In this document: one piece after another, positions 1-64,000 of the stretch
Layout of the letters: each line of letters opens with the position of its first letter
How positions within the stretch are numbered: the stretch's first letter is position 1
IMG/VR virus record: IMGVR_UViG_3300027806_000001
Location: 96,001 to 160,000 of that record
Length of the DNA stretch: 64,000 bases
DNA from: a virus
Direction: 5' to 3' (one strand)
Translations under genes and position numbers: made by a program
The notes under the pieces: model-generated
The model's database searches: none
Seen by the model: the letters and a program-made list of their open reading frames with translations, nothing else
What the model was told of the DNA's origin: nothing

Positions 1-2
1 TC

Positions 3-1883
3 GCCGGTCTTGGCGGCCTTGGCCAGTTCGCCCGGGAAGGCCACGATGGAGTCGGTCACCTGGCGCGCGGGCACGGGCTTGACCTCGCCGGTCCTCGGGT
101 CGCGCAACCTGGAGTAGAGCTGGCCGTCGGTGCCCTTGATGGCGCCCACGGTGAGGCGGAGGTCGACGCCGACGCTGGAGCTCTCGGGCGTTCGAACGGG
201 ATCGATGAACCCGAAGTGCGACGGCTGCACCGACCGGCTGTCGATGGGAATGCCGTGGGCGCCCGAGGAGATGCCGCCCTCGCCGGTGCGGATGACGCGC
301 ATGTTCTGGTCGAGGATCTCCATGGGGTTCACCTCCTCGATCGGAGCGCCAAGGCCGGAGCCCATGAGCACGCCGTTGAGGGCCGGGGTGAACACGCCGT
401 TCTTCAGCGGCTCGAGGTTGCCGCGGTTGGTCGCCTTGAACAGGGCCGTCCGCAGGATGCCGCCGGCGTCCTTCTCGATGCGCTCCGAGAAGAAGTCCTC
501 CGGGCCGAGGAACTTCTGGTAGGCCAGGCTGTCGCGGTCGTCCTGGTCCTCGAGGCCCTTCTGAGCGTTGAGGATCTTCTGGCTGGCCCTCAGCAGGGTG
601 CGGCCCGAGATCTTGCCGAAGTCGTCGTCCGTGAGATCGACCGGGGTCATCGGCCCGATCTCCACCGGGGCGGCCTCCTTGGTCTCCATCAGGGTGTTGA
701 GGTCGGCCGCGGCCTTGACCCCGACCGACAGGCGGAATCCGCCGCGCGGCTTGGGGTCGAGCAGCAGGCTGCGACGGAGCTGCTCCAGCTCGGGGCACTC
801 GATCTCGACGCAGTACTCGCCGCTCATCGGCGGCAGCACCTTGACCAGGTCGTAGGTGAAGCGGCGGCCGGAGCCGCAGGTCGCCTCGAAGTCCTTGCGG
901 AAGACCTTGCGCAGCTTCTTGATCTCGTCCGCCTCGATGACGGTCAGCCTGCCGTCGCCCTTGGCGATGCCGGGAGCCTTGTCCGAGTCCCTGAGGGCGT
1001 AGTACACGCCGTCGATCAGGCCGGATGGAACCGTGATGTAGCCCTCGGAGTCGATGCGCAGGGTGCCGCGGATGGGCACGGAGGCGGCCTTGGCGCGGTA
1101 GCCCAGCGTGCGCCGCGTCACCTCGGGGTCGAGCACCGTGGACTCGAGGGCGGTGCGGATGCCGGAGTAGATCGTGTTCTCGTCGAGGTCCTTGGACGGC
1201 TCGTTGGTCAGGCGCTCGTAGATGCGCCCTGCGTCGTAGGCCGAGCCTTCCTTGCTGGACGCCAGCAGGTCCTTGCCCCACGTCTTTTCAAGTTCATCAT
1301 CGGTGACGCCCAGGGCGCGGAACATGGGGTAGGCCGGGGCGACGGACTGGCCGATCTCCACGACGAACTTGCCGGTGTCCGGCATGAGGGCCATGCGGAA
1401 GCCGCGGCCCTTGCCCGGCAGGGTGTTGAAGTGAGCCTCGTACTCGCCCGACTTCCTGCGGCGGACGAACGGGCCCGGCAGGAGGCGGGACTGGTTGGTC
1501 ACCACGTACTCGCTGCCGTTGGAGATGAAGGTGCCGCGCGGGGTGAGGTACGGCACGCGGGCCAGGGTGACCGGCTTGTCGGTCTGATCGATGACCGCCC
1601 CGGTGGCGTTGTCCTTCATGACCAGGTGCCCGCGCAGCGGGGTGTACAGGCTCTGGCCCTGCATGAGGGCCTTCTGCTGGTCCTTCAGGGTGTACTCGGG
1701 GGCGCCGGCGTAGTCGACGTCGGCGGCCTCGACCGTGTACCGGGAGTTGGACAGGGGGAACCTTGCGGCGACGGCCTTCCGGACGCCGTCCAGGATGTTC
1801 CGGCGGATCGTGGAGTAGTCGTCGAAGCGCCGCATCTCGGGCTGGGCGGGGGCCAGCAACGAGTTCAGGTCCTGGGGAGGCAT
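3..1883 (-). CDS. Phage-encoded multisubunit RNA polymerase beta-like subunit, N-terminal part (runs off the window edge; absent from the ORF track)
   Basis: Manual translation from ATG at 1883: MPPQDLNS...VPYLTPRGTFISNGSEYVVTNQ (cf. beta GxFIINGxERV) and RSVQPSHFGFIDPVRTPESSSVG (cf. beta RDVHPxHYGRxCPIETPEGxNxG). Confidence 0.9.
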   Translation of the reverse strand, partial: MPPQDLNSLLAPAQPEMRRFDDYSTIRRNILDGVRKAVAARFPLSNSRYTVEAADVDYAGAPEYTLKDQQKALMQGQSLYTPLRGHLVMKDNATGAVIDQTDKPVTLARVPYLTPRGTFISNGSEYVVTNQSRLLPGPFVRRRKSGEYEAHFNTLPGKGRGFRMALMPDTGKFVVEIGQSVAPAYPMFRALGVTDDELEKTWGKDLLASSKEGSAYDAGRIYERLTNEPSKDLDENTIYSGIRTALESTVLDPEVTRRTLGYRAKAASVPIRGTLRIDSEGYITVPSGLIDGVYYALRDSDKAPGIAKGDGRLTVIEADEIKKLRKVFRKDFEATCGSGRRFTYDLVKVLPPMSGEYCVEIECPELEQLRRSLLLDPKPRGGFRLSVGVKAAADLNTLMETKEAAPVEIGPMTPVDLTDDDFGKISGRTLLRASQKILNAQKGLEDQDDRDSLAYQKFLGPEDFFSERIEKDAGGILRTALFKATNRGNLEPLKNGVFTPALNGVLMGSGLGAPIEEVNPMEILDQNMRVIRTGEGGISSGAHGIPIDSRSVQPSHFGFIDPVRTPESSSVGVDLRLTVGAIKGTDGQLYSRLRDPRTGEVKPVPARQVTDSIVAFPGELAKAAKTG

Positions 1884-1898
1884 TCCCGGATTATAGCA
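1884..1898 (-). promoter_or_regulatory. Extended -10-like element TGCTATAAT, 6 nt upstream of the RNAP ATG (candidate leaderless promoter)
   Basis: Minus strand reads TGCTATAAT-CCGGGA-ATG; no Shine-Dalgarno. Confidence 0.55.
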
Positions 1899-1912
1899 AA
1901 GTCAGGCAGGGC

Positions 1913-2938
1913 TCAGAGCTTGAACTTGACGTTGCCGTCCTGCTCCTCGAGGTCGATGCCGGAGTGCAGCACCTCCTCGCCGGTCTGGCGCCGAAGCAGC
2001 GCGTTGAGCTCCTTGAGCTTGCGCCGCTCCGGGTCCTCCTTCATGCTCTCGTTCATGAGCTTCCAGCCGACCAGGCCTCCGATGCCCACGGGCAGGCCCA
2101 TGAGCAGGTAGCTGAGGTTGCCGGGGAAGTTCGTCAGGCCGTGGGCTTCCACAGGCGGCCTTTCCTTGATGACCGCGACGCTCGGATCCAGGCCAGGCAC
2201 CGCGCGAACGCCGTCCTCGGCCTGCTTGACCGAATCGGCCAGCTCGTCGAGCGCCGAGGAGATCTTCGAGGTGGGCTCGTTCAGCGCCGCCTCGAACTCG
2301 CGCTTGGCCTTCTTCAGCTCGTCGTCGATGCGCTGCTTGCGCCGCATGTCCACCAGGCGCGTGCCCAGGATGTACGTCGCGACGCCGGGGGCGATGGCCG
2401 CGATGGGCCACGCCGCTCCTGCCAGGACCGGCCCCGTGAGCCATCGGTCGATGGCGCCGTCCTCGGACTGCTTGAGGGAGGATTCGTTCCCCATGTCCTC
2501 CATCTCCTCGCCGGAGAGGCCGGACTGCTCGGACTTCCCCTCGGGCAGCATCTTGTCGGCCTCGGGAGGCTGCTCCTCGACCGACTTGCGGCTGCGTGGG
2601 ATCTGCACGCGCTTGCGGTACTTGTTCTTCCTGATCTCGTCCAGCTCGCTCAGGTCGCGCAGCTCCTTGGCCCCGCCGTAGCCGGCCGAGAGGGCCAGGC
2701 CGCCCAGGGCGCTGGTGCCGGCCAGGGCGGCCAGCACGGCGGCATCCGCCGAGCTGAGGCCCAGGGCGGACTTCTTCTCGGGCAGGCCCTTCCGCGGCGT
2801 GGAGGCGAAGTCGGTCACGTCCTTGCCGGACATGCTCGAGGCGGCCTCGCGGGCCTTGGACGATCCGGTGGCCTTGCCCTCCTGGATCGCCTTGACGAGG
2901 CCGAAGAACCGCTGCTGCTTCTTGCTGGTGGATGGCAT
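1913..2938 (-). CDS. Probable virion protein with conserved phage N-terminal module and K-x-A motifs
   Basis: Start trimmed to MPSTSKKQQRFFGLV..KDVTDFASTPRKGLPEK, a module I recall from many phage proteins; SD GGAG; KKSA, KQS and KQA motifs. Confidence 0.6.
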   Translation of the reverse strand: MPSTSKKQQRFFGLVKAIQEGKATGSSKAREAASSMSGKDVTDFASTPRKGLPEKKSALGLSSADAAVLAALAGTSALGGLALSAGYGGAKELRDLSELDEIRKNKYRKRVQIPRSRKSVEEQPPEADKMLPEGKSEQSGLSGEEMEDMGNESSLKQSEDGAIDRWLTGPVLAGAAWPIAAIAPGVATYILGTRLVDMRRKQRIDDELKKAKREFEAALNEPTSKISSALDELADSVKQAEDGVRAVPGLDPSVAVIKERPPVEAHGLTNFPGNLSYLLMGLPVGIGGLVGWKLMNESMKEDPERRKLKELNALLRRQTGEEVLHSGIDLEEQDGNVKFKL

Positions 2939-2952
2939 CGCGCTGCTCCTGG

Positions 2953-3525
2953 TCAACCGCCTGAATTGTTGTTCTCGAACGGACGCCAGTCCCAGTCAAC
3001 CGGACGGTTGCCTTGCTCGTAGTACGGCTTGGGAGCCTCTCCGCCGAACATGGAGTCCCACGCCGTGCGGTTGATGGCCGCATCGGCCACGGCGCCCTGG
3101 TGGACCAGCTGCTCGACCGTTCCCTTGTGCTCGGGACTCTTGCTGAGCGTCTGTGCGGCGGTGCCGTACTGCTCGGGATTGTCGAAGTACTGCGCCTCGT
3201 CTGCAAGGCGCGAGTTGACGAAGTAGCGGCCGCCGAGGCCAAGACCAAGGCCGGCCAGGGCTCCGATGCCTCCAAGGCCCGACTCGCCGCGGCGACGGCC
3301 GCGCAGGCGGTCCAGGATGGAGCCGACGCCGTAGCCCAGCAGGGCGCCGCCGGCGCCGTAGAGCAGGTTGTTGCCCAGGCCGCTGTCGGCTCCGAACGGA
3401 TTGACGAATCCGTGCAGGTCCCTGGCGTTCCACTGGCCAGGCGCAGCCGCAGCGTAGTAGGGCGTGTCCGCCTGCTTGCTCTCGGTTTCGGCCCGCTTCT
3501 GCATGTGGTGGGAGTAGTAGGCCAT
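2953..3525 (-). CDS. Hypothetical probable virion protein with Gly-zipper segments
   Basis: MQKRAETESKQA motifs; GAGGALLGYGVG-type hydrophobic Gly segments. Confidence 0.55.
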   Translation of the reverse strand: MAYYSHHMQKRAETESKQADTPYYAAAAPGQWNARDLHGFVNPFGADSGLGNNLLYGAGGALLGYGVGSILDRLRGRRRGESGLGGIGALAGLGLGLGGRYFVNSRLADEAQYFDNPEQYGTAAQTLSKSPEHKGTVEQLVHQGAVADAAINRTAWDSMFGGEAPKPYYEQGNRPVDWDWRPFENNNSGG

Positions 3526-3527
3526 GG

Positions 3528-3923
3528 TCAGGATTCCTTGGGGCTGCAGGAAATGCGCATTGTATCAAGGTCGCCCAGGTACTGGGGCAGCTCCTCGGCG
3601 GGGATGGTCAGGTTGACGGCGTACTTGATCCAGGAGATCCAGTTCTCCTTCGCGGGTATGAACTCCGACTCCTCGGTGAACTGGCACCAGCCGCGGCTCT
3701 GCCACTTGACCAGCACGTCGTTCAGCTTGTTGTACTCCTCGAGGTCCTCTTCGTTCCACAGGCGGAACTGCCGGCTGCGGAAGAAGGGAATCTCCTGGGG
3801 CAGCGACTGGGGAGGATCGGTCGGCTTGATGATCGGCCGGACGGATCCCATGAAGGGCGCCCCGTCGCCGAGCTGCGAGAAGCCTCCGAGCATGATGCTG
3901 GCGGGTCCCAGGGGGTCGCTCAC
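3528..3923 (-). CDS. Hypothetical protein
   Basis: Natural amino-acid composition; GTG start overlaps the upstream stop. Confidence 0.6.
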   Translation of the reverse strand: MSDPLGPASIMLGGFSQLGDGAPFMGSVRPIIKPTDPPQSLPQEIPFFRSRQFRLWNEEDLEEYNKLNDVLVKWQSRGWCQFTEESEFIPAKENWISWIKYAVNLTIPAEELPQYLGDLDTMRISCSPKES

Positions 3924-4231
3924 TTGGATTCTCCCTTGGCCTTTTCCTTGGCCTTTTCCTTAGCCTTCTCGCCCAGGTCCAAGGCCCTGGCGTTGCCCTC
4001 GGCCGTCCTCTTGGCGATGTCCTCCGGGGTGGTCGGCGCATCGGGCGCCGCGTCCCACTGCTGCTTGGCCTTTGCGGATCCGTAGCCCAAGCCTCCGCCC
4101 AGGCCGGCGCCTCCCAGGCCCATCATGACCGCGGCCAGCTCGTCGTTCGGCTTGACCAGCTTGCCGAGGCCGTAGCCACTGGTGCCGCCGATGCCTGCGC
4201 CGAGCAGGGCCCAGAGCAGTTCCTGGTTCAT
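3920..4231 (-). CDS. Small Gly-zipper membrane-type protein
   Basis: Two LGAGIGG / LGGAGLGGG segments; coupled start/stop. Confidence 0.6.
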   Translation of the reverse strand: MNQELLWALLGAGIGGTSGYGLGKLVKPNDELAAVMMGLGGAGLGGGLGYGSAKAKQQWDAAPDAPTTPEDIAKRTAEGNARALDLGEKAKEKAKEKAKGESK

Positions 4232-4617
4232 GCCAGTCCCTTTCGAACCTCGTTGGTCGCCTGGCGGTACTTGGCCAGCAGGTGCAGCTTCTTGGCCTCG
4301 TCGGCCTCCGAGAACTCGGGCAGGATCTGGCCCTCGGGATCGACCACGTCGGTGCCCTTGTTGTACATCCAGTTGGCGCCGGCTCCGGCGATGCCGCCGC
4401 CCACGAGGCCCAGCGCGGCCAGGGTCAGCGCCAGGTTGACGGCGCCCTGTCCAGTGTTGACGGCCTTCTCGCCTGCGCCGAACGTCTTGGAGGCCACGTC
4501 GGAGACGGCGTCAAAGAATCCCTGCTTGCACATGAGCAGTTCCGACGGAGTGAATCCCAGCTCGGCCGCCCTGGTGCAGAACCCGACCTTGAACCGCATT
4601 TTCGCTGCTTCGTCCAT
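4228..4617 (-). CDS. Hypothetical probable virion protein
   Basis: FKVGFCTRAAELG..CKQGFFD N-terminus; one hydrophobic segment; TAGACT-N6-ATG upstream. Confidence 0.6.
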   Translation of the reverse strand: MDEAAKMRFKVGFCTRAAELGFTPSELLMCKQGFFDAVSDVASKTFGAGEKAVNTGQGAVNLALTLAALGLVGGGIAGAGANWMYNKGTDVVDPEGQILPEFSEADEAKKLHLLAKYRQATNEVRKGLA

Positions 4618-4648
4618 CGCAGTAGTCTACCTTATGCGGAGCCTAGGC

Positions 4649-5860
4649 TCAAATGCCGAGTTTTCCAAGGTTGATGAGAGTGCCTAGCGCGGCGCCGGTG
4701 CCTTGCATGACGCGCTGCTCGGTCGGGCTGATGTTCATGAAGAGGCCGATGCCCTTGGCGGCCACTGTGCCTGCCAGCGCTCCGGCCCCAGCGCCGACCG
4801 CGGCATGCGCCACGTCCCGCACGGTGAACCACGGCTTGTCCGGCCGGGCCCGGCCCGCGCTGTTCATCAGGCCCAGCGCCTGGGCGTAGGTGATCTGGCC
4901 GTCCTGCCACTGCTCGGCCAGAGTGTCGGCCAGGTGCGCCTTGGAGAGCTGCAGGCTCAGGGGGATGGCGGAGTTGGCCTTGACGGTGTGCTCCGGCTCC
5001 GGGTCGCCCGGCACCACGGCGTTGCGGTTGATCCTGGCTATGGTGGCCCGGGACCTGGCGGCCTGGTCGGCCTGCATCTCCGGGGTGTAGTCCTCGTTCT
5101 TGACGGCGCCCAGCCTCGAGAGATCGGACACCGTGCCAGGGAAGGTGGCCAGCCATGGGGCGCTCATGCCGGCCAGCACGGCCAGCGCGCCCAGCGCCTT
5201 GCCCTTGCGCTGGAACCTCTCGGGGAAGAAGTACTGCAGGGCCGGCACCGCGGCCAGGCCCAGGGCGGACAGTCCCGCCCCGGTCACCACGTTGCCGATG
5301 CGCCTCTGGGCGTCGGCCGAGTACTGGCCCTCTCCGTACCAGGCGCCGGGGGAGTACCCCAGGTACTTCTGCAGGTCGCCCACGGTCGCGCCCTGCTTCA
5401 TGCCCGGCTGAGCCTGGGGCTGCGCCTTGCGAGCCTGGAACTCCCTGGTGGCCTTGAACATGTCGCGCATGGGGTCGGCGGCCGGGGCGGCCGCGGCGTC
5501 GCCCTCGGGCTTGGCCTTCAGAGTGTCGTTGGTCAGCTTGCCCTTGAGCCTGGAGGTGGGCCTGGTCATCTTTGAGACGGTGCCGCCCGGGGTCGGCATG
5601 CCGAAGCCCGCCCCGATCGCGGCGGGAGCCGCGGCCTTGACCCTGGACTCCAGCTCCAGGCCATGCACCACCTCGCGCGGGACGTGGATGCGGAACCCGG
5701 TGGGCTGGTGGGTCAGCCCCACGATGCCGCCCTGCTCGGAGTCGATGTAGAACTCCGCGGGAGCCTGGCGCACCAGCTGGTTGACCAGCGAGTGCTTGGC
5801 GCCGTACTGCCGCACGTCGGAGTAGCCCTTGGCCTGCTTGAGGTCCGAGACGTTCGCCAT
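4649..5860 (-). CDS. Probable virion protein with several K-x-A/G motifs
   Basis: Start trimmed to MANVSDLKQA after SD GAGG; KQA, KAA, KQG, KAN motifs; hydrophobic segments. Confidence 0.6.
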   Translation of the reverse strand: MANVSDLKQAKGYSDVRQYGAKHSLVNQLVRQAPAEFYIDSEQGGIVGLTHQPTGFRIHVPREVVHGLELESRVKAAAPAAIGAGFGMPTPGGTVSKMTRPTSRLKGKLTNDTLKAKPEGDAAAAPAADPMRDMFKATREFQARKAQPQAQPGMKQGATVGDLQKYLGYSPGAWYGEGQYSADAQRRIGNVVTGAGLSALGLAAVPALQYFFPERFQRKGKALGALAVLAGMSAPWLATFPGTVSDLSRLGAVKNEDYTPEMQADQAARSRATIARINRNAVVPGDPEPEHTVKANSAIPLSLQLSKAHLADTLAEQWQDGQITYAQALGLMNSAGRARPDKPWFTVRDVAHAAVGAGAGALAGTVAAKGIGLFMNISPTEQRVMQGTGAALGTLINLGKLGI

Positions 5861-5861
5861 G

Positions 5862-7769
5862 TCAGTTGGTCCTCGTGGCGTAGTTCCCGTAGGGGGACCG
5901 GCCCTGGTCAGGTGGTCCAAGGACGGCCTGCAGCAGGGCGGGATCGTTCAGCAGCATCGTCATCGTGGCCGGATCGACCGCCTGGCTCAGCCTTCTGGAG
6001 GCATCGACGGTAGGCGCAGGGGACTGCAGAGCTTCCTCCCGGCTCCTGTACCAGTTGGCCAGGGTCTGGTAGGCCTGGGGATCGGAAGCGGCCAGCTCGC
6101 CAAGTTCCGCCTGGGTGCGGGAGTTCTCCGGAATCGCTCCGTAGATCGAGTCCCTGAGTTCCGGACTGACCCTCTGCAGCACATCCATGACGGCCTGCGG
6201 CGACTGGCCCAGGCCCACCAGCCTCTGGGTCAGTTCGGAGCCCAGGCCCTGCCGGTTCAAGGCTGCCTGCTCGCGGTCGAACTCGGCCCTGGCCTTGCGC
6301 TGGGAGTAGGTCTCGAGCCCCTTGAACGGAGCCGAGGCCTCCATGGCGCCGGTGGCCAGGCGGACAAATGCGTTGTCCGGAATGTCCTGCTCGAGCTGAG
6401 AGCGGATCACGTCGAGTTCCTTGGTGTCGGGATAGCTGACGTTGCCGTACTGATCCACGGGAACCCCCTGTTCGGTCGCGGATCGCAGCACATTCTCCCG
6501 GAGAGGGGCTTTGGAGAGAAGGGAGGCGGGAATGGTAAAGGCCTGCGCGGTGTTCGGGAGGCCGGTCATGCGCTGGGCCGGACCCACGGCGAGCTCCCTT
6601 GCGACTTCGCCAAAGGACGCGTTCGGATTGTCGCCCAGCAGCTCGCCTGCCGAGGAGAGGCCTGCCTCCGCACCCTGGGCGAAGTTGCCCAACCCCCAGC
6701 CGCGGCCCAGGGATCCTAAGGCGAACTGCGTCAGTTGACCCGGCACCGTCGCCGTCGCCCCGGAGCCGGAGAGGACTGCCGGAGCCATCCTGGAGCCGGA
6801 GATGGACCAGAGGGGATTGAGCGCGCTGCCGAAGGCGTTGAAGACTCCCTTGGCCCCTTGTTCACCGAACCCTGCAACCGTGCGCAAGGCGCCGGGGGAG
6901 AGCTTGGAGGAGAACTGAGGCAAGGCGAACGCCCCCTCGTACAAAGCCTTGGGGACGACCCTGCCTGCGGAGCTGACCGCCTGGCCTGCCCGGGCGACGA
7001 CCGGAGCCACCTTGGCCGGCACCGCGGACATGATTTTGCCTCCGGCGGCGGTGACGAGGTTGCCTGCCCGGGATGCCAAAGAGGGCAGCACCGCCTTGGT
7101 TGCTCCGGCTCTGCCGGCGTTGGCGACAAGGGCGGCGTTTCCCTGCCCGCCGGTGGCTGCCGCGGTCAGGGCGTGGGCTCCTGTAGCAAGTGAGGTGCCT
7201 GCCCAGTTCTGCAAGGAATTACGCGCGAGCACGGGATCCCGCTCCATGGCGTCGTACATCAGGAAGGAGTTGACGCCCGCCTTGCCTGCGTCGGGCAGGT
7301 ATTTGGTGTAGTAGGCGCCCTGATCCTCCAGGCCTTCCTGGACGGCCTGCTGGTTGTCTGTCATGTAGTTGTAGGCGATGCCTGGCCAGCTCATGTTCCA
7401 CGCCGCGCTGGCGTACGGCTGCACGGTGTCCCGCCAGAACTCCCTTGGCCTCGCGTTCCTGACGTAGGCCGGAGGCAGCAGGTCCTCCTCGGTCATCCTG
7501 CGGCCCATGATCGGAACGACCGCCGGCACGGCCTGACGACCAGGCTGATCGTAGATGCCGCCGGCGGCCCGGGAGCTGGACGCGGCGCCGGGCCGCGGCT
7601 CAGGCAGGGACGCCCCCACCGGTTCCGGTTGCCGAGTCCTTGCGTTCGACTGGACGCGGCCTGCCGGCGACATCATGCCCATCAGGTTCTGGTTCTGGAT
7701 GCTCTCCAGGGAGTTGCCGGGACCTGGGCCCTGCGCTGACTTGACGTGATGGTCGTATGGCTTGGGCAT
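5862..7769 (-). CDS. Large Ala/Gly-rich protein, possibly an ejected or internal virion protein
   Basis: 635-aa ORF in the structural cluster; no recognisable catalytic motif. Confidence 0.5.
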   Translation of the reverse strand: MPKPYDHHVKSAQGPGPGNSLESIQNQNLMGMMSPAGRVQSNARTRQPEPVGASLPEPRPGAASSSRAAGGIYDQPGRQAVPAVVPIMGRRMTEEDLLPPAYVRNARPREFWRDTVQPYASAAWNMSWPGIAYNYMTDNQQAVQEGLEDQGAYYTKYLPDAGKAGVNSFLMYDAMERDPVLARNSLQNWAGTSLATGAHALTAAATGGQGNAALVANAGRAGATKAVLPSLASRAGNLVTAAGGKIMSAVPAKVAPVVARAGQAVSSAGRVVPKALYEGAFALPQFSSKLSPGALRTVAGFGEQGAKGVFNAFGSALNPLWSISGSRMAPAVLSGSGATATVPGQLTQFALGSLGRGWGLGNFAQGAEAGLSSAGELLGDNPNASFGEVARELAVGPAQRMTGLPNTAQAFTIPASLLSKAPLRENVLRSATEQGVPVDQYGNVSYPDTKELDVIRSQLEQDIPDNAFVRLATGAMEASAPFKGLETYSQRKARAEFDREQAALNRQGLGSELTQRLVGLGQSPQAVMDVLQRVSPELRDSIYGAIPENSRTQAELGELAASDPQAYQTLANWYRSREEALQSPAPTVDASRRLSQAVDPATMTMLLNDPALLQAVLGPPDQGRSPYGNYATRTN

Positions 7770-7877
7770 GCAGGGTCCTGTTCAGGCGGTCAATCTGGAA
7801 ATTGTACCTGCTGGTCCGCTCGGCTGCATCTTCGCAGGCCAAGGTCGGTCCTCGGCGATTTCCTGTAGAATTCCGGC

Positions 7878-8591
7878 ATGAACACGCGCGTCGACTACAG
7901 CCCCCTTCGCCAACATCTCATGGAGAAGACGGCCTTCCTGGGCGATCTGCTTGGATCAAGCAAGTACGAGCCGCAGATTCTGGAGGACGTACCGTCGATT
8001 GACGACTTCGATCCTATGACCCAGGACTACGAGCAGGCCCTGGACAAATACTGGAAGAGCCTGGGCTACTCGGACGTGCGGCGGCACGACTACGCCCCAT
8101 CAGGAACTCCGTACACCATGAAGGGCCCCGACGGCCGCTACTACGAGGCCGCCATGAACGAGGACCTGGGCAAGTGGGAGCTGACTCCCATGGGCGGTCC
8201 TCAGCACGACATGGCCGAGCACCCCGACGATCTGCCGGATACCTACAACCGCAAGGGTCCGAGCCTGGGCAGGGACAAGAACTCCATGGACTACAGCCTC
8301 CTTCGCCAGCACCTCATGGAGAAGATCGCAGCCTCTCCGGCCTGGACCAGGGCCGAGGGCAAGAACCCCGAGGGCGGCCTCAACGCCAAGGGCCGGGCCA
8401 GCTACAAGGCGCAGACGGGCGGCACCCTGCGTCCGCCGGTCACCAAGGATCGCGCCGACAAGAGCCCCAAGGACGCCAAGCGCCGGGCCAGCTTCTGCGC
8501 TCGAAGCGCAGGCCAGATGAAGATGTGGCCGGAGGCCGCCAAGGATCCGGAGAGTAGGCTCAGGAAGGCCCGCCGGGCCTGGGACTGCTGA
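7878..8591 (+). CDS. Two-module protein ending in a conserved phage domain (AWTRxEGKNPxGGLN...SFCAR...WDC)
   Basis: C-terminal motif set recalled from many phage proteins; duplicated DYSxLRQHLMEKxA leader; convergent terminator follows. Confidence 0.75.
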   Translation: MNTRVDYSPLRQHLMEKTAFLGDLLGSSKYEPQILEDVPSIDDFDPMTQDYEQALDKYWKSLGYSDVRRHDYAPSGTPYTMKGPDGRYYEAAMNEDLGKWELTPMGGPQHDMAEHPDDLPDTYNRKGPSLGRDKNSMDYSLLRQHLMEKIAASPAWTRAEGKNPEGGLNAKGRASYKAQTGGTLRPPVTKDRADKSPKDAKRRASFCARSAGQMKMWPEAAKDPESRLRKARRAWDC

Positions 8592-8600
8592 GCCTCCGAC

Positions 8601-8648
8601 AGCTAAAAGAAAGACCCTCGGTTTTGGCCGGGGGTCTTTCTTTTAGCT
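8601..8648. terminator. Bidirectional intrinsic terminator between convergent units
   Basis: Perfect 17-bp inverted repeat AGCTAAAAGAAAGACCC / GGGTCTTTCTTTTAGCT giving T tracts on both strands. Confidence 0.85.
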
Positions 8649-8671
8649 GCTCACTCTCACTCATCGCATGC

Positions 8672-8959
8672 TCATTCGGAGACTCCTTTGCCGTCGCCGC
8701 GGCCGCTGCCACCGCCCATGCCGCTGCCGCAGACGCTGCCGTAGCCCCAGCCTCTGCCATTGCCGTCGCCGCGGCCGCTGCCACCGCCCATGCCGCTGCC
8801 GCAGACGCTGCCGTAGCCCCAGCCTGTGCCGCTGCCATCGCCGCCGCCGCTGCCGCCGCTGCTGTGGTCCCAGCCTCTGCCGTCGCCGTTGCCTCTGCCG
8901 TTGCCGCCGCCCTTGCCCCTGCCATCGCCATCACCGTGGCCATTACCTGGGTTGCTCAT
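8672..8959 (-). CDS. Gly-X repeat protein, unit 1
   Basis: MSNPGNG...GDGKGVSE; internal direct duplication of GWGYGSVCGSGMGGGSGRGDG. Confidence 0.7.
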   Translation of the reverse strand: MSNPGNGHGDGDGRGKGGGNGRGNGDGRGWDHSSGGSGGGDGSGTGWGYGSVCGSGMGGGSGRGDGNGRGWGYGSVCGSGMGGGSGRGDGKGVSE

Positions 8960-9240
8960 GATGAACCTCCTTCGCCGTTGCCACTGCCGTTGCCATCGCC
9001 GCTGCCGGCGCCGTCGCCGTAGCCCCTGCCGTTGCCGTAACCTTTGCCGTTGCCCCGGCCTTCGCCATCGCCGCCGCCGTTGCCGCTGCCCCAGCCTGTG
9101 CCGTGGCCGCAGCCTGTGCCGCGGCCTATGCCGTAGCCCATGCCGCTGCCCTCGCCGTCACCCGAGCCGCTGCTCCAGCCCTTGCCGTCCCCCATGCCGT
9201 TGCCCTCGCCCTCGCCATGGCCATTACCTGGGTTGCTCAT
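8956..9240 (-). CDS. Gly-X repeat protein, unit 2
   Basis: MSNPGNG...GNGEGGSS; SD GGAGG; ATGA overlap. Confidence 0.7.
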   Translation of the reverse strand: MSNPGNGHGEGEGNGMGDGKGWSSGSGDGEGSGMGYGIGRGTGCGHGTGWGSGNGGGDGEGRGNGKGYGNGRGYGDGAGSGDGNGSGNGEGGSS

Positions 9241-9586
9241 TCGAAACCTCCTTCGGCATCCTCGAGTAGATCGGCTCGCGCAGCCTGAGGATGTAGTGGT
9301 CGCCCTCGCTCTGAGGCCCGACCTCCACGTCTATCATGGCCGCCTGCACCAGGTCGCACATCAGGGGGTGCACGTCCCTGAGGCGCAGCCTGAACATACC
9401 GGCCACGTCGCGCAGCTGGACGCCCGCCGGCCCCGCGGCCGACACCAGGGCCATCACGGCCTTCCTGCGGTCCGCCGAGCGCAGCAGCCGCCGGCCGGGG
9501 CCTGCCGCCTTGCGCCGGACCCTGTGCCGCTCGGCAAGCTGCTCGGCAAGCATGCGGAGCCTCGTGTCGATCGCCGGACCGCTCAT
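9224..9586 (-). CDS. Putative winged helix-turn-helix protein inserted in the Gly array
   Basis: RKAVMALVSAAGPAGVQLRDVAGMFRL..HPLMCDLVQAAMIDVE pattern. Confidence 0.5.
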   Translation of the reverse strand: MSGPAIDTRLRMLAEQLAERHRVRRKAAGPGRRLLRSADRRKAVMALVSAAGPAGVQLRDVAGMFRLRLRDVHPLMCDLVQAAMIDVEVGPQSEGDHYILRLREPIYSRMPKEVSNEQPR

Positions 9587-9999
9587 GCCGAGCCTCCTTT
9601 GCCGTTGCCCTTGCCGTTGCCGTAACCTTTGCCGTCGCCCCGGCCTTCGCCATCGCCGCGGCCATCGCCACCAAAGACAAAGCCATGCGCCGAGCCGTGG
9701 CCGTAGCCTTTGCCGTTGCCGTAGCCCCTGCCGCTACCGCTGCCATAGCCGCGGCCGTAACCCCTGCCGTTGCCGCTGCCGTCGCCATCACCGTGGCCCT
9801 CGCCGAAGCCGCTGCCGAGTCCATTGCCTGCGTTGCCATGGCCGCCGCCGTCACCCGTGCCATCGCCCCAGCCGCTGCCGTAGCCATGGCCGTCGCCCAT
9901 GCCGCTGCCGCGGCCGCTGCCTTCACCGCTGCCGCTGCAATAGCCGGAGCCGCTGCCGTTGCCCTCGCCGCTGCCGTTGCCGTTACCTGGGTTGCTCAT
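9583..9999 (-). CDS. Gly-X repeat protein, unit 3
   Basis: MSNPGNG...GNGKGGSA. Confidence 0.7.
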   Translation of the reverse strand: MSNPGNGNGSGEGNGSGSGYCSGSGEGSGRGSGMGDGHGYGSGWGDGTGDGGGHGNAGNGLGSGFGEGHGDGDGSGNGRGYGRGYGSGSGRGYGNGKGYGHGSAHGFVFGGDGRGDGEGRGDGKGYGNGKGNGKGGSA

Positions 10000-10319
10000 T
10001 CGGAACCTCCTTTGCCGTTGCCCACGCCGCTGACGCTGCCGAAGCCGCTGCCGAGTCCATTGCCTGCGTTGCCATGGCCGCTGCCGTAGCCCCCGCCGTC
10101 ACCCGTGCCATCGCCCCAGCCGCTGCCGCTGCCTTTGCCATCGCCCCAGCCGCTGCCATCGCCATAGCCCCTGCCGTTGCCGCTGCCATAGCCCCTGCCG
10201 TTGCCGCTGCCACAGCCACTGCCGTAGCCATAGCCGGTGCCATCGCCCCAGCCGCTGCCGTAGCCGTTGCCCCTGCCACAACCGTGGCCGTTGCCGTTGC
10301 CACTACCTGGGTCGCTCAT
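9996..10319 (-). CDS. Gly-X repeat protein, unit 4
   Basis: Start trimmed to MSDPGSG (ATG 10319 after GGAGGTTCCGA); ends GNGKGGSE. Confidence 0.7.
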   Translation of the reverse strand: MSDPGSGNGNGHGCGRGNGYGSGWGDGTGYGYGSGCGSGNGRGYGSGNGRGYGDGSGWGDGKGSGSGWGDGTGDGGGYGSGHGNAGNGLGSGFGSVSGVGNGKGGSE

Positions 10320-10648
10320 TCGGAACCTCCTTTGCCGTTGCCCCATCCGTAGCCGGTGCCCCATCCGTAGCCGGTGCCCCAGCCGCTGCCATCGCCGCTG
10401 CCGTTACCCCAGCCGGTGCCGTAGCCATAGCCGGTGCCATCGCCCCAGCCGATGCCATGGCCGTAGCCGTCGCCGCTGCCGTCGCCGTTGCCCCAGCCGT
10501 TGCCGCTGCCCGTGCCGCCGCCGTCGTTTTGGCCAAAACCGCCGCCGAAGCCCCTGCCGTCGCCATCGCCCCTGCCGCTGCCGTAGCCGCTGCCGCAGCC
10601 ATGGCCGCGGCCGCTGCCCTCACCCTGGCCGTTACCTGGGTTGCTCAT
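10316..10648 (-). CDS. Gly-X repeat protein, unit 5
   Basis: Start trimmed to MSNPGNG (ATG 10648); ends GNGKGGSE. Confidence 0.7.
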   Translation of the reverse strand: MSNPGNGQGEGSGRGHGCGSGYGSGRGDGDGRGFGGGFGQNDGGGTGSGNGWGNGDGSGDGYGHGIGWGDGTGYGYGTGWGNGSGDGSGWGTGYGWGTGYGWGNGKGGSE

Positions 10649-10959
10649 TCGGAGCCTCCCTTGCCGTTGCCCATGCCGCCGCCAGTGCCGCAGCCGTAGC
10701 CGCCGCCGTCTCCTCTTCCGCCGCATTTGCCAAAGCCATGGCCGGTGCCGTCACCGAAGCCCTTACCTCTGCCGAAGCCCTTACCGTTGCCCCAGCCGCT
10801 GCCTTTGCCATCGCCCCAGCCGTAGCCGTCAGCGCTGCCCATGCCGCGGCCGCCGCCGTAGCCGCTGCAATAGCCGGAGCCGCTGCCGTCGTTTTGGCCA
10901 AAACCGCCGCCGAAGCCCCTGCCGCTGCCGTTGCCATTGCCACTACCTGGGTCGCTCAT
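10645..10959 (-). CDS. Gly-X repeat protein, unit 6
   Basis: MSDPGSG...GNGKGGSE. Confidence 0.7.
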   Translation of the reverse strand: MSDPGSGNGNGSGRGFGGGFGQNDGSGSGYCSGYGGGRGMGSADGYGWGDGKGSGWGNGKGFGRGKGFGDGTGHGFGKCGGRGDGGGYGCGTGGGMGNGKGGSE

Positions 10960-11261
10960 TCGGAGCCTCCTTTGCCGTTGCCACTGCCGTCGCCGATGCC
11001 GTAGCCCTCGCCGAAGCCCTTGCCATTGCAGTAGCCCCAGCCGAAGCCCCAGCCACTGCCATCGCCGTAGCCTCTGCCGAAGCCATCGCCGCCGCCGCTG
11101 CCGCGGCCGTTGCCGAGGCCCTCGCCGTTGCCGCTGCCGCCGCCCATGCCTCTGCCGTTGCCGTTGCCGCTGCCCTCGCCGCTGCCGCTGCCCATGCCTC
11201 CGCCCCTGCCGTTGCCGTCGCCATCACCCTGGCCGCTACCTTGTAAGTAGTTACCCATCAT
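10956..11261 (-). CDS. Gly-X repeat protein, unit 7 (variant N-terminus)
   Basis: MMGNYLQGSGQG...GNGKGGSE. Confidence 0.65.
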   Translation of the reverse strand: MMGNYLQGSGQGDGDGNGRGGGMGSGSGEGSGNGNGRGMGGGSGNGEGLGNGRGSGGGDGFGRGYGDGSGWGFGWGYCNGKGFGEGYGIGDGSGNGKGGSE

Positions 11262-11463
11262 GCCTCCTCATGTGCCGAGCGTTGAGGAAGAGCAGGGCCA
11301 GCACCCAGATAACCGAGGCCAGACAGGCGGCCACCCACACGACGGTGACCCATCCGGGACTGTTGGCGCCGTCAGCCTTGAGGACCAGGTTGGTCAGGAG
11401 CCCACTCCCTGTGAGAACAAGGCACGACCGCGCCCAAATGTATTCGTACTTTCTGGTTTTCAT
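11251..11463 (-). CDS. Small two-TM membrane protein
   Basis: Start trimmed to MKTRKYEY; two hydrophobic stretches. Confidence 0.55.
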   Translation of the reverse strand: MKTRKYEYIWARSCLVLTGSGLLTNLVLKADGANSPGWVTVVWVAACLASVIWVLALLFLNARHMRRHDG

Positions 11464-12170
11464 GGCTTCTCCTTCACTTTCTCCAGCAGCTGCTGGTACC
11501 TGGCATGCGCCGAGGCAAGGCACGAGTGGTGCTCCGCGCTCAGGAGATGCGACAACTTCGCGTCGAAGCCGCACCTGTACCGGGCGGTTGTCTTGATACG
11601 CTGCGGGTCGCTCCCGTCGCGTGGCGCAGCTCGGACTGCCGACATGGATTCGATCAAGGATCCGCTGACGATCGTCGGCTGGGGTCCGGAGATGGTCATA
11701 CGGAACCCCGTCACCCAGCCGTTCCTGGACCAGACCTCTTCCGTCAGCTCCTCGGGCTTGGCCTCTTCCTCGCCTTCCAGGATCTTCCACCGGTCATGCC
11801 TGGGCTTCAGCAGCCACCAGGTGCTGCCCCAGAGGTAGCAGACCGTGCGCTCCTCCGTGCCTCCGAACGGCAGCTGCAAGGACGTCAGCCGCAGCTGCGG
11901 ATTGACAGACACCGACCACTCCTTCCTGTCGAAGACGATCGCCTGGTCCCCGATGTACCTGAGGGTCAACGTCTTGAAGACTAGCTTGCTGAAGGTGTCG
12001 TGGCAGGTGCCGACGACATCTCCGACCTTGAGCCCCCACTTGCGGGCATGCTCGGCGTCCGACCCGCGGTTGCCTGGCCTTTCGGTGGAAGCAGTTTCGG
12101 GAGCCGCCAGACGGACCGACTCGTAGCCCAGGTTGTGGAAAACCTTCTCAGCGCATTCTTCCGACCTCAT
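11460..12170 (-). CDS. Hypothetical protein, paralog of 13796-14518
   Basis: Shared ARxWGLKVGDV motif. Confidence 0.65.
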   Translation of the reverse strand: MRSEECAEKVFHNLGYESVRLAAPETASTERPGNRGSDAEHARKWGLKVGDVVGTCHDTFSKLVFKTLTLRYIGDQAIVFDRKEWSVSVNPQLRLTSLQLPFGGTEERTVCYLWGSTWWLLKPRHDRWKILEGEEEAKPEELTEEVWSRNGWVTGFRMTISGPQPTIVSGSLIESMSAVRAAPRDGSDPQRIKTTARYRCGFDAKLSHLLSAEHHSCLASAHARYQQLLEKVKEKP

Positions 12171-12571
12171 TGTGCCTCCTGTCCGGCCGTCACGCCGTAG
12201 GTAAAGGTGCTGACCTTCATGTTTTTATTCTCGTCGATCTCGACGCTCCTGACGATCCTGCCCTCGGAATCGAACCGCTCCTCCTTGGAGGACAGCTCGA
12301 CGGCGTCCCTGCCCCACTCAGGGTCGCTGCGAATCAGCACGGCCTTCCTGCAGACCAGCCTTTCATCGCGGTCGTAGACCTCCGTGGTGGTCCACCTGCA
12401 ATGCAGCCCTGGACCCGGGGTCTTGCAGACCACTTCGCAACCGCCCAGGACATTCCAGGTCTCAGTTCGGTTCGCGCCCATGACCAGCCGGACATGCCCG
12501 TTGGGGTAGAGGACGATGCTCTCGCCCGGACGGTACTTGCAGTGCATTGTCCTGATCGCGTTATTGCTCAT
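12167..12571 (-). CDS. Hypothetical beta-rich protein
   Basis: Coupled ORF; AGGAGGACAAATGAGC junction. Confidence 0.6.
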   Translation of the reverse strand: MSNNAIRTMHCKYRPGESIVLYPNGHVRLVMGANRTETWNVLGGCEVVCKTPGPGLHCRWTTTEVYDRDERLVCRKAVLIRSDPEWGRDAVELSSKEERFDSEGRIVRSVEIDENKNMKVSTFTYGVTAGQEAQ

Positions 12572-12885
12572 TTGTCCTCCTTGGTTTGCTGTTTCTTAAA
12601 CAGGTGGTTCCAGCCTCTTTCGGCGGCGACACCTTCGGGCGTGTTCACTTCGTGTCCGGTTTCGTACCGCCGCATTGCATCGTCGTAGCAAATATCCTCC
12701 TGAGCCTCGTCGCGCTGCTCGATCGCGGCGGCAAGTTCGGCGCGGAGGTGTTCTACCTCGCGCATTCCCTGCCGCAGCATGTCGCCCTCACGGCTGTTGG
12801 GCCATGCGTAGGTTCCATCCGTCTGCGCATATGCGTGGTGCAGATTCAGGAGGAAAATCGACCCTGTCTGCTTGCCGTTGCTCAT
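12568..12885 (-). CDS. Hypothetical protein with xRDEA...GW module
   Basis: EQRDEAQEDICY...AERGWNHLF..TKEDK. Confidence 0.65.
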   Translation of the reverse strand: MSNGKQTGSIFLLNLHHAYAQTDGTYAWPNSREGDMLRQGMREVEHLRAELAAAIEQRDEAQEDICYDDAMRRYETGHEVNTPEGVAAERGWNHLFKKQQTKEDK

Positions 12886-13190
12886 TCGGAACCTCCCTGG
12901 CCGTTGCCAAAGCCGAAGCGATAGCCATGGCCATAGCCATGGCCAACGCCATTGCCATGGTCGCCACCATAGGCGAGGCCGTAGCCGCAGCCATGGCCGC
13001 TGCCCCAGCCCCTGCCGTTTCCGCTGCCGCGACCAATGCCGTGACCAAAACCGTTGCCCTTGCCCTCGCCGTAACCCTCGGCATTGCCGCCGCCGTAGCC
13101 GCGGCGCCTGCCATCGCCGCTGCCTTGCGCAGTGCCGCCGCCGTAGCCGCTGCCGTCGCCGAAACCGGGGTCATTACTCGGGTTGCTCAT
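12882..13190 (-). CDS. Gly-X repeat protein, unit 8
   Basis: MSNPSND...GNGQGGSE. Confidence 0.7.
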   Translation of the reverse strand: MSNPSNDPGFGDGSGYGGGTAQGSGDGRRRGYGGGNAEGYGEGKGNGFGHGIGRGSGNGRGWGSGHGCGYGLAYGGDHGNGVGHGYGHGYRFGFGNGQGGSE

Positions 13191-13498
13191 TAGGAACCTC
13201 CTTTGCCATTGCCCATGCCATTGCCCATGCCGCTGCCATAGCTGCTGCCGCTGCCATCGCCGTTGCCCTCGCCGTATCCATCGCCACTGCTACGGCCACG
13301 GCCGTGGCCGTAGCCCCCGCCGTTGCCGCAGCCGTTGCCTTCACCTTCGCCGTGGCCTCGGCCGTAGCCGCCTCCGCTGACATTACCATGGCCACTACCC
13401 CTGCCATCTCCAAAGCCGCCGCCGTTGCCCCTGCCCATGCCGTTGCCCCTGCCGTCACCACCACCATCGCCCCTACCTGGGTTGCCCGGGTTGCTCAT
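13190..13498 (-). CDS. Gly-X repeat protein, unit 9
   Basis: MSNPGNPG...GNGKGGS. Confidence 0.7.
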   Translation of the reverse strand: MSNPGNPGRGDGGGDGRGNGMGRGNGGGFGDGRGSGHGNVSGGGYGRGHGEGEGNGCGNGGGYGHGRGRSSGDGYGEGNGDGSGSSYGSGMGNGMGNGKGGS

Positions 13499-13812
13499 TC
13501 GGAACCTCCTTTGCCGTTGCCGTAGCCATTACCCCGGCCATCGCCGTAGCCCCTGCCATCGCCGTGGCCTACGCCTATGCCTGCACCGTAGCCCTGACCG
13601 TAACCGCTGCCATTGCCGCTGCCACTGCCCCAGCCACCGCCATCGCAGCCCCTGACGATGCCATCGCCGCAGCCACTGCCGTTGCCATTGCCCTGGCCAT
13701 CGCCCCGGCCGTAGCCCCTGCCACCGCCCCAGCCGCCACCTGAGCCGCCTGCGCTGCCCTCGCCACAGCCTCGACCGTTGCCATTACCTTGGCCATTACC
13801 TGGGTTGCTCAT
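13495..13812 (-). CDS. Gly-X repeat protein, unit 10
   Basis: MSNPGNG...GNGKGGSE. Confidence 0.7.
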   Translation of the reverse strand: MSNPGNGQGNGNGRGCGEGSAGGSGGGWGGGRGYGRGDGQGNGNGSGCGDGIVRGCDGGGWGSGSGNGSGYGQGYGAGIGVGHGDGRGYGDGRGNGYGNGKGGSE

Positions 13813-14518
13813 CTGTCCTCCTGCTGCTTGATCGCTCCACCGTGGTGGTGGTGACGGAGTCCCCTACGGTGATGACCTCCTTGACCATCTTGTCGTCCCG
13901 GTCGAGCCAGGTCTCGATGGTGTTGCCGCTGATCGCGGCGATGGCCAGCTTCTGCGTGCTGAGCAGTTCGCCGGAGGGGGACCAGAGGCGGGTGGTCACC
14001 GTGGTGAGAGAATCCCCGTCCACGTATCTGGAGGTAGTCTTGCAGCTTCCATCCCGGGCGTGGAGATGCGTCGTTCCATTGGAATCCTCGAGCTCGACGT
14101 CGCCGTTCTCACGCAGGGTCACCTTGAGGACGCTCATGCCCCTGGCGTGGATGACGCGGTCCTTGGCCGGCTCCGCCTTCGGCTCCGGGATCCGCTCCAT
14201 GAGGCGCCAGTGCCTGCAGGACAGGGAGTACGACGAGGTCTCGGGACACGTTCTGCAGGCTTTGGAGTCCACGTCGTCGGCAAAGAAGTCGTACATCTGC
14301 TCCTCCCACAGCACGCACCTCAGCCCGATGTGCAGCACCCGCAGGAAGACGATGTTTCCTACGCCTTTGTCGCAGGCGGTGTAGCGCTCGACTCCGGAGA
14401 TCACGTCCCCTACCTTGAGCCCCCATGTCCTCGCGGTTGCTGCCGGAGGCTCCACCATGTCCCCCCGGCCCAGCTCCCGGACCACCCGGTAGCCGTTCAC
14501 TTCCTGGAAATCGCTCAT
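13796..14518 (-). CDS. Hypothetical protein, paralog of 11460-12170
   Basis: Start trimmed to MSDFQEV after AAGGAGGACAG; ARTWGLKVGDV motif. Confidence 0.65.
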   Translation of the reverse strand: MSDFQEVNGYRVVRELGRGDMVEPPAATARTWGLKVGDVISGVERYTACDKGVGNIVFLRVLHIGLRCVLWEEQMYDFFADDVDSKACRTCPETSSYSLSCRHWRLMERIPEPKAEPAKDRVIHARGMSVLKVTLRENGDVELEDSNGTTHLHARDGSCKTTSRYVDGDSLTTVTTRLWSPSGELLSTQKLAIAAISGNTIETWLDRDDKMVKEVITVGDSVTTTTVERSSSRRTDEQPR

Positions 14519-15003
14519 CTGTCCTCCTTGGTTTCTTGTTCGTTGTACAGGTAGCCCCAGCCGCAGACTTCCGCGACCGACTCGGGAGTCGTGCACTCCA
14601 CCGTCTTCCCGTCGACTCGGCGGTACACGCCACCCATTCGCGCACACAGCTCGCAAACCCGGATCCGCGCCTCGTCGCGCTCCTTGACCGCGTCCAGGAG
14701 TTCCCTGCGCAGGACCAGGATCTCATCGGCCTGGCTCAGGCGCTCTTCGCCCTTCGGAGTTCCGTCCGGGTAGGCCCACTTGTGCCTTGTGGGGTAGTCG
14801 ACCAAGGAGCTCAGGTAGAGGATCCTGCCCTCTTTGGTCGGCTTCCAGATCCGCCTCCAGGCCCCGGTCTCGCCGTGAGACTGGTGGGAGCACGTGGCTA
14901 TGAAGCTCCAAGTACTGCTTCGGGGGTACTGCTCAAGCAGCCACCTGAGCGCAGGCTTGTCCTCCTCTGAAGAGTTTGACTCTATCTCCTTGATGATGCT
15001 CAT
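14515..15003 (-). CDS. Hypothetical protein with ERDEAR...GWGYLY module
   Basis: KERDEARIRVCEL...CGWGYLYNEQETKEDR. Confidence 0.7.
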   Translation of the reverse strand: MSIIKEIESNSSEEDKPALRWLLEQYPRSSTWSFIATCSHQSHGETGAWRRIWKPTKEGRILYLSSLVDYPTRHKWAYPDGTPKGEERLSQADEILVLRRELLDAVKERDEARIRVCELCARMGGVYRRVDGKTVECTTPESVAEVCGWGYLYNEQETKEDR

Positions 15004-15317
15004 CTGTCCTCCTTGGCTTCTCGCTGGTTGTACAGGTAGCCCCAGCCGCGGATCCTGGCGTGCCTGGCCGCGTCGTCGATGCTGCCGTTGGAGCTCAGCT
15101 CGCAGACCTCGATCCTGGCGTTGTCCCGCTCCTTGATCAGGGATTCCAGGTTGCGCAGGTGCTCCATTGCGACTTCGTGATGCTGCCTGTTCGCGCCCTT
15201 CATTGCGTCCAGCATCTCGGTGCGAGCCCGTTGCTCGCCCCGTACCGCCACGACGATGAAGATGGAGAACACGATCGAAGAGAAGACGATCGCCGCGCTG
15301 ATCATTGATTCAAACAT
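15000..15317 (-). CDS. Membrane-anchored protein with ERDNAR...GWGYLY module
   Basis: N-terminal TM segment; KERDNARIEVCEL...RGWGYLYNQREAKEDR. Confidence 0.7.
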   Translation of the reverse strand: MFESMISAAIVFSSIVFSIFIVVAVRGEQRARTEMLDAMKGANRQHHEVAMEHLRNLESLIKERDNARIEVCELSSNGSIDDAARHARIRGWGYLYNQREAKEDR

Positions 15318-15735
15318 TCTTTGTCTCCTTGTTCATGAGGTAGTTCCTGATCCGAACCATCTCCTCGCACCGGTAGAACGTGGCCACCCAGATCCTCGTC
15401 TCCCCGTCGTGGGCACTGCTCCGCACGTTGTGGCCGTTCACGGCCATGTAGTCCTCCAGGCCCTTCCTGGTGAGGGAGATCATGACGGTCTCCCACCGGT
15501 CCACGTAGCCGAACTCCTCGATCCCCTCCCGGTCCTCGTCCTCGGGCTCCGGCACCTCCTCGTAGTCGCCGGACAGCATGTCGATCCAGACGGTCTTGCC
15601 GTCGGAGTAGTTGGGGTCGAACCCCCGGTCGCGCACCTTGATCTGCAGGCAGAACATGGGGTCGCGCGTGCCGTGGTCGTTGCTGGCGGCGTCCGCCCTG
15701 AGCCGCTCCGAGATGTCCGAGATGTCGTCAGTCAT
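15310..15735 (-). CDS. Conserved phage hypothetical protein
   Basis: T.DPMF..Q...WETV...T..G...Y...NGHN...RIWV.T.YR..E...IR pattern recalled from many phages. Confidence 0.7.
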   Translation of the reverse strand: MTDDISDISERLRADAASNDHGTRDPMFCLQIKVRDRGFDPNYSDGKTVWIDMLSGDYEEVPEPEDEDREGIEEFGYVDRWETVMISLTRKGLEDYMAVNGHNVRSSAHDGETRIWVATFYRCEEMVRIRNYLMNKETKNV

Positions 15736-15756
15736 TTCTTTTTTCCTCTTTTTCTT

Positions 15757-15975
15757 TCAGAACTTCTTGAGGCAGTACGCCACGATGTCGGTCAAGTCGT
15801 GGACCTTTCTTCGCTCCTCCCCTGCGAGGGTGTGCCACTTGTCGCCGTTCAGCTTGGCACAGTGAAGCTCATGCTCGAGCTGTGCCACCTTGGCCTTCAG
15901 ATCCTTGACCTGCTTCTTCAGGGAATCCGCCTCGCCCGGTTCCAGCTTTTCATTCGGCGTGTTGTTGTTGCTCAT
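15757..15975 (-). CDS. Small coiled-coil protein
   Basis: Heptad-like LKKQVKDLKAKVAQLEHEL. Confidence 0.6.
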   Translation of the reverse strand: MSNNNTPNEKLEPGEADSLKKQVKDLKAKVAQLEHELHCAKLNGDKWHTLAGEERRKVHDLTDIVAYCLKKF

Positions 15976-16301
15976 GGCTCGGTCTCCTGCTGCGGCTTGA
16001 TCATCCCCAGCACCTCGAAGATGTCAACCGCCTTGAATTCGATCGGCGTGCGCCCCGCCGCACCCTCATCCGGGCCATCCTTGGTCAGGGGGTGGCTGCT
16101 GTCCGTTCCGGGATTGAGGTCGATCTCGTATTCGTAGAAATCGACCTCCGACGGGTTGTCGCCCGAGTAGTTGTCGAGAATCCACTGCTTCCGCTCCGCC
16201 CTCTTCTCGGCCGAATCGAATGCCTCGGCTCCGGTCTTGAAGACAGTCCAATCCTCCGATGCACCCGTATCCTCGTCCGCGAACAGAATGTACAACTTCA
16301 T
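15972..16301 (-). CDS. Acidic hypothetical protein
   Basis: Coupled ORF with natural composition. Confidence 0.6.
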   Translation of the reverse strand: MKLYILFADEDTGASEDWTVFKTGAEAFDSAEKRAERKQWILDNYSGDNPSEVDFYEYEIDLNPGTDSSHPLTKDGPDEGAAGRTPIEFKAVDIFEVLGMIKPQQETEP

Positions 16302-16549
16302 GGCTTGGCTCCCTTTCGCTTGGTTTTCTTCCTCTTGGCCGGCAGCAGGTACTCCCAGCCCCGCTGCTTTAGCTCCTGCCTCAGTTCCCGGGCGGACCAG
16401 CGCTCCCGCCAGCAGGCGATCAGCTCCGCCCTGGAGGCATCGCGCTCCTGCTCGATCATGGCGGACACCTCGGCAGGCACCGCCTTGACGTCACCCAGCC
16501 AGCACAGGGCGTGGAACGTGTTCTCGGATGTCCTAGTGGTCCTGGTCAT
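16298..16549 (-). CDS. Small protein with ERD..R...RGWEYL module
   Basis: QERDASRAELI...KQRGWEYLL. Confidence 0.55.
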   Translation of the reverse strand: MTRTTRTSENTFHALCWLGDVKAVPAEVSAMIEQERDASRAELIACWRERWSARELRQELKQRGWEYLLPAKRKKTKRKGAKP

Positions 16550-16928
16550 TCTCCGCCTCCTTGAGTCCGGAGGTCAGCTCCTCGGGCCTGCGCGACAGGG
16601 CGAGCGCCCTGCGCATCAGCTCGCCTGCGCGGGCCGACTGCCCATTGAAGTAGTAGGCGGCGGAGGCATGCCCCTTCCACACCTTCCTCAGCAGGGCATG
16701 CAGGCGGTGCAGCTCGTCCGCGGCCTGCGCATGGGTCCGCGCCCTCTCCAGCAAATCGAGGGTCTCCGTTATATCGACGTGCAGCTTGTCCAGCTCCTTC
16801 AGCACCCCCGTCACCCTGCTGTCCGGCAGGGCGGCATAGGCAGCCTGCTCCTTGAGCGACCGCAGCGGCGGCACGGGCACGCCGTCCACCCACATGTCCG
16901 GGGCCAGCCGCTTCCTCTTCTTAGCCAT
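16533..16928 (-). CDS. Hypothetical helical protein
   Basis: SD AAGGAG upstream of MAKKRKR. Confidence 0.6.
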   Translation of the reverse strand: MAKKRKRLAPDMWVDGVPVPPLRSLKEQAAYAALPDSRVTGVLKELDKLHVDITETLDLLERARTHAQAADELHRLHALLRKVWKGHASAAYYFNGQSARAGELMRRALALSRRPEELTSGLKEAENDQDH

Positions 16929-16980
16929 CCGATTCTCCTTTCATTGCTAAAGGACGCGCATGGGCGCACGTCCTGGGCGC

Positions 16981-17021
16981 AAAAGCCCGGCCGGGGGGTC
17001 GGGTGTACCCCCCGGCCGGGC
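16981..17021 (-). terminator. Intrinsic terminator
   Basis: 13-bp GC stem (GCCCGGCCGGGGG/CCCCCGGCCGGGC) followed by TTTT on the minus strand. Confidence 0.7.
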
Positions 17022-17036
17022 AAGCGTGTCCCGGGC

Positions 17037-17489
17037 TCAGCCCTGGGACTTGATGGAGACGGACACGATGCGTCCGTTTCCGTTCTTCGTGACCACGAGG
17101 CCCAGCTCGCGGTCCGCGGCGAGGTGCCGCAGGTTCTGGCCGACGCGCTGGCCGCTGGCGCGGAGGCGGCTGGCCAGCTTGACGGCCGTGATGCCGTCCT
17201 CGCCGGCCTCCTTGACCAGGGCGAGGATCTGGTCCTTCAGCGCCTTGCGGCGCTCGAGGAGGACCGGGTAGGACACCCGGCGCTTGCGGCGGACCTTGCG
17301 GGGCTTGGCCTTGGGCGCGGCCTCGAGGTCGGCCTCGGCGACCGAGTTCTTCGAGCGCTTGTCGCCGGCCGGCACCAGGCTGACCTGCAGGTCGAAGCCC
17401 GCCACCTCGGCGAGGCCGCGGGCCTGCTCGACCATTGCGATGATGCCAGCCATGGGGCCGTACACGTTGCTGCTGTTCTTGTTCTTCAT
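17037..17489 (-). CDS. Basic DNA-binding protein with C-terminal winged HTH
   Basis: Start trimmed to MKNKN; K/R-rich linker; ILALVKEAGEDGITAVKLASRL...VGQNLRHLAAD. Confidence 0.6.
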   Translation of the reverse strand: MKNKNSSNVYGPMAGIIAMVEQARGLAEVAGFDLQVSLVPAGDKRSKNSVAEADLEAAPKAKPRKVRRKRRVSYPVLLERRKALKDQILALVKEAGEDGITAVKLASRLRASGQRVGQNLRHLAADRELGLVVTKNGNGRIVSVSIKSQG

Positions 17490-17586
17490 ATCTGAACCCT
17501 TTCTTGCCGGACGGTCTCCGGCGGGACACGCTTGCTGACTGACGGCCCGGGGAACACCCCCGGGCCTGCCTGACATCCTGCGCGGG

Positions 17587-18165
17587 CTACACCCGCTCGC
17601 GCCGGATCCGCCTGAGCCTCGCCTTGAGGATCAAGCCCTGTTCCCACGACAGGTGGGGCCATGGCCCCTCCTCGTCGCCCTGTAACGTCCTGGCCGTGGC
17701 CAGGGCCTGCTCAGGGCTCACCGGCGACGCCACGCCGTCGGTGAGCACCCAGCCTCCCGGCCACCACTCGGGGCACGTATTGAGCGCCTCGGGCGGGCAC
17801 ATCTCCCGCAGCTCCTGGGCGTCGTCCCCCTGCGCCAGGCCGATGCGGCCGTGGGCGGGCAGCACGACCTTGACCAGCGGGGTGGCCAGCGCGACACGGA
17901 TGTCCCGCTCCCACATCCAGACATGGCCGGCCGGATGCGGGCCCTCCCCGTGATGGACCACCAGCATCTCGTGGCCCGTGCCCGTCCACGAGAGGAGGTA
18001 CTCGTAGAGGCTCTCCATCGCCAGCACCTGCCGCTGGTCCATGCCGGACGGATCCCGCATGGCGTGGAGCAGATCCGAGATGACCAGCAGGCACTGCTGC
18101 TCGGAGAGCGTCCACGGGCAGATCGTCTGGTACTTGGACCAGATCTCCAAGGCCTTCGCCTTCAT
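17587..18165 (-). CDS. Hypothetical protein
   Basis: Coupled ORF with SD. Confidence 0.6.
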   Translation of the reverse strand: MKAKALEIWSKYQTICPWTLSEQQCLLVISDLLHAMRDPSGMDQRQVLAMESLYEYLLSWTGTGHEMLVVHHGEGPHPAGHVWMWERDIRVALATPLVKVVLPAHGRIGLAQGDDAQELREMCPPEALNTCPEWWPGGWVLTDGVASPVSPEQALATARTLQGDEEGPWPHLSWEQGLILKARLRRIRRERV

Positions 18166-18641
18166 GCCCTTTCCTTTCTGGCCTTCGCGGCCTTGAGCAC
18201 CTTGGCCCAGTAGGCCTTGGTGCCCTGCTTGGAGTGGCCCTTTGGACCACCGTTGTGGATTCTGGCCAGGTCCTCCCAGGTGGCGCCCTTGGGGGCGTAC
18301 CTGGTCAGGTAGGCCTTGACGACCTCCCGGGCATACGCCCGGTTGGTCACGGCAGAGTAGCCTTGAGCCTTCAGGTCAGGCCTGCGCTCGACAGCGTCGA
18401 GCCAGTAGACACGCCAGATCTGAAAAGCCCCTAGCGCCTTGCCTCCGTCTCCGACGGCTTGGTCAGGGTTCGACTCTCCTCCGGACTCCACGGCCTGGAG
18501 CGCGTCCAGGAACGTGTCCCAGTCGAGGTCGACCCCTCCTACATCGCGGACATCCTGTCCACGGAGTTCGCCCTTGGCGAATGCCTCGGGCTGGCTGGCC
18601 GCCACGAGGGCGGCCACGATGAGAATGAGAACGGTCTTCAT
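18162..18641 (-). CDS. Exported lysozyme-like muramidase, invertebrate-type/destabilase-like
   Basis: Signal-like N-terminus; LQAVES, GAFQIWRVYW.DA, EDLARIHNGGP.G...T..YW.KV. Confidence 0.75.
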   Translation of the reverse strand: MKTVLILIVAALVAASQPEAFAKGELRGQDVRDVGGVDLDWDTFLDALQAVESGGESNPDQAVGDGGKALGAFQIWRVYWLDAVERRPDLKAQGYSAVTNRAYAREVVKAYLTRYAPKGATWEDLARIHNGGPKGHSKQGTKAYWAKVLKAAKARKERA

Positions 18642-18729
18642 TGAAGTTCCTTCCTCACCCTTCTCTCCTCCGTGCCGGGCTACGCCGCCCGGCAGGTCAT
18701 CCTGGGAATGCTACGGGCATCCCCGTCTT

Positions 18730-18759
18730 ATTGTCACACGGGCACGCCCCGTGTTTAGC
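18730..18759 (-). promoter_or_regulatory. GCTAAA-N18-GACAAT promoter
   Basis: Member of an eight-copy motif with identical spacing. Confidence 0.7.
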
Positions 18760-19177
18760 ACCTGACGTCGTCCTCCGGGGGAGGCTTGGACACCGAGGCC
18801 TGCTGCTTGGCCTCGCGGCTCTTGCGAATCCGATCCGCCGTCGCCTGCTCCTCCTCGGGGGTCATGCCGACGGTGACGAACTTCCGGGCCAGGCCCAGGC
18901 TCATCCCCGAGCTGTCGGCGATCTCCCTGGCCTCCCGCTCGGTCCGCTCCTTCTGCAGCAGGGCCTTGACCCGGACCTCAAGCTCGTCCAGGCGGGCGTC
19001 TATGGCCTCAATCAGCGCCTGCCTGAGGCGATCCTCGGCCTCGTCGCAGGCCTTGTCGAACTCGTAGCCGCTGTAGCCCCAGCAGTATCCACCGTTCTTG
19101 ATGTGCTTGCGCAAGGCCTCATCCCGCTCCTGCTCGCGCTTCAGCGACTCTCGCAGCGCCTTGATCAGGTCCTTCAT
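18755..19177 (-). CDS. Hypothetical helical protein
   Basis: Start trimmed to MKDLIK; coupled to upstream stop. Confidence 0.6.
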   Translation of the reverse strand: MKDLIKALRESLKREQERDEALRKHIKNGGYCWGYSGYEFDKACDEAEDRLRQALIEAIDARLDELEVRVKALLQKERTEREAREIADSSGMSLGLARKFVTVGMTPEEEQATADRIRKSREAKQQASVSKPPPEDDVRC

Positions 19178-19440
19178 GGCTTGGCCTGCCCTTCTTCTGC
19201 CGCCCTCAGGGCCAGCATGCGGGAGCTGGCGAACGCGAGCGCCTCGGCGAGATCGCGGTGCTGCTTCAAGTCCGCGATGTCGGACAAGGCCTCCACACCG
19301 GTGTCTACGCCGGGATGCAGGAACGCGACCGACGTTTTCGTCCTGCTCGCCGTGCTGGTCACGTACACGTCCACGAGGGAGGACGTGTGCACGATCCTGA
19401 TGTCCCCTTCCTGGGTCTCTATTGTGGTGAACATGTGCAT
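19174..19440 (-). CDS. Hypothetical protein
   Basis: SD GAGGA. Confidence 0.55.
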   Translation of the reverse strand: MHMFTTIETQEGDIRIVHTSSLVDVYVTSTASRTKTSVAFLHPGVDTGVEALSDIADLKQHRDLAEALAFASSRMLALRAAEEGQAKP

Positions 19441-19503
19441 TCCTCTCAGTTGTCGTCCCGGCGGGATCCAGGCTACGCCGCCCGTATCCCGCCGCGGTAC
19501 TCG

Positions 19504-20097
19504 TCATGCATCCCGGTCGGGCTGCCTGTCCTTGTCCTGGCCGCCCACGTACCGCAGGAACCCCTCTCGGAGCTCCTGCTCCCCCATGATCACGTCCATG
19601 GTGGCGTCGAAGTCCGACAGGACCTCCGCGAGGTCGCGGCCGACGACCACGTTCCGGAAGTCGTGGTACGCCTGGCCCACCACCTGACCTTCCTTGGAGT
19701 AGAAGAACGACACTCCGGTGATCCGGCTGTTCAGGTGGTTCAGGAACTTGAGGGCCTTGGGGTCCTCCGCGTTCCCCGGCAGCCCGCGCCACATGGCCGA
19801 GACGACGATGCGGTCGAGCCCCTTCGGCACCATCTGGACGTCGAGGATGATCACGGGCTTGAACCTGGGCTCGGCATCGGCCGTCCGGTCGAGGACGAGC
19901 ATGCCATCCTGCTCCGAGAGCCACGTGGTCTCCCAGTCGCTGGAGATCCCCTGCAGGGCCTTCACCAGGAGCCTGCCCCCCTGGGCGTCGTCGGTTCCCG
20001 AGTACACGAAGTCCGCGGACTCCGGCGGGGGCGCGGCCCCGGCCATAAGCGTGCATGCCGCCACGGTCACGATCTTGATGCTGTTCCTCACAAGCAT
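19504..20097 (-). CDS. Exported protein with a possible YbjN-like domain
   Basis: Start trimmed to MLVRNS; signal peptide; LKFLNHLNSRI.GVSFFYSKEGQV...L..F pattern. Confidence 0.45.
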   Translation of the reverse strand: MLVRNSIKIVTVAACTLMAGAAPPPESADFVYSGTDDAQGGRLLVKALQGISSDWETTWLSEQDGMLVLDRTADAEPRFKPVIILDVQMVPKGLDRIVVSAMWRGLPGNAEDPKALKFLNHLNSRITGVSFFYSKEGQVVGQAYHDFRNVVVGRDLAEVLSDFDATMDVIMGEQELREGFLRYVGGQDKDRQPDRDA

Positions 20098-20306
20098 GCT
20101 TGCCTCCATTGCTAAAAACTGCGTGCGGAGGCCCGGGCACGGTGCCCGGGCCTCCCTCCTGTCGAAGCCCTGGCCGCACCGCGAGGCACGGCCAGGGCCA
20201 AGGGGAAAAGATGAAAGCCCCGACCGCCTTGGAGGGCGGCCAGGGCCTGGAGGGGGATAGAAAGGCCCACGGCCCCCACCGGGACCGCAGGCCAGGGATG
20301 TATGGG

Positions 20307-20861
20307 TCATGCCTTGACGTCGATCACGGGATCCTTGAGCCGCTGCTCGTTGATCCACTCGATCAGCTTCCTGGCCAGGATGTCGAATTCGCCGAGCTCG
20401 ATGTCCTCGAACTCCGGGGTACTCAAGGCCGGCCAGTGGCCATAGGTGCGGACTGCCCGCCGGAAGGCCACGGCCTTCACCCCTGCGGCCACGTCGTGGG
20501 CCAGATCCCGCAACGTGTCCTTGCGGTAGGTCTCGGCCTGGGTGGGAGAGTCGCAGCACCTGTCGCCCCTGTCCATGTTCTCGAGATCCACCTTGATCTC
20601 CAAGGCCGCGCCCTGCAGCCCCTTCTTCCAGGCGCCCGGCCAGATCTCCATGGCCGCAGAGGGCTCGGCCGGGGGCGGCCAGGTCATCTCGGGCCTGCGC
20701 TGCTCCAGAGGCAGCGCCTCCTCCTGGGCCAGGAGGGTCAGGACCCAGCTGGCTGCCCGGCGGGCCTCCTGCTCGTCCTCTAGGTAGACGGCCAGGGCCT
20801 GGTTGGCCTGGGCCGGGGTGCGTCGAGTCGACCTGGGGGCCATTGGTTGACGTTCTCTCAT
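20307..20861 (-). CDS. Hypothetical protein
   Basis: SD AAGGA; natural composition. Confidence 0.6.
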   Translation of the reverse strand: MRERQPMAPRSTRRTPAQANQALAVYLEDEQEARRAASWVLTLLAQEEALPLEQRRPEMTWPPPAEPSAAMEIWPGAWKKGLQGAALEIKVDLENMDRGDRCCDSPTQAETYRKDTLRDLAHDVAAGVKAVAFRRAVRTYGHWPALSTPEFEDIELGEFDILARKLIEWINEQRLKDPVIDVKA

Positions 20862-20938
20862 CGTTTCCTTCCTTTTCTCCTGGGTTGCGCCAGGTGTTGA
20901 GTGGACCGGGTGGGATTCGAACCCACGCCTTATCGATT

Positions 20939-21706
20939 CAGGTTTGTGTGACTTTAGTCACTCCCTGGACCATCTCATCGCCTTGGCCTTGAAGGGCTTT
21001 AGGCGTCGGACGCTGACTCCGGTAATTAAGAGGACTTCACCTCTCCGGTGGTCTCTGCACCTTCCGCAGGTGTACCTGCGGCTTGGCTCAGGATTGCCTT
21101 GTGGAGGCGGTAGTGCCGCATCCATTTCCTTACGGCGTTGTCGCTCACGCCGTATTTTCTACCTATGGCAAGAAGGGAGTTTTCAGCAAGATCCTGTGTT
21201 AGATCATGTTTGCTGGGCCTTCTTGATCGGGAGGAGATGGCTTGTTTTCGGCACTGCTCTGAACATGTGGCCTTTTGGGCTCCCTGCAGGGTGGCTTCGC
21301 AGCCTTCACAATATTCAGCCTTTTTCCATTTAGGTTTCCCTGAATTCATCCGATTCGCACCCTCAGCTTTCGCTGAGGGGGCACCGCACGACAGCCAATG
21401 CTCGATCCTGGAATGCTGACCTCTGGTAAGCACCAGCAGGTTAGACAGGCGGTTGTTTGCCTTGTCCCCATCCAGATGATGGGTGACTTCGTCCTCCGTC
21501 AAAGGCCTCTCAAGTGACTGTTCCACCACCAGGATATGCTCGTACACATACCCCTTCCAGTTACTCGAGGTCATTGCAGAAGGATGATCTGGACGGTACA
21601 ACACCCTGTAGCCATTCAAGATTCGAGCTGACTTGTCGCCCATGCTGTGTTCTCCTAAGGGCTGCATTATAGCAGCCTCTCATTTGAACCTAGGTCATGG
21701 GTGCAG
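20939..21706 (-). mobile_element. Group I intron (Azoarcus tRNA-Ile-like, IC3) inserted immediately after the CAU anticodon
   Basis: Core elements GAATTCAGGGAAACCTAA, GGCAATCCTGAGCCAAGC, GAAGGTGCAGAGAC; 3' end CCAGGGAGTGACTAAAGTCACACAAACCTG ending in omega-G; guide GTGCGGTG can pair CAU|CUGCAC with a U.G pair. Confidence 0.9.
21026..21643 (-). CDS. Intron-encoded HNH homing endonuclease with Cys-rich zinc-finger-like and HTH modules
   Basis: YVYEHILV...EVTHHLDGDKANNRLSNL (HNH); CxxC-x12-CxxxC; AIGRKYGVSDNAVRKWM (HTH); SD AGGAG and TGCTATAAT inside the intron. Confidence 0.88.
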   Translation of the reverse strand: MGDKSARILNGYRVLYRPDHPSAMTSSNWKGYVYEHILVVEQSLERPLTEDEVTHHLDGDKANNRLSNLLVLTRGQHSRIEHWLSCGAPSAKAEGANRMNSGKPKWKKAEYCEGCEATLQGAQKATCSEQCRKQAISSRSRRPSKHDLTQDLAENSLLAIGRKYGVSDNAVRKWMRHYRLHKAILSQAAGTPAEGAETTGEVKSS

Positions 21707-21743
21707 ATGAGTCGACGGCTCTGGACCGCTGAGCTACCAGTCC

Positions 21744-21780
21744 GAAAAAAGAGGCCAGGCGGGTTTGACCCCGCCTGGCC
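21744..21780 (-). terminator. Intrinsic terminator between the ncRNA candidate and the tRNA
   Basis: 11-bp stem GGCCAGGCGGG/CCCGCCTGGCC followed by TCTTTTTT. Confidence 0.75.
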
Positions 21781-21799
21781 CTTGCATGTATCAATTACG

Positions 21800-22307
21800 C
21801 TAGCTCCCCTGGACCCGGACATGCAGCCGGCCAGGATCACTCTACGCGACATGCCACGCGCTTTCCATGGCATGAAGGGGGTCGAGGGGAGAATCCAGCC
21901 TTACCCCCTCTCTGTAGGCCCACCCCGAGGGGGCCTGAGCTGCGCCATGGTAGCTGGGCGTACCATGCGCTGAGGCTGCTCAGCCTGCGCTTGCTCCGCA
22001 ATGAAGGACGGCCGGCGCTTTGCCAACCCTGCCGTCCGCTGGCGCCGGTTTGCACCTGGAGAGTCCCAGGTGCGCTCCCCGGCCGGGGAGCCCGGCATCC
22101 AGCCGCGAGAAGAGCAGGGCGGCCCGGGTGGAGCCGCCCTGCCCGATTGCAGGACTCCCAGGCGACATTCGCCTGGGTGCCATATTAGCTCGCCTGGTCA
22201 TTTGCCAGGCTGGTTTCACGCGGTCGCCGCCCTGCCAGCGCCGCAACCGGAGTCCCTGGGGTGCAGGGGCTCGCGGGTTATCCGTGCGTCCGAATGATCG
22301 GAGCTAG
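21800..22307 (-). ncRNA. Candidate large (~510 nt) structured non-coding RNA, family unassigned
   Basis: Bounded by a promoter and a terminator; ends pair (CTAGCTCC/GGAGCTAG); more than ten back-to-back hairpins; no credible ORF. Confidence 0.7.
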
Positions 22308-22309
22308 TA

Positions 22310-22339
22310 ATACTACCCCGAATGACGTCCTTGTTTAGC
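22310..22339 (-). promoter_or_regulatory. GCTAAA-N18-TAGTAT promoter of the ncRNA candidate
   Basis: Exact spacing match; predicted start about 22303. Confidence 0.75.
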
Positions 22340-22341
22340 CG

Positions 22342-22554
22342 TCAGGAAAGGTCGTCCAGGATGTCGTCGGGGTCGTCCTGGACGGGCGGCAGGGGCTCCG
22401 GCCTGCGGCTGCGGCGCCCGGAGTGCTGGCCCTTGGGCCTTTCCATGGCCGAGGACCAGGCGCGCTGCGCCCGCTCGTACTCGTCCGGCCCGATGTAGGC
22501 CGAACTGACGATGTCCACGTAGGAGAATCCCGCTTCCTTCCGGCGCCTGCCCAT
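22342..22554 (-). CDS. Small hypothetical protein
   Basis: Has its own promoter and SD GGAGG. Confidence 0.55.
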   Translation of the reverse strand: MGRRRKEAGFSYVDIVSSAYIGPDEYERAQRAWSSAMERPKGQHSGRRSRRPEPLPPVQDDPDDILDDLS

Positions 22555-22606
22555 GGTCCCTGCCTCCGAGCTTCGGTTGAAGGCTCTGATGAACCTTGAT
22601 TACTTC

Positions 22607-22636
22607 ATTGTAACCGGGTATCCGTCCTTGTTTAGC
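22607..22636 (-). promoter_or_regulatory. GCTAAA-N18-TACAAT promoter
   Basis: Exact spacing match. Confidence 0.75.
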
Positions 22637-23384
22637 CGCGCTTCGAGCGGCCCTTGCGGCGCCTCGAGGCCTTGCGGACGGAGTGCTTGACGCCGTCCAC
22701 CGCGGCGAACGACTTTCGAATGGCAGCCAGGTCCATGGTCTCGATGTACGGCTCCCCGTCGATGACCACTCCGCAGGCCACGATGGGCTTCTTGAGGTAC
22801 GCCGAGCCGTACTGCATGAACAGATGGTTGCGGTCCACGCCGCAGCCGACGTTCATGCCCCAGACCTTGGCCGTGGGACCTGCCTGGTAGGCGATGCCGC
22901 AGGCGCTGTGGTAGTGCCCGATGACCGTGGGCTGCATGCGCATCTTGGCGGCGTTGAACGCGGGGTGCTGCCCTCCGCAGCCCTCGCCGTGGTAGTAGTA
23001 GACGCCGTCGATCTCGACGTAGTCCTTCCACTTCCAGCTGTCCGTGCCGTACAGCTCGTTGAAGCCCTTGAGGTACAGCGATGGGATGCCGGCCTTGGCG
23101 TTCAGGCGCATGACCCGGCGGTCGTGGTTGCCGATGGTGATCTCCAGGTCGGGGAAGGCCTGGTGCAGGGCCTGCACCTGGGCGCAGGCGTTGCGGTACT
23201 CGTCGACTGCGCCCATGCTGTCGGGGTGCTTCTCGTGGAAGCTGATGCAGTGGTGGTCGACCACGTCCCCGATGTGCACGTTGCGGTCGGTGCGGTACTT
23301 GGACTGGACCCGGGCCAGCTGCCTGATGTAGTGCCTGTGCATGGCCGGCGCGTGGGTATCCCCTAGCACTAGTACTCTGGACAA
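22632..23384 (-). CDS. Calcineurin-like metallophosphoesterase
   Basis: GDTH, GDVVD, GNHD, YHGE, GHYH motifs in canonical order. Confidence 0.9.
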   Translation of the reverse strand: MSRVLVLGDTHAPAMHRHYIRQLARVQSKYRTDRNVHIGDVVDHHCISFHEKHPDSMGAVDEYRNACAQVQALHQAFPDLEITIGNHDRRVMRLNAKAGIPSLYLKGFNELYGTDSWKWKDYVEIDGVYYYHGEGCGGQHPAFNAAKMRMQPTVIGHYHSACGIAYQAGPTAKVWGMNVGCGVDRNHLFMQYGSAYLKKPIVACGVVIDGEPYIETMDLAAIRKSFAAVDGVKHSVRKASRRRKGRSKRG

Positions 23385-23640
23385 GTTGCCTCCTGCGCAA
23401 AGCGCAGGTGAAGCCTAGTGCCTTGCCGCGGGATGTCAAGCCCGAAAGCGCGACAGCTAAGAAAAGGGGCGGGCTCGTCGCATTTCACGACGATCCAGGT
23501 CCGTGAGCCCCGACGAGGGGCCGGATGTGGCGCAAGGAGGATACGCCCTGCACCCGCCCCTGCCCCTAGGGGATCGTGCCGCGGCGCCCCCCGGGCCAGG
23601 CGGAAACGTTCCGCCTGGCCCGGGGTGTCACGAAAGGATG

Positions 23641-23877
23641 CTACTGCACCTCGAGGATGCCGATCCGGGACGCCCCGGACTCACCCTCGAGTACTGCGCT
23701 GTCCCACACGTCCAGGGCCTTGGAGGCCTGGGCCGGCACCTGGGTGCCGACGATGTGGGGGTTGGACAGCCGCCCACGGGCGGCCGCCAGCAGGCCGGCG
23801 ACGTCGCCGGCCTGCAGCTCCAGGGACTGGCCGGTGCGGTTGCCGGCCGGGTCGGTCAGATGGAGGACGCCCTTCAT
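23641..23877 (-). CDS. Small hypothetical protein
   Basis: Start trimmed to MKGVLH; SD GGAGG; coupled. Confidence 0.5.
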   Translation of the reverse strand: MKGVLHLTDPAGNRTGQSLELQAGDVAGLLAAARGRLSNPHIVGTQVPAQASKALDVWDSAVLEGESGASRIGILEVQ

Positions 23878-24509
23878 GAGACCTCCTCCTCTTCCATGGC
23901 CAGGTCGTGCTGGCCTGCGGACGTCTTCGCGGGGGCCTTCGCCCCCCGAGGCTCCCCCGCGGAGGACTTCTCCTCCTGAGGGATGTAGAGGCGCCCTTCG
24001 GAATCCCGGCGCATAGCCTGGACCACCTGAAACACGTTGTTCAGCCTCTGGCGCTGAGCATCTCGGTCGGCCAGCTCGCCGAGCCGACGGTCCTGGGCGT
24101 CGGCCGCGGCCTGCCGCTGGGCCGGCGTGTTGAGCTGCTCCTTGCGGCCGGCCGGGGTCAGGCACGCGGCGATGAGCCACACGCCTCCCAGCACCGCCGC
24201 GACCGTCATGGCGACGGCCGTGAGGCTCATGCTCGTGATCGAGCTGTTGAAGCTCGATGCGACGGCCTGAGCCCCGGCGGACTCAGCGACGAGGACCGCT
24301 GTCTCGGCGGCCTCGGTGGCGCCCCAGGTGCTGGGCGACCACCAGGACTCCTCGATCTTCGGCATCTCGACCTTGGGCATCGCCGGCTTCGTGTCGGCGA
24401 ACATCGCGAGCGCGATCCACATCGGGATCGCGACGGCTGCGGCCATCGGGATGACCACCAGAAGCGCCCATCCGAGCCCTGACTTTCCGCTGTCCTTGAA
24501 GTTTGCCAT
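23874..24509 (-). CDS. Two-TM membrane protein
   Basis: Start trimmed to MANFK; two hydrophobic segments. Confidence 0.6.
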   Translation of the reverse strand: MANFKDSGKSGLGWALLVVIPMAAAVAIPMWIALAMFADTKPAMPKVEMPKIEESWWSPSTWGATEAAETAVLVAESAGAQAVASSFNSSITSMSLTAVAMTVAAVLGGVWLIAACLTPAGRKEQLNTPAQRQAAADAQDRRLGELADRDAQRQRLNNVFQVVQAMRRDSEGRLYIPQEEKSSAGEPRGAKAPAKTSAGQHDLAMEEEEVS

Positions 24510-24586
24510 TTGTCTTTTTCTTCCTTTCTTGAAGGCACCCGGGTCCGGCAACGCGCCTTTCCCGGGTGCTATTGACGTGGCATGTA

Positions 24587-24616
24587 ATACTCACACGCAA
24601 ACGCCCGTTGTTTAGC
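24587..24616 (-). promoter_or_regulatory. GCTAAA-N18-GAGTAT promoter
   Basis: Exact spacing match, directly after a terminator. Confidence 0.7.
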
Positions 24617-24631
24617 CCGCCCCTTGAGGGC

Positions 24632-24665
24632 TAAAAGAAACCCCCGGCGCCACATGGCGCCGGGG
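24632..24665 (-). terminator. Intrinsic terminator
   Basis: CCCCCGGCGCC-ATGT-GGCGCCGGGGG followed by TTTCTTTT. Confidence 0.8.
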
Positions 24666-24687
24666 GATCTCGGTGGGGGAACTCAGC

Positions 24688-25323
24688 TCAGCTGTTCCAC
24701 CACCACTTGATCCGGGCGATGATGCCCGGATTCGACATGCTCTCAATCTCGCGCTCGTCCTCCAGACGAGCGCGGATGACCTCCTCGGTCATCTGGATAT
24801 CGCCGCTGATCGCGGCGAGCACCTGCGCCTCGGCGTATGCCGGGACGTGCAACTGATCCTGGCCGAGGGTGTTCTTGATGAACACCTCTCCTCGGACCTC
24901 GGCCGCCTGCAGGCGTCCAGCCTGCAGGTGATCCGGGGAGGACACAGCCTTCGCCGTGTCCTGGACGATGACCGTGCCCGCCAGGGCACGGTCGGTGATC
25001 ACTTCGCCCCGGTAGACCGGGACAAGGTGATTAAGGGTCTGCCCCGCGGTCGGGGCAGTCTCGAGGGACTTGAGGAGGTCGATGACCTCATTCGCCTTCG
25101 ACTCAGCCGCGGCCTTCTTGGCCGCCGCCACCGCCGCGGCCTTCTTGGCCTTGGCGGTCTCCGCGGCCGTAGCCGCGGGAGTGGCGGCCGGAGCCGCCGG
25201 GGTGGTGGCGGCCGGAGCCGCCGCGGGAGTGGCGGCCGGAGCCGCCGGGGTCGTCGCCGTCGCGGCGCTCCCCATGGCCAGGAAGGCGAGCGCGGCGACG
25301 ACGGTACGGATGAGAGTCTTCAT
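24688..25323 (-). CDS. Exported protein with Pro/Ala/Thr linker repeats
   Basis: Start trimmed to MKTLIRTVV; signal peptide; three TPAAPAA repeats. Confidence 0.7.
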   Translation of the reverse strand: MKTLIRTVVAALAFLAMGSAATATTPAAPAATPAAAPAATTPAAPAATPAATAAETAKAKKAAAVAAAKKAAAESKANEVIDLLKSLETAPTAGQTLNHLVPVYRGEVITDRALAGTVIVQDTAKAVSSPDHLQAGRLQAAEVRGEVFIKNTLGQDQLHVPAYAEAQVLAAISGDIQMTEEVIRARLEDEREIESMSNPGIIARIKWWWNS

Positions 25324-25431
25324 TGTGTTCCTTTCGTGAACAGGGTGCCCCCGAGGTCTAGGCAGCCGGCACCCCGGCTGCCAGGAATAGACCTGCAGGC
25401 AACGTGCCAACAGGTATTCCCGACCTATGTA

Positions 25432-25461
25432 TGGATACCACGGAAAGGCACCCTGTTTAGG
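25432..25461 (-). promoter_or_regulatory. CCTAAA-N18-TATCCA promoter variant
   Basis: Followed by TACATAGG, identical to the copy at 25733. Confidence 0.55.
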
Positions 25462-25487
25462 GTGGAACCGGTGCGGACCCACATAGA

Positions 25488-25517
25488 ATAATAACACAAA
25501 AAGGGCCCTTATTTAGC
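25488..25517 (-). promoter_or_regulatory. GCTAAA-N18-TATTAT promoter
   Basis: Exact spacing match. Confidence 0.7.
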
Positions 25518-25543
25518 CCCCTCCGGGACCCCCTCCAAGGGCT

Positions 25544-25583
25544 AAAAAAGAGGGTTGGCGCCTGCAGCGCCTGCCTATCCCTC
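25544..25583 (-). terminator. Probable intrinsic terminator
   Basis: GAGGG...CCCTC stem with inner GGCGC pairing, followed by TTTTTT. Confidence 0.55.
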
Positions 25584-25732
25584 TTAGCCATCATCCGGCC
25601 AGGCTCACCCATTTGGTTACCCGGTGGTATTCCGGGCCCGGCTCATGGTGCCGGGGCTGTCATTGTAAGTCCCTGTTTGTTGGATCCCAGTTGGGCCTCT
25701 GGGCAGGAGCAACTGGTAATTGCTCCTATGTA

Positions 25733-25762
25733 TGGATAACGCAAAACAGGCCCCTATTTAGC
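25733..25762 (-). promoter_or_regulatory. GCTAAA-N18-TATCCA promoter
   Basis: Exact spacing match; no ORF between it and the terminator at 25544. Confidence 0.55.
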
Positions 25763-26437
25763 CTCCTCCGGGCTGGTCCGGTTCCTGTGCAGGGGCAGGG
25801 GCCAGGGGCACGGAGGCACGTCCTTGCGGACCAGGAACTCCCGGCGGATGGTCCTCCAGTTCAGGCTCCCGGAGTGCTGGTCGCCTTTCGGGGTCCGGGC
25901 CCTGGAGTACCTGCGGTCCTTGGGCCTGGGGCAGCAGGCGTGGTAGGCGCCCAGGTCGAAGTCCTGCGGCAGCTCCACGGCCACGAGCAGCCCTGCCATG
26001 GGGATGGACCTGGACGACAAGAAGATTCCGGTCGGCATCGGCAGCGGAGCCTGGCGGTCCGAGGCCTTGAAGCACAGATCGTAGGCGGGCAGGTTAGGCG
26101 TCCAGTGCATGGGCAGGCACCGCTTCATGACCGCGTGGACGGCGGCCTTCTTCCGGGCGATGATCTCCTCCTCGCGCTTGAGCCCGCGGCGCCGCCTTCG
26201 CCCGGAAGACGTCACCCAGGGCTGCCATTTCTGCAAGGCCCCCGTCCACTGCCCCAGGTCCGCCCACACGGTGTCCCCGTCGTAGTGCAGCAGCGGGTAA
26301 CCGTGCAGCATCAGCACGGAGCCCCTGTCGCCCACCTCCACGTACATGTTCAGGTTGCGGCTGTCGGCGTAGTCGACCGGGCGCATCCAGCAGAAGCCGC
26401 GGCCCAGGTTCGTGATCTTCTCGTCTAGATCGGTCAC
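25754..26437 (-). CDS. Hypothetical protein
   Basis: GTG start after AAGGAGG. Confidence 0.6.
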   Translation of the reverse strand: MTDLDEKITNLGRGFCWMRPVDYADSRNLNMYVEVGDRGSVLMLHGYPLLHYDGDTVWADLGQWTGALQKWQPWVTSSGRRRRRGLKREEEIIARKKAAVHAVMKRCLPMHWTPNLPAYDLCFKASDRQAPLPMPTGIFLSSRSIPMAGLLVAVELPQDFDLGAYHACCPRPKDRRYSRARTPKGDQHSGSLNWRTIRREFLVRKDVPPCPWPLPLHRNRTSPEEAK

Positions 26438-26470
26438 TCCGATCCTCCTTGAGGTTGGTTCATGCTACAG

Positions 26471-26500
26471 CAAGGCCCGGGGTTTTACCCCCGGGCCTTG
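26471..26500. terminator. GC-rich hairpin after the portal-like gene
   Basis: 12-bp stem CAAGGCCCGGGG/CCCCGGGCCTTG; no clear U tract. Confidence 0.4.
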
Positions 26501-26528
26501 CCGAGAAAGGGAAGAGTCCTTGTCGCGG

Positions 26529-28451
26529 TCACTGCGGAGGCGGCACCGGCTGCCTCAGCTGGTCGCGGCCCTGGCCTTCGGCCTGGGCTGTGGCCTGGTC
26601 GAGCATGCTCTTGACGACGGCGTGCATGTTCGGATCCTGGCTCTTGATCTGGTCGAGTATCTGCCTGCGCTGCGGGCTGCCCAGCGGCGCCGTGGCCATG
26701 ATCTCCTGGACCCGGGCGTTGGCGTCCGCGAAGAAGCTGTCGATGTCCCTGGACGGTCCCGCCGCGGTGGGGCCCGCGACGCCGTTCTGAGGCATGGACT
26801 GGGGCGCCGCGGCCGGAGGAGCCCCAGGGCCGCCCATCATGAGGTTCGGCCCGCCGGGCACGCCCTCGCCCGCCATGGCCTGGCCGGGGGCGGCTATGAA
26901 GGCTCCCGGAGGAGCGCCGAGCACCTGCTCGTTCTCCTGGGCCTTCTGCATGCGGTCCATGTAGGCCTTCTCCGCCTTCATCTTGAACTCCTGCTCGGCC
27001 TGGCGCTTCTTGTAGGTGTCCTTCCAGTCCAGGTTGAACAGGTTGAGGACGTCCTGCTCCGCGGCCACGCCCTGCATCATCATCTGGAGCATGATCATGC
27101 GGCGCTCCATGTCGTCGGCGTGCGTCGGGCGGACCAGCCGGGCCTCGCAAGGCAGCCAGCTGAGGATGGCCGAGACGCGGTCGACGATCCAGGAGAGGAC
27201 GTCCTGGATGCCGTGCAGGAAGATGGACTCGCCGGCCTCGAACAGGCGGGCGGCGAAGGGCGCCGTCTGGGCGCTGAGGTTCTTGCGGTAGAGCTCCACC
27301 GGAATGCCGAGGCCGTTCAGGAAGTCCGCCTGGGCGTTCTGGAGCAGCTCGGGGGTGACGAAGTTCTTGCCCTCGCCGCCGAGCAGCTGGTAGTTGACCG
27401 GGGTGGGCAGCCACTGCCAGCCGGTGGGGTCCTTGCGGGCGCGCTCGATCGAGCGGGTCACCTGCTGGCCGAAGCTGCCGATGTTGACGCCCTTCATGAC
27501 GTCGCCGCCCGCACCGACGGACTGGGGGCTGATGAGCCTGATGGGCAGCATGTGGTCGAGGGCGATGCACTCGTTGTTGCGCTTCAGGATCTGCGCCAGG
27601 TAGGCGTCGCGGAAGCCTGCGATGACCGGGGGCAGGCCCCAGGGGCCCAGCTTGATGTCGCTGAGGTTGCCCAGGCTGGTGTGGTGGACCATGCCGGGGC
27701 TGAACTTGAACATCCTGCCCTGGCGGACCGACTGCACGATGCCCCACGGCACCGACTCCAGGTAGGCGCGGTCGGACTTGGAGATGGAGCCGATCTCGGC
27801 CGTGGGTACCTCGTAGTAGTACTCGGGCTGGCCGCCGTAGTCGTGGGCCACGATGCGCATCTGCTTGACGTGCCACCGCTTGAGGTGGACGCGGTTCTCC
27901 TCCCTGGTGGGCATGTCGCTGGGATCCAGGACCTTGACCTCCTGGCCGCACTGGCAGCGGAACCTGAAGCCGTGCTTGAGCTCGAACCTGTAGTCGACCT
28001 GCTCGATAGGGGCCGCAAAGCCGCACTCGGGGCACTGCAGCATGCGCTTGAACGGCGCCAGGACGGAGATGAAGCTGTTGCCGTAGACCTTGACGTCCCT
28101 GCCGATGGAGAACAGGGCCGACTTGAGGGACATCTTCTCGAGCAGGAATTTCTTGTATTCCTGCTGCTTGTCCTCGTCGAGGGAGTCGTTGGCACCGCCG
28201 ATCTCGATGTCGGTGCCGACGAAGTAGGACACGACGTACTCGATGGCCTGGGCGAAGGTCCGGTTGCTGTAGTACATCAGCTCGGCGATCTCGAACGCCT
28301 CGTTGAGGTTGGTCGGCAGGTAGAGGGACGCGTAGTCCAGGAACGGGCTCGGAGCATGCTCGGAGTGCTCCAGCATGCGCTTGCCGCCGCCTCCGGAAGG
28401 GTTCATGGATCCCATCGTCATCGAATCAGCCCTCGCGGCGCACCCTGGCAA
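26529..28451 (-). CDS. Probable portal protein (true start likely 28377-28421)
   Basis: About 620 aa; helical N-terminus, 'GRDVKVYGNSFI' segment typical of portal wing starts, CxxC insert, Pro/Gly/Ala-rich C-terminus. Pattern-level only. Confidence 0.55.
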   Translation of the reverse strand: MPGCAARADSMTMGSMNPSGGGGKRMLEHSEHAPSPFLDYASLYLPTNLNEAFEIAELMYYSNRTFAQAIEYVVSYFVGTDIEIGGANDSLDEDKQQEYKKFLLEKMSLKSALFSIGRDVKVYGNSFISVLAPFKRMLQCPECGFAAPIEQVDYRFELKHGFRFRCQCGQEVKVLDPSDMPTREENRVHLKRWHVKQMRIVAHDYGGQPEYYYEVPTAEIGSISKSDRAYLESVPWGIVQSVRQGRMFKFSPGMVHHTSLGNLSDIKLGPWGLPPVIAGFRDAYLAQILKRNNECIALDHMLPIRLISPQSVGAGGDVMKGVNIGSFGQQVTRSIERARKDPTGWQWLPTPVNYQLLGGEGKNFVTPELLQNAQADFLNGLGIPVELYRKNLSAQTAPFAARLFEAGESIFLHGIQDVLSWIVDRVSAILSWLPCEARLVRPTHADDMERRMIMLQMMMQGVAAEQDVLNLFNLDWKDTYKKRQAEQEFKMKAEKAYMDRMQKAQENEQVLGAPPGAFIAAPGQAMAGEGVPGGPNLMMGGPGAPPAAAPQSMPQNGVAGPTAAGPSRDIDSFFADANARVQEIMATAPLGSPQRRQILDQIKSQDPNMHAVVKSMLDQATAQAEGQGRDQLRQPVPPPQ

Positions 28452-28752
28452 GCAGGTTGGCGCCGAATCCGTTGTTGCCCAGGACCGCCCAGTCGTAGGC
28501 GGTCAGGCCGTCGTGATCCTCTGCCGCGGGATCGAGGTCCCTGGAGGCGATCACATGGAAGGAGATCAGGTAGGTCAGGATGGCGGGGTCGCCGTGGTAG
28601 GCCGCGTGCATGAGCAGGGTGCGACCCTGCTTGTCCCTCAGCGAGAGCAGGCGGGGGAACCTGTTCAGCAGCATGTTGGCGCCGACCAGATCTCCGTCCA
28701 CGAGCGTGCGGACCATCGCCGGGATGGCCTCCTGGATGTTCTTGATGGTCAT
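28426..28752 (-). CDS. Ankyrin-repeat protein
   Basis: DKQGRTLLMHAAYHG and DHDGLTAYDWAVLGN repeats; SD GGAGG. Confidence 0.85.
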   Translation of the reverse strand: MTIKNIQEAIPAMVRTLVDGDLVGANMLLNRFPRLLSLRDKQGRTLLMHAAYHGDPAILTYLISFHVIASRDLDPAAEDHDGLTAYDWAVLGNNGFGANLLARVRREG

Positions 28753-28925
28753 CGCGCCTCCTGGTCCAGGGCCGCCCTGCGGCAGCCGCACCGGCCGCAG
28801 CAGCCGGCCTTGGGAGGCGGGACCTCCGCAGCGGCCTTGACGGCCTGGTCGGAGTCGGTGACGACTGGCGTCTCCTCGGTCTCCCCCTGCACGACTCCCT
28901 GCTTGATGAAAGGCTCGTTGTTCAT
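28749..28925 (-). CDS. Small protein with C-terminal Cys cluster
   Basis: MNNEPF...GCCGRCGC. Confidence 0.4.
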   Translation of the reverse strand: MNNEPFIKQGVVQGETEETPVVTDSDQAVKAAAEVPPPKAGCCGRCGCRRAALDQEAR

Positions 28926-28985
28926 GTTTATAATCAACTTTCGTGGAATTTTTGGCGAAGAGGCCGTTTTTCAGGTCAGAATTTT

Positions 28986-29642
28986 TTACGGGCTAAGTTC
29001 TTTTATCACCCGAAGAACAAGCAGGTATCTTGCCTCGGACCTGTCGAACAGCTCCACGTTGAGCATCTCGCATCGTAGCCGTCGTCCGTGCACCAGGCAA
29101 TCGAATTCCGGCACCGACATTCTACCATCTTCCTCCAGCACCGATACGGGGGGCAGCCAGCCCGGACGGCCCGTGGAGAGGTCCAGCTCCAGCTCCAGCA
29201 TCAGCCAGCCCTGGCCGCCGCGGGACGTGCCCTCGGACTGGAAGACCGCCCTGACGCACGGGATGGACAGCTTGGCTCCGTGCCAGTCGATCTGCACCGT
29301 CACGGATGCAGTCCTCGGCTCCACCCGTGCAGGCCGGGCGACCGGAGCCGCCTGGACCTCGGCATCCTCCTCCGCTTCCTCCTGCCCGGACTCCGGATGG
29401 GCTTCCTGCGGCACGGCCGCCGGAGGGGGCAGGACGCCCCCTCCGACGAGCACAGGCCTGAACCCCAGCGGAGCGCGGAAGTTCCTGAACTGGGAGTCCG
29501 GGGGAACCGCGGTGCCGCGCACCTGCGACCATCCGTCGGAGTTGTCGGTGACCTTCACCGGCTGCTTGCCGGAGGAGGCCCGCATCGCGGGCTTCATTCC
29601 AAGTGGTGCTTCCGGCTTAGGTCTCTTCATGGCAGGTATCAC
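28986..29642 (-). CDS. Hypothetical protein
   Basis: Disordered N-terminus, beta-rich C-terminus. Confidence 0.6.
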   Translation of the reverse strand: MIPAMKRPKPEAPLGMKPAMRASSGKQPVKVTDNSDGWSQVRGTAVPPDSQFRNFRAPLGFRPVLVGGGVLPPPAAVPQEAHPESGQEEAEEDAEVQAAPVARPARVEPRTASVTVQIDWHGAKLSIPCVRAVFQSEGTSRGGQGWLMLELELDLSTGRPGWLPPVSVLEEDGRMSVPEFDCLVHGRRLRCEMLNVELFDRSEARYLLVLRVIKELSP

Positions 29643-31162
29643 TCGTCGTCCGCGGCGGCGCTCGGCGAAAGGTCCGCCTGGCTGAGGGGAGCGAGGATCC
29701 CCTCCTGCGCGATGGCCGTGGACAGCGCCTTCCTGGCCACACTATACCACGACTCCCTGGGCAGGAGCGCCGTGACCAGCGGACCCATTCCGACAGTGAC
29801 GTGCCCGGCCTCCAGCGCCGGATCGTGCTCCTCCAGGGACTTGCCCATCAGGTTCCTGAAGTCCTGTGCGGAGATCAGGCCGCAGGAGTACATGACGACG
29901 CAGGCCACCTTCGGATCGCTGCTGTTGATCTGCTGGGGAGTCAGGCGGCAGTAGAACCTCTCGGTGTTGGAGATCAGGTTGCTCTCGGCCGGCACGAACC
30001 CCTTGAAGTTCCTGCCGTCGAGCTTGGGCCTGACGCCCAGGACCAGGCACATGACCGCCGGAGACTCCTCGGGCCCCGTGGGCGACATGGAGTACCGGCT
30101 GGTGCCCACCCACCGCAGGTCGTTGTTGGACCTGTGCCACTCGCCGTAGCGCGGGTTGGAGGAGTCGATGGTCGCCGCGATGTCCTGGAAGTACGCCTCC
30201 ATGAGCTTGCGCATCTTGTCCATGGTCAGCTGGTCCTGCACCATGGGCAGCCGGCGGCAGACGTCGGCCGCCTTGTTTTCGGAACCGCCGTTGCCTCCGA
30301 ACTTGTCGGAGGGATCCATCAGGGCCATCATGGAGTGGTGTGCCGTGGCGATCGGGCTGCTCTCGCACAGGAACCAGTGGTGGTCCATGGTCCAGGGCCA
30401 CATGGAGCTCTGCGGAGGCTTGCGCCACTTGTGCACCTGGCTCTTGTCGACCTCCGAGGCCGTGCGGATGATGCGGTGCGGCAGGCGGGGCGCCACCCTG
30501 GAGCCGATCAGGCCCTGGGACAGCTGGTTCGACTGGGGGTCGACGACGTACCACGCCCCGTCCGTGTATTCGCCGCCTCCGTAGGGACTCGTCTTCTTGC
30601 TGCCGTAGCCCTCGCGCGGGATCGAGTTGTTCCTGCAGGCATCCAGCACCAGGCGGGCGCGGCCGGACCACGGCATGTTCTTGACGTGGTTCTCCATCCT
30701 GCTGTCCACGAGCAGGAAGGCCGTCACCACGGCCTCGGAGTCCAGCGCCAGCAGCCCCATGGCGAGCGCCTTGACGACGTCGTCAGGACGGCAGCGGAAC
30801 GCCCGGGCTCCTCTGCCCGGCGAATTGAAGGCCGTCGAGCCCGGGTCGAGCTGCCTGAGCAGGTTCTCGCACTGGGACGAGATCTTCAGGCCGGCCTTGG
30901 CGACGGCCGCGGCGTCGGGCAGCGAATGGAAGCCGGAGTGGAACGACGGGGCGCAGGACACGCTCGCATGGAGCAGGCCGACGGTCTTGCCGTCGACCGA
31001 CAGCGGGACGTAGAGCACCTTGTCGAAGATGAACGGAGCGGCGGGGTCCGGCCCGTCGAAGTAGGCCGGGTTCTGGAGCGAAATCCTTCCGGCGACGATG
31101 AACGACCGGCGGAAGGAGTCGAAGGTGATGAACGAGTTGTCGAGGTTGACCCTGGTATTCAT
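29639..31162 (-). CDS. Hypothetical protein (507 aa)
   Basis: Long ORF with natural composition; no motif recognised. Confidence 0.65.
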   Translation of the reverse strand: MNTRVNLDNSFITFDSFRRSFIVAGRISLQNPAYFDGPDPAAPFIFDKVLYVPLSVDGKTVGLLHASVSCAPSFHSGFHSLPDAAAVAKAGLKISSQCENLLRQLDPGSTAFNSPGRGARAFRCRPDDVVKALAMGLLALDSEAVVTAFLLVDSRMENHVKNMPWSGRARLVLDACRNNSIPREGYGSKKTSPYGGGEYTDGAWYVVDPQSNQLSQGLIGSRVAPRLPHRIIRTASEVDKSQVHKWRKPPQSSMWPWTMDHHWFLCESSPIATAHHSMMALMDPSDKFGGNGGSENKAADVCRRLPMVQDQLTMDKMRKLMEAYFQDIAATIDSSNPRYGEWHRSNNDLRWVGTSRYSMSPTGPEESPAVMCLVLGVRPKLDGRNFKGFVPAESNLISNTERFYCRLTPQQINSSDPKVACVVMYSCGLISAQDFRNLMGKSLEEHDPALEAGHVTVGMGPLVTALLPRESWYSVARKALSTAIAQEGILAPLSQADLSPSAAADDE

Positions 31163-31223
31163 TGGTTGTGTCTCCTGTGGGCCCCGGGCCGGGCGGACCC
31201 GGCCCGGGGCTGCATGGCTGTGC

Positions 31224-32558
31224 TCAGCCCTTGACGTGGATGGTGGTGCCGTATGGCGCGATGACCTGGCTGTTGATGACCCAGATGACGTCGAAGTCCG
31301 GCGGCTCGCCGAACTCGCCGTACCCGTCGGTGAAGTAGACCAGCACGTCCGGCCGGTCGTGCCCCATGTCCGAGATGTGGCGCATGACCGGCACGAAGCT
31401 GGTGCCTCCGCCTCCGGTCACCCTGGGGATGTCCTCGTAGGGACCGATCCAGCGGTTTCCGTAGACCTCGGCGTCGCACTCGAGCAGGTACGTGGGCAGG
31501 CCGTAGAGCTTGCGCACGCCGTCGAACTCGGACAGGCCCTTGAGGATGTCCTCCTCGGACATGGATCCCGAGGTGTCGATCGAGAAGCCCACCGACGGAA
31601 CCTTGCCGGCCCTGCGGCTGGGCAGGAGGATGTCCTGCCACAGGTGCCTGCGGGACGGAGGCACGAACGTGGACCTGCCCTTGACCTTGGTGCAGTACTT
31701 GCTGCGCATGCAGTAGGCCAGGGCTTCCTCCCACCTGACCTGAGGCTTGAGCAGCCTGCCGACCGCCCGCTCCATGTGCGCCGGCAGCTTGCCCTGCAGC
31801 TTGGCCCGGGTGGCCGCCTGCGCGGCCGCCTCGGTCCACCCGCCGTTCTCCTTGTTGGGGACCTCCTCGGTCCTCTCCTTGAGGGCCTGGCCTCCGTCGG
31901 GCTGGGGATCGCCGGGCTCGAGGATGTCCTGGCCGATGCCGTCGCGCTCCTGGTCGTCCTGCTCCTGGTCGCCATTTTCGCCTGAACCAGCCTGGGCGCC
32001 GACCTTGCCCTTCTTCCCGTCCTTGCCTTTCCCCTTTCCGTCGCACTGGCGCACAAGCATCTCGTAGACGATCTCGGCGGTCGCCAGGTCCAGGTCGACC
32101 TCCAGGGCCGCGCAGGTCTCCTGGTCCCAGTAGCAGCCCCGGCTGACCAGCCTGCGCAGGTTGTCGACGCCTCCGAAGTGGTTGACCAGCAGGTGGTTGA
32201 TCATGATGTCGGCGGCGGTGTTCCAGATCTTCCGGTCGCGGGCATGCCTGCGCACGTTGTGGCCGAGCAGCGGGTGCATGATCTCGTGGGCCAGCAGGAA
32301 CGCCTTGCTGCGCATGTCCAGGGAGTTCCAGAATCCGAAGTTGAGGTAGATCTTGCCCTCGTAGGAGACGCCCGCGGTCGGGACGTACGGATTGTCCGCC
32401 GGCAGCATCACCAGCTCGAACTTCTCGATCAGGAAGCCCCAGAACGGGAACTCCCTGAACATCCAGAATATGAGCTTCGACAGCCCCCTCCGGGCCGCCT
32501 CCAGCTCCTGCTCGGAGATGGAGGCGGCCTTGCCGGAGACGGGGGCCTTGGTTTGCAT
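31224..32558 (-). CDS. DUF2201-like metallopeptidase plus VWA domain protein
   Basis: Start trimmed to MQTKAP; FLLAHEIMH (HExxH), WNTAADIMIN, IDTSGSMS (MIDAS), GGGTSF, YFTDGYG. Confidence 0.88.
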   Translation of the reverse strand: MQTKAPVSGKAASISEQELEAARRGLSKLIFWMFREFPFWGFLIEKFELVMLPADNPYVPTAGVSYEGKIYLNFGFWNSLDMRSKAFLLAHEIMHPLLGHNVRRHARDRKIWNTAADIMINHLLVNHFGGVDNLRRLVSRGCYWDQETCAALEVDLDLATAEIVYEMLVRQCDGKGKGKDGKKGKVGAQAGSGENGDQEQDDQERDGIGQDILEPGDPQPDGGQALKERTEEVPNKENGGWTEAAAQAATRAKLQGKLPAHMERAVGRLLKPQVRWEEALAYCMRSKYCTKVKGRSTFVPPSRRHLWQDILLPSRRAGKVPSVGFSIDTSGSMSEEDILKGLSEFDGVRKLYGLPTYLLECDAEVYGNRWIGPYEDIPRVTGGGGTSFVPVMRHISDMGHDRPDVLVYFTDGYGEFGEPPDFDVIWVINSQVIAPYGTTIHVKG

Positions 32559-32596
32559 CGCTGTCACTTGTCCTCCTCTTTCTCGTGACCCTCGGG

Positions 32597-33628
32597 TCAG
32601 ACCTTGTAGTCGGCGAGCAGCTGCTTGTGCTTCTCGTTCCAGCTCTTGAAGCTGGCGGACTTGATGAGCATGGGCATGATCTTCGGATCCTTCTGCGCCA
32701 GCATGCCGGCGAAGAACAGGGACGCGATCTCGGGCCGGATGCGGCAGCCGTTCGTCCCGGCCATCACGCCCGCGGCCTTCTCGAAGATGGAGAGCTTGCG
32801 CACGGTGCGGTGCAGGATGTTCGACACGACCGCGTAGGTCAGCGACATCTTGCTGGGGCCGTCCTCGTAGGACGCCTTGCCGTCCAGCAGGGCGTCGATG
32901 TCGGGCAGGTTCTTGGCCTCCCGGCGGTACTCCAGGAACCAGCCCGCCGCGGCCTTGCCCACGGCGCCCTCGACGGCCTGGCGGTCGTCGATCCCGGCCT
33001 TCAGGAGCTTGGACACGGTGGCCCAGGCGCGCGGGGTCGGGAAGTTGCCGTACTCGTCGACCGGCGGCTGGTACAGGTGCTCGCCGGAGCAGTAGGACAT
33101 GAAGCCGAGGACGTCGGGCTCGATGGCGCCGATCGTCATGGCCCAGTTGCGCCACTGGTTGAAGTCCGGCTCCATCTCCACGATCACGAACCGGTTGCGC
33201 AGCGGGGCGCTGAGCGGGTTGACGTGGGCCTTGTGGCTGCTCTTGTTGCCGCAGGCCACGATCCACCAGCCGTCCGCGAGCTTGTGCGGGCCGCACCGGC
33301 GGTCGAGGATGAACTGCAGGGCGGCGTTCTGGACCGACGGGTCGGCGGTGTTGATCTCGTCGAACAGGATGATGCCGCTGCCCGAGGTCGGCAGGAAGTC
33401 GGGCCGGGCCCACGCCACGGTGGGGTCCGAGTCCGAGGTGCGGTTGACGAGCGGCATGCCCCGCATGTCGACCGGCTCGAGCATGCTGAGGCGGACGTCC
33501 TTGACCTCGTCGCCATCGGCGGCCTGCTTGCAGATCTCGGACTTGCCGATGCCGGGGGCGCCGAAGATCAGGAGGGGCACTCCTGCGCGGCGGTAGCTCT
33601 TGATCATCTCGACGTAGTTGCTGTTCAT
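32597..33628 (-). CDS. MoxR-type AAA+ ATPase
   Basis: GAPGIGKS Walker A, ILFDEIN Walker B, LSAPLRNRF, FPTPRAW. Confidence 0.9.
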   Translation of the reverse strand: MNSNYVEMIKSYRRAGVPLLIFGAPGIGKSEICKQAADGDEVKDVRLSMLEPVDMRGMPLVNRTSDSDPTVAWARPDFLPTSGSGIILFDEINTADPSVQNAALQFILDRRCGPHKLADGWWIVACGNKSSHKAHVNPLSAPLRNRFVIVEMEPDFNQWRNWAMTIGAIEPDVLGFMSYCSGEHLYQPPVDEYGNFPTPRAWATVSKLLKAGIDDRQAVEGAVGKAAAGWFLEYRREAKNLPDIDALLDGKASYEDGPSKMSLTYAVVSNILHRTVRKLSIFEKAAGVMAGTNGCRIRPEIASLFFAGMLAQKDPKIMPMLIKSASFKSWNEKHKQLLADYKV

Positions 33629-33674
33629 GGTCTCTGTTCCTTCTTTCTCTGGTTTCTCGTCGTTCCAGGGGCGG

Positions 33675-34184
33675 TCAGGCGACCGCCTCCTCCATGCTGT
33701 CCTCGGTCTCCTGCGCCTCCTCGGGCTGGTCCGCGTCGGCCACGCCGACCACGAACGCCATGCCCATGCAGCGATCGATCAGCTCCGAATACCCCTTCGA
33801 CTGGGCCACGGCCTCGGACGAGCAGGCGGAGTTCTTGCCGAAGTCCTCGTTCCCGCCCAGCAGCATCCTGTCAGCAGTGTCGCTCAGCCTCTGCAGCAGG
33901 GGGCCCTCCTTGTCGCCTTTGCTGGACCGGCGGTTGTGTATGCGCCAGTCGTCCTCCGAGTTGCCGACGGTCGTCAGGAAGCCGGTCTCGTAGAGGCGGC
34001 AGCCGAAGAACCTGGTCAGCGCCTCGATGTGGCGGAGCTCCAGGGCGGACGAGACGGCCGGCCGGCCGAACAGCTCGTCGAACTCGGCCTCGCGGATCGC
34101 CATGATCTCGGCCAGGTTGCGGCGGCTCATGATGTCGCAGGCGACGATGGAGCGGACGACGTGCGTGATGTACTCAGACAGCAT
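33675..34184 (-). CDS. Hypothetical protein
   Basis: SD AAGGAAGG; possible N-terminal HTH. Confidence 0.55.
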   Translation of the reverse strand: MLSEYITHVVRSIVACDIMSRRNLAEIMAIREAEFDELFGRPAVSSALELRHIEALTRFFGCRLYETGFLTTVGNSEDDWRIHNRRSSKGDKEGPLLQRLSDTADRMLLGGNEDFGKNSACSSEAVAQSKGYSELIDRCMGMAFVVGVADADQPEEAQETEDSMEEAVA

Positions 34185-34313
34185 TCTTCACCTTCCTTCA
34201 TTCATTTGATTGCTAACGATGGGAAAAGCGCATCTCGAACCCTCGGCCCGGCCGCCCCGGGTCCTCCTCGCGGAGGACCCGGGGCGGGCCAAGACCTTCG
34301 AAGAGGCCGGACG

Positions 34314-35471
34314 TCAGGCAGGCTGATGTCCGCCGGTGGCCTCCAAGCCCCCGGCCATCGGTGTCCGGTCGCCGGCGGCAGGGTGCACCTGCTGCCGCAG
34401 CGCCGCCGTCATGGAAGACGGCAGACCCAGCGACCGGGCCGAACGGTCCCTGCCCTCCATGACGTGCCAGGTGTCCACGCGCCTGGCCAGGATCAGCGAC
34501 TCGGTCGGCAGGGGAGCTACGTATTTCTCCCTGCAGTTGACCGCGTCGTGGAACCACCAGGGCACGTAGTCCGTCAGCCCGGCGGCGCCCTGGGCGCCGA
34601 TCCAGACCTTGGCCCGCTCCCGCTCCGAGGAGTCCAGCCCCAGCATGCCGAGCGGATCGGCCAGCAGCTGGGTCAGGGTGCGCGTGAACGCATCCTTGAC
34701 CTTGGCTCCGGCCTGCTCGATCACGCTGACCAGTCCGGCCGCGCACGTGCCCGACCGCCGGAACACTTCCCACGGCGTCAGGGTCGAGATCGACTCCAGT
34801 ATCCGCCGGACCTGCCGGTACAGCGGACTGGAGCTGATGCCGCATCCGCTGAAGACGTGGTCGATGGCCGGATGCGCCAGGAACGCCGGGTGGTCGACCA
34901 GCTGGCACGTCTCCTTCTTAACCAGCAGCAGCGGCTGGCTGGGGCACGTGATCTTCGTGCCGGCCGCCTGGATCAGCTCGTGCTGGCGCATGAGCAGCTG
35001 CAGGGCCCCGGGAGGGGTGCTGCAGCCCACATTGACCAGGGAGGCGAAGTTCTGCTGCACGTACGCCCGGCGCATCAGCTCGCCGAACCGCACCTGCCCC
35101 GACCTGGCGAACTCCCGGATGCAGGGGATCTCCTCCCCCTCGTACATCCAGGCGTACTCCAGGTCAGCGACGTCGTGCTCCCCCTCCGTGTCCCAGCGGA
35201 AGTCCAGCAGCCTGAACTCCCTGGAGCTGACCTCCCAGGACAGGCTCTGCGTGAAGGCCCTCGTGGTCTCGCCGTCGGTGACGGCCACGAGCGACCTGGC
35301 CGAGGAGGCCGGAAGGATGAAGACATCCTGCGGCAGCCTCGACTCCATGATGTACCTCGGAAGGATCGATTCCTTCCTCGTGACGAATGCCCTGGTCTCC
35401 AGGGCGGTGCCATCCTGTCGGTGCATTCCGTGCACCTCCATGAAAAACCCCGGCGAGAGTCGCCGGGGCAT
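34314..35471 (-). CDS. Hypothetical protein
   Basis: 385-aa ORF downstream of a GCTAAA promoter. Confidence 0.6.
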   Translation of the reverse strand: MPRRLSPGFFMEVHGMHRQDGTALETRAFVTRKESILPRYIMESRLPQDVFILPASSARSLVAVTDGETTRAFTQSLSWEVSSREFRLLDFRWDTEGEHDVADLEYAWMYEGEEIPCIREFARSGQVRFGELMRRAYVQQNFASLVNVGCSTPPGALQLLMRQHELIQAAGTKITCPSQPLLLVKKETCQLVDHPAFLAHPAIDHVFSGCGISSSPLYRQVRRILESISTLTPWEVFRRSGTCAAGLVSVIEQAGAKVKDAFTRTLTQLLADPLGMLGLDSSERERAKVWIGAQGAAGLTDYVPWWFHDAVNCREKYVAPLPTESLILARRVDTWHVMEGRDRSARSLGLPSSMTAALRQQVHPAAGDRTPMAGGLEATGGHQPA

Positions 35472-35524
35472 TACCCTTACTGCCTCTTGGCCGTGACCGG
35501 TTCACGGCGAAGGCGCAGCAGGTA

Positions 35525-35554
35525 ATTCTAACGCATGGAGATGCGCTGTTTAGC
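35525..35554 (-). promoter_or_regulatory. GCTAAA-N18-TAGAAT promoter
   Basis: Exact spacing match. Confidence 0.75.
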
Positions 35555-35822
35555 GCAGCTTGTGGGTCGCGGGCTCGGTCTTGTCGACGTCCAGGACGCG
35601 CGGCTGGCCGAGCTCCTCGAGCACCAGCTTGCCGGTGTCGGTGGCCTTCAGCCTGTAGCTGTGCAGCGGCTTGCCGCCCTCGGTCGTCGTCGAGATCGGG
35701 AAAAGCACGCAGCTCTTGGAGCGGCCGTAGAACACGGGCCGGACCTCGAGCGGAAAGCCCCCTTCCTGGACGTCCTCGACCTGGACCTCCATCGGATCGG
35801 GTTCATGCAGTCTGATCTTCAT
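35550..35822 (-). CDS. Small hypothetical protein
   Basis: SD AAGGAG. Confidence 0.6.
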   Translation of the reverse strand: MKIRLHEPDPMEVQVEDVQEGGFPLEVRPVFYGRSKSCVLFPISTTTEGGKPLHSYRLKATDTGKLVLEELGQPRVLDVDKTEPATHKLR

Positions 35823-36204
35823 TCCTTTGCTCCTTTGCTGGCGCCGGCTTCAGTCCGTCGGCGCAGATGGCGTTGTGGATGTCCATGTAGCCGGCGTACA
35901 TGGCCGGGGCGTAGGCCTCCGGGCCGAACCCGAAGACCTGGTAGAGGACGTAGCGGTAGCTGCCCCCCAGCTCTATCTCGCCCTTGCGGATGCGGCGGCT
36001 GACGGCGCAGAACGCCTGCAGCTGCTGCTCCTTCGTCAGGCTCTCCCAGAAGGCCTCCGAGGCGCAGTCGTCGTGACGCGGGCCCTTCTCGAACAGCTCG
36101 CACGGGATGAAGACCGCATTCAGATGGTCCATCGCTTCCTGGATGTCCTGCTTGCTGCCTCGGATGCCGGGAGGCAGCGGCTCCTCTGTCTGGTCTTCGC
36201 TCAT
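35803..36204 (-). CDS. Conserved phage hypothetical protein
   Basis: Start trimmed to MSEDQ; FW.SL..EQQL.AF..V.RRI...GGSYRYVLY.VFGF pattern. Confidence 0.65.
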   Translation of the reverse strand: MSEDQTEEPLPPGIRGSKQDIQEAMDHLNAVFIPCELFEKGPRHDDCASEAFWESLTKEQQLQAFCAVSRRIRKGEIELGGSYRYVLYQVFGFGPEAYAPAMYAGYMDIHNAICADGLKPAPAKEQRNEDQTA

Positions 36205-36656
36205 GCCCTCTCCTCGGTCTTGTCGGAGGTGCGGGTGCCGAAGGTGATCCACGGCCTTTCCGGCCCGAATGGCGCCGGGTCGACCCCCGGCCACATAGGA
36301 ATTGGGACCGGCGACACCGGGTAAGGCGGCAACGGACATCCAGGAACGGACGGACCCCGGAGCTGGGCGGACTCCAAGGCCGCGACGCGGCATGTCAGGA
36401 TGGCCAAATTTCTCCTCAGCGAGTCCAGCTCGGCAGCTGTGGCCGGGGCTGGCTGGGGCGGCCGCTCGGCCCGCGCCTTGCTTTCGGCGGCCAGGCGGTC
36501 GTACGCGTCCAGCAGGGCCTGCACCTCCGAGCTCAACTCGATGTCCCTGGGCGCCTGGATCAGCTGGTGCTCGGCCCATACGCGCAGCATCGTGATCAGC
36601 CTCTCGATGACCCCCCGGTCGAACGGCTCGCCGTCTTGCTTCGGTTCATTACTCAA
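36201..36656 (-). CDS. Hypothetical protein (start uncertain)
   Basis: Fills the gap between coupled genes; possible TTG start. Confidence 0.45.
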   Translation of the reverse strand: MSNEPKQDGEPFDRGVIERLITMLRVWAEHQLIQAPRDIELSSEVQALLDAYDRLAAESKARAERPPQPAPATAAELDSLRRNLAILTCRVAALESAQLRGPSVPGCPLPPYPVSPVPIPMWPGVDPAPFGPERPWITFGTRTSDKTEERA

Positions 36657-36969
36657 GGTGGGTGCCCTCCACGTTGCGACCCTCGCGCTCCGCCGTGCGG
36701 GCCTCGAGCGACGCCAGGGCCGCCTCGAGGTGCTCCAGGGCCTTGGCGTTGTGCGCGCAGGCGAACCTGCTCTCCTGGTAGTAGCGGATGCGCTGCGCCG
36801 CCGCCTCGATGACAGTCTCCACGAACGCGCCGTTGGGCTGCTGCCGGTCCGGCCCGCGGCCAAGGGGGCCGTTCTGCCAGTTGATGAAGATGCCCTCGCC
36901 TACGGCAAAGCCGCCGGCGGGATTGCCGTCGGCGTCGTTCCTGTTCTCGCATTTGATCGATTGCTTCAT
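36649..36969 (-). CDS. acb2: Acb2 / T4 Vs.4-like cyclic-nucleotide sponge (anti-CBASS)
   Basis: INWQNGP...PNGAFVETVI..A..RI.YYQ.SRFAC.HN..AL..LE.AL..L..RT..R..RNVEGT matches the family pattern as I recall it. Confidence 0.8.
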   Translation of the reverse strand: MKQSIKCENRNDADGNPAGGFAVGEGIFINWQNGPLGRGPDRQQPNGAFVETVIEAAAQRIRYYQESRFACAHNAKALEHLEAALASLEARTAEREGRNVEGTHLE

Positions 36970-36991
36970 GCTGTGTTCCTTTTGACTGGGC

Positions 36992-37612
36992 TCAGGATTG
37001 CCTGAGCTTCTTGAAGAGTTCCGCCGCCTCGCCCTCCCCGGGGCTGTTCTTCTGCACGTAGATGCAGCTGAAGGGCGGGCCGTTCTTGACGTTGAGGTAG
37101 AGTCTGCTGGCCTGGTTGTGGGGCAGGAAGAAGGTGATGTCCACGAACTCCCGGATGCCCACGACCTGCATCCGCTGCAGCTTGACGGGGTCCCTGACCT
37201 GGACGTCCTCCGCGGTGCAGCCGTAGAGGATCTTGCCGTCCTTGCCGTCGCTGGCCAGCCACCGCGACGACTCCATCCATGCCCGGAAGCCTGCCCACTG
37301 GTCGTGGGGCAGCCCCTGCACGTAGCGCGACCATCCCGGCTCCGGGGGCTTGACCCCCTCCGGATGCCTGACGTCCTCCTCGAGCAGCGGCTGGGGCAGC
37401 TCGAAGTGGACGACGTCCAGGCGGGTGTCGAACTGCCTGGCGTAGAGCTCGAAGAGCGACACCGAGATGCGCAGGTACATGTGCATCGTGTTGACGAAGA
37501 ACAGGGAGTAGTCCTTCGCGAACGACTGCAGGTCCTGCAGCTCCGGCCTGGTCTCCTGGGAGACCGAGTCGCTCTCCTGGCCGGCCGCTCCTACGTACAG
37601 GGGCTCCTTCAT
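36992..37612 (-). CDS. Hypothetical protein
   Basis: SD GGAG; natural composition. Confidence 0.65.
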   Translation of the reverse strand: MKEPLYVGAAGQESDSVSQETRPELQDLQSFAKDYSLFFVNTMHMYLRISVSLFELYARQFDTRLDVVHFELPQPLLEEDVRHPEGVKPPEPGWSRYVQGLPHDQWAGFRAWMESSRWLASDGKDGKILYGCTAEDVQVRDPVKLQRMQVVGIREFVDITFFLPHNQASRLYLNVKNGPPFSCIYVQKNSPGEGEAAELFKKLRQS

Positions 37613-37622
37613 CTCGCGCTCC

Positions 37623-37940
37623 TCAGTCGTTGGAGGGCTGGGCCTTTTCGGAGGGCTGGCCCTGGTCGGGCCCGGCCTCGGCCGCCTCGACCTGCCGGGC
37701 GACCTCGGCCGCCACGATGGCCTGCACCTGGCCGTGCAGCATCTTCAGGCCGGCGAGGATGGCCGACGACTGGTCGGGCCCGAGGATCACGGTCTGGATG
37801 TTCTCGTGGCCGACCCCGACCGGAGTGCGGGCCCTGGTGTGGATCTTGACCTCCAGCAGCTCGCCGTCCTTGGACGGGATGCGGGTGAAGGCGCTGCTCT
37901 CCGAGAGGAGGGCGAATTCCTGGTTCTGCTGGCTGCTCAT
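37623..37940 (-). CDS. Hypothetical protein
   Basis: Start trimmed to MSSQQ; SD AAGGAG. Confidence 0.55.
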   Translation of the reverse strand: MSSQQNQEFALLSESSAFTRIPSKDGELLEVKIHTRARTPVGVGHENIQTVILGPDQSSAILAGLKMLHGQVQAIVAAEVARQVEAAEAGPDQGQPSEKAQPSND

Positions 37941-38491
37941 TTCCTTAGCTCCTTGTATTTCCTGGTGGCGGTGGCCGCCATGTAGACGGACACCGCATCG
38001 TATGCGTGCTCGTTGACACCTCTGAGCAACTTGCCGCCCTTGCCCTTGATCCATCCGTTGAAGTACGGGAACCTGGCCAGGACGGAGTCCCGTACCTGGT
38101 CCTTGGTGGCGTTGGCGTCACCGGTCGCGGCGCGCTTGGCCTCGAACGGAGTGACCAGCGTGCAGCCTATGCCCAGCAGGGTGATGGCCCCGCAGGCCGC
38201 CCCGCGGGACAGGGCCATGCTCTTCGCCGCCTTGGCGCTCTTCGATCCTCCGGTCGGGCACTCGATGAAGATGTGCACCGGCTCCCACCTGCCTATGGCA
38301 TGCTCCAGGCCCAGGACCAGCTCGGAGGTCCTGCGCCAGTCGTCGTCGGACACCCTGGCCTTGCCGGACCCTGCCTCCGTCCTGATCACGTCCACCGCCA
38401 CCAGCCTGTCCGGCTCCCCGAGGGAAAGCACGGCGACCCCGGTGTTGGCCAGGGCTAGGTCGAGGCAGAGGATGTGGTCGGGAGCGGGCAT
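37937..38491 (-). CDS. RuvC-like Holliday junction resolvase
   Basis: ILCLDLALANTG, IFIECP, TG.ANATKDQV, HAYDAV acidic residues. Confidence 0.85.
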   Translation of the reverse strand: MPAPDHILCLDLALANTGVAVLSLGEPDRLVAVDVIRTEAGSGKARVSDDDWRRTSELVLGLEHAIGRWEPVHIFIECPTGGSKSAKAAKSMALSRGAACGAITLLGIGCTLVTPFEAKRAATGDANATKDQVRDSVLARFPYFNGWIKGKGGKLLRGVNEHAYDAVSVYMAATATRKYKELRK

Positions 38492-38602
38492 GGGTTCACC
38501 GGCGAGGGAACATGGACTCGAACTCCAGCCAGCCTGCCAGCGCGACCGTGATCGCGAAGACGGGCAGCATCAGCTGCGGAGCGAACTGCGTGGCCATGGG
38601 TA

Positions 38603-39040
38603 TCACGCTCCGTCGTCCTTTGGATCCTCGTCGTCCAGGGTGAAGTCCTCCGGGTCGAGCTTGACCTCCGGGGGCTGCTGCGGAGGCATGCCTCCGAACA
38701 GGGCCGAGAGCAGGTCCTTCACGCCTCCCGAGGAGGATTCGGCGTCCGGGCGGCCCAGCCTGACGAACTTGATGTCCACGTCCTGCGGGGACGGCGGACC
38801 CTTCTCCGGCATCGCGTGGCGGGCCGCGTCGTACATGGCCTGAGGGTTGGCCCTGCCGGAGACGATCCTCGGCTTCAGCGAGACCCAGTTGCCGTCGCAG
38901 TCCATCGGCACGCCGAGGAACACGGTGCGGCCCTTGAGGTCGATCGTCTCGAGGATGAGGCCCAGCCTGCCGTTCTCGGCGATGGCGAACTTCCCGCAGT
39001 CCGGGTGCTCCTTGCTGCTGTCCTGCTTCCTGGAGGTCAT
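38603..39040 (-). CDS. Hypothetical protein
   Basis: Start trimmed to MTSRKQ. Confidence 0.55.
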   Translation of the reverse strand: MTSRKQDSSKEHPDCGKFAIAENGRLGLILETIDLKGRTVFLGVPMDCDGNWVSLKPRIVSGRANPQAMYDAARHAMPEKGPPSPQDVDIKFVRLGRPDAESSSGGVKDLLSALFGGMPPQQPPEVKLDPEDFTLDDEDPKDDGA

Positions 39041-39555
39041 CCGAGCCCCCTTCCGCCCTTGCGGAGCATGTTCTCGGCGGCCTGGTTGACCGGCGAGTCC
39101 ATGTACTCCTTGAAGTTGCTGACCCGTGCGATGGCTGCCTGGTGCCACATGCGGACCATCACGTCGCCCAGGTTCTTGAGCACCCAGGTGCGCGACTCCC
39201 ACGGCAGGTCGGCGAAGCCGGACGCCAGGTAGGCCTCCTCCGGCGTGGCGTGCGACAGGCCCTCGCGGGACAGGACGTAGCGGAGGGCCAGGACGGCCTT
39301 CTCCATGTCCGGCTCCGAGATCTTGAGCACCTGCTCGGCGACGTAGCCGTCCACGTTCTGGATGAGGGTGCACATGGCGACGAACGCCCCCGGCACGCAG
39401 TTGATGATGTCGTGCTGGGGGACGTAGGACTCGTTGACGTTGTTGACTCCCCGCGGGCTGACGGAGAGCATGTGCCGCGGGTTGAACGGCAGGGGCATTC
39501 CGACCGGCATGCTCAGGCTGGCTCGGAGCTGTTCTCTGGCTTCTTCATTGGACAT
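39037..39555 (-). CDS. Hypothetical protein
   Basis: Start trimmed to MSNEE. Confidence 0.6.
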   Translation of the reverse strand: MSNEEAREQLRASLSMPVGMPLPFNPRHMLSVSPRGVNNVNESYVPQHDIINCVPGAFVAMCTLIQNVDGYVAEQVLKISEPDMEKAVLALRYVLSREGLSHATPEEAYLASGFADLPWESRTWVLKNLGDVMVRMWHQAAIARVSNFKEYMDSPVNQAAENMLRKGGRGLG

Positions 39556-40280
39556 AGGTTTCTTCCTTCTATCTTGAGGACCACTTCCCTGACCTCGACC
39601 CTGGCCGCCGAATGGGGCCGGCACGACCTGTGGCACCGATCATAGCCCGTCGGACAGGAATGGCAAGGGCCGTCGAGCCCCTTGTCGCATCTTTTCGCAC
39701 GCTCCTCCGCCAGGGCCTTGTTGCGCCCCTGCTGCGAGGACGTGGCCCTGATGGCGCCGGCCGAGGTCCTCCTGGAGTCCTCCCGGAGCATCAGGCCTCC
39801 GGCCGAAGGTTCCCAGGACAGCACCGGCACCGGATCCGGCAGGACCAGCACCTCGCACCTCACGGCCTCCTCGGGCCTGGAGATGCGTATGCGCTCCCGG
39901 TCCATGAGCGTCCTGGTGCAGCCCAGGATGTCGCTCAACGGCCGCAGGAACCTGGGCACCGGGGCGTGGAGGTCCAGGCCGGCGGCCGGGCCGTCCAGGA
40001 CCCGGATCCGGTAGGACTCCACGCCGCCCGCGTCCACCTGCAGCTCGTCGATCCTGGCGGCCATCCAGCCCATCTCCTCCCTGCGCCCGCCGTACAGCTG
40101 GCATAGGGAGTCCTTGAGCCTCTTCCTGTTGCCGGCCACCTGCCAGCACAGGACGTCGACCGCCCTGGCGTCCATGAAGCAGTGGAGGAACGGCTGCAGG
40201 AACGGCCTGGCCACCTCAGGCACGCACCCGGTCGCCTCCGCCGCGGCCCTTGCGCACTCGGCCAGCAGCGCGGCGTCCAT
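39513..40280 (-). CDS. Hypothetical protein with C-terminal Cys cluster
   Basis: Likely start MDAALL; CDKGLDGPCHSCPTGYDRC. Confidence 0.55.
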   Translation of the reverse strand: MDAALLAECARAAAEATGCVPEVARPFLQPFLHCFMDARAVDVLCWQVAGNRKRLKDSLCQLYGGRREEMGWMAARIDELQVDAGGVESYRIRVLDGPAAGLDLHAPVPRFLRPLSDILGCTRTLMDRERIRISRPEEAVRCEVLVLPDPVPVLSWEPSAGGLMLREDSRRTSAGAIRATSSQQGRNKALAEERAKRCDKGLDGPCHSCPTGYDRCHRSCRPHSAARVEVREVVLKIEGRNLCPMKKPENSSEPA

Positions 40281-41136
40281 TCTTCTTCCCGGCACGCTTG
40301 CCCTTGCGAGCCTTGCCTTCATCTGGGATGAGATCGACGCGCAGTCCTGGGGCTTGGCGTGCAGCCTTGCCTTTGGCGTTCGGAGATTTTCCGACGTCGC
40401 CGCCAGCCTTCGCCACGCCGAACTTAGGGGGATGAAGGACAAGTCCATCTGCCACCTCCTCGCATTTCATGACCTCCTTGCCGTCCCCGTCCACCTGCCT
40501 CCAGCCGTGGGACCTCACGCGCATGGACCTGTCAGGCTGGGGCTCGTCGAAGTAGGTCCAGGTGTGCTCGAAGGCGCCCCGGACCACCTGCCGAACCAGC
40601 TGCCGCTCCTCCGGTCCGGTCCCGGTCCTGCTGAACTGGGTGCGCTCGAAGTCCCGGGGACCGGTGCCAACGGTCACGGTGATCTCCCCGGCGCCGCTGG
40701 GCTCCAGGGACGTGACGATCTCGGTCACCGTCGGCCTGCAGGGATCCTCCGACGTGCTGTCGCGGGTCTCGAACTTGACGTGCCTGATCCGGACCGCGAC
40801 CTCCTCGAGGACGGTCAGCTCGTCATGGACGAGCGTGCTGGAGACCTCGTGGACGAATCCGGACGGGCGATGCGTCCTGGTCCACCTCAGCGGCACCACG
40901 ACCTCGCCCCGGCCCGGCATGTGGACCGTGAAGGACTCCTCCGAGACGCAGTCGGTGTGGGAGGGCTCCTCCTGCCGCATCGCGGCAGGATCGCCGACCT
41001 CCTTGACGGCCGTCTTCGACAGGAGCATTCCACCGCATAGGTCGCAGGCGTAGCCCGATTTTCCCTGCACCTCCCCGCAGCCCGAACCGTCGGTTCCGTT
41101 GCCGATGCACTCGACAGGGCCGTCGATGTCGCTCAT
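40216..41136 (-). CDS. Hypothetical protein with N-terminal zinc ribbon
   Basis: Start trimmed to MSDIDG; C-x8-C...CDLC. Confidence 0.5.
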   Translation of the reverse strand: MSDIDGPVECIGNGTDGSGCGEVQGKSGYACDLCGGMLLSKTAVKEVGDPAAMRQEEPSHTDCVSEESFTVHMPGRGEVVVPLRWTRTHRPSGFVHEVSSTLVHDELTVLEEVAVRIRHVKFETRDSTSEDPCRPTVTEIVTSLEPSGAGEITVTVGTGPRDFERTQFSRTGTGPEERQLVRQVVRGAFEHTWTYFDEPQPDRSMRVRSHGWRQVDGDGKEVMKCEEVADGLVLHPPKFGVAKAGGDVGKSPNAKGKAARQAPGLRVDLIPDEGKARKGKRAGKKNGRRAAGRVRKGRGGGDRVRA

Positions 41137-41567
41137 GCCTCCCCCTTCCGCATCGCGGCGATGGCGTTGTCGCAGCACGCAGTCAGCTTCATCTTCGCGT
41201 CGTGGCTGTGGGTCATGCTGTGGCACAGCATCACCGTTACCCGGTCCATCCATTCGGTCATGGTTTCGTTCCGCTCGCGCAGGTCGCTGGCGGCGGGCGG
41301 CTGCACGGCAGTACCGCCAAGTACTTCCTGCTTCCAAGTCGGCCAGGTCTGAACGACCCTGCTGGCGTCCTCAAGGTGCTTGACGAACCTCTGTCGCTCG
41401 CCCTCCAGCTCACTCCTGAGCCCGTTCCGCTCCGCGACGAGCGCGGTGAGGGTGGCGTAATAGTTCGCTGCGATATTGCTCGGGATCGTCGCAAAGGAGC
41501 GGTCGGCGGCTAGGCTCAGATACCCGAGCAGTCCCTTGATGTCGTTGTCGTTGGTGGGGTCACTCAT
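41133..41567 (-). CDS. Hypothetical coiled-coil protein
   Basis: Coupled ORF. Confidence 0.55.
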   Translation of the reverse strand: MSDPTNDNDIKGLLGYLSLAADRSFATIPSNIAANYYATLTALVAERNGLRSELEGERQRFVKHLEDASRVVQTWPTWKQEVLGGTAVQPPAASDLRERNETMTEWMDRVTVMLCHSMTHSHDAKMKLTACCDNAIAAMRKGEA

Positions 41568-41890
41568 GGCTCGACGCTCCAGTTGTTCCCTACGCTGTGC
41601 AGAGCCTTCGATGGGGTTCCATCCGATTTCATGGGATGCCCTCTGATGTACGGCTTGGACGGAGAATCATGGAGAATGCCAGTAAGGAGGAACCCATCGA
41701 TCGATGCGACGAAGTACCTCTTCCCGTTGCAATACACGGTCGATCCGACACGAATCCCAAACCGAATCTCCACCAGTTCGATCAGTTCCTCTCGGATGAT
41801 CCTGCGGGTTTCGCTCAACTCCTCGGCGAGTTTTGATTCAATCCCTTGCATGTGTCGGATGCTGGCGATCTTGTCGTTGATGTCAGGCAT
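41564..41890 (-). CDS. Hypothetical protein, visibly more AT-rich
   Basis: Start trimmed to MPDINDK. Confidence 0.55.
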   Translation of the reverse strand: MPDINDKIASIRHMQGIESKLAEELSETRRIIREELIELVEIRFGIRVGSTVYCNGKRYFVASIDGFLLTGILHDSPSKPYIRGHPMKSDGTPSKALHSVGNNWSVEP

Positions 41891-42140
41891 TGGCTTTCTT
41901 TCGATTCGTAGTCCGAACAGAGCGGACCTTTTTGTTGCGAGGGGTGCGGGCGAGGTGCTCAAGCCGACGGAGGAGCTCGGACAAACGGTCGGCCTGACGG
42001 GAGAGTTCGCGGATCTCGCTGTCGCTGTCCGAGGAGGCTAGGCGCAGGCGCAGGGCTTCGTGTCCGCCGGAGAGGGCGTCGATGTATCGGGGGAGGTCTT
42101 TGCTGGAGACGATCAGCGTGTCGTTGGTCAGGTCAGGCAT
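41883..42140 (-). CDS. Small hypothetical protein
   Basis: Start trimmed to MPDLTN; SD GGAGG. Confidence 0.5.
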   Translation of the reverse strand: MPDLTNDTLIVSSKDLPRYIDALSGGHEALRLRLASSDSDSEIRELSRQADRLSELLRRLEHLARTPRNKKVRSVRTTNRKKANA

Positions 42141-42501
42141 TGGGGGCCTCCTCCTGGTCGTCTCCGTACAGCCTGGCCCTGGCGTCCAGGTGGCGGACGA
42201 CCATCTCCCGGACCGCCTGGCGGCCGGAGCGGGTCGAGCTGAAGAAGTCGCGGATCTCCTCCCGCACCGCGGCGTTGAGCGCAAGCTTGACCTCCTCGTC
42301 GATGACATGCTGCAGGTTCTCGTCGGAGCAGTAGGACTCGACGGCCTTCGCGACCATCGAGTCGACCTTCACGGTCTCCTCGGACAGGTGCCTGATCATC
42401 GTGCTCTTCATGAAGTCGACCTCCAGCTTGATGATCGGCTGCCTCATGAGCTTGGTGGAAAACCTCTCGGGCAGGAAGGGATTGTTGCGTTCGTCGGTCA
42501 C
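42133..42501 (-). CDS. Hypothetical helical protein
   Basis: Coupled ORF. Confidence 0.6.
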   Translation of the reverse strand: MTDERNNPFLPERFSTKLMRQPIIKLEVDFMKSTMIRHLSEETVKVDSMVAKAVESYCSDENLQHVIDEEVKLALNAAVREEIRDFFSSTRSGRQAVREMVVRHLDARARLYGDDQEEAPNA

Positions 42502-42770
42502 GGTGTCTCCTTTTTCTCCAGTCTGGCGAGGGTGTCGGACATCAGTCTGTTAAACAGCCCCAGTTTGGTCACCAGCTCCTCCGCAGCCTCGGCCCTGCCC
42601 TCCTGGAGCCTGGCCTTGTTCTCCATGCACTGGAGCTGCATCTTGGTCAAGGTCAGCTCCTGCTCCCGCGCGACCTGTTCCGTCAATCGGGAGGCCAGGC
42701 GGGCCATCTGCTCAAGCAGCCCTTCAACCTGAGATCGCAACTCCCCGACCTCTTGCTCCAGATCATTCAT
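42498..42770 (-). CDS. Coiled-coil protein
   Basis: Heptad pattern. Confidence 0.6.
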   Translation of the reverse strand: MNDLEQEVGELRSQVEGLLEQMARLASRLTEQVAREQELTLTKMQLQCMENKARLQEGRAEAAEELVTKLGLFNRLMSDTLARLEKKETP

Positions 42771-43098
42771 CTGCAGGGCTCCTCGCCGCCAGGATCTCCG
42801 TGGCCCGCATGATCAGGTACCCCTCGGGCATCGGGGTCTCCATGCCGGCGAAGGCGCTGTACAGCACCTCGTCTCCCGGCTTGAGCACAGGGACGTAGCC
42901 GCCCTTCCTACGCAGGTTGTCGCACGGGCCGACCTTCACGACCACCCCGTGCTTGGACTGGAAGTCCCTGCGGTCCTCGGGGACGATGATGCCGTGCTCG
43001 GTCGTCTCGGGCGCCTTGTTCTTGCGCACGACCACCCAGTCGTGCAGCGGCTGGAAGCGCTCCAGCTCCTCTTCCGTCAGTCTCGGAACGATAGCCAT
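42763..43098 (-). CDS. groES: Co-chaperonin GroES (Cpn10)
   Basis: FQPLHDWVVV, TEHGIIVP, GVVVKVGP, LKPGDEVLYSAFAG, YLIMRATEILA. Confidence 0.9.
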   Translation of the reverse strand: MAIVPRLTEEELERFQPLHDWVVVRKNKAPETTEHGIIVPEDRRDFQSKHGVVVKVGPCDNLRRKGGYVPVLKPGDEVLYSAFAGMETPMPEGYLIMRATEILAARSPADE

Positions 43099-43127
43099 GT
43101 CCTGGTCCTTTCTTTAAGACGAATTGA

Positions 43128-43382
43128 TCACTTGCCGGCGCGCACGGCGGTCACCCGGTAGGGTCCGGTCCGGATAGTCTGGCCGACCCCGACACCGAAC
43201 GACATGTCCACCATGAACGAGTCCTGTTCGCAGGGGACGAACGTCACCGTCGCACCCTCCGAGCTGAACACGGAGCGGAGGTACTCCAGCGCCGCGTCGA
43301 CGGTCCTGAACGTGCTCTTCGAGGGCTGCGGGCTCCACCTGCCGCGCCTCCTGCGCTTCACCATGTATACGGTTCTCTCCAT
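43128..43382 (-). CDS. Small hypothetical protein
   Basis: SD AAGGG. Confidence 0.5.
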   Translation of the reverse strand: MERTVYMVKRRRRGRWSPQPSKSTFRTVDAALEYLRSVFSSEGATVTFVPCEQDSFMVDMSFGVGVGQTIRTGPYRVTAVRAGK

Positions 43383-43494
43383 CCCTTCGTCCTTCTCAGC
43401 AGAGGGCCGTCGGACCGATGCCGGTCAGCAGCCGCATCCTGGGCGTCATGAAGGGCCATGCGGCCAGCAGCCATGTCATTGCTCGGGGCCCCTT

Positions 43495-43797
43495 TCATCC
43501 ATAGCGGCTGACGCGATCGATGGCCACTTGAACAAGCTTTTGCACGAAATCGTCGGTGACGGCCTTGGCCAAGGCATCCCTGATCTGCGCCTGGATCTGT
43601 TCCTTGTAGGTCTCCCGCAGCTGAGTCTCGATGATGGCCGAAACATGATGCTTGATGACCTGGTCGAACGGGTTGTTGTAGGTGGCCTGCAGGTCCTTCA
43701 TCACTCTGGCGACGCTGTCCTTGACGGCGTTGCCGATCTGGCTTTCCAGCACAGCCTTGGCGACGAACTCGTTGATCTGCTCCGGGGTAAGCTGCAT
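43495..43797 (-). CDS. Hypothetical helical protein
   Basis: Start trimmed to MQLTPE. Confidence 0.6.
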   Translation of the reverse strand: MQLTPEQINEFVAKAVLESQIGNAVKDSVARVMKDLQATYNNPFDQVIKHHVSAIIETQLRETYKEQIQAQIRDALAKAVTDDFVQKLVQVAIDRVSRYG

Positions 43798-43820
43798 TTG
43801 GTTCCCTTTCTTTGTTTTAG

Positions 43821-44744
43821 TTACGGCTTCGGCGGCTCCAGGTCGGCCTTGGTGCGCAGCCCGTTCCGCTCCTTGATCTTGGCCACGATCTCCTTGGTCA
43901 GGTCGCTCTGCACCTTGGAGGCCAGGCCGTCCGGGCCGAAGATCCTGGCCTTCTCGTCGTCCGTCATGCTCTCCTTGAGGATCTCGATCATCTCGACGAT
44001 CTCCTTGACCGCGGCCTCCTTGCGGGTGCTGCTCAGGATGGTGCGGGCGATCAGGCCCGCGCCTCCGGCAAAGCCGATCACGACCAGCACCGCGCCCACC
44101 TTGGCGATCTCCTCCATGTAGTAGTGGGAGGCCGCCGCGAACCCCAGCATCATCACGCCGAGCAGGGCCATGGAGCCGCCGTAGCCCTTGTTGAGGAACA
44201 GGGCCACGGCGGCTCCCGCCGCCAGCAGTATGAACCCGATCACCCAGAACATCGTGATGTAGCCGTAGAGCTTCTCGAGGGCGGCGGCCCTGCCGGCCTC
44301 CAGGGCCGACTCGAGCTTGATCAGCTTGTCCTCCAGCTGGTCGACCTTGGTCACCAGCTCGGAGAGCTTGGCCGTCTCCTTGCGGAGCTTGCCGGCCTCG
44401 TCCTCGATGTTCTCCGCCCTGGCCTCGATCTTGTGCATGCCCTCCTGCACCGACTCCAGCGCAGGGCGCTGAGGCTCGGGCACGGACGGCAGGACCTCCT
44501 TGACGGACGCCTTCGCCGCCACGGCGGTCGCCTTGACCTCCACGGCATCCTGCTCGATCGAGCCGATGGAGGCGTTGGAGTGGTCGAGGACCGACTGCAG
44601 GCTGGTGCTGTTGGCCGCCGGCTTGTCGGCAAGCGGAACCGGCGGTTCCTGCTTCGGCGGGCCCTTGCAGGAGGCGAGGAAGCAGAGGCAGAGGACGAGG
44701 GCCGTCAGACCAGCCCGCACGAGAAAGCGATGAGTAGTGCCCAT
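43821..44744 (-). CDS. Lipoprotein with long coiled coil and C-terminal TM segments
   Basis: Lipobox FLASC; heptad region; about three hydrophobic helices. Confidence 0.7.
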   Translation of the reverse strand: MGTTHRFLVRAGLTALVLCLCFLASCKGPPKQEPPVPLADKPAANSTSLQSVLDHSNASIGSIEQDAVEVKATAVAAKASVKEVLPSVPEPQRPALESVQEGMHKIEARAENIEDEAGKLRKETAKLSELVTKVDQLEDKLIKLESALEAGRAAALEKLYGYITMFWVIGFILLAAGAAVALFLNKGYGGSMALLGVMMLGFAAASHYYMEEIAKVGAVLVVIGFAGGAGLIARTILSSTRKEAAVKEIVEMIEILKESMTDDEKARIFGPDGLASKVQSDLTKEIVAKIKERNGLRTKADLEPPKP

Positions 44745-44786
44745 GCCAGGAATATACCTGCGGCCCGGGCCAGAGTCCACCACGGC

Positions 44787-45971
44787 CTACGCATGGGGAG
44801 GCTCCTGCCTCGTCCAGGACGGGTCGGCCGTCACCGGGATCTCGATCCACTTCTTCTTGTCGCCCAGGGAAACCTTGCCCCAGGACTTGCTAGCCACCAC
44901 CAGGCGCTCGGAGGTCATGCCGCCTTGGCCCTTGCGGAGCGCCAGCTTCTGCTCCAGCTGCCGGGAGCCGCAGGCACGGCCTCGATAGTCGCTCAGCAGT
45001 TCGAGGCTGGTCATCGTGCTGAGCAGCCTGCGCCGCATTTCCTCGACCCTGGAGTCGGGCATGGAGATGCGCCGCGACTGGATGCGGCGGGCGGCATGCA
45101 CCAGGTCCAGCACGCCCTGCAGGGCGTGCACGGGGACAGGAGCCAGGTGATCGCCGGTCAGCAGCAGCTCCAGCAGCAGCCCGCCCTCCGAAAAGTCGGA
45201 GTGCATCAGCGACAACCTGAACGCCATGGGCAGCCTTTCCGACAGACCCGGCTTCCAGCAGTCCAGCATCCGGTCGAACGGCTCCAGCACCTCCGCGCAT
45301 GTCCTCACCTCGTCCGAGATGCCGGGACCGAATCCGGATCCGTCAGGAGCCAGCACGGCGGCCAACACGTCAGGATGGCTCAGGGCCCCCCAGAGGATCC
45401 CGTCGAAGAGACCCCTGAGGGAGCGTCTCTGCAGGATCTTGGCGGGCACATCGTCGGGACGCGAGGCCCAAAAGACCCCCATGGTCTGCCGGATCTGCTC
45501 GGCGTCGGTCAGCACCTTGCGGTTGCAGAACAGCACGTCGTGCGCAAACCTGAGCTGCGTCGCCCTGTCCATGTGCACGTTGTGGCAGAGTCCCCGGAAG
45601 GTGGTCCAGAAGAACATCGGGCGCCGGTTAGGCTGGTCCTCGGCGGCCCAGGCCGCGGAGATCATCCTGGAGACGAACTCCGGGTCGCACTCGCATCCGG
45701 CCAGGACCTGCCAGATCGACTTCTGCATGGCCGACGAGGAGGACAGCAGCCAGTCCCTGGACTCGACAGGGATCATCCCCCGCACAGCCTCCGGCAGCTT
45801 CACCTTCCGGTGGTCGCCGGGGCGGGCCGAGCACATCGTGTTCGTGAAATTGCAGTCTGGGCACTCCCCGCTGCATGCCTTATGGTCCGCGCCGATCTTC
45901 AGCGCGTAGACCCTCCAGTAGTCCTTGACCGGATAGGAGCACACCGGCGGCTCAGTCTTCGTTGCAGTCAT
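44787..45971 (-). CDS. Hypothetical protein with N-terminal Cys cluster
   Basis: CSGECPDCNFTNTMC. Confidence 0.6.
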   Translation of the reverse strand: MTATKTEPPVCSYPVKDYWRVYALKIGADHKACSGECPDCNFTNTMCSARPGDHRKVKLPEAVRGMIPVESRDWLLSSSSAMQKSIWQVLAGCECDPEFVSRMISAAWAAEDQPNRRPMFFWTTFRGLCHNVHMDRATQLRFAHDVLFCNRKVLTDAEQIRQTMGVFWASRPDDVPAKILQRRSLRGLFDGILWGALSHPDVLAAVLAPDGSGFGPGISDEVRTCAEVLEPFDRMLDCWKPGLSERLPMAFRLSLMHSDFSEGGLLLELLLTGDHLAPVPVHALQGVLDLVHAARRIQSRRISMPDSRVEEMRRRLLSTMTSLELLSDYRGRACGSRQLEQKLALRKGQGGMTSERLVVASKSWGKVSLGDKKKWIEIPVTADPSWTRQEPPHA

Positions 45972-46224
45972 GCGAATCCCTCCTTCTCTCTTTCTCGATC
46001 CTGGATATCACGGTCCGGGCCACGGATGCGGCCCCGAGCCTCACCAGGGAGCGCAGCGCCGGCGGAGGCGCCCGCAGCTCCCCGGATTCCGCCTGCCCCA
46101 CCAGCTGCTCCATGTAGGAGAGCATGGCGGTCAGGTCGTCGAGCGAGACCGCCTCGAGCTTGGAGTCGGCGGCGGACACCATCTGCTCGGCGCGGACCAT
46201 CAGCCTCATCTGGCTGGGCGTCAT
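45952..46224 (-). CDS. Small helical protein
   Basis: SD AAAGGA. Confidence 0.55.
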   Translation of the reverse strand: MTPSQMRLMVRAEQMVSAADSKLEAVSLDDLTAMLSYMEQLVGQAESGELRAPPPALRSLVRLGAASVARTVISRIEKERRRDSHDCNED

Positions 46225-46252
46225 CGCTTTCCTTTCGGGTTGTGTGTGCGGG

Positions 46253-46690
46253 TCACCTGGCCGACACGGCCAGGGAGACCACCTCGGCCCTCACGACGAC
46301 GGCGTCGGAGGCCCTCTCGACGGCGCAGGCCGAAGCCCGCACCCCGTCCTCCAGCTCCTCGGCCATGAGCTCGGCGCAGTCCCCGTCCTGCAGGACGGCC
46401 TCGACGCACCATTCCTCCAGCCGCGGACCGTGGGGGTCCCTGTACCTGACCACCACCAGATGCAGGATGTCCTTGGGCGAGGCCTCGAACTCCAGCTCCA
46501 GCTCTATGAAGTCGCCCCTGGGCTCCAGCAAGGTGAGGCCCAGGGGCGTGAAGTCGTGCAGCGGCCGGCGGTCGGACGAGGCGTCGAAGTCCTCGTCCAT
46601 GTCGTCCTCCAGGTCGAGGTCGTCGCAGTCCGGCTCCTCTTCTTCGGAGGAGATCTCGGAGTACCTGAGGTAGACGGTGCTGCTCTTCAT
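46253..46690 (-). CDS. Acidic hypothetical protein
   Basis: Very D/E-rich. Confidence 0.55.
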   Translation of the reverse strand: MKSSTVYLRYSEISSEEEEPDCDDLDLEDDMDEDFDASSDRRPLHDFTPLGLTLLEPRGDFIELELEFEASPKDILHLVVVRYRDPHGPRLEEWCVEAVLQDGDCAELMAEELEDGVRASACAVERASDAVVVRAEVVSLAVSAR

Positions 46691-46703
46691 CTGATGTCCG
46701 CGG

Positions 46704-47072
46704 TCACTTGGTCTTGGACTTCGACTCGGGGACGAAGACCGTGCTCTCCGAGCAGCCTGCCGAGCAGCTGCCGCGGACGTAGCCGATGGCCTGGGTGGAC
46801 ACCGAGTAGATCCAGCCGCCCTCGACCTTGAGCCGGCGGGTGGTGCGGCGGAACGCGTTGGTGGCGTCCCCGAAGCGGCCGACGTTGAAGGTCTCGCTCC
46901 CGAGGTTCTCCCATTCCGCTTCCGAAGCCGCGGCGGGCTCGGCCTGAGGCTCCGGCGCCGGGGACGTCTCCGGGGCGAACGCCGCCTTCTCCGTGGGGCT
47001 CATGTGCGGCGAGGCCGTCGCCTTGAGCGGGGTCTCAGAGATGTTTCCTGTGGTGATCGACTGCATGGGCAT
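46704..47072 (-). CDS. Hypothetical protein
   Basis: Start trimmed to MPMQS; TRRLKVEGGWI motif recalled from small phage proteins. Confidence 0.6.
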   Translation of the reverse strand: MPMQSITTGNISETPLKATASPHMSPTEKAAFAPETSPAPEPQAEPAAASEAEWENLGSETFNVGRFGDATNAFRRTTRRLKVEGGWIYSVSTQAIGYVRGSCSAGCSESTVFVPESKSKTK

Positions 47073-47074
47073 GG

Positions 47075-48100
47075 CTATTCTCCTGTTTTTCCGAAGGCCG
47101 ATTCGAGCGGCTCTTGCGCCAGTGTAGCGACTGGCGCCTGGCTTGCAACATCCGTCGCCCGGACCTTCCGGGGATCGGTGACTAGAAAGATCCTCCTGCG
47201 GGCGTGCACGTCGGCCCTGTACCTCTCCAGGCAATGCAGGGTGGAGCTGGACTCCAGCAGGTGGCTCGAGGCGGCGAGGACCAGGGGACAGCAGTCCATG
47301 GCCCTGCGCACCCCGTCGGCCAGGTCGACCGCGGTCCTGACGGTGACCTCGCGGCCGGCCTTCTGCAGGGCCAGCCGCAGGCGTCCGAGCCTCCTCCTGA
47401 CCGGCTGGAGCCTGTCGCGGTGCACGAGCACGAGGTACGAGTTGACGTTGTGGGGCACGGTTTCCAGCAGCGCGGCGCCGGTGGTCCTCGCCGCCAGGGA
47501 CTCCCTGGAGTCCAGGCAGGCCCTCACGTGCCGGAGGATGTCGGGCTTCCGGGCCGGCTCGTAGCCCGCCATCGTCTCCCTGAACGGAATCTCCTCGCGG
47601 ACGACCAGGGCCTCCACCTCCTCGCCCCAGGGCTGCAGCTCGGAGACCTTGTCGAACAGGGCCAGCGCCGACCGCATGTGGCAGTGCGGGCAGAAGACGG
47701 ACCGGCAAGGGTGCCCTCCGGTGCCGCCGGCACGGAAGCCCATCGGGGCGCAGGTCTCGAGCCGGACCATGTTCTTGTTGTCCTTGCAGTCCATCTTGCT
47801 CCAGGCCCGGTACACGAAGCTCCGCCAGAAGGCTCCCATGGCTGCGCGGGTGATCGTGGACCTGCGGAGGTGCCACGGAGCGTTGGCCAGCAGGGCGGTT
47901 CCGCCGGGTATCAGCCTGTCGATGTTGGCCTTCTTCCTGGTGGGCGGCACCAGGTAGCTCTGCACCGCCAGGTTGGGGCGGCCCTTCAGCGAGTCGAACA
48001 GGTCGCTCAGCACGTCGCCGAGCATCGGGGACAGGCCGACGGGCATGCGCACGAGCGACACCGTCGGAAAGAACGGCTCCGCTTCCTCTTCCACGTTCAT
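47075..48100 (-). CDS. Hypothetical protein with Cys cluster
   Basis: HPCRSVFCPHCH. Confidence 0.6.
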   Translation of the reverse strand: MNVEEEAEPFFPTVSLVRMPVGLSPMLGDVLSDLFDSLKGRPNLAVQSYLVPPTRKKANIDRLIPGGTALLANAPWHLRRSTITRAAMGAFWRSFVYRAWSKMDCKDNKNMVRLETCAPMGFRAGGTGGHPCRSVFCPHCHMRSALALFDKVSELQPWGEEVEALVVREEIPFRETMAGYEPARKPDILRHVRACLDSRESLAARTTGAALLETVPHNVNSYLVLVHRDRLQPVRRRLGRLRLALQKAGREVTVRTAVDLADGVRRAMDCCPLVLAASSHLLESSSTLHCLERYRADVHARRRIFLVTDPRKVRATDVASQAPVATLAQEPLESAFGKTGE

Positions 48101-48116
48101 GCTTCCTCTCTCTTTC

Positions 48117-50693
48117 TTAGGCCGGCAGCTGGACCACGATGATGTTGCCGACTCCTACGTTGTAGTTCAGGGTGATGGACGTCGCCGTGCCGTAGGCCGC
48201 CTGCCTCACCGACGACGCGTTGGCCTGCTTGGCCAGCAGGACGCCCGCCACGTAGACCTGGCACTTGGGATTCGTCGCGAAGTTCGAAGGCACGACCAGG
48301 GCGCCCGGGCTGGACGCGGACTCGTACACCAGCGTCCCCGTGTTCGCCAGGTACACCAGCTGGGTGTCGAACACCGACAGGGTGAGCGGGTTGGCCGAGG
48401 TCCATCCGATCGGCAAGGATACAACGCGGAACGATATCTCGACGATCGCGTTGACGAGTCCGTCGACGTAGCCCTTGGTGGCGGCGTCGGTGGACGCGGT
48501 CGGGGTTCCGACCTCGGAGATCTTGTTGCCGTGCGCCGTGGCGCCGGTGGACGTCGCGGAGAACCTGGTGGTGCCGTTGACGAACAGCGAGCAGTAGCTG
48601 CCTCGGGTCTGCCCCAGGCCGGTGGTGGACTCTCCGGAGAACGAGTAGGTCGGAGTGCCGCTGGTCGACGTGCCTCCGTACGTGGCGATCGAGTTGTTCA
48701 GGTACACCAGCGGGGTGTTGAATCCCCCGCCGGCTCCGGTGAGGGTCGGACCGGTCATGTTCAGCCGGAAGAGGGGATTGCCGCTGAGCGAGAATCCGAT
48801 CTCCGAGCTGGAGTTGGTCATGTACATGGCCAGGGGGCCACGCGACAGCAGGGGATCCGTCGCCGTCGTGTCGATCTCCACGGACAGGCCGCCCGTGAGG
48901 GGCACCGTGCCGTCCGCCCTCAGCAGCCCTGAGGACAGCGTGGAGAACGGCACCCAGGAGGACGTCGTTCCGGACAGCTGCAGCACGCCGCCGTCCAGGC
49001 TGTTCTCCGGCAGCGGGAAGACCGAGTTGGCCGCGGAGACCGGCGCCTTGACCTGGGCCAGGCCGCCGCCGGACGTCAGCAGGTTGATCCTGCCGGGGCT
49101 GGAGACGGAGCCCACGGCCAGGGAACCTCCCTGGTACCGGAGGTTGGGTTCCTCGACGTACCCGGTGCCGGCGACGGCGATGGCCAGCGCGCCGGCCACC
49201 GTGGCGCCCGGGATCCGGCCGTCCACGTACGCCTTGGTGGCCGCGTCCTGGCTCAGCGTAGGGGTGGCCAGGTTGGAGATCTTGAGGCTCTCCATCGACA
49301 TGCCGCCGCTGTTGAACTCGACGACCTTGGCGCCCTGGACAGCCACTCCCATGGCATTGGTGGACGCCCTGAAGACGCCCAGGCCGGTGGCCGATGGGAA
49401 CGTGTAGGCTGGCTTGGTCGGGTCGTTCTCTCCGACCGTCGCGTCGATGAGGATCTTGGCGGAGGCCGAGGCGCCCCCGGCGGCCGGCTCGATGCTGGTG
49501 GCCGAGATCTTGGCCGTGGCCGCGCCGCCTAGGATCACCTGGACGTCCGTGCCGCCGGAGATGAGGCCGGCGGTGCCGATGTTCAGCGCCGGCTTGATCA
49601 CGCTGCCTGCGGCGACGCTCAGGGTCGACGACGGCTGGAGGGCGAAGTCCTTGTTTGCCTCTGCTGTGTTGACCGTCGAGACGATCGCCTGGCTGCCGAT
49701 GAAGCGCTGGCCGGAGGCCGAGATCAGCACGATGCCGTCCGAGGACGAGTCGTACCAGATCGATCCCACGGGGTTGGAGTTCGGGTCGATCAGGCTGGCG
49801 GAGGCCAGGGCCAGGCCGGTGTTCATCTGCAGGTACGGCGCGACGGAGTTGCCTCCCACGTTGGCCGGCTTGACCGCGCGCCAGACCTCGGCGCCGTCCA
49901 CCTGCATGACCAGGCGCCGGGCCGCGGCGCCCAGGTTGCCCGGGGTCACGAAGCCGAAGCCGGTGTCGTACGACGACGAATAGATCGAGCCGTAGCCGCT
50001 GAGCACCAGGGACAGCGCCGAGGTCGTGGACGCCGGCAGCGCAAAGGGCTTGGTGTTGGCCAGGTAGTACTGGGCCTGGTCGCCGAGCACCGGCTCGGGC
50101 ATGGGCTGCCAGGACGAGGTGGCCCCGCTGTTCACCAGCACGTAGCCGGGAATCATGGCCGAGGCCGCAGGCAAGGTGTAGGCCGTGCCGCCCGTGCCGA
50201 TCCGCAGCCTGTTGACCTCGAAATGGGCGGAGCCGGTCATCGTGACCGACGCCGAGTCAGCCGTGACCGTCAGGCTGTTGACGACGTGGTTCTCGGCCAG
50301 GTCGCCCGAGGTGCTGGTCTGCGAGAACGTGACGCTGTCCACCACGGTGCCGCCGGTGGTGGTGGCGGCCACCCTCAGGTTCTGCAGGTTGGACGAGCCG
50401 TCCAGCAGCCTCAGGGTGAGGTCGGACTCCAGCCTGAGGACCTGGTTGGACGCGAGGTAGGCGTCCATCACGGCCTGGACGTTGATCAGGCTGGGCAGCG
50501 AGGCGTAGGCCAGGACCGGGCCGGCCGCCACGGACAGCACCTGTCCCACGGACCCGATCGCAGGCAACGGGTTCGTCACCTGGTTCAGGACGTAGTCGAA
50601 GTTGTCCGCGGCGGCCAGGGCCAGGCCGTTGTGGGCGTCGAGGAGGCCCTTGTCGGACAGCGTGACGAACTGCTTGGTCGGGGTCAGTGACAT
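48117..50693 (-). CDS. Tail-fibre / virion appendage-like protein
   Basis: 858 aa, S/T/G-rich and beta-rich; two DAATKxYVDG repeats typical of phage fibres. Confidence 0.7.
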   Translation of the reverse strand: MSLTPTKQFVTLSDKGLLDAHNGLALAAADNFDYVLNQVTNPLPAIGSVGQVLSVAAGPVLAYASLPSLINVQAVMDAYLASNQVLRLESDLTLRLLDGSSNLQNLRVAATTTGGTVVDSVTFSQTSTSGDLAENHVVNSLTVTADSASVTMTGSAHFEVNRLRIGTGGTAYTLPAASAMIPGYVLVNSGATSSWQPMPEPVLGDQAQYYLANTKPFALPASTTSALSLVLSGYGSIYSSSYDTGFGFVTPGNLGAAARRLVMQVDGAEVWRAVKPANVGGNSVAPYLQMNTGLALASASLIDPNSNPVGSIWYDSSSDGIVLISASGQRFIGSQAIVSTVNTAEANKDFALQPSSTLSVAAGSVIKPALNIGTAGLISGGTDVQVILGGAATAKISATSIEPAAGGASASAKILIDATVGENDPTKPAYTFPSATGLGVFRASTNAMGVAVQGAKVVEFNSGGMSMESLKISNLATPTLSQDAATKAYVDGRIPGATVAGALAIAVAGTGYVEEPNLRYQGGSLAVGSVSSPGRINLLTSGGGLAQVKAPVSAANSVFPLPENSLDGGVLQLSGTTSSWVPFSTLSSGLLRADGTVPLTGGLSVEIDTTATDPLLSRGPLAMYMTNSSSEIGFSLSGNPLFRLNMTGPTLTGAGGGFNTPLVYLNNSIATYGGTSTSGTPTYSFSGESTTGLGQTRGSYCSLFVNGTTRFSATSTGATAHGNKISEVGTPTASTDAATKGYVDGLVNAIVEISFRVVSLPIGWTSANPLTLSVFDTQLVYLANTGTLVYESASSPGALVVPSNFATNPKCQVYVAGVLLAKQANASSVRQAAYGTATSITLNYNVGVGNIIVVQLPA

Positions 50694-50705
50694 GGTCCGG
50701 CTATT

Positions 50706-50879
50706 TTACTTCTTTTTCATCTTGGCGCGGATCTCGTCCATCACCCGCTCCAGCTCCCGGATCTCCACGATCTCTCGGCCCGAACCGCGGACGATCCTGA
50801 CCGAGTCCATCCTGGAGTCGACCTGGTCCGGATGGGTGGCTCGGTTCTTTTTTCCTTCCACGGCCTGCTCCTCGATCAT
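50706..50879 (-). CDS. Small hypothetical protein
   Basis: Start trimmed to MIEEQ. Confidence 0.45.
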   Translation of the reverse strand: MIEEQAVEGKKNRATHPDQVDSRMDSVRIVRGSGREIVEIRELERVMDEIRAKMKKK

Positions 50880-51247
50880 AGGGGCTTCCTCCGGGTCTTC
50901 CTGACGTACACCTTTCCGTTCGGCTCCATCACGACCAGACCGGCCGACGAGACCGGCCTGCCGGCCAGGTCGACGAAGGTGGAGTGCAGGTACGGGTTGT
51001 ACCTGATGCGGCACCTGGGCCTGCCGGTGCGCGAGCCGGGCTCCAGTACCCCCACCGCTCCGGCATGGACGTTCTTCTGCCGCGTGAGCAGGACGCGCTG
51101 CCTGCCCGCCTCCGAGACCTTGAACACGGCGTCAGACAGGACCACCCGGGCAGCATGGGCGACTACCCTCCCCGTCGCCGTGTCCTTCACCGACCAGCAC
51201 CTCCGGTTGAGGTTCCAGTACACCATCGACGTCTTTCGTGTCGTCAC
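50876..51247 (-). CDS. Conserved phage hypothetical protein
   Basis: VYWNL...CWSVK...V.EAGRQRVL..RQKNVHAG...YNPY pattern. Confidence 0.75.
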   Translation of the reverse strand: MTTRKTSMVYWNLNRRCWSVKDTATGRVVAHAARVVLSDAVFKVSEAGRQRVLLTRQKNVHAGAVGVLEPGSRTGRPRCRIRYNPYLHSTFVDLAGRPVSSAGLVVMEPNGKVYVRKTRRKPL

Positions 51248-51728
51248 ATCGCCGCTCCTGTTCTGGCCTGGTCGCCTGGTAGGCGGGCAGGTCGTTGTAT
51301 TCCGCAGGCCACAGCCCGCGGGCGATCATCTCCTGGCCGTGCATGATGGCGTCCAGGTTGAATGCGCAGTGCGCCGCATGGTCCTCGTCCGTCATCCCCA
51401 TCATGAACTGGAGCAGATGCCGGTTTGCGGACGCCAGGAAGACCGAGAGGGGCATGCCCTTCTCCCAGTTCCGCTCCCCGTACTTGACCGCACCAAGGGC
51501 CATCACCCGGGCCTTCCTCATCGTGGCGAAGGGGCTCAGCAGGTCCGGACGCGGCTTGCCCTCCGCGCTGTCCCGCTGAGCCCCCGATGAGAACTTCCGG
51601 CCGTCGTTGGAGGCGTTGAAGCCGAAGTCCCTGGACGGCGCCTGCGGGCCCCTGAGGGCGGATGTCAGGCGGCCGGTGGCCATTCCAAGGTCTAGGTGAC
51701 GGCCCGGCTGTTCCGAATTCTGTGCCAT
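51132..51728 (-). CDS. dATP/dGTP diphosphohydrolase-like protein (DUF5664)
   Basis: GAQRD..EGKPRPDLL, GAVKYGERNWEKG, RHL, EDHAAH..FN. Confidence 0.8.
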   Translation of the reverse strand: MAQNSEQPGRHLDLGMATGRLTSALRGPQAPSRDFGFNASNDGRKFSSGAQRDSAEGKPRPDLLSPFATMRKARVMALGAVKYGERNWEKGMPLSVFLASANRHLLQFMMGMTDEDHAAHCAFNLDAIMHGQEMIARGLWPAEYNDLPAYQATRPEQERRCDDTKDVDGVLEPQPEVLVGEGHGDGEGSRPCCPGGPV

Positions 51729-51749
51729 TGGGTCTTCCTGAGTGCCGGA

Positions 51750-51989
51750 TCAGTAGAAGTTGTCCTGGGGGGCGACGTGAACCTGCTCCTGCTTCAGGCC
51801 CGGCACGGTGCGCAGAAACAGGACCCAGGCGTCTCCCCGGCGCTCCCTTGCGAGCTCCGGATTATCGAAAATGTAATCCGGATGCCGCAGATAGTCAACC
51901 AGGAAGCCGCCCCTTTCGTAGGCCAGCACCCATTTGACCGGGGTTCGTTCTGGTTTTCTTCTCATCGGGGAAGGGCCTCTGGCCCGCAT
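51750..51989 (-). CDS. Small hypothetical protein
   Basis: Fills a gap; overlaps the upstream ORF end. Confidence 0.4.
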   Translation of the reverse strand: MRARGPSPMRRKPERTPVKWVLAYERGGFLVDYLRHPDYIFDNPELARERRGDAWVLFLRTVPGLKQEQVHVAPQDNFY

Positions 51990-52419
51990 GCCTCAGCACC
52001 AGCTTGCACTTCTCCTGGAGCTCGGCCAACCTGGCCGCGTCCACGGTCGCCAGGCCATCCTCCACCTCGGCGCCCGCCCCCATCCGGCACACATCATACA
52101 GGATGTCGAAGATGCCGGACATGGAGATCCTGGGCTCCAGGCACAGGTCCTCGTCCTCGTAGGGCTTGGACCCTACCCGGACGCCGAGGATGGACAGGCC
52201 GGTCACGGACGGGGAGTCCAGCCAGCCCGCCAGCTCGTCGAACAGGCAGTTCTCGAGGTTGTGCCTGGCGGGGTTGCGCCCCAGGGCCATGCGGCCCTGG
52301 CACTTCGGCGCGTACTCCTTGAGCACGTAGTGGTTGAACGCCGCGGCGCTGGTGATGGCCCCGTCGATCGTGAACCCGATTCCGTCCTTCAGCGCGATGC
52401 GCTCCGGTTCATCCGGCAT
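51895..52419 (-). CDS. Hypothetical protein
   Basis: SD GAGGAG. Confidence 0.6.
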   Translation of the reverse strand: MPDEPERIALKDGIGFTIDGAITSAAAFNHYVLKEYAPKCQGRMALGRNPARHNLENCLFDELAGWLDSPSVTGLSILGVRVGSKPYEDEDLCLEPRISMSGIFDILYDVCRMGAGAEVEDGLATVDAARLAELQEKCKLVLRHAGQRPFPDEKKTRTNPGQMGAGLRKGRLPG

Positions 52420-52651
52420 TTGACTCCTCCCCTGTGTCGGCTCGGTGCTGCCTGGAGAGCTGCCTGGCGAACGCGGTCACAGGCTCCAGCTCGTGCACGT
52501 AGACCGGAACGGTGCGCCCGGTCGACTTCCACTCCTCGGTCGCGTGGCACCACTCCTCGATCCAGGCCTCGCCGACGTGGCATTCGTCTTCGTACTGAAC
52601 CTGCATCCGCACGCTCTTGTGCTCCTCGCCCAGCGTGAACTTCGCGATCAT
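52409..52651 (-). CDS. Small hypothetical protein
   Basis: Start trimmed to MIAKF. Confidence 0.55.
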   Translation of the reverse strand: MIAKFTLGEEHKSVRMQVQYEDECHVGEAWIEEWCHATEEWKSTGRTVPVYVHELEPVTAFARQLSRQHRADTGEESNAG

Positions 52652-52947
52652 GGCTCCTCCTTCACGTCGGTCAGGGTCTCGGCGTCCAGCACGGGCCGGC
52701 GGCCGGCCTGGGCGACCTTTTCCAGGTAATCCATGAGATCCTTCCTCGACTCCGCCGCCAGATGGCAGGGCCGGCAGGCCCACCCCATCGGCTTGCCGTC
52801 CTTCCTGTAGAACACCTCGTGGACGCTGTAGGTCTCCGCGCCCTCCTCGTCGACGGTCCTCATGATCCTGCAGTTCCAGTGTCCGCTCGAGCAGTCCAGC
52901 CCCTGCAGCCTGGGATTGGCAGGAGCCTGGTCGGATTCATCCTTCAT
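52648..52947 (-). CDS. Conserved phage hypothetical protein
   Basis: WNCRIM...YSVHEVFY..DG pattern. Confidence 0.65.
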   Translation of the reverse strand: MKDESDQAPANPRLQGLDCSSGHWNCRIMRTVDEEGAETYSVHEVFYRKDGKPMGWACRPCHLAAESRKDLMDYLEKVAQAGRRPVLDAETLTDVKEEP

Positions 52948-53315
52948 CGTCTCACCTTGTTCCTTCTGTGCGTCACGTCGCACCACTCCCTGTTGGGTCC
53001 CCTGACGCTCAGCCGCACGACCTCCATGGTCAGCGCGTCCGTGGTCAGCTCGATCGAATGCAGGTCGCTCCGCTCCTTGGCCAGCCTGGCGACCGCCCGG
53101 GAGGTCACGACCCAGATGTACCTGCCGTGCTTCTCGCCGTAGTTCCACAGCCAGTCGCGGTCCCTGTGCGCCTGCGCCACGGAGCCGTACGGCCCCCTGA
53201 GCACCTGTTCGGCCTCCGGCAGCATGTCGAGGCTCCAGACGCCGTCGTCCAGCTCCGCAGCCTCCTCCGCGAACCTCCGGCAGAACTCGATGCCCGGCAC
53301 TATCACGTTCCTCAC
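52944..53315 (-). CDS. Hypothetical protein
   Basis: Likely GTG start after GGAGG. Confidence 0.5.
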   Translation of the reverse strand: MRNVIVPGIEFCRRFAEEAAELDDGVWSLDMLPEAEQVLRGPYGSVAQAHRDRDWLWNYGEKHGRYIWVVTSRAVARLAKERSDLHSIELTTDALTMEVVRLSVRGPNREWCDVTHRRNKVRR

Positions 53316-53842
53316 TCCGTCCTCCTTCCTATGGCAGACTCCAGGAACGCATCCATGGTATCCAGCACCGCGCCGCCGTCGCCCGAGGACGACGCGCGGA
53401 CGAGCCTGAAGTACCCCCTGGGGGACTTGGCCCCGATGTTGGTGTGCAGCACCATGTCCTGACCGATGGCCGCGTTGTAGAAGAACATCGCGGGGAAGCG
53501 GCCAGGTGCGCCGCACGCGGCGACGCACCTGGCGAATTCCTCCCACAGCGGCATCGAGTCGAGGGCCTTGGGGCGGCAGACCAGGTCGTTCAGGCTCCAG
53601 GACTGCACCCTGTTGGCCCTCAGGACGTAGGGATGGAGCAGGTCCTCGAGCGCCATCAGGGGCTCGTCGGACCTCTCCAGCGCCTCCGTCCAGGCCGACT
53701 TCTCCACGGGGTTGTCGTGGAAGATCCGGTTCACCAGCTTGCGGCAGACCTTGTTCTCGTAGGAGGCCTGCCTGTTGGCCTCCCGCTTCTCTCCCAGCCT
53801 GCGCACCCCGTCGAAGAAATTCGGTTCGTCTCGCTGCTTCAA
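53312..53842 (-). CDS. Hypothetical protein next to the recombinase
   Basis: Natural composition; SD GGAGGAG. Confidence 0.6.
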   Translation of the reverse strand: MKQRDEPNFFDGVRRLGEKREANRQASYENKVCRKLVNRIFHDNPVEKSAWTEALERSDEPLMALEDLLHPYVLRANRVQSWSLNDLVCRPKALDSMPLWEEFARCVAACGAPGRFPAMFFYNAAIGQDMVLHTNIGAKSPRGYFRLVRASSSGDGGAVLDTMDAFLESAIGRRTE

Positions 53843-53843
53843 G

Positions 53844-55085
53844 TCACTCCTCCTTCGGAGTCTCCTCCTGGACAGGCCCGCGGTACAGGCTCTGCTCGTA
53901 CACGTCGGCGTCCTCCTTGGGCAGGCCGAGGCCCTCCCAGACCTTCATGCGGTTGATGCCGAGGGCGTCCGAGATGCGCTCCCGCAGCTCGACGTTGGCC
54001 CGGATGGCCTCCCCCAGCTGCGTGTCCGTCACGGCCACGAGCCCCAGCTCCTTGCAGCTGTACTTGTTGCCGTTCTCCGTGACGTTCAGGATGTCCGTCA
54101 GGCGGCTCTTGACCCCGTTGGGAGACGGATCCGCCAGCATCATGGCCGTGGCGGCGTCCCAGTCGAACCAGCACCTGGAGATCTGGCCCGTGCCGGGATC
54201 GTTCTCCCAGCGGTACGGGATCTCCAGGTTGCGCTGCGACGTGCCCATGGAGTTCTTGTTCACCTTGATCTTGAGGATCTTCTCGGTGAACCCCCGGTTC
54301 TTCTTGAACACCGGGGTGGACTTCACCGCGGAGAACCAGAAGTCCAGGACCGCGTGGTAGTCCTGGCCCGTGCCGCCCGGCTTGCGCTTGGCGCCCGGGA
54401 TGGGGCTGCCGGGGTCGTCGGACAGGTGGTTGATGTAGATCAGCGAGTAGGGCCGCAGGAAGAGCTTCTTCGGGATGAACCTGAAGAACTCGTTGTGCGA
54501 CTTGCACTTGACCATGCCTCCCGTGTTGCGGGGACTGGCCGCGCCCTCCTTGTCGATCCTCTCGCGGCTCTCCTCGGTGTCGACGCCGCCCAGCGAGTCG
54601 ACGATGAACATGACCGGGATCTTGTTCAGGCTCTCGTTGACCTCGATGTCCTCGATGGCCTGGGTCAGCTGCTGCTGCCACTCCTCGGTGTGGAAGGAGA
54701 GGAAGTCGATCGTCTTCTGGGTGTTGGCGTATCCGACCACGGCCTGGTACAGGGGCGGGCTCTTCTTGTTCTCGGTGTCGATGTAGACGCAGATGCCCCC
54801 TGCGTCCATGAACAGCCTGGCCATGCTCATGGCGTAGGCGGACTTGCAGCTCTCCTTGGCTCCGGCCACGCCGAAGATCTTGCCCATCTGGTAGCACGTG
54901 ACGTCGGACAGCCAGCGGTACGAGATGTGGTCGCAGGGCAGGCCCCAGACCCTTTCGTGCAGGTCGGACGCCAGGCAGACCTGGGAGCCCGACACCTTCG
55001 TGGCGCTCTCAATGAGGGCCTTGATGCCCGAGAGCACCGCCGAAGCGGTGCTCTCGGGTGACGGCTTTTCCTTCTTCTTAGCCAT
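53844..55085 (-). CDS. RecA/UvsX-like recombinase
   Basis: Walker A variant GAKESCKS, VYIDTE, FIVDSLG, IYINH, GGTGQDYHA, KIKVNKN. Confidence 0.85.
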   Translation of the reverse strand: MAKKKEKPSPESTASAVLSGIKALIESATKVSGSQVCLASDLHERVWGLPCDHISYRWLSDVTCYQMGKIFGVAGAKESCKSAYAMSMARLFMDAGGICVYIDTENKKSPPLYQAVVGYANTQKTIDFLSFHTEEWQQQLTQAIEDIEVNESLNKIPVMFIVDSLGGVDTEESRERIDKEGAASPRNTGGMVKCKSHNEFFRFIPKKLFLRPYSLIYINHLSDDPGSPIPGAKRKPGGTGQDYHAVLDFWFSAVKSTPVFKKNRGFTEKILKIKVNKNSMGTSQRNLEIPYRWENDPGTGQISRCWFDWDAATAMMLADPSPNGVKSRLTDILNVTENGNKYSCKELGLVAVTDTQLGEAIRANVELRERISDALGINRMKVWEGLGLPKEDADVYEQSLYRGPVQEETPKEE

Positions 55086-55108
55086 TGCGTGTCTCCTTGT
55101 TCAGTTTC

Positions 55109-56677
55109 TCAGGCGTTTCCGCTCGGGTGTTCCTTGCGCATCTTCTCCATCGTCTCCCGCATGCGGGCCGACAGGTCCATCTTGCCGGCCGTCGGAGCGT
55201 TCGGCACCGAGGTCACGCCAGGAACCTGCGGGGCCGGAGCCTGCGGAGTCCTCGGAGCCTGCGGGGCCGGAGCCTGCGGGGCCGGAGCCTGCGGGGCCGG
55301 AGCCTGCGGAGTCCTCGGAGCCTGCGGAGTCCTCGGAGCCTGCGGGGCCGGAGCCTGCGGGGCCGGAGCCTGCGGAGTCCTCGGAGCCTGCGGAGTCCTC
55401 GGAGCCTGCGGAGCAGGCGCCCGGGGAGCCGGGGCGCGCGGAGCCGGAGGGGCCTCCCCATCGAGCTGCTCCTGCCCGTCCTCGCCGCCCTCGTACGAAT
55501 CAGGCACGCCGACGGACGATCCCGCCGAGATCACGCCGGCACCCTCGAGCGCCCACTCGTCCCCAGGGAACGCCTCGAGCAGCCACTGGATCTGCAGCTG
55601 CTCGTTGTTGTCCGCCAGGTAGTCCGCGATCGGACGGGCCTTCATCAGGACCTCCTCGGGCAGCTGGTAGCCGCCCATCGCGTCGGCCAGGTTGTCGACC
55701 CGGCAGCAGTAGGCGTCCATCTGCGCGGGGCCGGCCTTGTAGCTGGACCAGGTGACGAGCTTCTGCACCGACGCGAAGTCGGAGTGCAGGAAGCCGGCCT
55801 CCCAGGCAAGCTGGGCGTCGACGTCCTCGTAGATGTCGCCGAACTGCTCGCGGACGTAGTTCTCGTCGCAGGCCTGGGAGAGAGCCAGGCCGTCGGTGCG
55901 CTGGAACCACACGTCGTAGAAGCCCTCCTTGTCGCGGGCGTTCACCGGGCTCTGGATGCCGGTGACCTGGTTGACGAGCAGCACGCGCTGCTGGGGCCAG
56001 CAGGGCTGGTTGTTCTCGTCGACCGTGTAGCTCTTGCCGACGTTGGAGACCATGAACCCGTTGAGCAGCAGCGTCCGCTTGCCGCGGGCGATGGCCGCCT
56101 TGCTGTCAGGGCCGCCGGTGTCGTTCGGCGGGCAGAGCTCGAGGGCCCGGCGCACCTTGGCCGACCGGGGGTCGACCTGGATGCTCGGGACCGTGCGCTT
56201 CAGCGTCCGGTCGAACTTGTAGCCGCCGGCGGTGCGCCAGAGGTAGTCGTAGAGCTTGTACATGGGGCTGCGGTAGCCCTTGCCCCACTCGCGCTCGACC
56301 TGGATGACGGAGCCGTCCTCCCCCTCCTGGATGTTGATCGCGAGGATGTCGCGGCGATTCTTGCGGTCCGGGTTGTTGCCCACCTTGCGGTAGACGAGGA
56401 CGTGGTCGAGGCCGTACTGGCCCAGGGTCGGCACGTAGCCGAACTTCTCGTCGCCCCGGACGCCGCCACTGGTCATCGCCTGGCTGGCGCCGTGCGACGG
56501 GTGCGGAGGCACGAGGATGAAGCTGCACGGGCCCTGGGTGCCCAGGTAGGAGAGCGGCGGAGCCTCGTCGTTGAGGATCTTCTGCCACTCGGAGCTGCCG
56601 TTGCCGTCGCCCCCGGAGGAGGCGTCGTCGCTGATGCGTCGGTTGATGTCACGGAAATTGCGGTTCTGGCTGGTCAT
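55109..56677 (-). CDS. Probable single-stranded DNA-binding protein with Pro/Gln/Ala repeat tail
   Basis: Lies between RecA-like and PolA genes; aromatic/acidic body with a low-complexity tail. Function inferred from context. Confidence 0.45.
   Translation of the reverse strand: MTSQNRNFRDINRRISDDASSGGDGNGSSEWQKILNDEAPPLSYLGTQGPCSFILVPPHPSHGASQAMTSGGVRGDEKFGYVPTLGQYGLDHVLVYRKVGNNPDRKNRRDILAINIQEGEDGSVIQVEREWGKGYRSPMYKLYDYLWRTAGGYKFDRTLKRTVPSIQVDPRSAKVRRALELCPPNDTGGPDSKAAIARGKRTLLLNGFMVSNVGKSYTVDENNQPCWPQQRVLLVNQVTGIQSPVNARDKEGFYDVWFQRTDGLALSQACDENYVREQFGDIYEDVDAQLAWEAGFLHSDFASVQKLVTWSSYKAGPAQMDAYCCRVDNLADAMGGYQLPEEVLMKARPIADYLADNNEQLQIQWLLEAFPGDEWALEGAGVISAGSSVGVPDSYEGGEDGQEQLDGEAPPAPRAPAPRAPAPQAPRTPQAPRTPQAPAPQAPAPQAPRTPQAPRTPQAPAPQAPAPQAPAPQAPRTPQAPAPQVPGVTSVPNAPTAGKMDLSARMRETMEKMRKEHPSGNA
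55220..55412. repeat. Coding tandem repeat of 15-bp and 18-bp units (APQAP / RTPQAP)
   Basis: GGGGCCGGAGCCTGC and GGAGTCCTCGGAGCCTGC units interspersed. Confidence 0.9.
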
Positions 56678-56708
56678 GGGTCTTTCTCTGGATTTTTTTC
56701 TTGCGGGT

Positions 56709-59606
56709 TCACTTGACGTACTTCGCGAGGGAAGGATAGCGGGCCACGTCCTCGTCGGAAAGAGGCTCGCCCCATCTCACGCACACTTCGGGATCAATCG
56801 AAAGCAGCAGGTCCGATCCCGGGATCCTGCAGTTCTCGCACATCGCGGTCGAGACGACCTCCATGGTCTCCTCGACCTGCTCCACCGGACACTTGAACAG
56901 GATCTGATCGTGCACTGACATCAGGATCTTGAACCTCAGGTGCGGCCTCTCGAGCCGCCTCGCGAGGTACACGTTGACCAGCGCCAGCGACATGAGGTCG
57001 CCGACCGTCCCCTGGATGGGGGAGTTCATGGCCTGGCGCTCCTGATGGGAGAGCATCTCCCGGTCCGTCGTGGGCTCGAACCGCCTGCGGCGGCCGAACC
57101 CGTTCTCCACGTGCCCTACGAGCACCACCGCCGCCTTCAGGGTCTCGAGCCAGTTCGCCAGTTCGGGAAACGTCGTCTTGAACTTGTTGACCGCGTTCTG
57201 GGCCTCCTCCTGCGTGATCTCGATGCCCTCCAGCCGGACCGCCCCGGCGACCGCCGCAGCCCCCCGGCCGTAGGCGATGCCGAAGACGATCGTCTTGGCG
57301 ATCGTGCGGAACTTGGTCCACCCCTGCTCCTTGAGCCAGTCCTTCAGGCCCTTGGAGTATTCGGCCGGAGGCCGCTCGAGCTTGAACATCTCGACGGCCA
57401 CCTCGGAGTGGAAGTCGGCGTCCGGATCGGACAGCTTGACCTGCATGGCGCTGTCCTTGGCGAGCCAGGCCATCACGAACAGCTCGGCCTGCTTCCAGTC
57501 GCAGTCGAGCAGGCACCACCCCTCCTCCTCGGTGAAGCACGAGCGGATCGGGGGAGGAGGCGACGGATCGCCCTTGAACGCCTTGGACACCAGGCCCTCG
57601 GCGGTCTTGGGCATCTGCGCCATGTTGGGGTCGCTGTGGCCGTACCGGCCGGTCTCGATCGTCTGCCGGATCCTGCAGTGGATGCGGCCATCCGGCCAGA
57701 CCTTGGACAGCAGGCCCTTTTCGACCGAATGCACCCCCGCCTCGTCCTCCTGGAACGAGCCGGTGAAGTTCTTCACGGTCTGCGCGACCGCGGAGTACAG
57801 CTGCATCGCCTCCAGGAACGGATCGTCGGGATGATCGAGCCGGAGGGAGGTCAGCGTCTCCTTGTCCGTCGACGGCGAGGCTGTCTTCAGGGCCTCGGGC
57901 TTGCGGACCACCTCCTCCCACTTGCGGCCGTCGGTCGCCAGCACCGGAGTGAACCTGCGCAGCAGGACGCCGGGCGGCACGGCGGCCTCCTTGCCGGGCT
58001 TCGACCAGCCGAACATCGCCAGGGCCCTCTGCGGCGGCGAGTCGGGGTTGAACTCCGGCCACTTGAGCAGGCCCCTGAGCCTGTTGGCCAGCTCGTCCCG
58101 CTTGGCGGTGTACTTCTGCGCCAGCAGCACGAGCCTCTCCCGGTCGATCAGCATGCCGGTGTTCTCCATCTCCAGGATGGGGAGCGTGGCCGGCATGACG
58201 ATGTCCCGGAACAGGGAGGAGATCCTCTCGTTGCCAGGGGCCGCCATCTCCTCGCGCTGGATGAGGAAGATCCTGAAGGTGCCGTCGGCGTCGGCCGCCG
58301 CGTACGGCTCCAGGATCTCGTCAGGGATGCCTCCGTAGCCCAGCGTCTCGAGGTCGTACTTGTTGGACTTGATCCACTGCGACAGCGGCAGGTCGTACCT
58401 GCCCAGGTCGGTGTGCCTGGCGATGTAGTTCTCGAGGCCCTGGGGCCAGTTCTCGTCCAGCAGGTGCCCGGCGAGGCCGGTGTCCCAGCCTCCGAGGACC
58501 CCGAGCTCGACGTCGACCCCGTGGTGCTGCAGCCATGGCAGGTCGGCGCGGATGAAGTGCGCGACCAGACCCAGGTCCTTGATCAGCCTGCGGATCTCCG
58601 CCCAGGTCTCCTCGTGGCGCTCCTGCAGCTCGGTGGGTGTCTTCCCAGCCCCGTGCAGCACTACCACGAGGGCCTTGCCAGGGGCCCACGAGAACTGGAC
58701 GCACCTCAGCCAGCCGTCCTGAGGGTTGGAGCCGCCCCACTCGCAGTCGACCGAGACGTACCCGACCGCCTCCCGCCGGATGCGGTCGACGTGCTCCCTG
58801 AGCTGCTCGACGCCGCGGCAGTAGATGTACTCGGTCTCGACTCGCTCCTGAGCCTTGGCGGGCCCGGCCAGCTCGTTGGCCAGCCTGGAGAGCTCGAGGC
58901 CGATCGGACCGCGGTTCTCGGGCGAGTACTGGATGGACGAGAAGTCCATGACCGCCGCGGTGCGGACCCCCAGCGGGCTCTCCTCGGCGGACAGGGTCCT
59001 GCCCCTCATGGAATCGGCCGTGGCCTTGGCGCCCAGCACGGCCTTGAGGACCTTGCTGCCCAGGAGCACGACCATCTCCGGCCCGACCACCTCGATCTCG
59101 CGCTTCAGCGCCGGCATGAAGGAATCGACCAGGTCCTTTGGGATGGCCGGCTTCTTGCCGTCGACGCTGTGCTTGACGAGCGTGGTGTAGTAGCAGTCGG
59201 ACGGGAAGCCGGACTTGGCGGCCAGGGCCTCGAACTCCGGCACCCAGTCTCCGTGCATCAGGCGGCACGCCTGGGTCTCGGCCGTGTTGGGCCAGGATCC
59301 CACCAGCATGACCCGGGCCTCCCGCGGGCCCTCCTCCTTGGTGGTCACGTGGATGCCCGGCAGCAGCACCACCTGCTGCAGCCTCGACGCCTCCTCGGCC
59401 GGCACGGTCATGCAGGTCACCTGGCGCAGCATCTCGTCGAACGCCCAGGCCACCTGCTGCCCGGTCTCCTCGGCCCTGCGGACCGCGATGGCGCCGTAGC
59501 GCTCCAGGTCCGGGTTCACCGGCGGCTTCTCGACCACCGCCTTCTTCCTGCCCTTGGACGAAACGGCCGCCTCTCCGGCGGCCTCAGACTTGCCCTTGGA
59601 TGTCAT
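56709..59606 (-). CDS. Family A DNA polymerase with N-terminal UDG-like domain and 3'-5' exonuclease
   Basis: VMLVGSWP, YYTTLVKH, EIEVVGPEMVVLLGS (UDG-like); VDCE and YAAADAD (exo); DWKQAE, RTIAKTIVFGIAYG, NSPIQGT, VHDQ (pol motifs A-C). Confidence 0.93.
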   Translation of the reverse strand: MTSKGKSEAAGEAAVSSKGRKKAVVEKPPVNPDLERYGAIAVRRAEETGQQVAWAFDEMLRQVTCMTVPAEEASRLQQVVLLPGIHVTTKEEGPREARVMLVGSWPNTAETQACRLMHGDWVPEFEALAAKSGFPSDCYYTTLVKHSVDGKKPAIPKDLVDSFMPALKREIEVVGPEMVVLLGSKVLKAVLGAKATADSMRGRTLSAEESPLGVRTAAVMDFSSIQYSPENRGPIGLELSRLANELAGPAKAQERVETEYIYCRGVEQLREHVDRIRREAVGYVSVDCEWGGSNPQDGWLRCVQFSWAPGKALVVVLHGAGKTPTELQERHEETWAEIRRLIKDLGLVAHFIRADLPWLQHHGVDVELGVLGGWDTGLAGHLLDENWPQGLENYIARHTDLGRYDLPLSQWIKSNKYDLETLGYGGIPDEILEPYAAADADGTFRIFLIQREEMAAPGNERISSLFRDIVMPATLPILEMENTGMLIDRERLVLLAQKYTAKRDELANRLRGLLKWPEFNPDSPPQRALAMFGWSKPGKEAAVPPGVLLRRFTPVLATDGRKWEEVVRKPEALKTASPSTDKETLTSLRLDHPDDPFLEAMQLYSAVAQTVKNFTGSFQEDEAGVHSVEKGLLSKVWPDGRIHCRIRQTIETGRYGHSDPNMAQMPKTAEGLVSKAFKGDPSPPPPIRSCFTEEEGWCLLDCDWKQAELFVMAWLAKDSAMQVKLSDPDADFHSEVAVEMFKLERPPAEYSKGLKDWLKEQGWTKFRTIAKTIVFGIAYGRGAAAVAGAVRLEGIEITQEEAQNAVNKFKTTFPELANWLETLKAAVVLVGHVENGFGRRRRFEPTTDREMLSHQERQAMNSPIQGTVGDLMSLALVNVYLARRLERPHLRFKILMSVHDQILFKCPVEQVEETMEVVSTAMCENCRIPGSDLLLSIDPEVCVRWGEPLSDEDVARYPSLAKYVK

Positions 59607-59633
59607 GCTTTGCTCCTGTTCCTGATTCCATGG

Positions 59634-59825
59634 TCAGATCTTGATGTCGGTGATGTCGGCCGGACCGTCGACCATCGTTATGGAGTCCCACTCCTCGTTG
59701 AAACCCTCGGTCTCGTGCAGGTAATCGACGAGCCTCTTGACCGTGATGAGCCTGTCGCTCGTCACGCGGTAGACGAACGAGCCCGCATTGCGGAACTCGA
59801 CGACCACAAGCGCCTGGTACTTCAC
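59634..59825 (-). CDS. Small hypothetical protein
   Basis: Coupled GTGA overlap. Confidence 0.55.
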   Translation of the reverse strand: MKYQALVVVEFRNAGSFVYRVTSDRLITVKRLVDYLHETEGFNEEWDSITMVDGPADITDIKI

Positions 59826-59962
59826 GCGCCACCCCCAAACAGCAGCCAGCCGATGGCTATGCCGACAATGCAGCCGATCGCGAATCCCGCGCCAGCGGCG
59901 ATGAACCCGAATCGGAGTACCGCGACCCCCATCTCGTCGTACAGTTGATTACCCCAGTTCAC
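59822..59962 (-). CDS. Small membrane peptide (46 aa; not in ORF track)
   Basis: MNWGNQLYDEMGVAVLRFGFIAAGAGFAIGCIVGIAIGWLLFGGGA; GTGA overlaps at both ends. Confidence 0.55.
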   Translation of the reverse strand: MNWGNQLYDEMGVAVLRFGFIAAGAGFAIGCIVGIAIGWLLFGGGA

Positions 59963-60243
59963 GCGCCACCCCCTTCCTTCTTGGCGAAGCAGTTCCAGCC
60001 GTTCACCTCAGCCACGTGCTCCGGCTTGACGGGCTCCGTACGAGGCTGGGGGTTGTGCTCGTTCTCGATCTCGGCGATGATCTCGCAGGCGGTCCGAAGG
60101 TGTGCGGTGCGCTCGGCCAGCTCGGCCTGCAGGCGCTTCATCTCGTCCGCGTACCTTCGCAGGGCCATGGCCAGAGGGTAGACGCTCTCCGCGGCGACAG
60201 CCCACGCCTGCATCTGGGCAATCATCTCTTTGTCCTTGCTCAT
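59959..60243 (-). CDS. Hypothetical protein with ...VAEVNGWNCF C-terminus
   Basis: C-terminus resembles the GW module in the 12-16 kb array. Confidence 0.6.
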   Translation of the reverse strand: MSKDKEMIAQMQAWAVAAESVYPLAMALRRYADEMKRLQAELAERTAHLRTACEIIAEIENEHNPQPRTEPVKPEHVAEVNGWNCFAKKEGGGA

Positions 60244-60545
60244 TGCTCCTTGCCTCCTTCTTCCTCAGGTTCCACGGTCACGGCAAGTCCCTCGGCCTGC
60301 AGCCGCTCCGAGATCAGCTCGGCGAACTCCAGGTGCGTGACCTTGACGGTCCTCTTGCCGAACAGGTGGGTCTCGATGGCCAGGTCCGTCGCCGCGTTGA
60401 CGTCCAGCCCCAGGACCTCCATCAGGGCGGCCTCGACCTCGTCGAAGGTGTGCTCCTGGTCGTTGTGCAGGACGACGCGATACTTGCGCAGCTCCGAGGA
60501 CCTGGCCTGGGGGCTGCCCTTCTTTCCCTTCCGGGGTGTCTTCAT
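60240..60545 (-). CDS. clpS: ClpS-like N-degron adaptor
   Basis: YRVVLHNDQEHTFDEV..AL..V...A..LA.E.H..GK..V...A...S..L...GL.VTVEP. Confidence 0.85.
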   Translation of the reverse strand: MKTPRKGKKGSPQARSSELRKYRVVLHNDQEHTFDEVEAALMEVLGLDVNAATDLAIETHLFGKRTVKVTHLEFAELISERLQAEGLAVTVEPEEEGGKEQ

Positions 60546-60548
60546 GTC

Positions 60549-61037
60549 TCAGCCTTTCTTGAGGTCTTTCAGCAGGCCCAGCAGCTCGTCGAGCCTGTCC
60601 AGCACCATCTCGTGCTTCTCGTCGATCTGGTCTATGCGCAGGTTGAGCCGCTCCATCTCGCAGGTCAGGCTGATTCCTCCGCGTTCGGCGCCGTCTTCAG
60701 GACTCTGTACGACCAGGTCGCGGGCCACGATCGTGCAGACCTGGTCTTTGACATTCATGCCGACGTCGACCGAGTCTTTTGTATAAGTCGCCGTCGCCCA
60801 GTTGACGCCTGCGTCGGTGCAGACAAGCGTCTGCCCCGGCTGCCCACATTGCGGCAGCGTGAACGGTACAGTGACATCGAGGCCGACGTTCGACAGCGTG
60901 ACGCCGTACGAATCCTGCAATCCAGACTTGCCGGAGATCCAGGGGTCATCGCACTCGGGTTGTGGACTGGCATCCTCAGAGTCGACCATCGCGCACCTCC
61001 CTTGATCATTGCGGCGCGCCGGAACGTCCCAGCGCAT
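60549..61037 (-). CDS. Hypothetical protein
   Basis: Acidic ORF; start uncertain. Confidence 0.5.
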   Translation of the reverse strand: MRWDVPARRNDQGRCAMVDSEDASPQPECDDPWISGKSGLQDSYGVTLSNVGLDVTVPFTLPQCGQPGQTLVCTDAGVNWATATYTKDSVDVGMNVKDQVCTIVARDLVVQSPEDGAERGGISLTCEMERLNLRIDQIDEKHEMVLDRLDELLGLLKDLKKG

Positions 61038-62100
61038 CCTCGATCATACCAAGCAAGGTGTCGGAGTCAAGGCTCGCGGCGTCCTTTCCTTCCGGCAGCA
61101 GCACCGTGGTGCAGCCCCCTGCGACCTGCTTTCGGAGTCGCTCGATGCAGCCGTAGATCCGGCCGTTGGCCGCGGCCTCGGACTCGATCAGGAAGACGAT
61201 CCGGCCGTCCTTGAACCGGGCGGCCAGCAGCTCCTCCTGCATGGGCCTGGGGTACATGCCGAAGGTCGAGACGCCGGCCGCCCCGCAGGCGATCGCCGAC
61301 AGGGTGCCCTCGGAGACCAGGCAGAAGGATCCGCCCGAGAACGCCGCGGCCTCGTCCAGCCGGTACACGGTCGTGCCGGTGGCGTACCCCGGCGCGTTCA
61401 GGTACTTCCTGATGACCTGCTTGCCGGTGACGGGGTCCTTAGGGATCTCGCCCACGTACCTGGCCAGCCATCCGTGCCACGCGCCCTGCTGGATGTTGGG
61501 GATGATGATTCGGTTCTCGGGAGTGACCAGGTGCCAGTTGCCGGCGCCGTCCTGGATGCTCCTCTTCCACGGGCTGCGGCTGCAGTAGACGAACCCGTAC
61601 TCGTCGGACAGCAGGTCCAGGTCGAACCCTCGGCCGGCCAGGTACTGCGCCGCCGGATGGTCCGACGGCAGTCCGTTGACCGGGGTCAGGTCCTGCGGGT
61701 CGCCCGGCAGGTCCATCCGGTGGTGCGCGCCGGAACGGGCCTCCTGCAGGGCGTGCTCCTGCAGCCGGGGACCGCCCCTCAGGATGTCGAACAGGTCGAC
61801 CTTGCAGTCCTCGTTCCAGCACTTCGTGCAGGAGAAGACCCGCCGGTTGGCCTTGGTGCAGAACACGCCCCACATGTGGCCGACGTAGAACCGGCCGCGC
61901 GTGTCCCCGCACTCCGGGCAGTTGACCGAGTAGGTCTCGCCCCAGTCCCTCCACTCGATGAAGCCGCGGGGCCTGTCCGCGGCGTACGAGTCCAGGTCGA
62001 TCCGGATCTCGTACGCCGCGGGGGACCCGGGATTGGTGACGTGCACGTGGCCGAAGCAGTTGCCGAGGGCCTCGCGCAGGTCGGGGTTCAGGTAGGTCAT
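61006..62100 (-). CDS. DNA primase (zinc-binding plus TOPRIM-like)
   Basis: Start trimmed to MTYLNP; CPECGD...C...C, YLAGRGF, RIIIP, KYLNAPG, LVSEG..SA...G. Confidence 0.8.
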   Translation of the reverse strand: MTYLNPDLREALGNCFGHVHVTNPGSPAAYEIRIDLDSYAADRPRGFIEWRDWGETYSVNCPECGDTRGRFYVGHMWGVFCTKANRRVFSCTKCWNEDCKVDLFDILRGGPRLQEHALQEARSGAHHRMDLPGDPQDLTPVNGLPSDHPAAQYLAGRGFDLDLLSDEYGFVYCSRSPWKRSIQDGAGNWHLVTPENRIIIPNIQQGAWHGWLARYVGEIPKDPVTGKQVIRKYLNAPGYATGTTVYRLDEAAAFSGGSFCLVSEGTLSAIACGAAGVSTFGMYPRPMQEELLAARFKDGRIVFLIESEAAANGRIYGCIERLRKQVAGGCTTVLLPEGKDAASLDSDTLLGMIEDALGRSGAPQ

Positions 62101-63536
62101 CCCAGGTTGCTCCTCACCACGTCGTCGTACCACGGCGCCTCGGCCTTCGGGGCCCTGGACCGGGATCCCTCGACCTTCATGGTCTCCGTGTTGATGTCCC
62201 TCTCGTCGACGGTGCGCCACACCGAGTGGGCGCCGTCCATCTGGATCAGCATGTCCCTGAAGGGCTCGCCGTTGCGGATCTTCGGGGCGTTGATCCAGGC
62301 CAGGTGGCTCTCCTTGTCGCGGTTGCCGACGCAGATCACGGTGTCCATGTAGTGGTGCAGGGTCCTGCACATGAACGCGTCCGTGGGCTGCGGCTTGTTG
62401 CGGGGACCCTTGGCCGAGGCCTCGGTGCCCAGCTGGTGGAACAGGAACATGTTGACCTTGAGGGCGTCCCCGGTCTTGCGGAGGTCGTCGGCGATGCGGT
62501 TCATCGTCTTCGTGGTCTCCGCCTCCGGGATGTTCCTGGCGGCCATGAAGTTGTTGGTCATGGGGCCCAGCCAGTCGATGCCGATGTACTCGGGGTTGAA
62601 CCCGTCGTCCTGCGACCGCTTGACGATGTCCGCGATCTCGGCGGCCCCTCCGCAGCCGCCTCCGTGGGTCCTGGCGGCCTCGAGCTGGTCGACGATCCGG
62701 ATGCGGCCCCTGAGCTTGCCCTTGATCTCGTCGTACTTCGCGCGCATGGCGCCGTCGGCTCCGAACTCGCCCGGGCCTATGCCCTGGAACGCGCCGACGG
62801 CGTAGCCCATGGCGCAGGCGTAGATGCGGTTCGTGATGCCCGGGGTGGCCCCCTGCTCGTACGTGATGATCAGGCTCTTCCGGCCGATCAGGGCCGTCGT
62901 GGTCGCGATCTGCACGTTGGTCAGGGTCTTGCCGCCGCCGGACGGGGCGAGGAACAGCGCGGTCTCGCCTGGGATCGCCCCGCCGCTGGTCACCCTGTCG
63001 ATGTAGTCCACGCCCCACGGGGTGCGCTTCAGCGCGGACAGCAGCGGCTCGTCCCCGGCGAACGGGTCGATGAAGGCCGCCTTGCTGATCGACGCCTTGG
63101 CGATCTCCCGGTTCAGGTCCGAGATCTGCCCGATCAGGTCCGGGCTGTCCGACAGCGCCGTGGCCATGGGCCGGATCTTCCTGTCCAGTATGAACCTGGC
63201 CAGGCAGTCCAGCACGTGGCCCTGGAGGTCGTCCAGCGGGCCCTGGTGGTCGAAGTAGACCCACCTGACCAGGTCGCAGAAGGCCATGGCGTCGTCCTCC
63301 CTCACCGAGCCCGACATCACGAAGTCGTTCTCGAAGGTCGAGACCAGCACCTGGTACGGCATCTCCTTCGCGCAGGACAGGTGCCACTTCTTGCCCATGA
63401 CGAACGACAGCCTCAGGGCCACCTCGGGGCGCAGGAAGTCCTTCTCGTCCAGCTTCTGCATGGCCGTGGCCATGACCTCCGGCATCCTCAGGAAACCGAG
63501 GGCCAGCCATCTGACGTCAAGATTCGCGGTGTTCAC
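62097..63536 (-). CDS. DnaB-like replicative helicase
   Basis: APSGGGKT Walker A, IITYEQ, IGIDWL, FHQL. Confidence 0.85.
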   Translation of the reverse strand: MNTANLDVRWLALGFLRMPEVMATAMQKLDEKDFLRPEVALRLSFVMGKKWHLSCAKEMPYQVLVSTFENDFVMSGSVREDDAMAFCDLVRWVYFDHQGPLDDLQGHVLDCLARFILDRKIRPMATALSDSPDLIGQISDLNREIAKASISKAAFIDPFAGDEPLLSALKRTPWGVDYIDRVTSGGAIPGETALFLAPSGGGKTLTNVQIATTTALIGRKSLIITYEQGATPGITNRIYACAMGYAVGAFQGIGPGEFGADGAMRAKYDEIKGKLRGRIRIVDQLEAARTHGGGCGGAAEIADIVKRSQDDGFNPEYIGIDWLGPMTNNFMAARNIPEAETTKTMNRIADDLRKTGDALKVNMFLFHQLGTEASAKGPRNKPQPTDAFMCRTLHHYMDTVICVGNRDKESHLAWINAPKIRNGEPFRDMLIQMDGAHSVWRTVDERDINTETMKVEGSRSRAPKAEAPWYDDVVRSNLG

Positions 63537-64000
63537 GCCTTGCTCCTTCGAATACCTCCGGGGGAACCACTTCCGAGAAACAGGCCTGGTAGACCGGGTT
63601 CCAGTACGCCTGCCTGCGCGCCTGCACGAGCACCTCCGGCGGCAGCTCCCCGGTCCTGCCGGAGAGCGACGCCATCGAGTACACGAACACCGGATCGAAG
63701 CAGTGCACAGGATCCAGCAGCGCGCGCAGCTGGTCCTCGCCGGCCGAGACGAGGAGGTCCAGCTTGGAGGACATGAGGGCCAGGGCCTGCGCCACCTGCA
63801 GCCGGCGCACGTCCGGGGCGCCCTCGGCCCCGTACTTGTCGAGCATCTTCTCGTCGGCGAACTTGGCCGGGGTCGGGTACCCCGGGAACTCGACGTGGAA
63901 CCTCCACTCGACGTAGCACCGCGGGTCGAACCCCCTGACCCTGCAGTGCGCCGCCACCTTCCTCCAGTGGGGGTCCGTCTTGACGGATCCCAGCGAGGCG
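63517..64000 (-). CDS. Hypothetical protein, 5' end outside the window
   Basis: Frame remains open to the window edge. Confidence 0.55.
   Translation of the reverse strand, partial: ASLGSVKTDPHWRKVAAHCRVRGFDPRCYVEWRFHVEFPGYPTPAKFADEKMLDKYGAEGAPDVRRLQVAQALALMSSKLDLLVSAGEDQLRALLDPVHCFDPVFVYSMASLSGRTGELPPEVLVQARRQAYWNPVYQACFSEVVPPEVFEGARREHRES

Follow-up and report, generated by a model that had tools for sequence, protein, structure and literature searches.

A 20-copy family of predicted disordered Gly-X mini-proteins in an uncultured phage, probably a recombining expansion of the gene that follows DUF6948

In the crystalline repeats of silk fibroin (GAGAGS), the residue X that alternates with glycine is Ala or Ser, and the chains pack into beta-sheets. 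Low-complexity sequence also occurs attached to RNA-binding folds: the prion-like domains of FUS and hnRNPA1 are parts of large RNA-binding proteins, SmD1, SmD3 and LSm4 bear Arg-Gly dipeptide tails, and Hfq has disordered C-terminal domains. Tandem amplification of viral genes is known from the gene accordions of poxviruses (K3L amplification), in which the copies are recent, identical and variable in number within populations. The (Gly-X)n proteins described here have deposited single-copy homologues in Ralstonia phage NK-7 (XCO36015.1, 'fibroin heavy chain-like protein') and Pectobacterium phage Taid (CDS0032). They differ from collagen-like phage proteins, which have the period-three pattern Gly-X-Y, in a protein period of two and a DNA period of 6.

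We analysed a window of 64,000 nucleotides from an uncultured phage with a complete genome of 183 kb. A sequence-only reading of the window had reported ten (Gly-X)n open reading frames at 8672-13812; these exist, all lie on the minus strand and encode 94-138 aa. They are listed below in the direction of transcription, with their neighbours.

14515-15317, minus strand: genes F (162 aa) and G (105 aa), paralogues of gene D
13796-14518, minus strand: gene E (240 aa), conserved upstream neighbour of block 1, distant paralogue of gene B
13495-13812, minus strand: unit W10 (105 aa), first of block 1, with a 6-nt Shine-Dalgarno (SD) motif AGGAGG, head MSNPGNG and tail GNGKGGSE
13190-13498, minus strand: unit W9 (102 aa), orthologue in the relative L034 90% identical, without frameshift or stop
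12882-13190, minus strand: unit W8 (102 aa), orthologue in the relative L003 88% identical, without indel
12568-12885, minus strand: gene D (105 aa), non-Gly, paralogue of F and G (E-value 2e-12 to F), absent from L003
12167-12571, minus strand: gene C (134 aa), non-Gly, without family, 90% identical in L003
11460-12170, minus strand: gene B (236 aa), distant paralogue of gene E (E-value 2e-5)
11251-11463, minus strand: 70-aa hydrophobic ORF with two likely membrane helices, just upstream of W7, called as a gene in independent assemblies
10956-11258, minus strand: unit W7 (100 aa), odd head MGNYLQ, a 53-nt identical block in common with unit Y1 (genome 72 kb)
10645-10959, minus strand: unit W6 (104 aa), Gly-X ORF
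10316-10648, minus strand: unit W5 (110 aa), Gly-X ORF
9996-10319, minus strand: unit W4 (107 aa), 93- and 66-nt identical blocks in common with the DUF6948-adjacent unit Y2
9583-9999, minus strand: unit W3 (138 aa), a 61-nt identical block in common with unit Z3 (genome 81 kb)
9224-9586, minus strand: gene A (120 aa), non-Gly, starting on a unit junction (MSGP) and ending inside the next; by eye it looks like a winged-helix protein
8956-9240, minus strand: unit W2 (94 aa), Gly-X ORF
8672-8959, minus strand: unit W1 (95 aa), the last unit, with a recent 72-nt internal duplication (94% match)
8600-8675, minus strand: decayed junction (ATG and three codons, then a stop), then a long hairpin between convergent genes, as read from the sequence; the hairpin is a likely terminator

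The ends of the units are as they had been described: nine of the ten start with MS[N/D]P, W7 (MGNY) being the exception, and all ten finish with G-x-G-[K/E/Q]-G-[G/V]-S. Between these fixed ends lie shuffled cores, the units being paralogues with mosaic cores. Two other parts of the description have to be relaxed. The alternation of glycine is not strict, with Gly contents of 43-50% and zero to two register switches per unit, and the chain is not contiguous, as five non-Gly genes divide it into blocks of three, five and two. Gene A separates W2 from W3, and the 70-aa membrane ORF with genes B, C and D (11251-12885) separates W7 from W8. Gene E and W10 share 17 nt where the former ends and the latter starts.

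The count of ten paralogues holds for the window, but the family as a whole is twice that size, comprising at least 20 full-size units at four places in the genome; ten further full units and a stub are located at genome positions 65.9-66.6, 72.0-72.9 and 80.1-82.7 kb. The 20 units total 6.6 kb, or 3.6% of the genome, and are 83-138 aa long with 39-51% Gly in a period of 2. Their X positions hold 19 residue types, their net charge ranges from -5 to about +6 and their pI from 4.6 to 9.7. The DUF6948-linked Gly-X genes of deposited phages are likewise small stand-alone ORFs with Gly at alternate positions (43-47%), but they are single genes in which X is almost only S, Y or D and the net charge is -6 to -14, whereas the present phage has 20 copies, 18 of them away from its DUF6948 cassette.

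The 32-nt junction quoted in the earlier reading has seven matches at no more than three mismatches, compared with none in 100 shuffles. In fact about 45 nt are conserved, made up of tail codons, the motif AAGGAGG, an overlapping stop and start (ATGA) and head codons; tail, SD, stop and start are indeed encoded together. A scan with the junction consensus did not pick up the decayed junction at 8600-8675. The ends of gene A, gene E and the L003 copy of gene B also lie within junction sequence, in another frame. An SD of at least 6 nt precedes eight of the ten window units and 15% of other genes, and by this measure the ribosome sites of the window units appear to be the strongest in the genome. 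The translational coupling of neighbouring units had been called obligate. It need not be, because each unit has its own SD and the stretch from SD to ATG is not buried in predicted folds, where it is about 50% unpaired and no more enclosed than its surroundings.

Several observations suggest that the ten window ORFs are real genes; judged from sequence, they look like it. The Gly frame is the sole open frame of six in 20 of 20 units. Among its 1168 X codons no stop occurs where 48 would be expected (P about 4e-22), and a single mutation would turn 358 of these codons into a stop. Independent gene callers identified the same ORFs in other assemblies. Freely accumulating frameshifts and stops in relatives had been named as a sign of neutral repeat expansion, and orthologous units in two relatives, 88-90% identical, have neither.

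The link to DUF6948 is provided by a single cassette, situated 33 kb from the window array, in which a gene matching PF22253 (DUF6948; 78.6 bits) lies directly upstream of the Gly-X unit Y2. The blocks of 93 and 66 nt that are identical between Y2 and W4 mark an exchange of sequence between the cassette's Gly-X copy and that window unit. A (Gly-X)n ORF directly follows the DUF6948 gene at 10 of 11 other loci, namely in all five deposited phages examined and at five of six metagenomic loci (the exception, L027, has no Gly-X neighbour), and the cassette units of locus L026 have the MSNxG head and GKGGSE tail of the window units. The family is a lineage-specific expansion of this (Gly-X)n gene, which follows the Sm-fold DUF6948 gene in many phages. 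No DUF6948 gene adjoins any of the ten window units, the upstream gene E being unrelated to DUF6948, and a comparison of the upstream neighbours of the other clusters with DUF6948 found no likeness either, for which reason we rejected the idea of hidden DUF6948 relatives upstream of these clusters. A terminator-like hairpin lies between the DUF6948 gene and Y2, and the promoter-like motif found upstream of Y2 is absent from the window arrays.

The DUF6948 protein is modelled as an Sm-like, RNA-chaperone-like fold. The model (pLDDT 88) has a five-strand bent beta-barrel after an N-terminal helix, and the PDB matches listed for it are almost all Sm/LSm, with probabilities of 0.9-1.0, TM scores by target of 0.5-0.65 and weak E-values (2e-3 to 2e-2). 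The pairing recalls Sm-family proteins with low-complexity tails, both combining an Sm-fold core (here in the model) with a disordered Gly dipeptide-repeat element. However, the phage repeat, as known from sequence and models, is a separate gene product, far longer, not dominated by Arg (4.9%) and present in 20 versions.

For the units themselves, AlphaFold predicts intrinsic disorder: W3, modelled with a 23-sequence alignment, has a pLDDT of 30.8 and no secondary structure. The likeness to prion-like low-complexity composition pointed out in the sequence-only reading is borne out, a Gly matrix being interspersed with Y/W/F, R, D, N and S. Like the FUS and hnRNPA1 domains, the units have aromatic and Arg residues at intervals in a Gly/Ser/Asn matrix and are predicted to be disordered, but they are free mini-proteins with period-2 Gly. 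With silk fibroin they share Gly at every second residue, while their X residues are bulky, charged or aromatic; an ordered silk-like beta structure is not predicted.

The copies are old, being mutually about 50-65% identical. Three independent full-length assemblies are identical over 6.9 kb and have the same copy number. Where this phage has ten units, the relative L003, whose flanks are 92-96% identical, has three of full length together with a mini-unit of 34 aa and a stub of 25 aa, and the array differences between relatives amount to whole units, with the frame kept. The resemblance to poxvirus accordions is that recombination changes the number of tandem copies in a virus genome; the difference lies in the divergence of the copies and in a number that is fixed in the three full-length assemblies and differs only between diverged relatives. 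We propose that the arrays change by homologous recombination, for which the junction of about 45 nt and the degenerate GGC-NNN cores would offer in-frame crossover sites, whole units being gained, lost or shortened and blocks being copied between clusters. A diversity-generating retroelement was rejected as the source of variation: there is no RVT_1 match and no (GGN-AAY)n template in the genome, and the arrays are identical across samples.

Database searches place the family apart from characterized proteins. Pfam, PHROGs and NCBIfam gave no matches for the units or for genes A-G, and phmmer searches with the units over 5.8 billion proteins gave none. A 23-sequence profile returned 911 weak matches among 1.84 billion representatives, mostly long Gly-rich proteins, which we read as compositional, and all that the ESM Atlas yielded were viral and bacterial clusters without names (79-91 aa). 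No deposited phage matched the region by Megablast, and neither protein F nor the junction pattern found anything in metagenome scans; in IMG/VR the junction pattern found one relative. We found no paper on DUF6948 and nothing relevant in the literature on fibroin-like, Gly-Tyr, glycine-rich or Sm-like phage proteins or on DUF2201.

We thus hold with moderate confidence that the window units are real, separately translated genes and represent half of a disordered family of 20 paralogues, a recombining expansion of the gene following DUF6948. As to what they do, the units may be abundant, flexible sticker-and-spacer polypeptides that work on RNA in trans with the Sm-like ring protein, serving as detachable low-complexity tails. 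Such tails would build multivalent RNA-protein assemblies, and the wider range of X residues (R, K, H, W, F, M and C besides S, Y and D) would diversify their contacts. We offer this role tentatively, as one that has a real chance but may well prove wrong; the ratio of one Sm-like gene to 20 units counts against it. A bolder version is a long shot: some 20 Gly-X proteins, the single Sm-like ring protein and RNA would condense into a membraneless RNA-processing or replication factory, with unit number and X alphabet tuned by recombination. If true, a prokaryotic virus would have its own counterpart of the Sm/RG-tail and FUS-type condensates.

Among the alternatives, the units might be clients or substrates of a MoxR-like AAA+ ATPase and a DUF2201 VWA/metallopeptidase, remodelled or cut by them into active peptides. 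The genes of this candidate partner pair are present in the window (31224-33628):

32597-33628, minus strand: MoxR-like AAA+ gene
31224-32567, minus strand: DUF2201 metallopeptidase/VWA gene

No unit adjoins the pair, however, the nearest being 17 kb away, and we regard such a relationship as unlikely. A comparably low probability attaches to an idea of the sequence-only reading, in which the units are varied decoys or sponges that would occupy a sensor, protease or chaperone of the infected host. The many copies with strong ribosome sites, their differing X alphabets and charges and the fast turnover of units between relatives would suit such a role, but Pfam, PHROGs and NCBIfam revealed no defence or anti-defence families near the units, and the sequences are identical across samples, so ongoing arms-race variation is not seen.

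We consider it quite improbable that the arrays are a neutral or selfish hexanucleotide-repeat expansion carrying along ORFs with no role at the protein level. Degenerate period-6 DNA repeats do run throughout the units, and AGC makes up 74% of the Ser codons in the units but 25% elsewhere in the genome, a bias that suggests a mutational origin of the X codons. Selection on the units also appears to be only mild: the pooled pN/pS values, based on few substitutions, are 0.35 for Gly codons and 0.52 for X codons, with similar ratios in neighbouring non-unit genes. Against this stands the lack of the expected stops, the sole frame at risk of them having been kept open; a perfect SD and ATG are retained at every unit, and even the 34-aa mini-unit of L003 has kept head, tail and frame. 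A codon effect linked to the phage's single tRNA, Arg(CCT), was rejected, AGG occurring at 18.8 per 1000 codons in other genes and 21.6 in the units.

Just as little weight falls on self-assembly into a structural matrix or into fibrils of silk or amyloid type. Fibrils had been proposed in the sequence-only reading, a notion encouraged by the alternating Gly and aromatics, the composition as in fibroin and prion-like domains, and the 'fibroin' annotation of one homologue; neither strands nor a repeatable fold are predicted, the X residues are unlike the small ones of crystalline silk, most units contain register breaks, and no signal peptides were recognized by eye. RiPP precursor arrays of the lanthipeptide or TOMM type, as for prochlorosins or microcin B17, with a fixed leader and a variable core, would account for the fixed ends and the variable cores containing Gly, Ser and Cys, but are extremely improbable given a complete genome in which YcaO and radical-SAM were not found, a fixed head of only 5-7 residues and units of 94-138 aa lacking a cleavage motif.

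The single-copy gene behind the expansion is undescribed in the literature we found. The family is also under-counted in databases, because short-read contigs often end inside the Gly-X repeats and one deposited record annotates another frame at a Gly-X locus. If translated as the sequence signals suggest, these genes represent a widespread, unstudied class of stand-alone low-complexity phage proteins paired with an Sm-fold protein, and the present genome is a natural 20-copy version of it with varied side chains. This raises the questions of whether bacterial viruses use disordered Gly/aromatic proteins together with an RNA chaperone as eukaryotes do, and of how a protein family keeps its frame while freely recombining.

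All ten genes that the sequence-only reading had placed at 8672-13812 are present, on the minus strand, as ORFs of 94-138 aa, nine of them starting with MS[N/D]P and all ten ending in G-x-G-[K/E/Q]-G-[G/V]-S. The alternation of glycine is looser than it had been described: Gly accounts for 43-50% of residues and stands mostly at every second position, with 0-2 register switches per unit. The array, read from W10 to W1, falls into three blocks of three (W10-W8), five (W7-W3) and two (W2-W1) units, the spacers between them being occupied by gene A, a 70-aa hydrophobic ORF and genes B, C and D. On the 3' side of W1 only four codons of a decayed junction remain, and next comes a long hairpin that separates convergent genes. 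The 32-nt junction first recognized between units yields seven matches at no more than three mismatches and none in shuffled sequences, and aligned junctions are conserved over approximately 45 nt, comprising the last Gly-Asn-Gly-Lys-Gly-Gly-Ser-Glu codons with AAGGAGG within them, an ATGA stop/start overlap and the first Met-Ser-Asn-Pro-Gly-Asn-Gly codons. Obligate translational coupling is not needed, as about half of the SD-to-ATG stretch is unpaired in predicted folds and each unit could thus initiate translation independently.

Under the GGC-NNN periodicity, mutations would create stops most readily in the Gly frame, since TAC, TGC and TGG abound among its X codons (358 of them are one step from a stop). 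No stop occurs in its 1168 X codons versus 48 expected under a position-independent model (P ~4e-22), and the other five frames contain 6-110 stops across the units. Shine-Dalgarno sequences of at least 6 nt precede eight of the ten window units, compared with 15% of other genes, and identical ORFs were called by the gene callers of other assemblies. The orthologous units available from relatives (W8 versus L003, W9 versus L034; 88-90% identical) are free of frameshifts and stops, and their pooled pN/pS, based on 53 substitutions only, is 0.35 for Gly codons and 0.52 for X codons. Values for neighbouring genes (0.43-1.26) indicate that fast evolution is a property of the whole region.

The source record, of which the window represents bases 96001-160000, is 183,468 bp long, carries direct terminal repeats and is rated complete. 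A six-frame scan and protein search of this genome revealed ten full units and a stub in addition to W1-W10:
genome 65.9-66.6 kb: two units
genome 72.0-72.9 kb: two units
genome 80.1-82.7 kb: six units and the stub
The count of ten copies hence holds for the window, whereas the family totals 20 full units and a stub, the 20 units together taking up 6.6 kb (3.6%) of the genome. The locus at 72 kb adjoins a gene of a different kind:
genome 72972-73439: DUF6948 gene (PF22253; 78.6 bits), the sole copy in the genome
It is directly followed by unit Y2, a 74-aa gene and unit Y1. Identical DNA blocks are shared by Y2 and W4 (93 and 66 nt), Y1 and W7 (53 nt), and W3 and Z3, a unit at about 81 kb (61 nt), which argues that the window units belong to the same family as those next to DUF6948 and that sequence exchange is ongoing over 24-33 kb.

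The pairing is not restricted to this phage. In all five deposited phages examined, taken from 15 records with a DUF6948 match and infecting Ralstonia, Pectobacterium, Iodobacter, Chlorobiaceae and Vibrio, the next ORF after DUF6948 encodes a (Gly-X)n protein; the same is true for five of six metagenomic DUF6948 loci, of which three of the four distant ones break off within the repeat. Cultured phages with a single-copy cassette include Pectobacterium phage Taid, Ralstonia phage NK-7 and Iodobacter phage PhiPLPE. The DUF6948-cassette units of one relative (L026) share the head MSNxG and the tail GKGGSE with the window units. The model of the DUF6948 protein (pLDDT 88) finds Sm/LSm chains as almost all of the PDB matches listed, with high probabilities and modest E-values. 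The deposited annotation of gene_25 in the Chlorobiaceae phage CV-1-33 (L007 1801-2046) uses the Ala/Met/Leu frame of the repeat; the Gly-X frame is also open there, with its ATG at the DUF6948 stop. The Gly-X ORF of the Iodobacter phage PhiPLPE (L006 1161-1406) is unannotated. In this phage and in a relative, the DUF6948 gene is separated from the first Gly-X unit by a GC-rich hairpin that has a T-rich tail, and then by a conserved motif:
L001 8873-8972 (minus strand) and L025 5457-5594: hairpin and CTTAGCTGTGA motif
The hairpin could be a terminator or attenuator and the motif, which is absent from the window arrays, could be a promoter.

Many samples, among them ENA ERZ27248034 and ERZ27248008 and JGI 3300005527 and 3300031963, contain this phage, and independent assemblies of it were obtained. 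Three contigs run through all 6.9 kb of the region, gap-free and with 0-3 mismatches, so that copy number is stable on short time scales; several shorter ones end within W4 or W5, near 10186 and 10540-10570. Contigs from short reads often end inside Gly-X repeats (L028-L031, L010, L013, L021 and L022), so metagenome assemblies probably contain too few of these genes or cut them short. Between lineages, unit numbers do differ. The sole IMG/VR relative (L002/L003), with flanks 92-96% identical, has in the same interval two units after gene E, no gene D, one unit after gene A and a 25-aa stub, and a 34-aa mini-unit made of head and tail replaces the hydrophobic ORF and the five-unit block. In L034, a third lineage whose E is 89% identical, E is followed by three units; two of these are the orthologues of W9 and W8, and the first shares just 61% identity with W10; no units were found downstream of more distant E homologues. 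Genes A, E and B' (the L003 copy of B) terminate within junction sequence read in another frame, and A, C and D have junction-type starts. Paralogy among F, D and G, and between E and B, means that whole modules have been duplicated. TRF detects a degenerate structure with a period of 6, and W1 carries one recent duplication of 72 nt. These patterns fit a mechanism in which the array would change by unequal and gene-conversion-type homologous recombination at junctions and in-frame cores. That the units are coding, form one family and recombine is very probable.

The genome (GC approximately 67%) has no close counterpart among deposited phages; megablast of the array region against them gave no match, and no protein of a deposited phage exceeds 25% identity to the DNA polymerase. 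Several further features were recorded:
genome 88748-88822, minus strand: tRNA Arg(CCT), the sole tRNA; AGG accounts for 29% of Arg codons across the genome, unusual at 67% GC
window 56709-59606, minus strand: family A DNA polymerase with an N-terminal UDG-superfamily domain and a 3'-5' exonuclease domain
window 7878-8591, plus strand: DUF6321 protein, 237 aa versus 105 aa in L003
window 5862-7769, minus strand, and genome 91273-91782, 98953-99525 and 90179-90628: proteins with an N-terminal motif of the P-Y-x-H-H-V-K-S or A-Y-Y-S-H type
window ~18162-18641 and ~21026-21667, both minus strand: Destabilase (PF05497, lysozyme-like) and HNH_3 genes
The DUF6321 protein contains the start motif MxxxxDYSxLRQHLMEK twice, which suggests an internal duplication. 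The N-terminal motif, common to several proteins downstream of the array, may be a targeting or processing signal. The last two genes are matches of same-operon genes in a matching ENA contig, their positions being mapped by equal gene lengths.

As to the proteins themselves, the pooled units consist of G (46%), S (9%), N (6.4%), D (5.6%), Y (5.1%) and R (4.9%), with W, F, H, M, C, K, E and T at 1.6-2.7% each. Individual units have a pI of 4.6-9.7, a net charge of -5 to about +6 and 5-15 aromatic residues, and AlphaFold, given a 23-sequence alignment, predicts no secondary structure (pLDDT 30.8). In other phages the single-copy units are acidic and draw X from S, Y and D; the X alphabet here is far wider. 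Sequence and profile searches with the units returned no specific match, the ESM Atlas gave unnamed viral and bacterial clusters, and we found no paper on DUF6948 or these Gly-X genes. One rival reading of the units turns to a gene pair that is encoded in the window but 17 kb distant:
window 31224-33628, minus strand: MoxR-like AAA+ gene (AAA_5, E 8.7e-6) directly upstream of a DUF2201_N metallopeptidase and DUF2201 VWA gene
The true start of the DUF2201 gene is probably near 32567, because the 729-aa ORF listed for it overlaps the AAA gene. RiPP and DGR readings are opposed by the lack of YcaO, radical-SAM and reverse-transcriptase genes in the phage and by the invariance of the arrays between samples. 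Roles as decoys or fibrils would be further candidate readings. The best-supported functional lead is the repeated pairing of Gly-X genes with the gene for an Sm-fold protein. An analogy is offered by Sm proteins whose tails consist of Gly-based dipeptides, with the Gly-X part here encoded by a separate gene. Pairing and analogy together suggest, as a tentative possibility short of an even chance, that the Gly-X proteins may act in RNA-protein assemblies.

Follow-up and report, generated by a model that had tools for sequence, protein, structure and literature searches.

A viral tRNA(CAU) gene is interrupted at the Azoarcus-type site, after base 36, by what is, at a probability of roughly 80%, a mobile group I intron with a single homing endonuclease gene of the order HNH nuclease, zinc ribbon and helix-turn-helix (HTH). 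The nuclease domain is encoded in loop L1 and the DNA-binding domains in L5. The 60 nt of core between them make up the 5' half of the ribozyme core and at the same time encode a flexible linker in a protein of probable colinear, free-standing ancestry. The locus lies on the minus strand of a 64,000-nt stretch of DNA (the window; positions 96,001 to 160,000 of IMG/VR record IMGVR_UViG_3300027806_000001), and the source record is a complete virus genome of 183,468 bp with terminal repeats (Table 1).

Table 1. Features of the tRNA(CAU) locus, given as positions in the 64,000-nt window.
Feature	Position	Strand	Remarks
tRNA(CAU) 5' exon	21707..21743	minus	ends ...CUCAU; U36 directly precedes the 5' splice site
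Group I intron	20939..21706	minus	768 nt, omega-G at 20939; Rfam RF00028; 70 canonical pairs
L1 insertion	21386..21705	minus	320 nt: two-hairpin leader, Shine-Dalgarno, HNH module of the ORF
Endonuclease ORF	21026..21643	minus	205 codons from ATG 21643; stop TAA 21028-21026
HNH nuclease motif	21407..21538	minus	residues 44-87 of the 213-residue translation
Internal guide GGUG (P1 3' strand)	21382..21385	minus	pairs with exon CAU and intron nt +1; codes for Gly-Ala
P2 hairpin, GAAA tetraloop	21360..21379	minus	inside ORF, residues PSAKAEG
P3, J3/4, P4, J4/5, P5 5' strands	21326..21353	minus	inside ORF, residues NRMNSGKPKW
P3	21353-21347 with 21012-21006	minus	
P4	21343-21338 with 21093-21088	minus	
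P5	21334-21326 with 21104-21097	minus	
L5 insertion	21105..21325	minus	221 nt: Cys4 zinc ribbon and three-helix HTH
Cys4 zinc ribbon C120, C123, C135, C139	21310-21251	minus	within L5
HTH, three helices	about 21211-21113	minus	within L5
P5', J5/4, P4', P6/P6a, P7 5' strand	21049..21104	minus	read as C-terminal tail KAILSQAAGTPAEGAET
P6/P6a	21087-21059	minus	
P7	21053-21049 with 20972-20968	minus	
P7.1-like hairpin	21019..21048	minus	between P7 and P3'; conserved UUAAU contains the ORF stop
3' core	20939..21012	minus	non-coding: P3' 21012-21006, P8 21005-20979, P7 3' strand 20972-20968
P9.0/P9, UAAA loop	20967-20939	minus	non-coding
tRNA(CAU) 3' exon	20901..20938	minus	AA, then anticodon-stem 3' strand, T arm, acceptor

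Joining the two exons (21743-21707 and 20938-20901) yields a 75-nt tRNA(cat) in ARAGORN, and with introns allowed the program reports a tRNA at 20901-21743 with an intron of 768 nt. No tRNA is called anywhere in the window in the default mode. On the minus strand the order is ...GUCGACUCAU, then the intron (21706-20939), then AAUCGAU and the T arm. The intron site falls between anticodon base 36 and position 37, and reads CUCAU, intron, AA in 14 of 14 introns. Every close homologue examined likewise occupies a tRNA(CAU) gene after CTCAT and has the same two-loop layout, with the RF00028 match beginning ~230 nt into the ORF. The split gene is one of just two tRNA genes in the 183-kb genome. No Rfam family matched the upstream region (21800-22307).

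Within the intron, RF00028 matches positions 21407-20946 with a score of 55.9 bits against a cut-off of 50 and with a ~230-nt insertion in L5; scores are 62-93 bits in 10 homologous loci and 84-108 bits in ORF-less relatives. All 70 of the 70 pairs in the proposed helices are canonical in the window. A first-pass annotation, made from the letters of the window, had proposed a homing endonuclease split over two intron loops and read in frame through the ribozyme core, and the covariance-model alignment does place the ORF in two loops, not one. The HNH domain lies in a P1-loop insertion as had been suggested, although its length is 320 nt and not ~310. The second insertion, in P5, carries the Cys-rich and HTH modules over 221 nt in place of the ~230 first given. 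Between them the helix map and covariation take the frame through the guide, P2 and P3/P4, and also through P5. The proposed return through the core is borne out in that the frame continues via P5', P4', P6 and P7; the stop, however, is in the P7.1-like hairpin and not strictly near P8.

In order to examine whether these helices covary, we aligned 14 diverse homologous introns (704-782 nt), exons included, and scored the alignment for the pairs derived from the window. Paired cells make up 91.7% of the total in the 14 introns, compared with 73% when the alignment is shuffled and 35-43% when partners are slid. Changes on both sides are seen at 51 of the 70 pairs. None of 500 shuffles does as well. 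Pairing is 100% at P1, 98% at P3, 100% at P4 and 96% and 88% at P5, and reaches 100% at each of P6a, P7 and outer P8. The long-range helices P1, P3, P4 and P5, which span the inserts, all covary. At P1 a compensatory change from C-G to A-U is found at intron position +1 in one relative (L092), a U-G wobble is present at the splice site in 14 of 14, and in each intron the last nucleotide is a G, followed by the AA of the 3' exon. P2 changes on both sides at all 8 of its pairs and, folded singly, gives a GAAA-capped hairpin with differing stems in all 14; its lower alignment score arises because MAFFT slips. A compensatory U-A to C-G change is seen at P7 of the window, and helices 10-12 of the P7.1-like hairpin covary. 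This 30-nt hairpin is conserved in ORF-carrying and ORF-less members alike; to our knowledge, the Azoarcus intron is without it. The intron is thus a group I ribozyme kept by compensatory change, and it is predicted to splice itself, yielding a phage tRNA(CAU).

P1 consists of just 4 conserved pairs and closes across 320 nt. An alternative P1 with the leader motif AUGAG (21683-21679), which would place a U-A pair at the splice site, was rejected: the motif is unconserved, and three relatives (L092, L095 and L100) are leaderless. An extended P1 that pairs GCAC with GUGC in the window is also unconserved in relatives, and we therefore claim only the 4 pairs.

Comparison with relatives that carry no ORF locates the inserts. 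Three ORF-less tRNA(CAU) introns (L174, L219 and L175), 234-241 nt in length, align to the two core halves of the window with 68-81% identity. They have 3-6 nt at L1, where the window has 320, and ~8-14 nt at L5, where it has 221, indicating that both insertion points are fixed. The 60 nt of core between the inserts (guide, P2, P3, P4 and P5) are read as residues GAPSAKAEGANRMNSGKPKW. The same layout is found in more than 100 metagenomic relatives, at least ~120 protein clusters being known, and among 150 representatives at 50% identity the core linker is present in ~30 and lacking in ~115. The recurrence of the layout, together with the covariation across 14 introns, is not chance. Among the 150 representatives and 120 close homologues we found no intron of the subfamily with the whole gene in one loop, none with the HNH alone and a short L5, and no L5-only form; short matches met in the search for intermediates were contig-end fragments.

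The likely start of the ORF is ATG 21643, 8 nt past an AGGAG (21656-21652). An in-frame ATG lies further upstream at 21667 (a 213-codon frame, 21667-21026) and is without a Shine-Dalgarno; the ORF has 417 homologues, and those that were aligned start near the 21643 position. Its N-terminal part matches HNH_3 (PF13392) with a score of 31.6 bits (cut-off 24.8; E 1.2e-7), and in 60 homologues E60, H63, H64, N72, N76 and H85 are invariant, as are C120, C123 and C135 of the zinc ribbon, with C139 present in at least 90%. An AlphaFold model built from the 60-homologue alignment has a mean pLDDT of 84 and two confident domains, the HNH above 90 and the L5 module at about 90. The core-encoded linker (residues 96-118) and the C-terminal tail (residues 191-213) are modelled with low confidence, pLDDT being 56-67 in the tail. 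A sequence search of solved structures gave no match, and the best hit of a Foldseek search against the PDB was a weak match to I-HmuI.

Protein constraint was measured as pairwise identity at codon positions 1, 2 and 3. The values are.60/.74/.39 for the HNH module and.56/.63/.36 for the zinc ribbon-HTH module, and the variation at third positions in both modules indicates selection at the level of protein. The two core-embedded stretches, at.59/.66/.61 and.68/.71/.70, lack codon periodicity, indicating constraint at the level of RNA. Together with the RF00028 alignment, the 70 pairs and the covariation, these identities agree with the earlier proposal that the same nucleotides act as ribozyme and as protein linker. 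Translation of the C-terminal half, on which that proposal depended, is supported by its codon periodicity (0.36 at position 3 vs 0.63 at position 2) and conserved cysteines, and the window ORF has no in-frame Met from the core to M183, which is within the HTH. Since the L5 module is conserved and has no start codon of its own, ribosomes must be reading through the core; on the evidence of these sequences, the DNA-binding half could be made only by ribosomes that cross it.

The second overlap with the core is of a different kind. Here ribosomes would translate 79 nt, from P5' to P7.1, into a C-terminal tail that ends at a UAA whose place in P7.1 is fixed by the RNA structure. This stop is used by 35 of 60 homologues, 17 stop in L5 just past the HTH and 8 in between, and the tail beyond the HTH is dispensable. 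The same frame and the same P7.1 UAA are used by unrelated GIY-YIG ORFs in sister introns (L162 and L171); the L164 ORF, which encodes a different HNH protein, stays in this frame and stops at the corresponding P7.1 position. The tail is exactly what core creep would be expected to give, an end extension to the next in-frame stop that varies among relatives, and may have arisen by that route through loss of a stop codon.

A leader with two covarying hairpins is common to 9 of the 14 introns, and the second hairpin holds an ATAAT box in its loop, just ahead of the Shine-Dalgarno. The internal promoter proposed in the first-pass annotation is at most putative: the sole promoter-like feature of the leader is the TGCTATAAT box in the loop of the conserved hairpin, and a sigma-70 promoter scan of 20800-22400 found none. 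In the leader fold the Shine-Dalgarno is not clearly sequestered. Three other introns (L092, L095 and L100) are leaderless, their ORFs starting 2-16 nt past the splice site. Translation and ribozyme folding would be mutually exclusive on one RNA molecule, and because of this exclusion the template for the ORF is probably the intron after its excision, or else a transcript that begins inside L1.

Several free-standing relatives (L101, L103-L109, L006 and L007), with 34-45% identity, are located between intact tRNA genes. Both these and deeper bacterial homologues have a colinear arrangement of HNH, linker, zinc ribbon and HTH, with a variable linker of ~17-29 residues. A search with RF00028 at E up to 1 gives no match in the free-standing relatives. 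However, Rfam at the same E missed the intron of L088 although its helices align, so the lack of a match is weak by itself and free-standing status rests on the intact flanking tRNAs. Cultured phages have only free-standing homologues, at no more than 41% identity (phiKZ gp296, BRkr, PA1C and Psa21), and no group I signal was found at the phiKZ gp296 locus. Given these colinear free-standing relatives, both halves are parts of one old protein architecture, and the ORF would descend from an endonuclease of the colinear kind whose gene stood free in phage tRNA clusters. The straddling arrangement could then have come about by duplication plus deletion, or L5 could have captured a second C-terminal module, with the original one lost afterwards.

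In order to place the intron-borne forms, we built a tree of 61 proteins with the linker and tail columns removed, rooted on the bacterial homologues. All intron-borne proteins fall in one clade of 41 together with several free-standing ones, and all deeper branches are free-standing. The intron-borne proteins are not resolved as a separate clade, and forcing the 14 intron-borne rows into one clade is not rejected (AU p 0.30). Two free-standing proteins, L096 and L099, branch within intron-borne lineages (support 95/88 and 91/84). The direction of change between free-standing and intron-borne forms therefore rests on the outgroup rooting, and escape from the intron seems to occur.

The first-pass annotation had suggested two separate invasions fused into one ORF, that is, an HNH-only gene in L1 and a separate zinc ribbon-HTH gene in L5, joined when the HNH gene lost its stop. 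As put, this is unsupported, and we consider it unlikely. In its favour, the core frame is open whatever the ORF: the GIY-YIG ORFs L162 and L171 and the HNH ORF L164, all in L1, continue through P3-P7.1, so that an insert in L5, if in frame, would be joined to such an ORF without further change. The C-terminal module is, moreover, widely shared with different HNH N-terminal domains, and similarity does not track between the halves: C-terminal-module identity is flat at 0.37-0.49 to all relatives and unrelated to N-terminal identity (rho 0.03). Comparing the halves separately, as had been suggested, is consequently uninformative on common descent, the C-terminal module being almost equally similar to all relatives, and with the flat identity common descent of the halves as a unit is parsimonious, not proven. 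Against two invasions, the two modules already occur in this order, with a comparable linker length, in the nearest free-standing relatives (L096, L099, L101, L103-L106 and phiKZ gp296), and neither of the half-occupied introns that it calls for, with the HNH or the L5 module alone, is among the forms surveyed. Within the intron clade, furthermore, the divergence of the two halves co-varies (rho 0.37, p 3e-4).

The nesting of L096 and L099 inside intron-borne lineages could also mean that the phage clade as a whole began with the split layout, with free-standing forms as escaped or decayed copies and their linkers as eroded cores. L099 retains a P2-like GAPGIERFG, as do L095 and L205, and several free-standing forms retain the Gly-Ala-Pro that encodes the guide. 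We nevertheless regard such an origin as improbable: the deeper branches (L124, L113/L116, L152 and others, as well as Solirubrobacterales genes from bacteria) combine the colinear module order with a free-standing location and have far greater diversity, they are without RF00028 signal even at E up to 1, and the core linker is missing from most representatives, as noted above. That the locus is instead a decaying relic, its ribozyme no longer splicing or its ORF past the HNH an untranslated or meaningless run-on, is very hard to credit, for while the tail beyond the HTH is indeed dispensable run-on, the pairs are canonical throughout with compensatory changes family-wide, the L5 module conserves its Cys4 columns and HTH, changes in a codon-periodic manner and is confidently modelled, and the host gene is one of only two for tRNA in a complete genome.

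The uninterrupted 17-nt anticodon arm is found in more than 119 viral contigs, and intron-less alleles in L296 and L223 are 92-97% identical to both exons. At L296 a neighbouring gene is 74% identical to that of the window, yet the allele is intron-less. Intron-less alleles in relatives are consistent with homing, in which the protein would nick or cut the intron-less tRNA(CAU) alleles of co-infecting relatives and repair of the cut allele would copy the intron in.

Mobile group I introns with an HNH endonuclease are known; what core creep as published does not cover is an overlap of core with the ORF's middle. In the reported cases (T4 td/I-TevI, the S. lividus LSU intron) the overlaps are of 9-81 nt at the end of the ORF (Edgell, Chalamcharla and Belfort 2011, PMC3073962). 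The window shares with them ORF nucleotides that double as ribozyme helices, but here true core creep accounts for the C-terminal tail alone. Where their overlap is terminal, 60 nt of core lie mid-ORF between two conserved domains, and stop-codon loss alone is therefore insufficient. Nor is the whole protein encoded in one peripheral loop, as is the norm for core creep, the HNH being in L1 and the zinc ribbon and HTH in L5. The tRNA-fMet intron of Synechocystis PCC 6803 (I-Ssp6803I) is like the present one in being a group I intron in the anticodon loop of a tRNA(CAU) with its ORF in P1, and the 3' end of that ORF overlaps P1/P2 by 61 nt (Edgell et al. 2011, Table 1, PMC3073962). However, I-Ssp6803I is a PD-(D/E)XK nuclease encoded whole in one loop with the overlap at the ORF end, whereas here the ORF continues through P3-P5 to a second coding loop, and the Synechocystis intron site is fMet.2Ug, not.5Ug (Williams 2020, 10.1101/2020.01.27.920355).

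By site the closest comparison is with the Azoarcus-type IC3 introns of tRNA-Ile2(CAU) (Ile2.5Ug), with which the present intron shares the position after CAU, a GUG guide pairing with CAU, GAAA tetraloops at L2 and L9, and CCUAAG/UAUGG-type receptors in P5 and P8. The Azoarcus intron has no ORF, and the present family is found mainly in large phages and CPR bacteria. Group I introns of tRNA genes, Ile2.5Ug included, have been mapped, with the remark that long ones "may contain" genes (Williams 2020, 10.1101/2020.01.27.920355). Among endonucleases, I-HmuI of the Bacillus phage SPO1 DNA-polymerase intron (PDB 1U3E) shares the N-terminal HNH nuclease, the C-terminal HTH and extended linkers; its ORF, however, is in one loop (P8) with a 9-nt overlap, and it has no significant sequence match to the window protein. 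The phiKZ gp296, BRkr, PA1C and Psa21 proteins are true homologues, with 38-41% identity, the same HNH-Zn-HTH order and genes that adjoin tRNA genes, but no intron surrounds them, and RNA structure places no constraint on their linker. T4 SegB is also free-standing in a phage tRNA cluster, but is a GIY-YIG enzyme; such genes drive the inheritance of tRNA regions (PMC2330249). A full-text literature search returned no endonuclease split over two ribozyme loops and no HNH-bearing group I introns in phage tRNA genes.

In a textbook mobile group I intron a selfish gene sits in a harmless loop; here gene and ribozyme interpenetrate. Some ~139 nt are doubly selected, including the guide, a tetraloop hairpin and a tetraloop receptor, and a functional protein domain would be reachable solely by translating the catalytic core. 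Introns such as this conceal tRNA genes from standard finders, and they lead to the endonuclease receiving an ordinary phage gene label. A more far-reaching reading, which we put forward only tentatively, is that the 5' core has become an obligatory inter-domain linker, that full-length protein requires ribosomes to unfold P1'-P5 and P4'-P7, and that the resulting exclusion of translation and splicing on each transcript is a built-in switch between tRNA and endonuclease, the L1/L5 split having been selected since two loops of ~220-320 nt fold better than one of ~540 nt. If true, the locus would be the first example in which a ribozyme and a two-domain protein co-evolve through a shared internal sequence, and a natural system for probing the conflict between translation and RNA folding. 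The locus thus opens to test how RNA and protein constraints share one sequence, how splicing and translation are kept apart, and how composite mobile introns arise.

Two sets of introns share the core of the window intron and carry unrelated endonucleases upstream of P3, a GIY-YIG enzyme in contigs L162 and L171 and a different HNH enzyme in contig L164. The ORFs of both sets continue across P3-P7 in a frame identical to that of the window ORF, and the GIY-YIG ORFs terminate at the same P7.1 UAA. The genes that host these introns are not tRNA genes.

The leader of the window intron, which extends from the splice site to the start codon, forms two hairpins in alignment A2 (columns 40-120), both of which covary in 9 of the 14 homologous introns. 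The first (CUGAACC...GGUUCA) lies immediately 3' of the splice site, and the second presents GATAAT/TATAAT in its loop just upstream of the SD. These hairpins may serve as a promoter -10 element, a processing site or a translation control. Ahead of the split tRNA is a strong terminator-like hairpin of 12 pairs followed by U6, the end of which falls 3-4 nt before the first tRNA base. Transcription of the tRNA precursor may involve read-through of this terminator, or a promoter other than the sigma-70 type.

Three related phage contigs have a tmRNA gene a few hundred bases from the endonuclease/tRNA locus. The corresponding region of the window (21800-22307) matched no Rfam family, even at E up to 1. 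The free-standing homologue gp296 of phiKZ (locus L342, NC_004629.1 267482-270964) is flanked by a tRNA of 84-89 nt, annotated as Asn, and by short tRNA-half-like stretches, which are possibly remnants of tRNA gene rearrangements caused by the endonuclease.

Positions of introns, RNA elements and neighboring features (L-numbers, compared contigs or loci)
Feature	Locus	Position	Context
Leader	window	21706-21644 (-)	
Terminator-like hairpin	window	21752-21781 (-)	
GIY-YIG ORF	L162 (oriented)	3414-4260	
Different HNH	L164	2328-2982	
tmRNA	L083	601-960	upstream of split tRNA
tmRNA	L086	817-1159	upstream of split tRNA
tmRNA	L106	2273-2668	downstream of free-standing homologue
tRNA-half-like stretches	L342	1280-1310; about 2090-2125	flanking gp296
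Contig with ORF-less intron and Hatchet/RAGATH RNAs	L161	6294-6422; 8346-8458; 5036-5189	
As above	L177	1607-1735	
As above	L212	491-618	
ORF-less group I intron	L092	2359-2547	tRNA-like gene

Three contigs with ORF-less relatives of the window intron additionally hold Hatchet ribozymes and RAGATH-7-associated and RAGATH-9 RNAs. In these contigs a sequence resembling a T arm (GGACGAGGGUU|...) seems to be split by the intron, an apparent insertion point like that of tmRNA introns. In phage contig L092, the intron-split tRNA(CAU) is followed, ∼130 nt downstream, by another tRNA-like gene that contains a further ORF-less intron, of 189 nt (RF00028, 59.4 bits). Therefore, a single phage can hold two related tRNA introns, one with an endonuclease and one without.

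Follow-up and report, generated by a model that had tools for sequence, protein, structure and literature searches.

A large structured non-coding RNA, possibly of a new class, encoded beside a tRNA-Met gene in an uncultured phage

The 64,000-nt window analysed here comprises bases 96001-160000 of a 183,468-bp IMG/VR phage record (IMGVR_UViG_3300027806_000001) that has direct terminal repeats and a G+C content of ~66%. The phage is a member of an uncultured lineage of ~180-kb phages; no cultured phage has a DNA polymerase more than 26% identical to its family-A enzyme, and a blastn search of 50,697 cultured phage records found no DNA match to the region under study. Along the minus strand this region carries a metallophosphoesterase gene, a 70-aa ORF, a predicted RNA and a tRNA-Met(CAT) gene (20902-21743), the last a neighbour that lies outside the RNA. 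The RNA has a predicted length of ~530-560 nt and occupies 21745-22304 (minus strand, ~560 nt) when counted from its inferred start to the end of a terminator U-run. An AAA_33 kinase gene is missing from the entire genome of the window phage, and the RNA has been retained.

An earlier note, made from the sequence alone, had placed a non-coding RNA unit at 21800-22307, directly upstream of a tRNA. A minus-strand RNA does lie there, but it runs ~55 nt further 3', to 21745; the tRNA does follow, starting one base after the terminator U-run, but it is split by an intron. Exon 1 (21743-21707) and exon 2 (20938-20902) flank a 768-nt group I intron (21706-20939, minus strand) inserted after the anticodon CAT, and it is because of this split that ARAGORN misses the tRNA. 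The intron matches Rfam RF00028 at 55.9 bits (21407-20946) and contains a 213-aa HNH endonuclease ORF (21667-21026, minus strand; matches to HNH_3 and phrog_15471) that overlaps the ribozyme core. Splicing in silico yields a clean 74-nt tRNA-Met(CAT), identical at 73 of 74 positions to the intact tRNA of two relatives, L108 and L112; the tRNA-Met of a third, L008, has an ORF-less 249-nt intron instead. Homologs of the intron HNH protein were found in unrelated phages with intron-split tRNAs, where there was no homolog of the RNA.

Upstream of the RNA is a promoter-like motif, GGCTAAACAAGGACG-N10-TAGTAT (22310-22340, minus strand; exact motif), whose -10-like hexamer at 22315-22310 gives an expected start near 22304. 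A promoter had been claimed at 22310-22339, and the motif GGCTAAACAAGGACG-N10-TANNAT is indeed present at 22340-22310 and in two further copies, for which 0 would be expected by chance: one at 22637-22607 (minus strand), with the same 15-mer and the same spacing, and one at 25518-25488 (minus strand), with 3 mismatches. The copy at 22607-22637 stands before the 70-aa gene. Among 113 loci the motif is confined to the window phage. At the other end lies an intrinsic terminator (21745-21781, minus strand), a 12-bp stem and U6 that end 1 base before the tRNA; the earlier note had put it at 21744-21780. Its stem and T6 (21781-21752), with 10 of 12 stem pairs G-C, have the form of a Rho-independent terminator, and in relatives the stem has another sequence, its pairing kept by compensatory change. 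No separate promoter was found for the tRNA 5' exon.

Four further lineages were found in metagenomes (L112, L108/L109, L008 and L002; L004 is the window phage itself). Full-length copies (L008, L112 and L108-L111) were reached through relatives of the phosphoesterase and their contigs, and L002, an IMG/VR contig found via the neighbouring 184-aa protein, ends within the RNA, of which it carries the final 250 nt (93% identity). Common to L112, L108/L109 and L008 is a conserved core of ~520-533 nt, from hairpin Pa to the terminator (21745-22277, minus strand), which is 66-70% identical to that of the window and is matched by nhmmer at E values of 5e-52 to 3e-137. The core starts at ~22277, and only the window phage has the closing stem and a dedicated promoter. 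That the ends of the unit pair (21800-21807 with 22300-22307), as had been claimed, is true of the window, where they form the 8-bp closing stem P1 (5' strand at 22300-22307, minus strand), but P1 is specific to this phage and has no counterpart in L112, L108 or L008. Scans of IMG/VR, JGI metagenomes and GTDB genomes for conserved-block patterns gave no further members; the JGI scan returned four chance matches, one coding and the others without an nhmmer match. Given that the first block scanned, GGCGAGCUAAUAU, later proved variable, the early scans were too narrow and the family may be wider.

The gene order in the relatives is phosphoesterase, 70-aa gene, AAA_33 kinase gene, RNA, a ~190-nt element and tRNA-Met, and in L108 and L112 the element is followed by an intact tRNA-Met. 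The 215-aa kinase ORF of L108 (3641-4288) and L112 (3602-4249) enters the conserved RNA by ~110 nt, an overlap that spans helices Pa, Pb and Pd, and the 146-aa kinase ORF of L008 ends just before Pa. The ~190-nt element (L008:4785-4921, L108:~4770-4966 and L112:~4740-4936) is hairpin-rich and nearly identical in three phages that are otherwise 10-30% different. It has a terminator of its own and a U-run that directly adjoins the tRNA; the window phage lacks this element, and no Rfam family matches it.

The minus strand of 21744-22310 (567 nt) has a minimum free energy of -322.6 kcal/mol against -264.8 +/- 7.3 for 100 dinucleotide shuffles (z -7.9), and 0 of the 100 shuffles fold as well, although both strands fold about equally in silico (z -7.9 for the minus strand and z -7.6 for the opposite one). 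The RNA was compared with all 4227 families of Rfam 15 by cmscan, a check that the earlier note had proposed, naming GOLLD, ROOL, tmRNA, RNase P and OLE. At gathering score the neighbouring group I intron was the sole family match. When 2.3 kb of the window (20500-22800) were scanned at E <= 10, no GOLLD, ROOL, OLE, HEARO, RNase P or tmRNA was reported, no other large RNA family matched the candidate RNA, and the group II intron and 6S models likewise had no match at it. Its homologs were blank at gathering score, and L008 also at E <= 1; ARAGORN finds no tmRNA. As no Rfam family matches even at an E value of 10, the RNA does not belong to GOLLD, ROOL, RNase P or tmRNA, and it looks like a previously undescribed class of large phage RNA.

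A six-frame comparison of the window and L008 revealed no conserved reading frame, the matches being short and hopping between frames. Gaps between the two sequences (lengths 7, 1, 1, 2, 1, 9, 1, 1, 1, 1, 8, 5, 2, 1 and 1) are mostly not multiples of 3, and substitutions are spread over the three phases as 28/20/19, with no 3-base periodicity.

Collecting homologs and checking them for covariation, as had also been proposed, gave a positive result. We used a six-row MAFFT alignment (A6), left unedited for the main counts. RNAalifold predicted 150 pairs on A6, 21 of them with compensatory change. For 138 curated pairs on the unedited A6, 91.5% of cells are canonical, 18 pairs show double changes, with both partners substituted, against 10.3 +/- 2.0 in shuffles (0 of 500 shuffles reach 18) and the covariation score is 0.139 against 0.090 in shuffles (0 of 500). 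When partners were slid by 1-3 columns on the same alignment, only 36-47% of cells were paired and 1-4 pairs were double-changed. Since MAFFT misregisters some rewritten hairpins, we also used hand-set registers; these gave 124 pairs, 98% canonical and 33 of them double-changed, a choice of register that favours structure, and 36-46% pairing with 2-9 double changes in the slid controls. With four full-length lineages and one fragment known, the covariation statistics are modest.

The same helices indicate the strand. They contain 45 G-U or U-G cells against 6 A-C or C-A cells, and canonical pairing reaches 97.7% on the minus strand against 89.6% on the opposite strand. G-U being far above A-C, the minus strand is the RNA strand, and it is also the strand that carries the promoter motif and the terminator. 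Consistent with this, a covariance model of the central domain (R1) scores 106-142 bits on five members in the sense orientation and no more than 17 bits antisense and elsewhere in 790 kb. The candidate RNA is thus non-coding and on the minus strand, with a multi-domain fold under selection and a 3' boundary at the terminator, and we are highly confident that 21745-22304 (minus strand) encodes a genuine conserved structured RNA. The central claim of the earlier note, an ornate non-coding RNA outside the known families, is borne out by the empty Rfam result at E <= 10, the missing frame and covariation in four lineages.

The fold comprises ~19 curated helices and a pseudoknot, arranged as 5', central and 3' domains and a terminal module. 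The 5' domain consists of Pa, Pb, Pd, Pd2, Pe and Pf, and a long-range helix, Pc, may close it. Hairpin Pa (22250-22272, minus strand) has the conserved loop CACCC and three positions that are double-changed between lineages. The remaining hairpins of this domain lie at 22112-22210 (minus strand; Pd 22210-22192, Pd2, Pe 22177-22157 and the 14-bp Pf 22144-22112). Pe has been rewritten in sequence in each lineage with 8 pairs retained; Pd, Pd2 and Pf have one double change each, and two G-U pairs of Pf are retained in all lineages. The central domain (22006-22103, minus strand) is formed by a three-way junction, Pg/Ph/Pi (22103-22038), and a hairpin, Pj/Pj2 (22037-22006). Here the inner part of Pg reads GCCGG/CCGGC in the window and AUUCG/CGAAU in L008, and Ph and Pj are invariant and therefore uninformative on covariation either way. 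In the 3' domain (Pk or Ps, Pl, Pm, Pn/Po and Pp) the hairpins lie at 21850-21984 (minus strand; Pl 21984-21969, Pm 21967-21946, Pn/Po 21928-21876 and Pp 21874-21850). Double changes occur in Pl, Pm, Po and Pp, the Pm loop CG.CCAG is conserved, and the Po stem has a different sequence in every lineage with its pairing always kept. Pc versus Pb-outer/Ps, and Pk versus Ps, are mutually exclusive pairings with similar support.

All seven local helices that had been listed from the window alone are present where they had been placed, namely CATGGTA/TACCATG, GGACGGC/GCCGTCC, GCTCCCC/GGGGAGC, GCCTGG/CCAGGC, GCACCTGG/CCAGGTGC, GCAGGGCGGC/GCCGCCCTGC and CCCAGGCGA/TCGCCTGGG. The crossing long-range pseudoknot that had been suggested did not hold up. 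GCUGGC/GCCAGC is present in the window and lost in L112 and L008, and its 3' half belongs to the covarying local helix Pg; CCGGUU/AACCGG survives in part, in competition with Pa and Pg, which covary. We reject both as a pseudoknot. Two other candidates were discarded: a helix Pq (AUCAUUC/GAGUGAU), which has no conserved partner in relatives, and a 10-bp long-range helix of the L008 minimum free energy fold, which has no equivalent in the window.

A different pseudoknot forms the terminal module (21784-21835, minus strand). The loop of hairpin Pr (21835-21808), GCAUGU (21824-21819), pairs with ACAUGC (21789-21784) ~30 nt downstream, just before the terminator, and a conserved AGCUAGCG lies between the loop and its tail partner. 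The sixth pair of this helix is U-A in the window, U-G in L002, C-G in L112, L108 and L008, and G-C in L103, a more distant phage described below. As judged from these sequences, the predicted module is a conserved H-type pseudoknot between a GCAUGY loop and an RCAUGC tail. Unpaired stretches that are invariant are CCUGCACC (the Pa loop), GGGAGUCCUG, GUGAUCCUG, AGCUAG and CAUGCAAG. Two palindromes are conserved as well, the hexamer GCUAGC in the single-stranded stretch after Pr (window 21797-21802, minus strand) and GCAUGC in the Pr loop and tail of relatives (window 21819-21824 and 21784-21789, minus strand), and either could pair between two copies of the RNA, the one lead towards homo-oligomeric assembly of the GOLLD and ROOL kind. 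The sequence GUGAUCC (~21836-21842) is complementary to GGAUCAC, which we take to lie near the 3' end of 16S rRNA.

The place that the RNA occupies can be followed into more distant phages. Distant relatives with 45-54% G+C keep the phosphoesterase and a small ORF, and most of those retrieved have a tRNA-Met 1.3-2.4 kb beyond them. The interval in front of the tRNA contains few genes and folds just as strongly as the window RNA does (z -6.4 to -9.4 for 670-1100 nt). Two types of gene-free, strongly folded stretch of 670-720 nt were distinguished there, one in L017, L024 and L028 (L017:4454-5126, L024:5608-6331 and L028:5545-6269), for which 206 pairs are predicted, 19 of them compensatory, and one in L009 and L013 (L009:6358-7090 and L013:4661-5379). 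Neither type has detectable similarity to an Rfam family, and neither nhmmer nor model R1, which covers the central domain only, matches anything in the folded stretches of L009-L014, L017, L024-L032, L045 and L103. Directly upstream of the fold in L009 (6028-6357), and at the equivalent positions of L010-L014, is a gene for a 109-aa protein with a Pfam Cas_VVA1548 match. L103 has the terminal pseudoknot module alone (6300-6381), fused to tRNA-Met without a terminator. In this phage a lysozyme (Destabilase-like) ORF stands in place of the RNA body, a different 460-nt folded stretch lies upstream (5376-5836), and a 9-bp complement to the AGCAAGC strand of the module is found 780 nt upstream.

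ROOL RNAs are about 500-600 nt in size and many GOLLD members exceed 800 nt. Both are phage RNAs often found near tRNA genes, and both form RNA-only cages with a function that is still unknown (bioRxiv 10.1101/2024.12.08.627333). ROOL (rumen-originating, ornate, large) is encoded by prophages as well as phages and has many helices with pseudoknots and no known protein partner or function, and GOLLD consists of a conserved part and a more variable part, one studied GOLLD lying downstream of a Met-tRNA (bioRxiv 10.1101/2024.12.08.627333). The candidate RNA resembles ROOL in being phage-encoded, in having a tRNA gene nearby, many helices and a pseudoknot, and in size. It differs in that it does not match the Rfam model of ROOL at E <= 10, in that no relationship of sequence or helix layout emerged from the comparisons made, and in that it was found only in a high-GC uncultured phage lineage. 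With GOLLD it shares a phage location near a tRNA gene (a 183-kb record, with tRNA-Met one base downstream), but it is 530-560 nt long, and instead of lying inside a linker the tRNA follows the terminator of the RNA itself. OLE, HEARO and raiA are likewise large covariation-supported folds found by comparative genomics, but they are chromosomal, not tRNA-linked and in some cases have known protein partners, and there is no Rfam match to them here. A structured-RNA survey of IMG/VR (PMC10690425) reports motifs of 29-151 nt only, so an RNA of such size is not described in that catalogue as a unit; its candidates are alike in source (IMG/VR) and in type of evidence (covariation).

We favor the possibility, which we consider somewhat better than even, that the locus is the gene of a stable, free-standing, trans-acting folded non-coding RNA of an undescribed class. 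We base the trans-acting reading on the size of the RNA, on the number of its invariant loops, on its location in a phage beside a tRNA and on its having neither a coding nor a simple regulatory logic; a GOLLD- or ROOL-like role in trans rests on analogy and is, to the same degree, probable. A plausible scenario is that, in the window phage, transcription would begin from the RNA's own copy of the promoter motif, near 22304, and would mostly stop at the terminator (21781-21745). Read-through of the terminator would supply the tRNA-Met precursor, which begins one base later; we propose this source for the tRNA because no other promoter precedes its 5' exon. Cleavage by RNase P would give the RNA an identical 3' end, a hairpin followed by U residues. 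In the relatives the RNA would be the terminal part of a phosphoesterase/70-aa/kinase operon transcript, and, since the upstream ORF abuts or overlaps it there, a free-standing transcript would require processing or an internal promoter. The RNA may then act in trans as a folded particle, analogous to the tRNA-linked GOLLD and ROOL, with its invariant loops as contact sites for a partner or for its own copies. Counted against this reading is that, between the window and L112/L108, the RNA is 70% identical and the flanking genes 88-90%.

Of the other explanations, the one that survives best, although we think it unlikely, is that the fold has no independent life and is a cis-acting structured 5' leader of the tRNA-Met precursor, affecting its processing, stability or dosage. 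A leader would fit a terminator U-run that ends one base before the tRNA and a tRNA 5' exon for which no separate promoter was found, and it would fit L103, where the pseudoknot module is fused directly to the tRNA with no terminator. A large fold also recurs upstream in the relatives that keep the tRNA-Met nearby, although L015 and L035 have only a short one or none. The RNA, however, has a strong terminator of its own, and in L008, L108 and L112 there are 220-290 nt before the tRNA, with another element and a second terminator, while in L009-L012 a protein gene lies between the folded stretch and the tRNA. Furthermore, a 520-nt multi-domain fold with invariant loops far exceeds the needs of known tRNA leaders.

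Less probable again is that the RNA is the structured 3' untranslated end of the phosphoesterase/70-aa/kinase operon, acting as an exonuclease block or a cis-regulator. The conserved gene order speaks for it, as does the position of the RNA in L008, L108 and L112, where its start meets the end of the AAA_33 ORF or overlaps it and leaves no room for a promoter. For protection, however, a single terminator hairpin would suffice, and the window phage has lost the kinase gene and kept the RNA, with a promoter motif right before it. Nor do the identities of the RNA follow those of its flanks, L112 and L008 being 89% identical in the RNA and 81.5% in the phosphoesterase.

It seems to us very improbable that the RNA is instead a GOLLD or ROOL that has diverged too far for the Rfam models to recognize. 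The habitat is the same, with a phage setting, a tRNA gene alongside, a length of several hundred nucleotides and a fold that has many helices and a pseudoknot, and one GOLLD adjoins a Met-tRNA (bioRxiv 10.1101/2024.12.08.627333); against this, neither model matches at E <= 10 on 2.3 kb of the window, nor do the homologs give a match at E <= 1 or at gathering score. We give least credence of all to a DNA element (an origin, a packaging site or an inverted-repeat recombination hot spot) or a missed protein gene, for although both strands fold about equally and the module seems to move between phages, the excess of G-U over A-C (45 against 6) means that pairing takes place in RNA from one strand, the promoter motif and the terminator are on that strand, and indels that are not multiples of 3 break any frame.

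The phosphoesterase genes of L112 and L108 are 97% identical and their RNAs 81%, and for L112 and L008 the figures are 81.5% and 89%; this discordance between RNA and flank suggests that the RNA moves as a cassette by recombinational exchange. We entertain, as a tentative proposal and by no means the likelier case, that the slot after an RNA end-healing-type phosphoesterase (sometimes with the kinase) and before tRNA-Met holds interchangeable structured RNAs of 520-720 nt, the window RNA being one type, that these types, which share no detectable sequence or domain, are swapped as cassettes, and that together they form a new group of ornate RNAs linked to tRNAs and serving one shared purpose. 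Such a purpose could be, for example, to form RNA-only assemblies, or to serve as decoys or shields in a phage-host defence conflict over tRNAs.

To our knowledge, few RNAs longer than 500 nt from phages or bacteria have a complex conserved fold while lacking a known function. OLE, GOLLD, ROOL and raiA each opened new biology, most recently with the RNA-only cages seen by cryo-EM. The candidate RNA would add one that is unrelated to these, encoded by a large uncultured phage of high G+C content, and it comes with a compact set of homologs that already defines most of its helices. A locus at which unrelated large folded RNAs replace one another beside the same tRNA gene would be a natural experiment on the role of such RNAs. 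It would allow the reason for the linkage of giant phage RNAs to tRNA genes to be tested through comparison and also, with no need for a cultured host, through transcription in vitro and structural studies.
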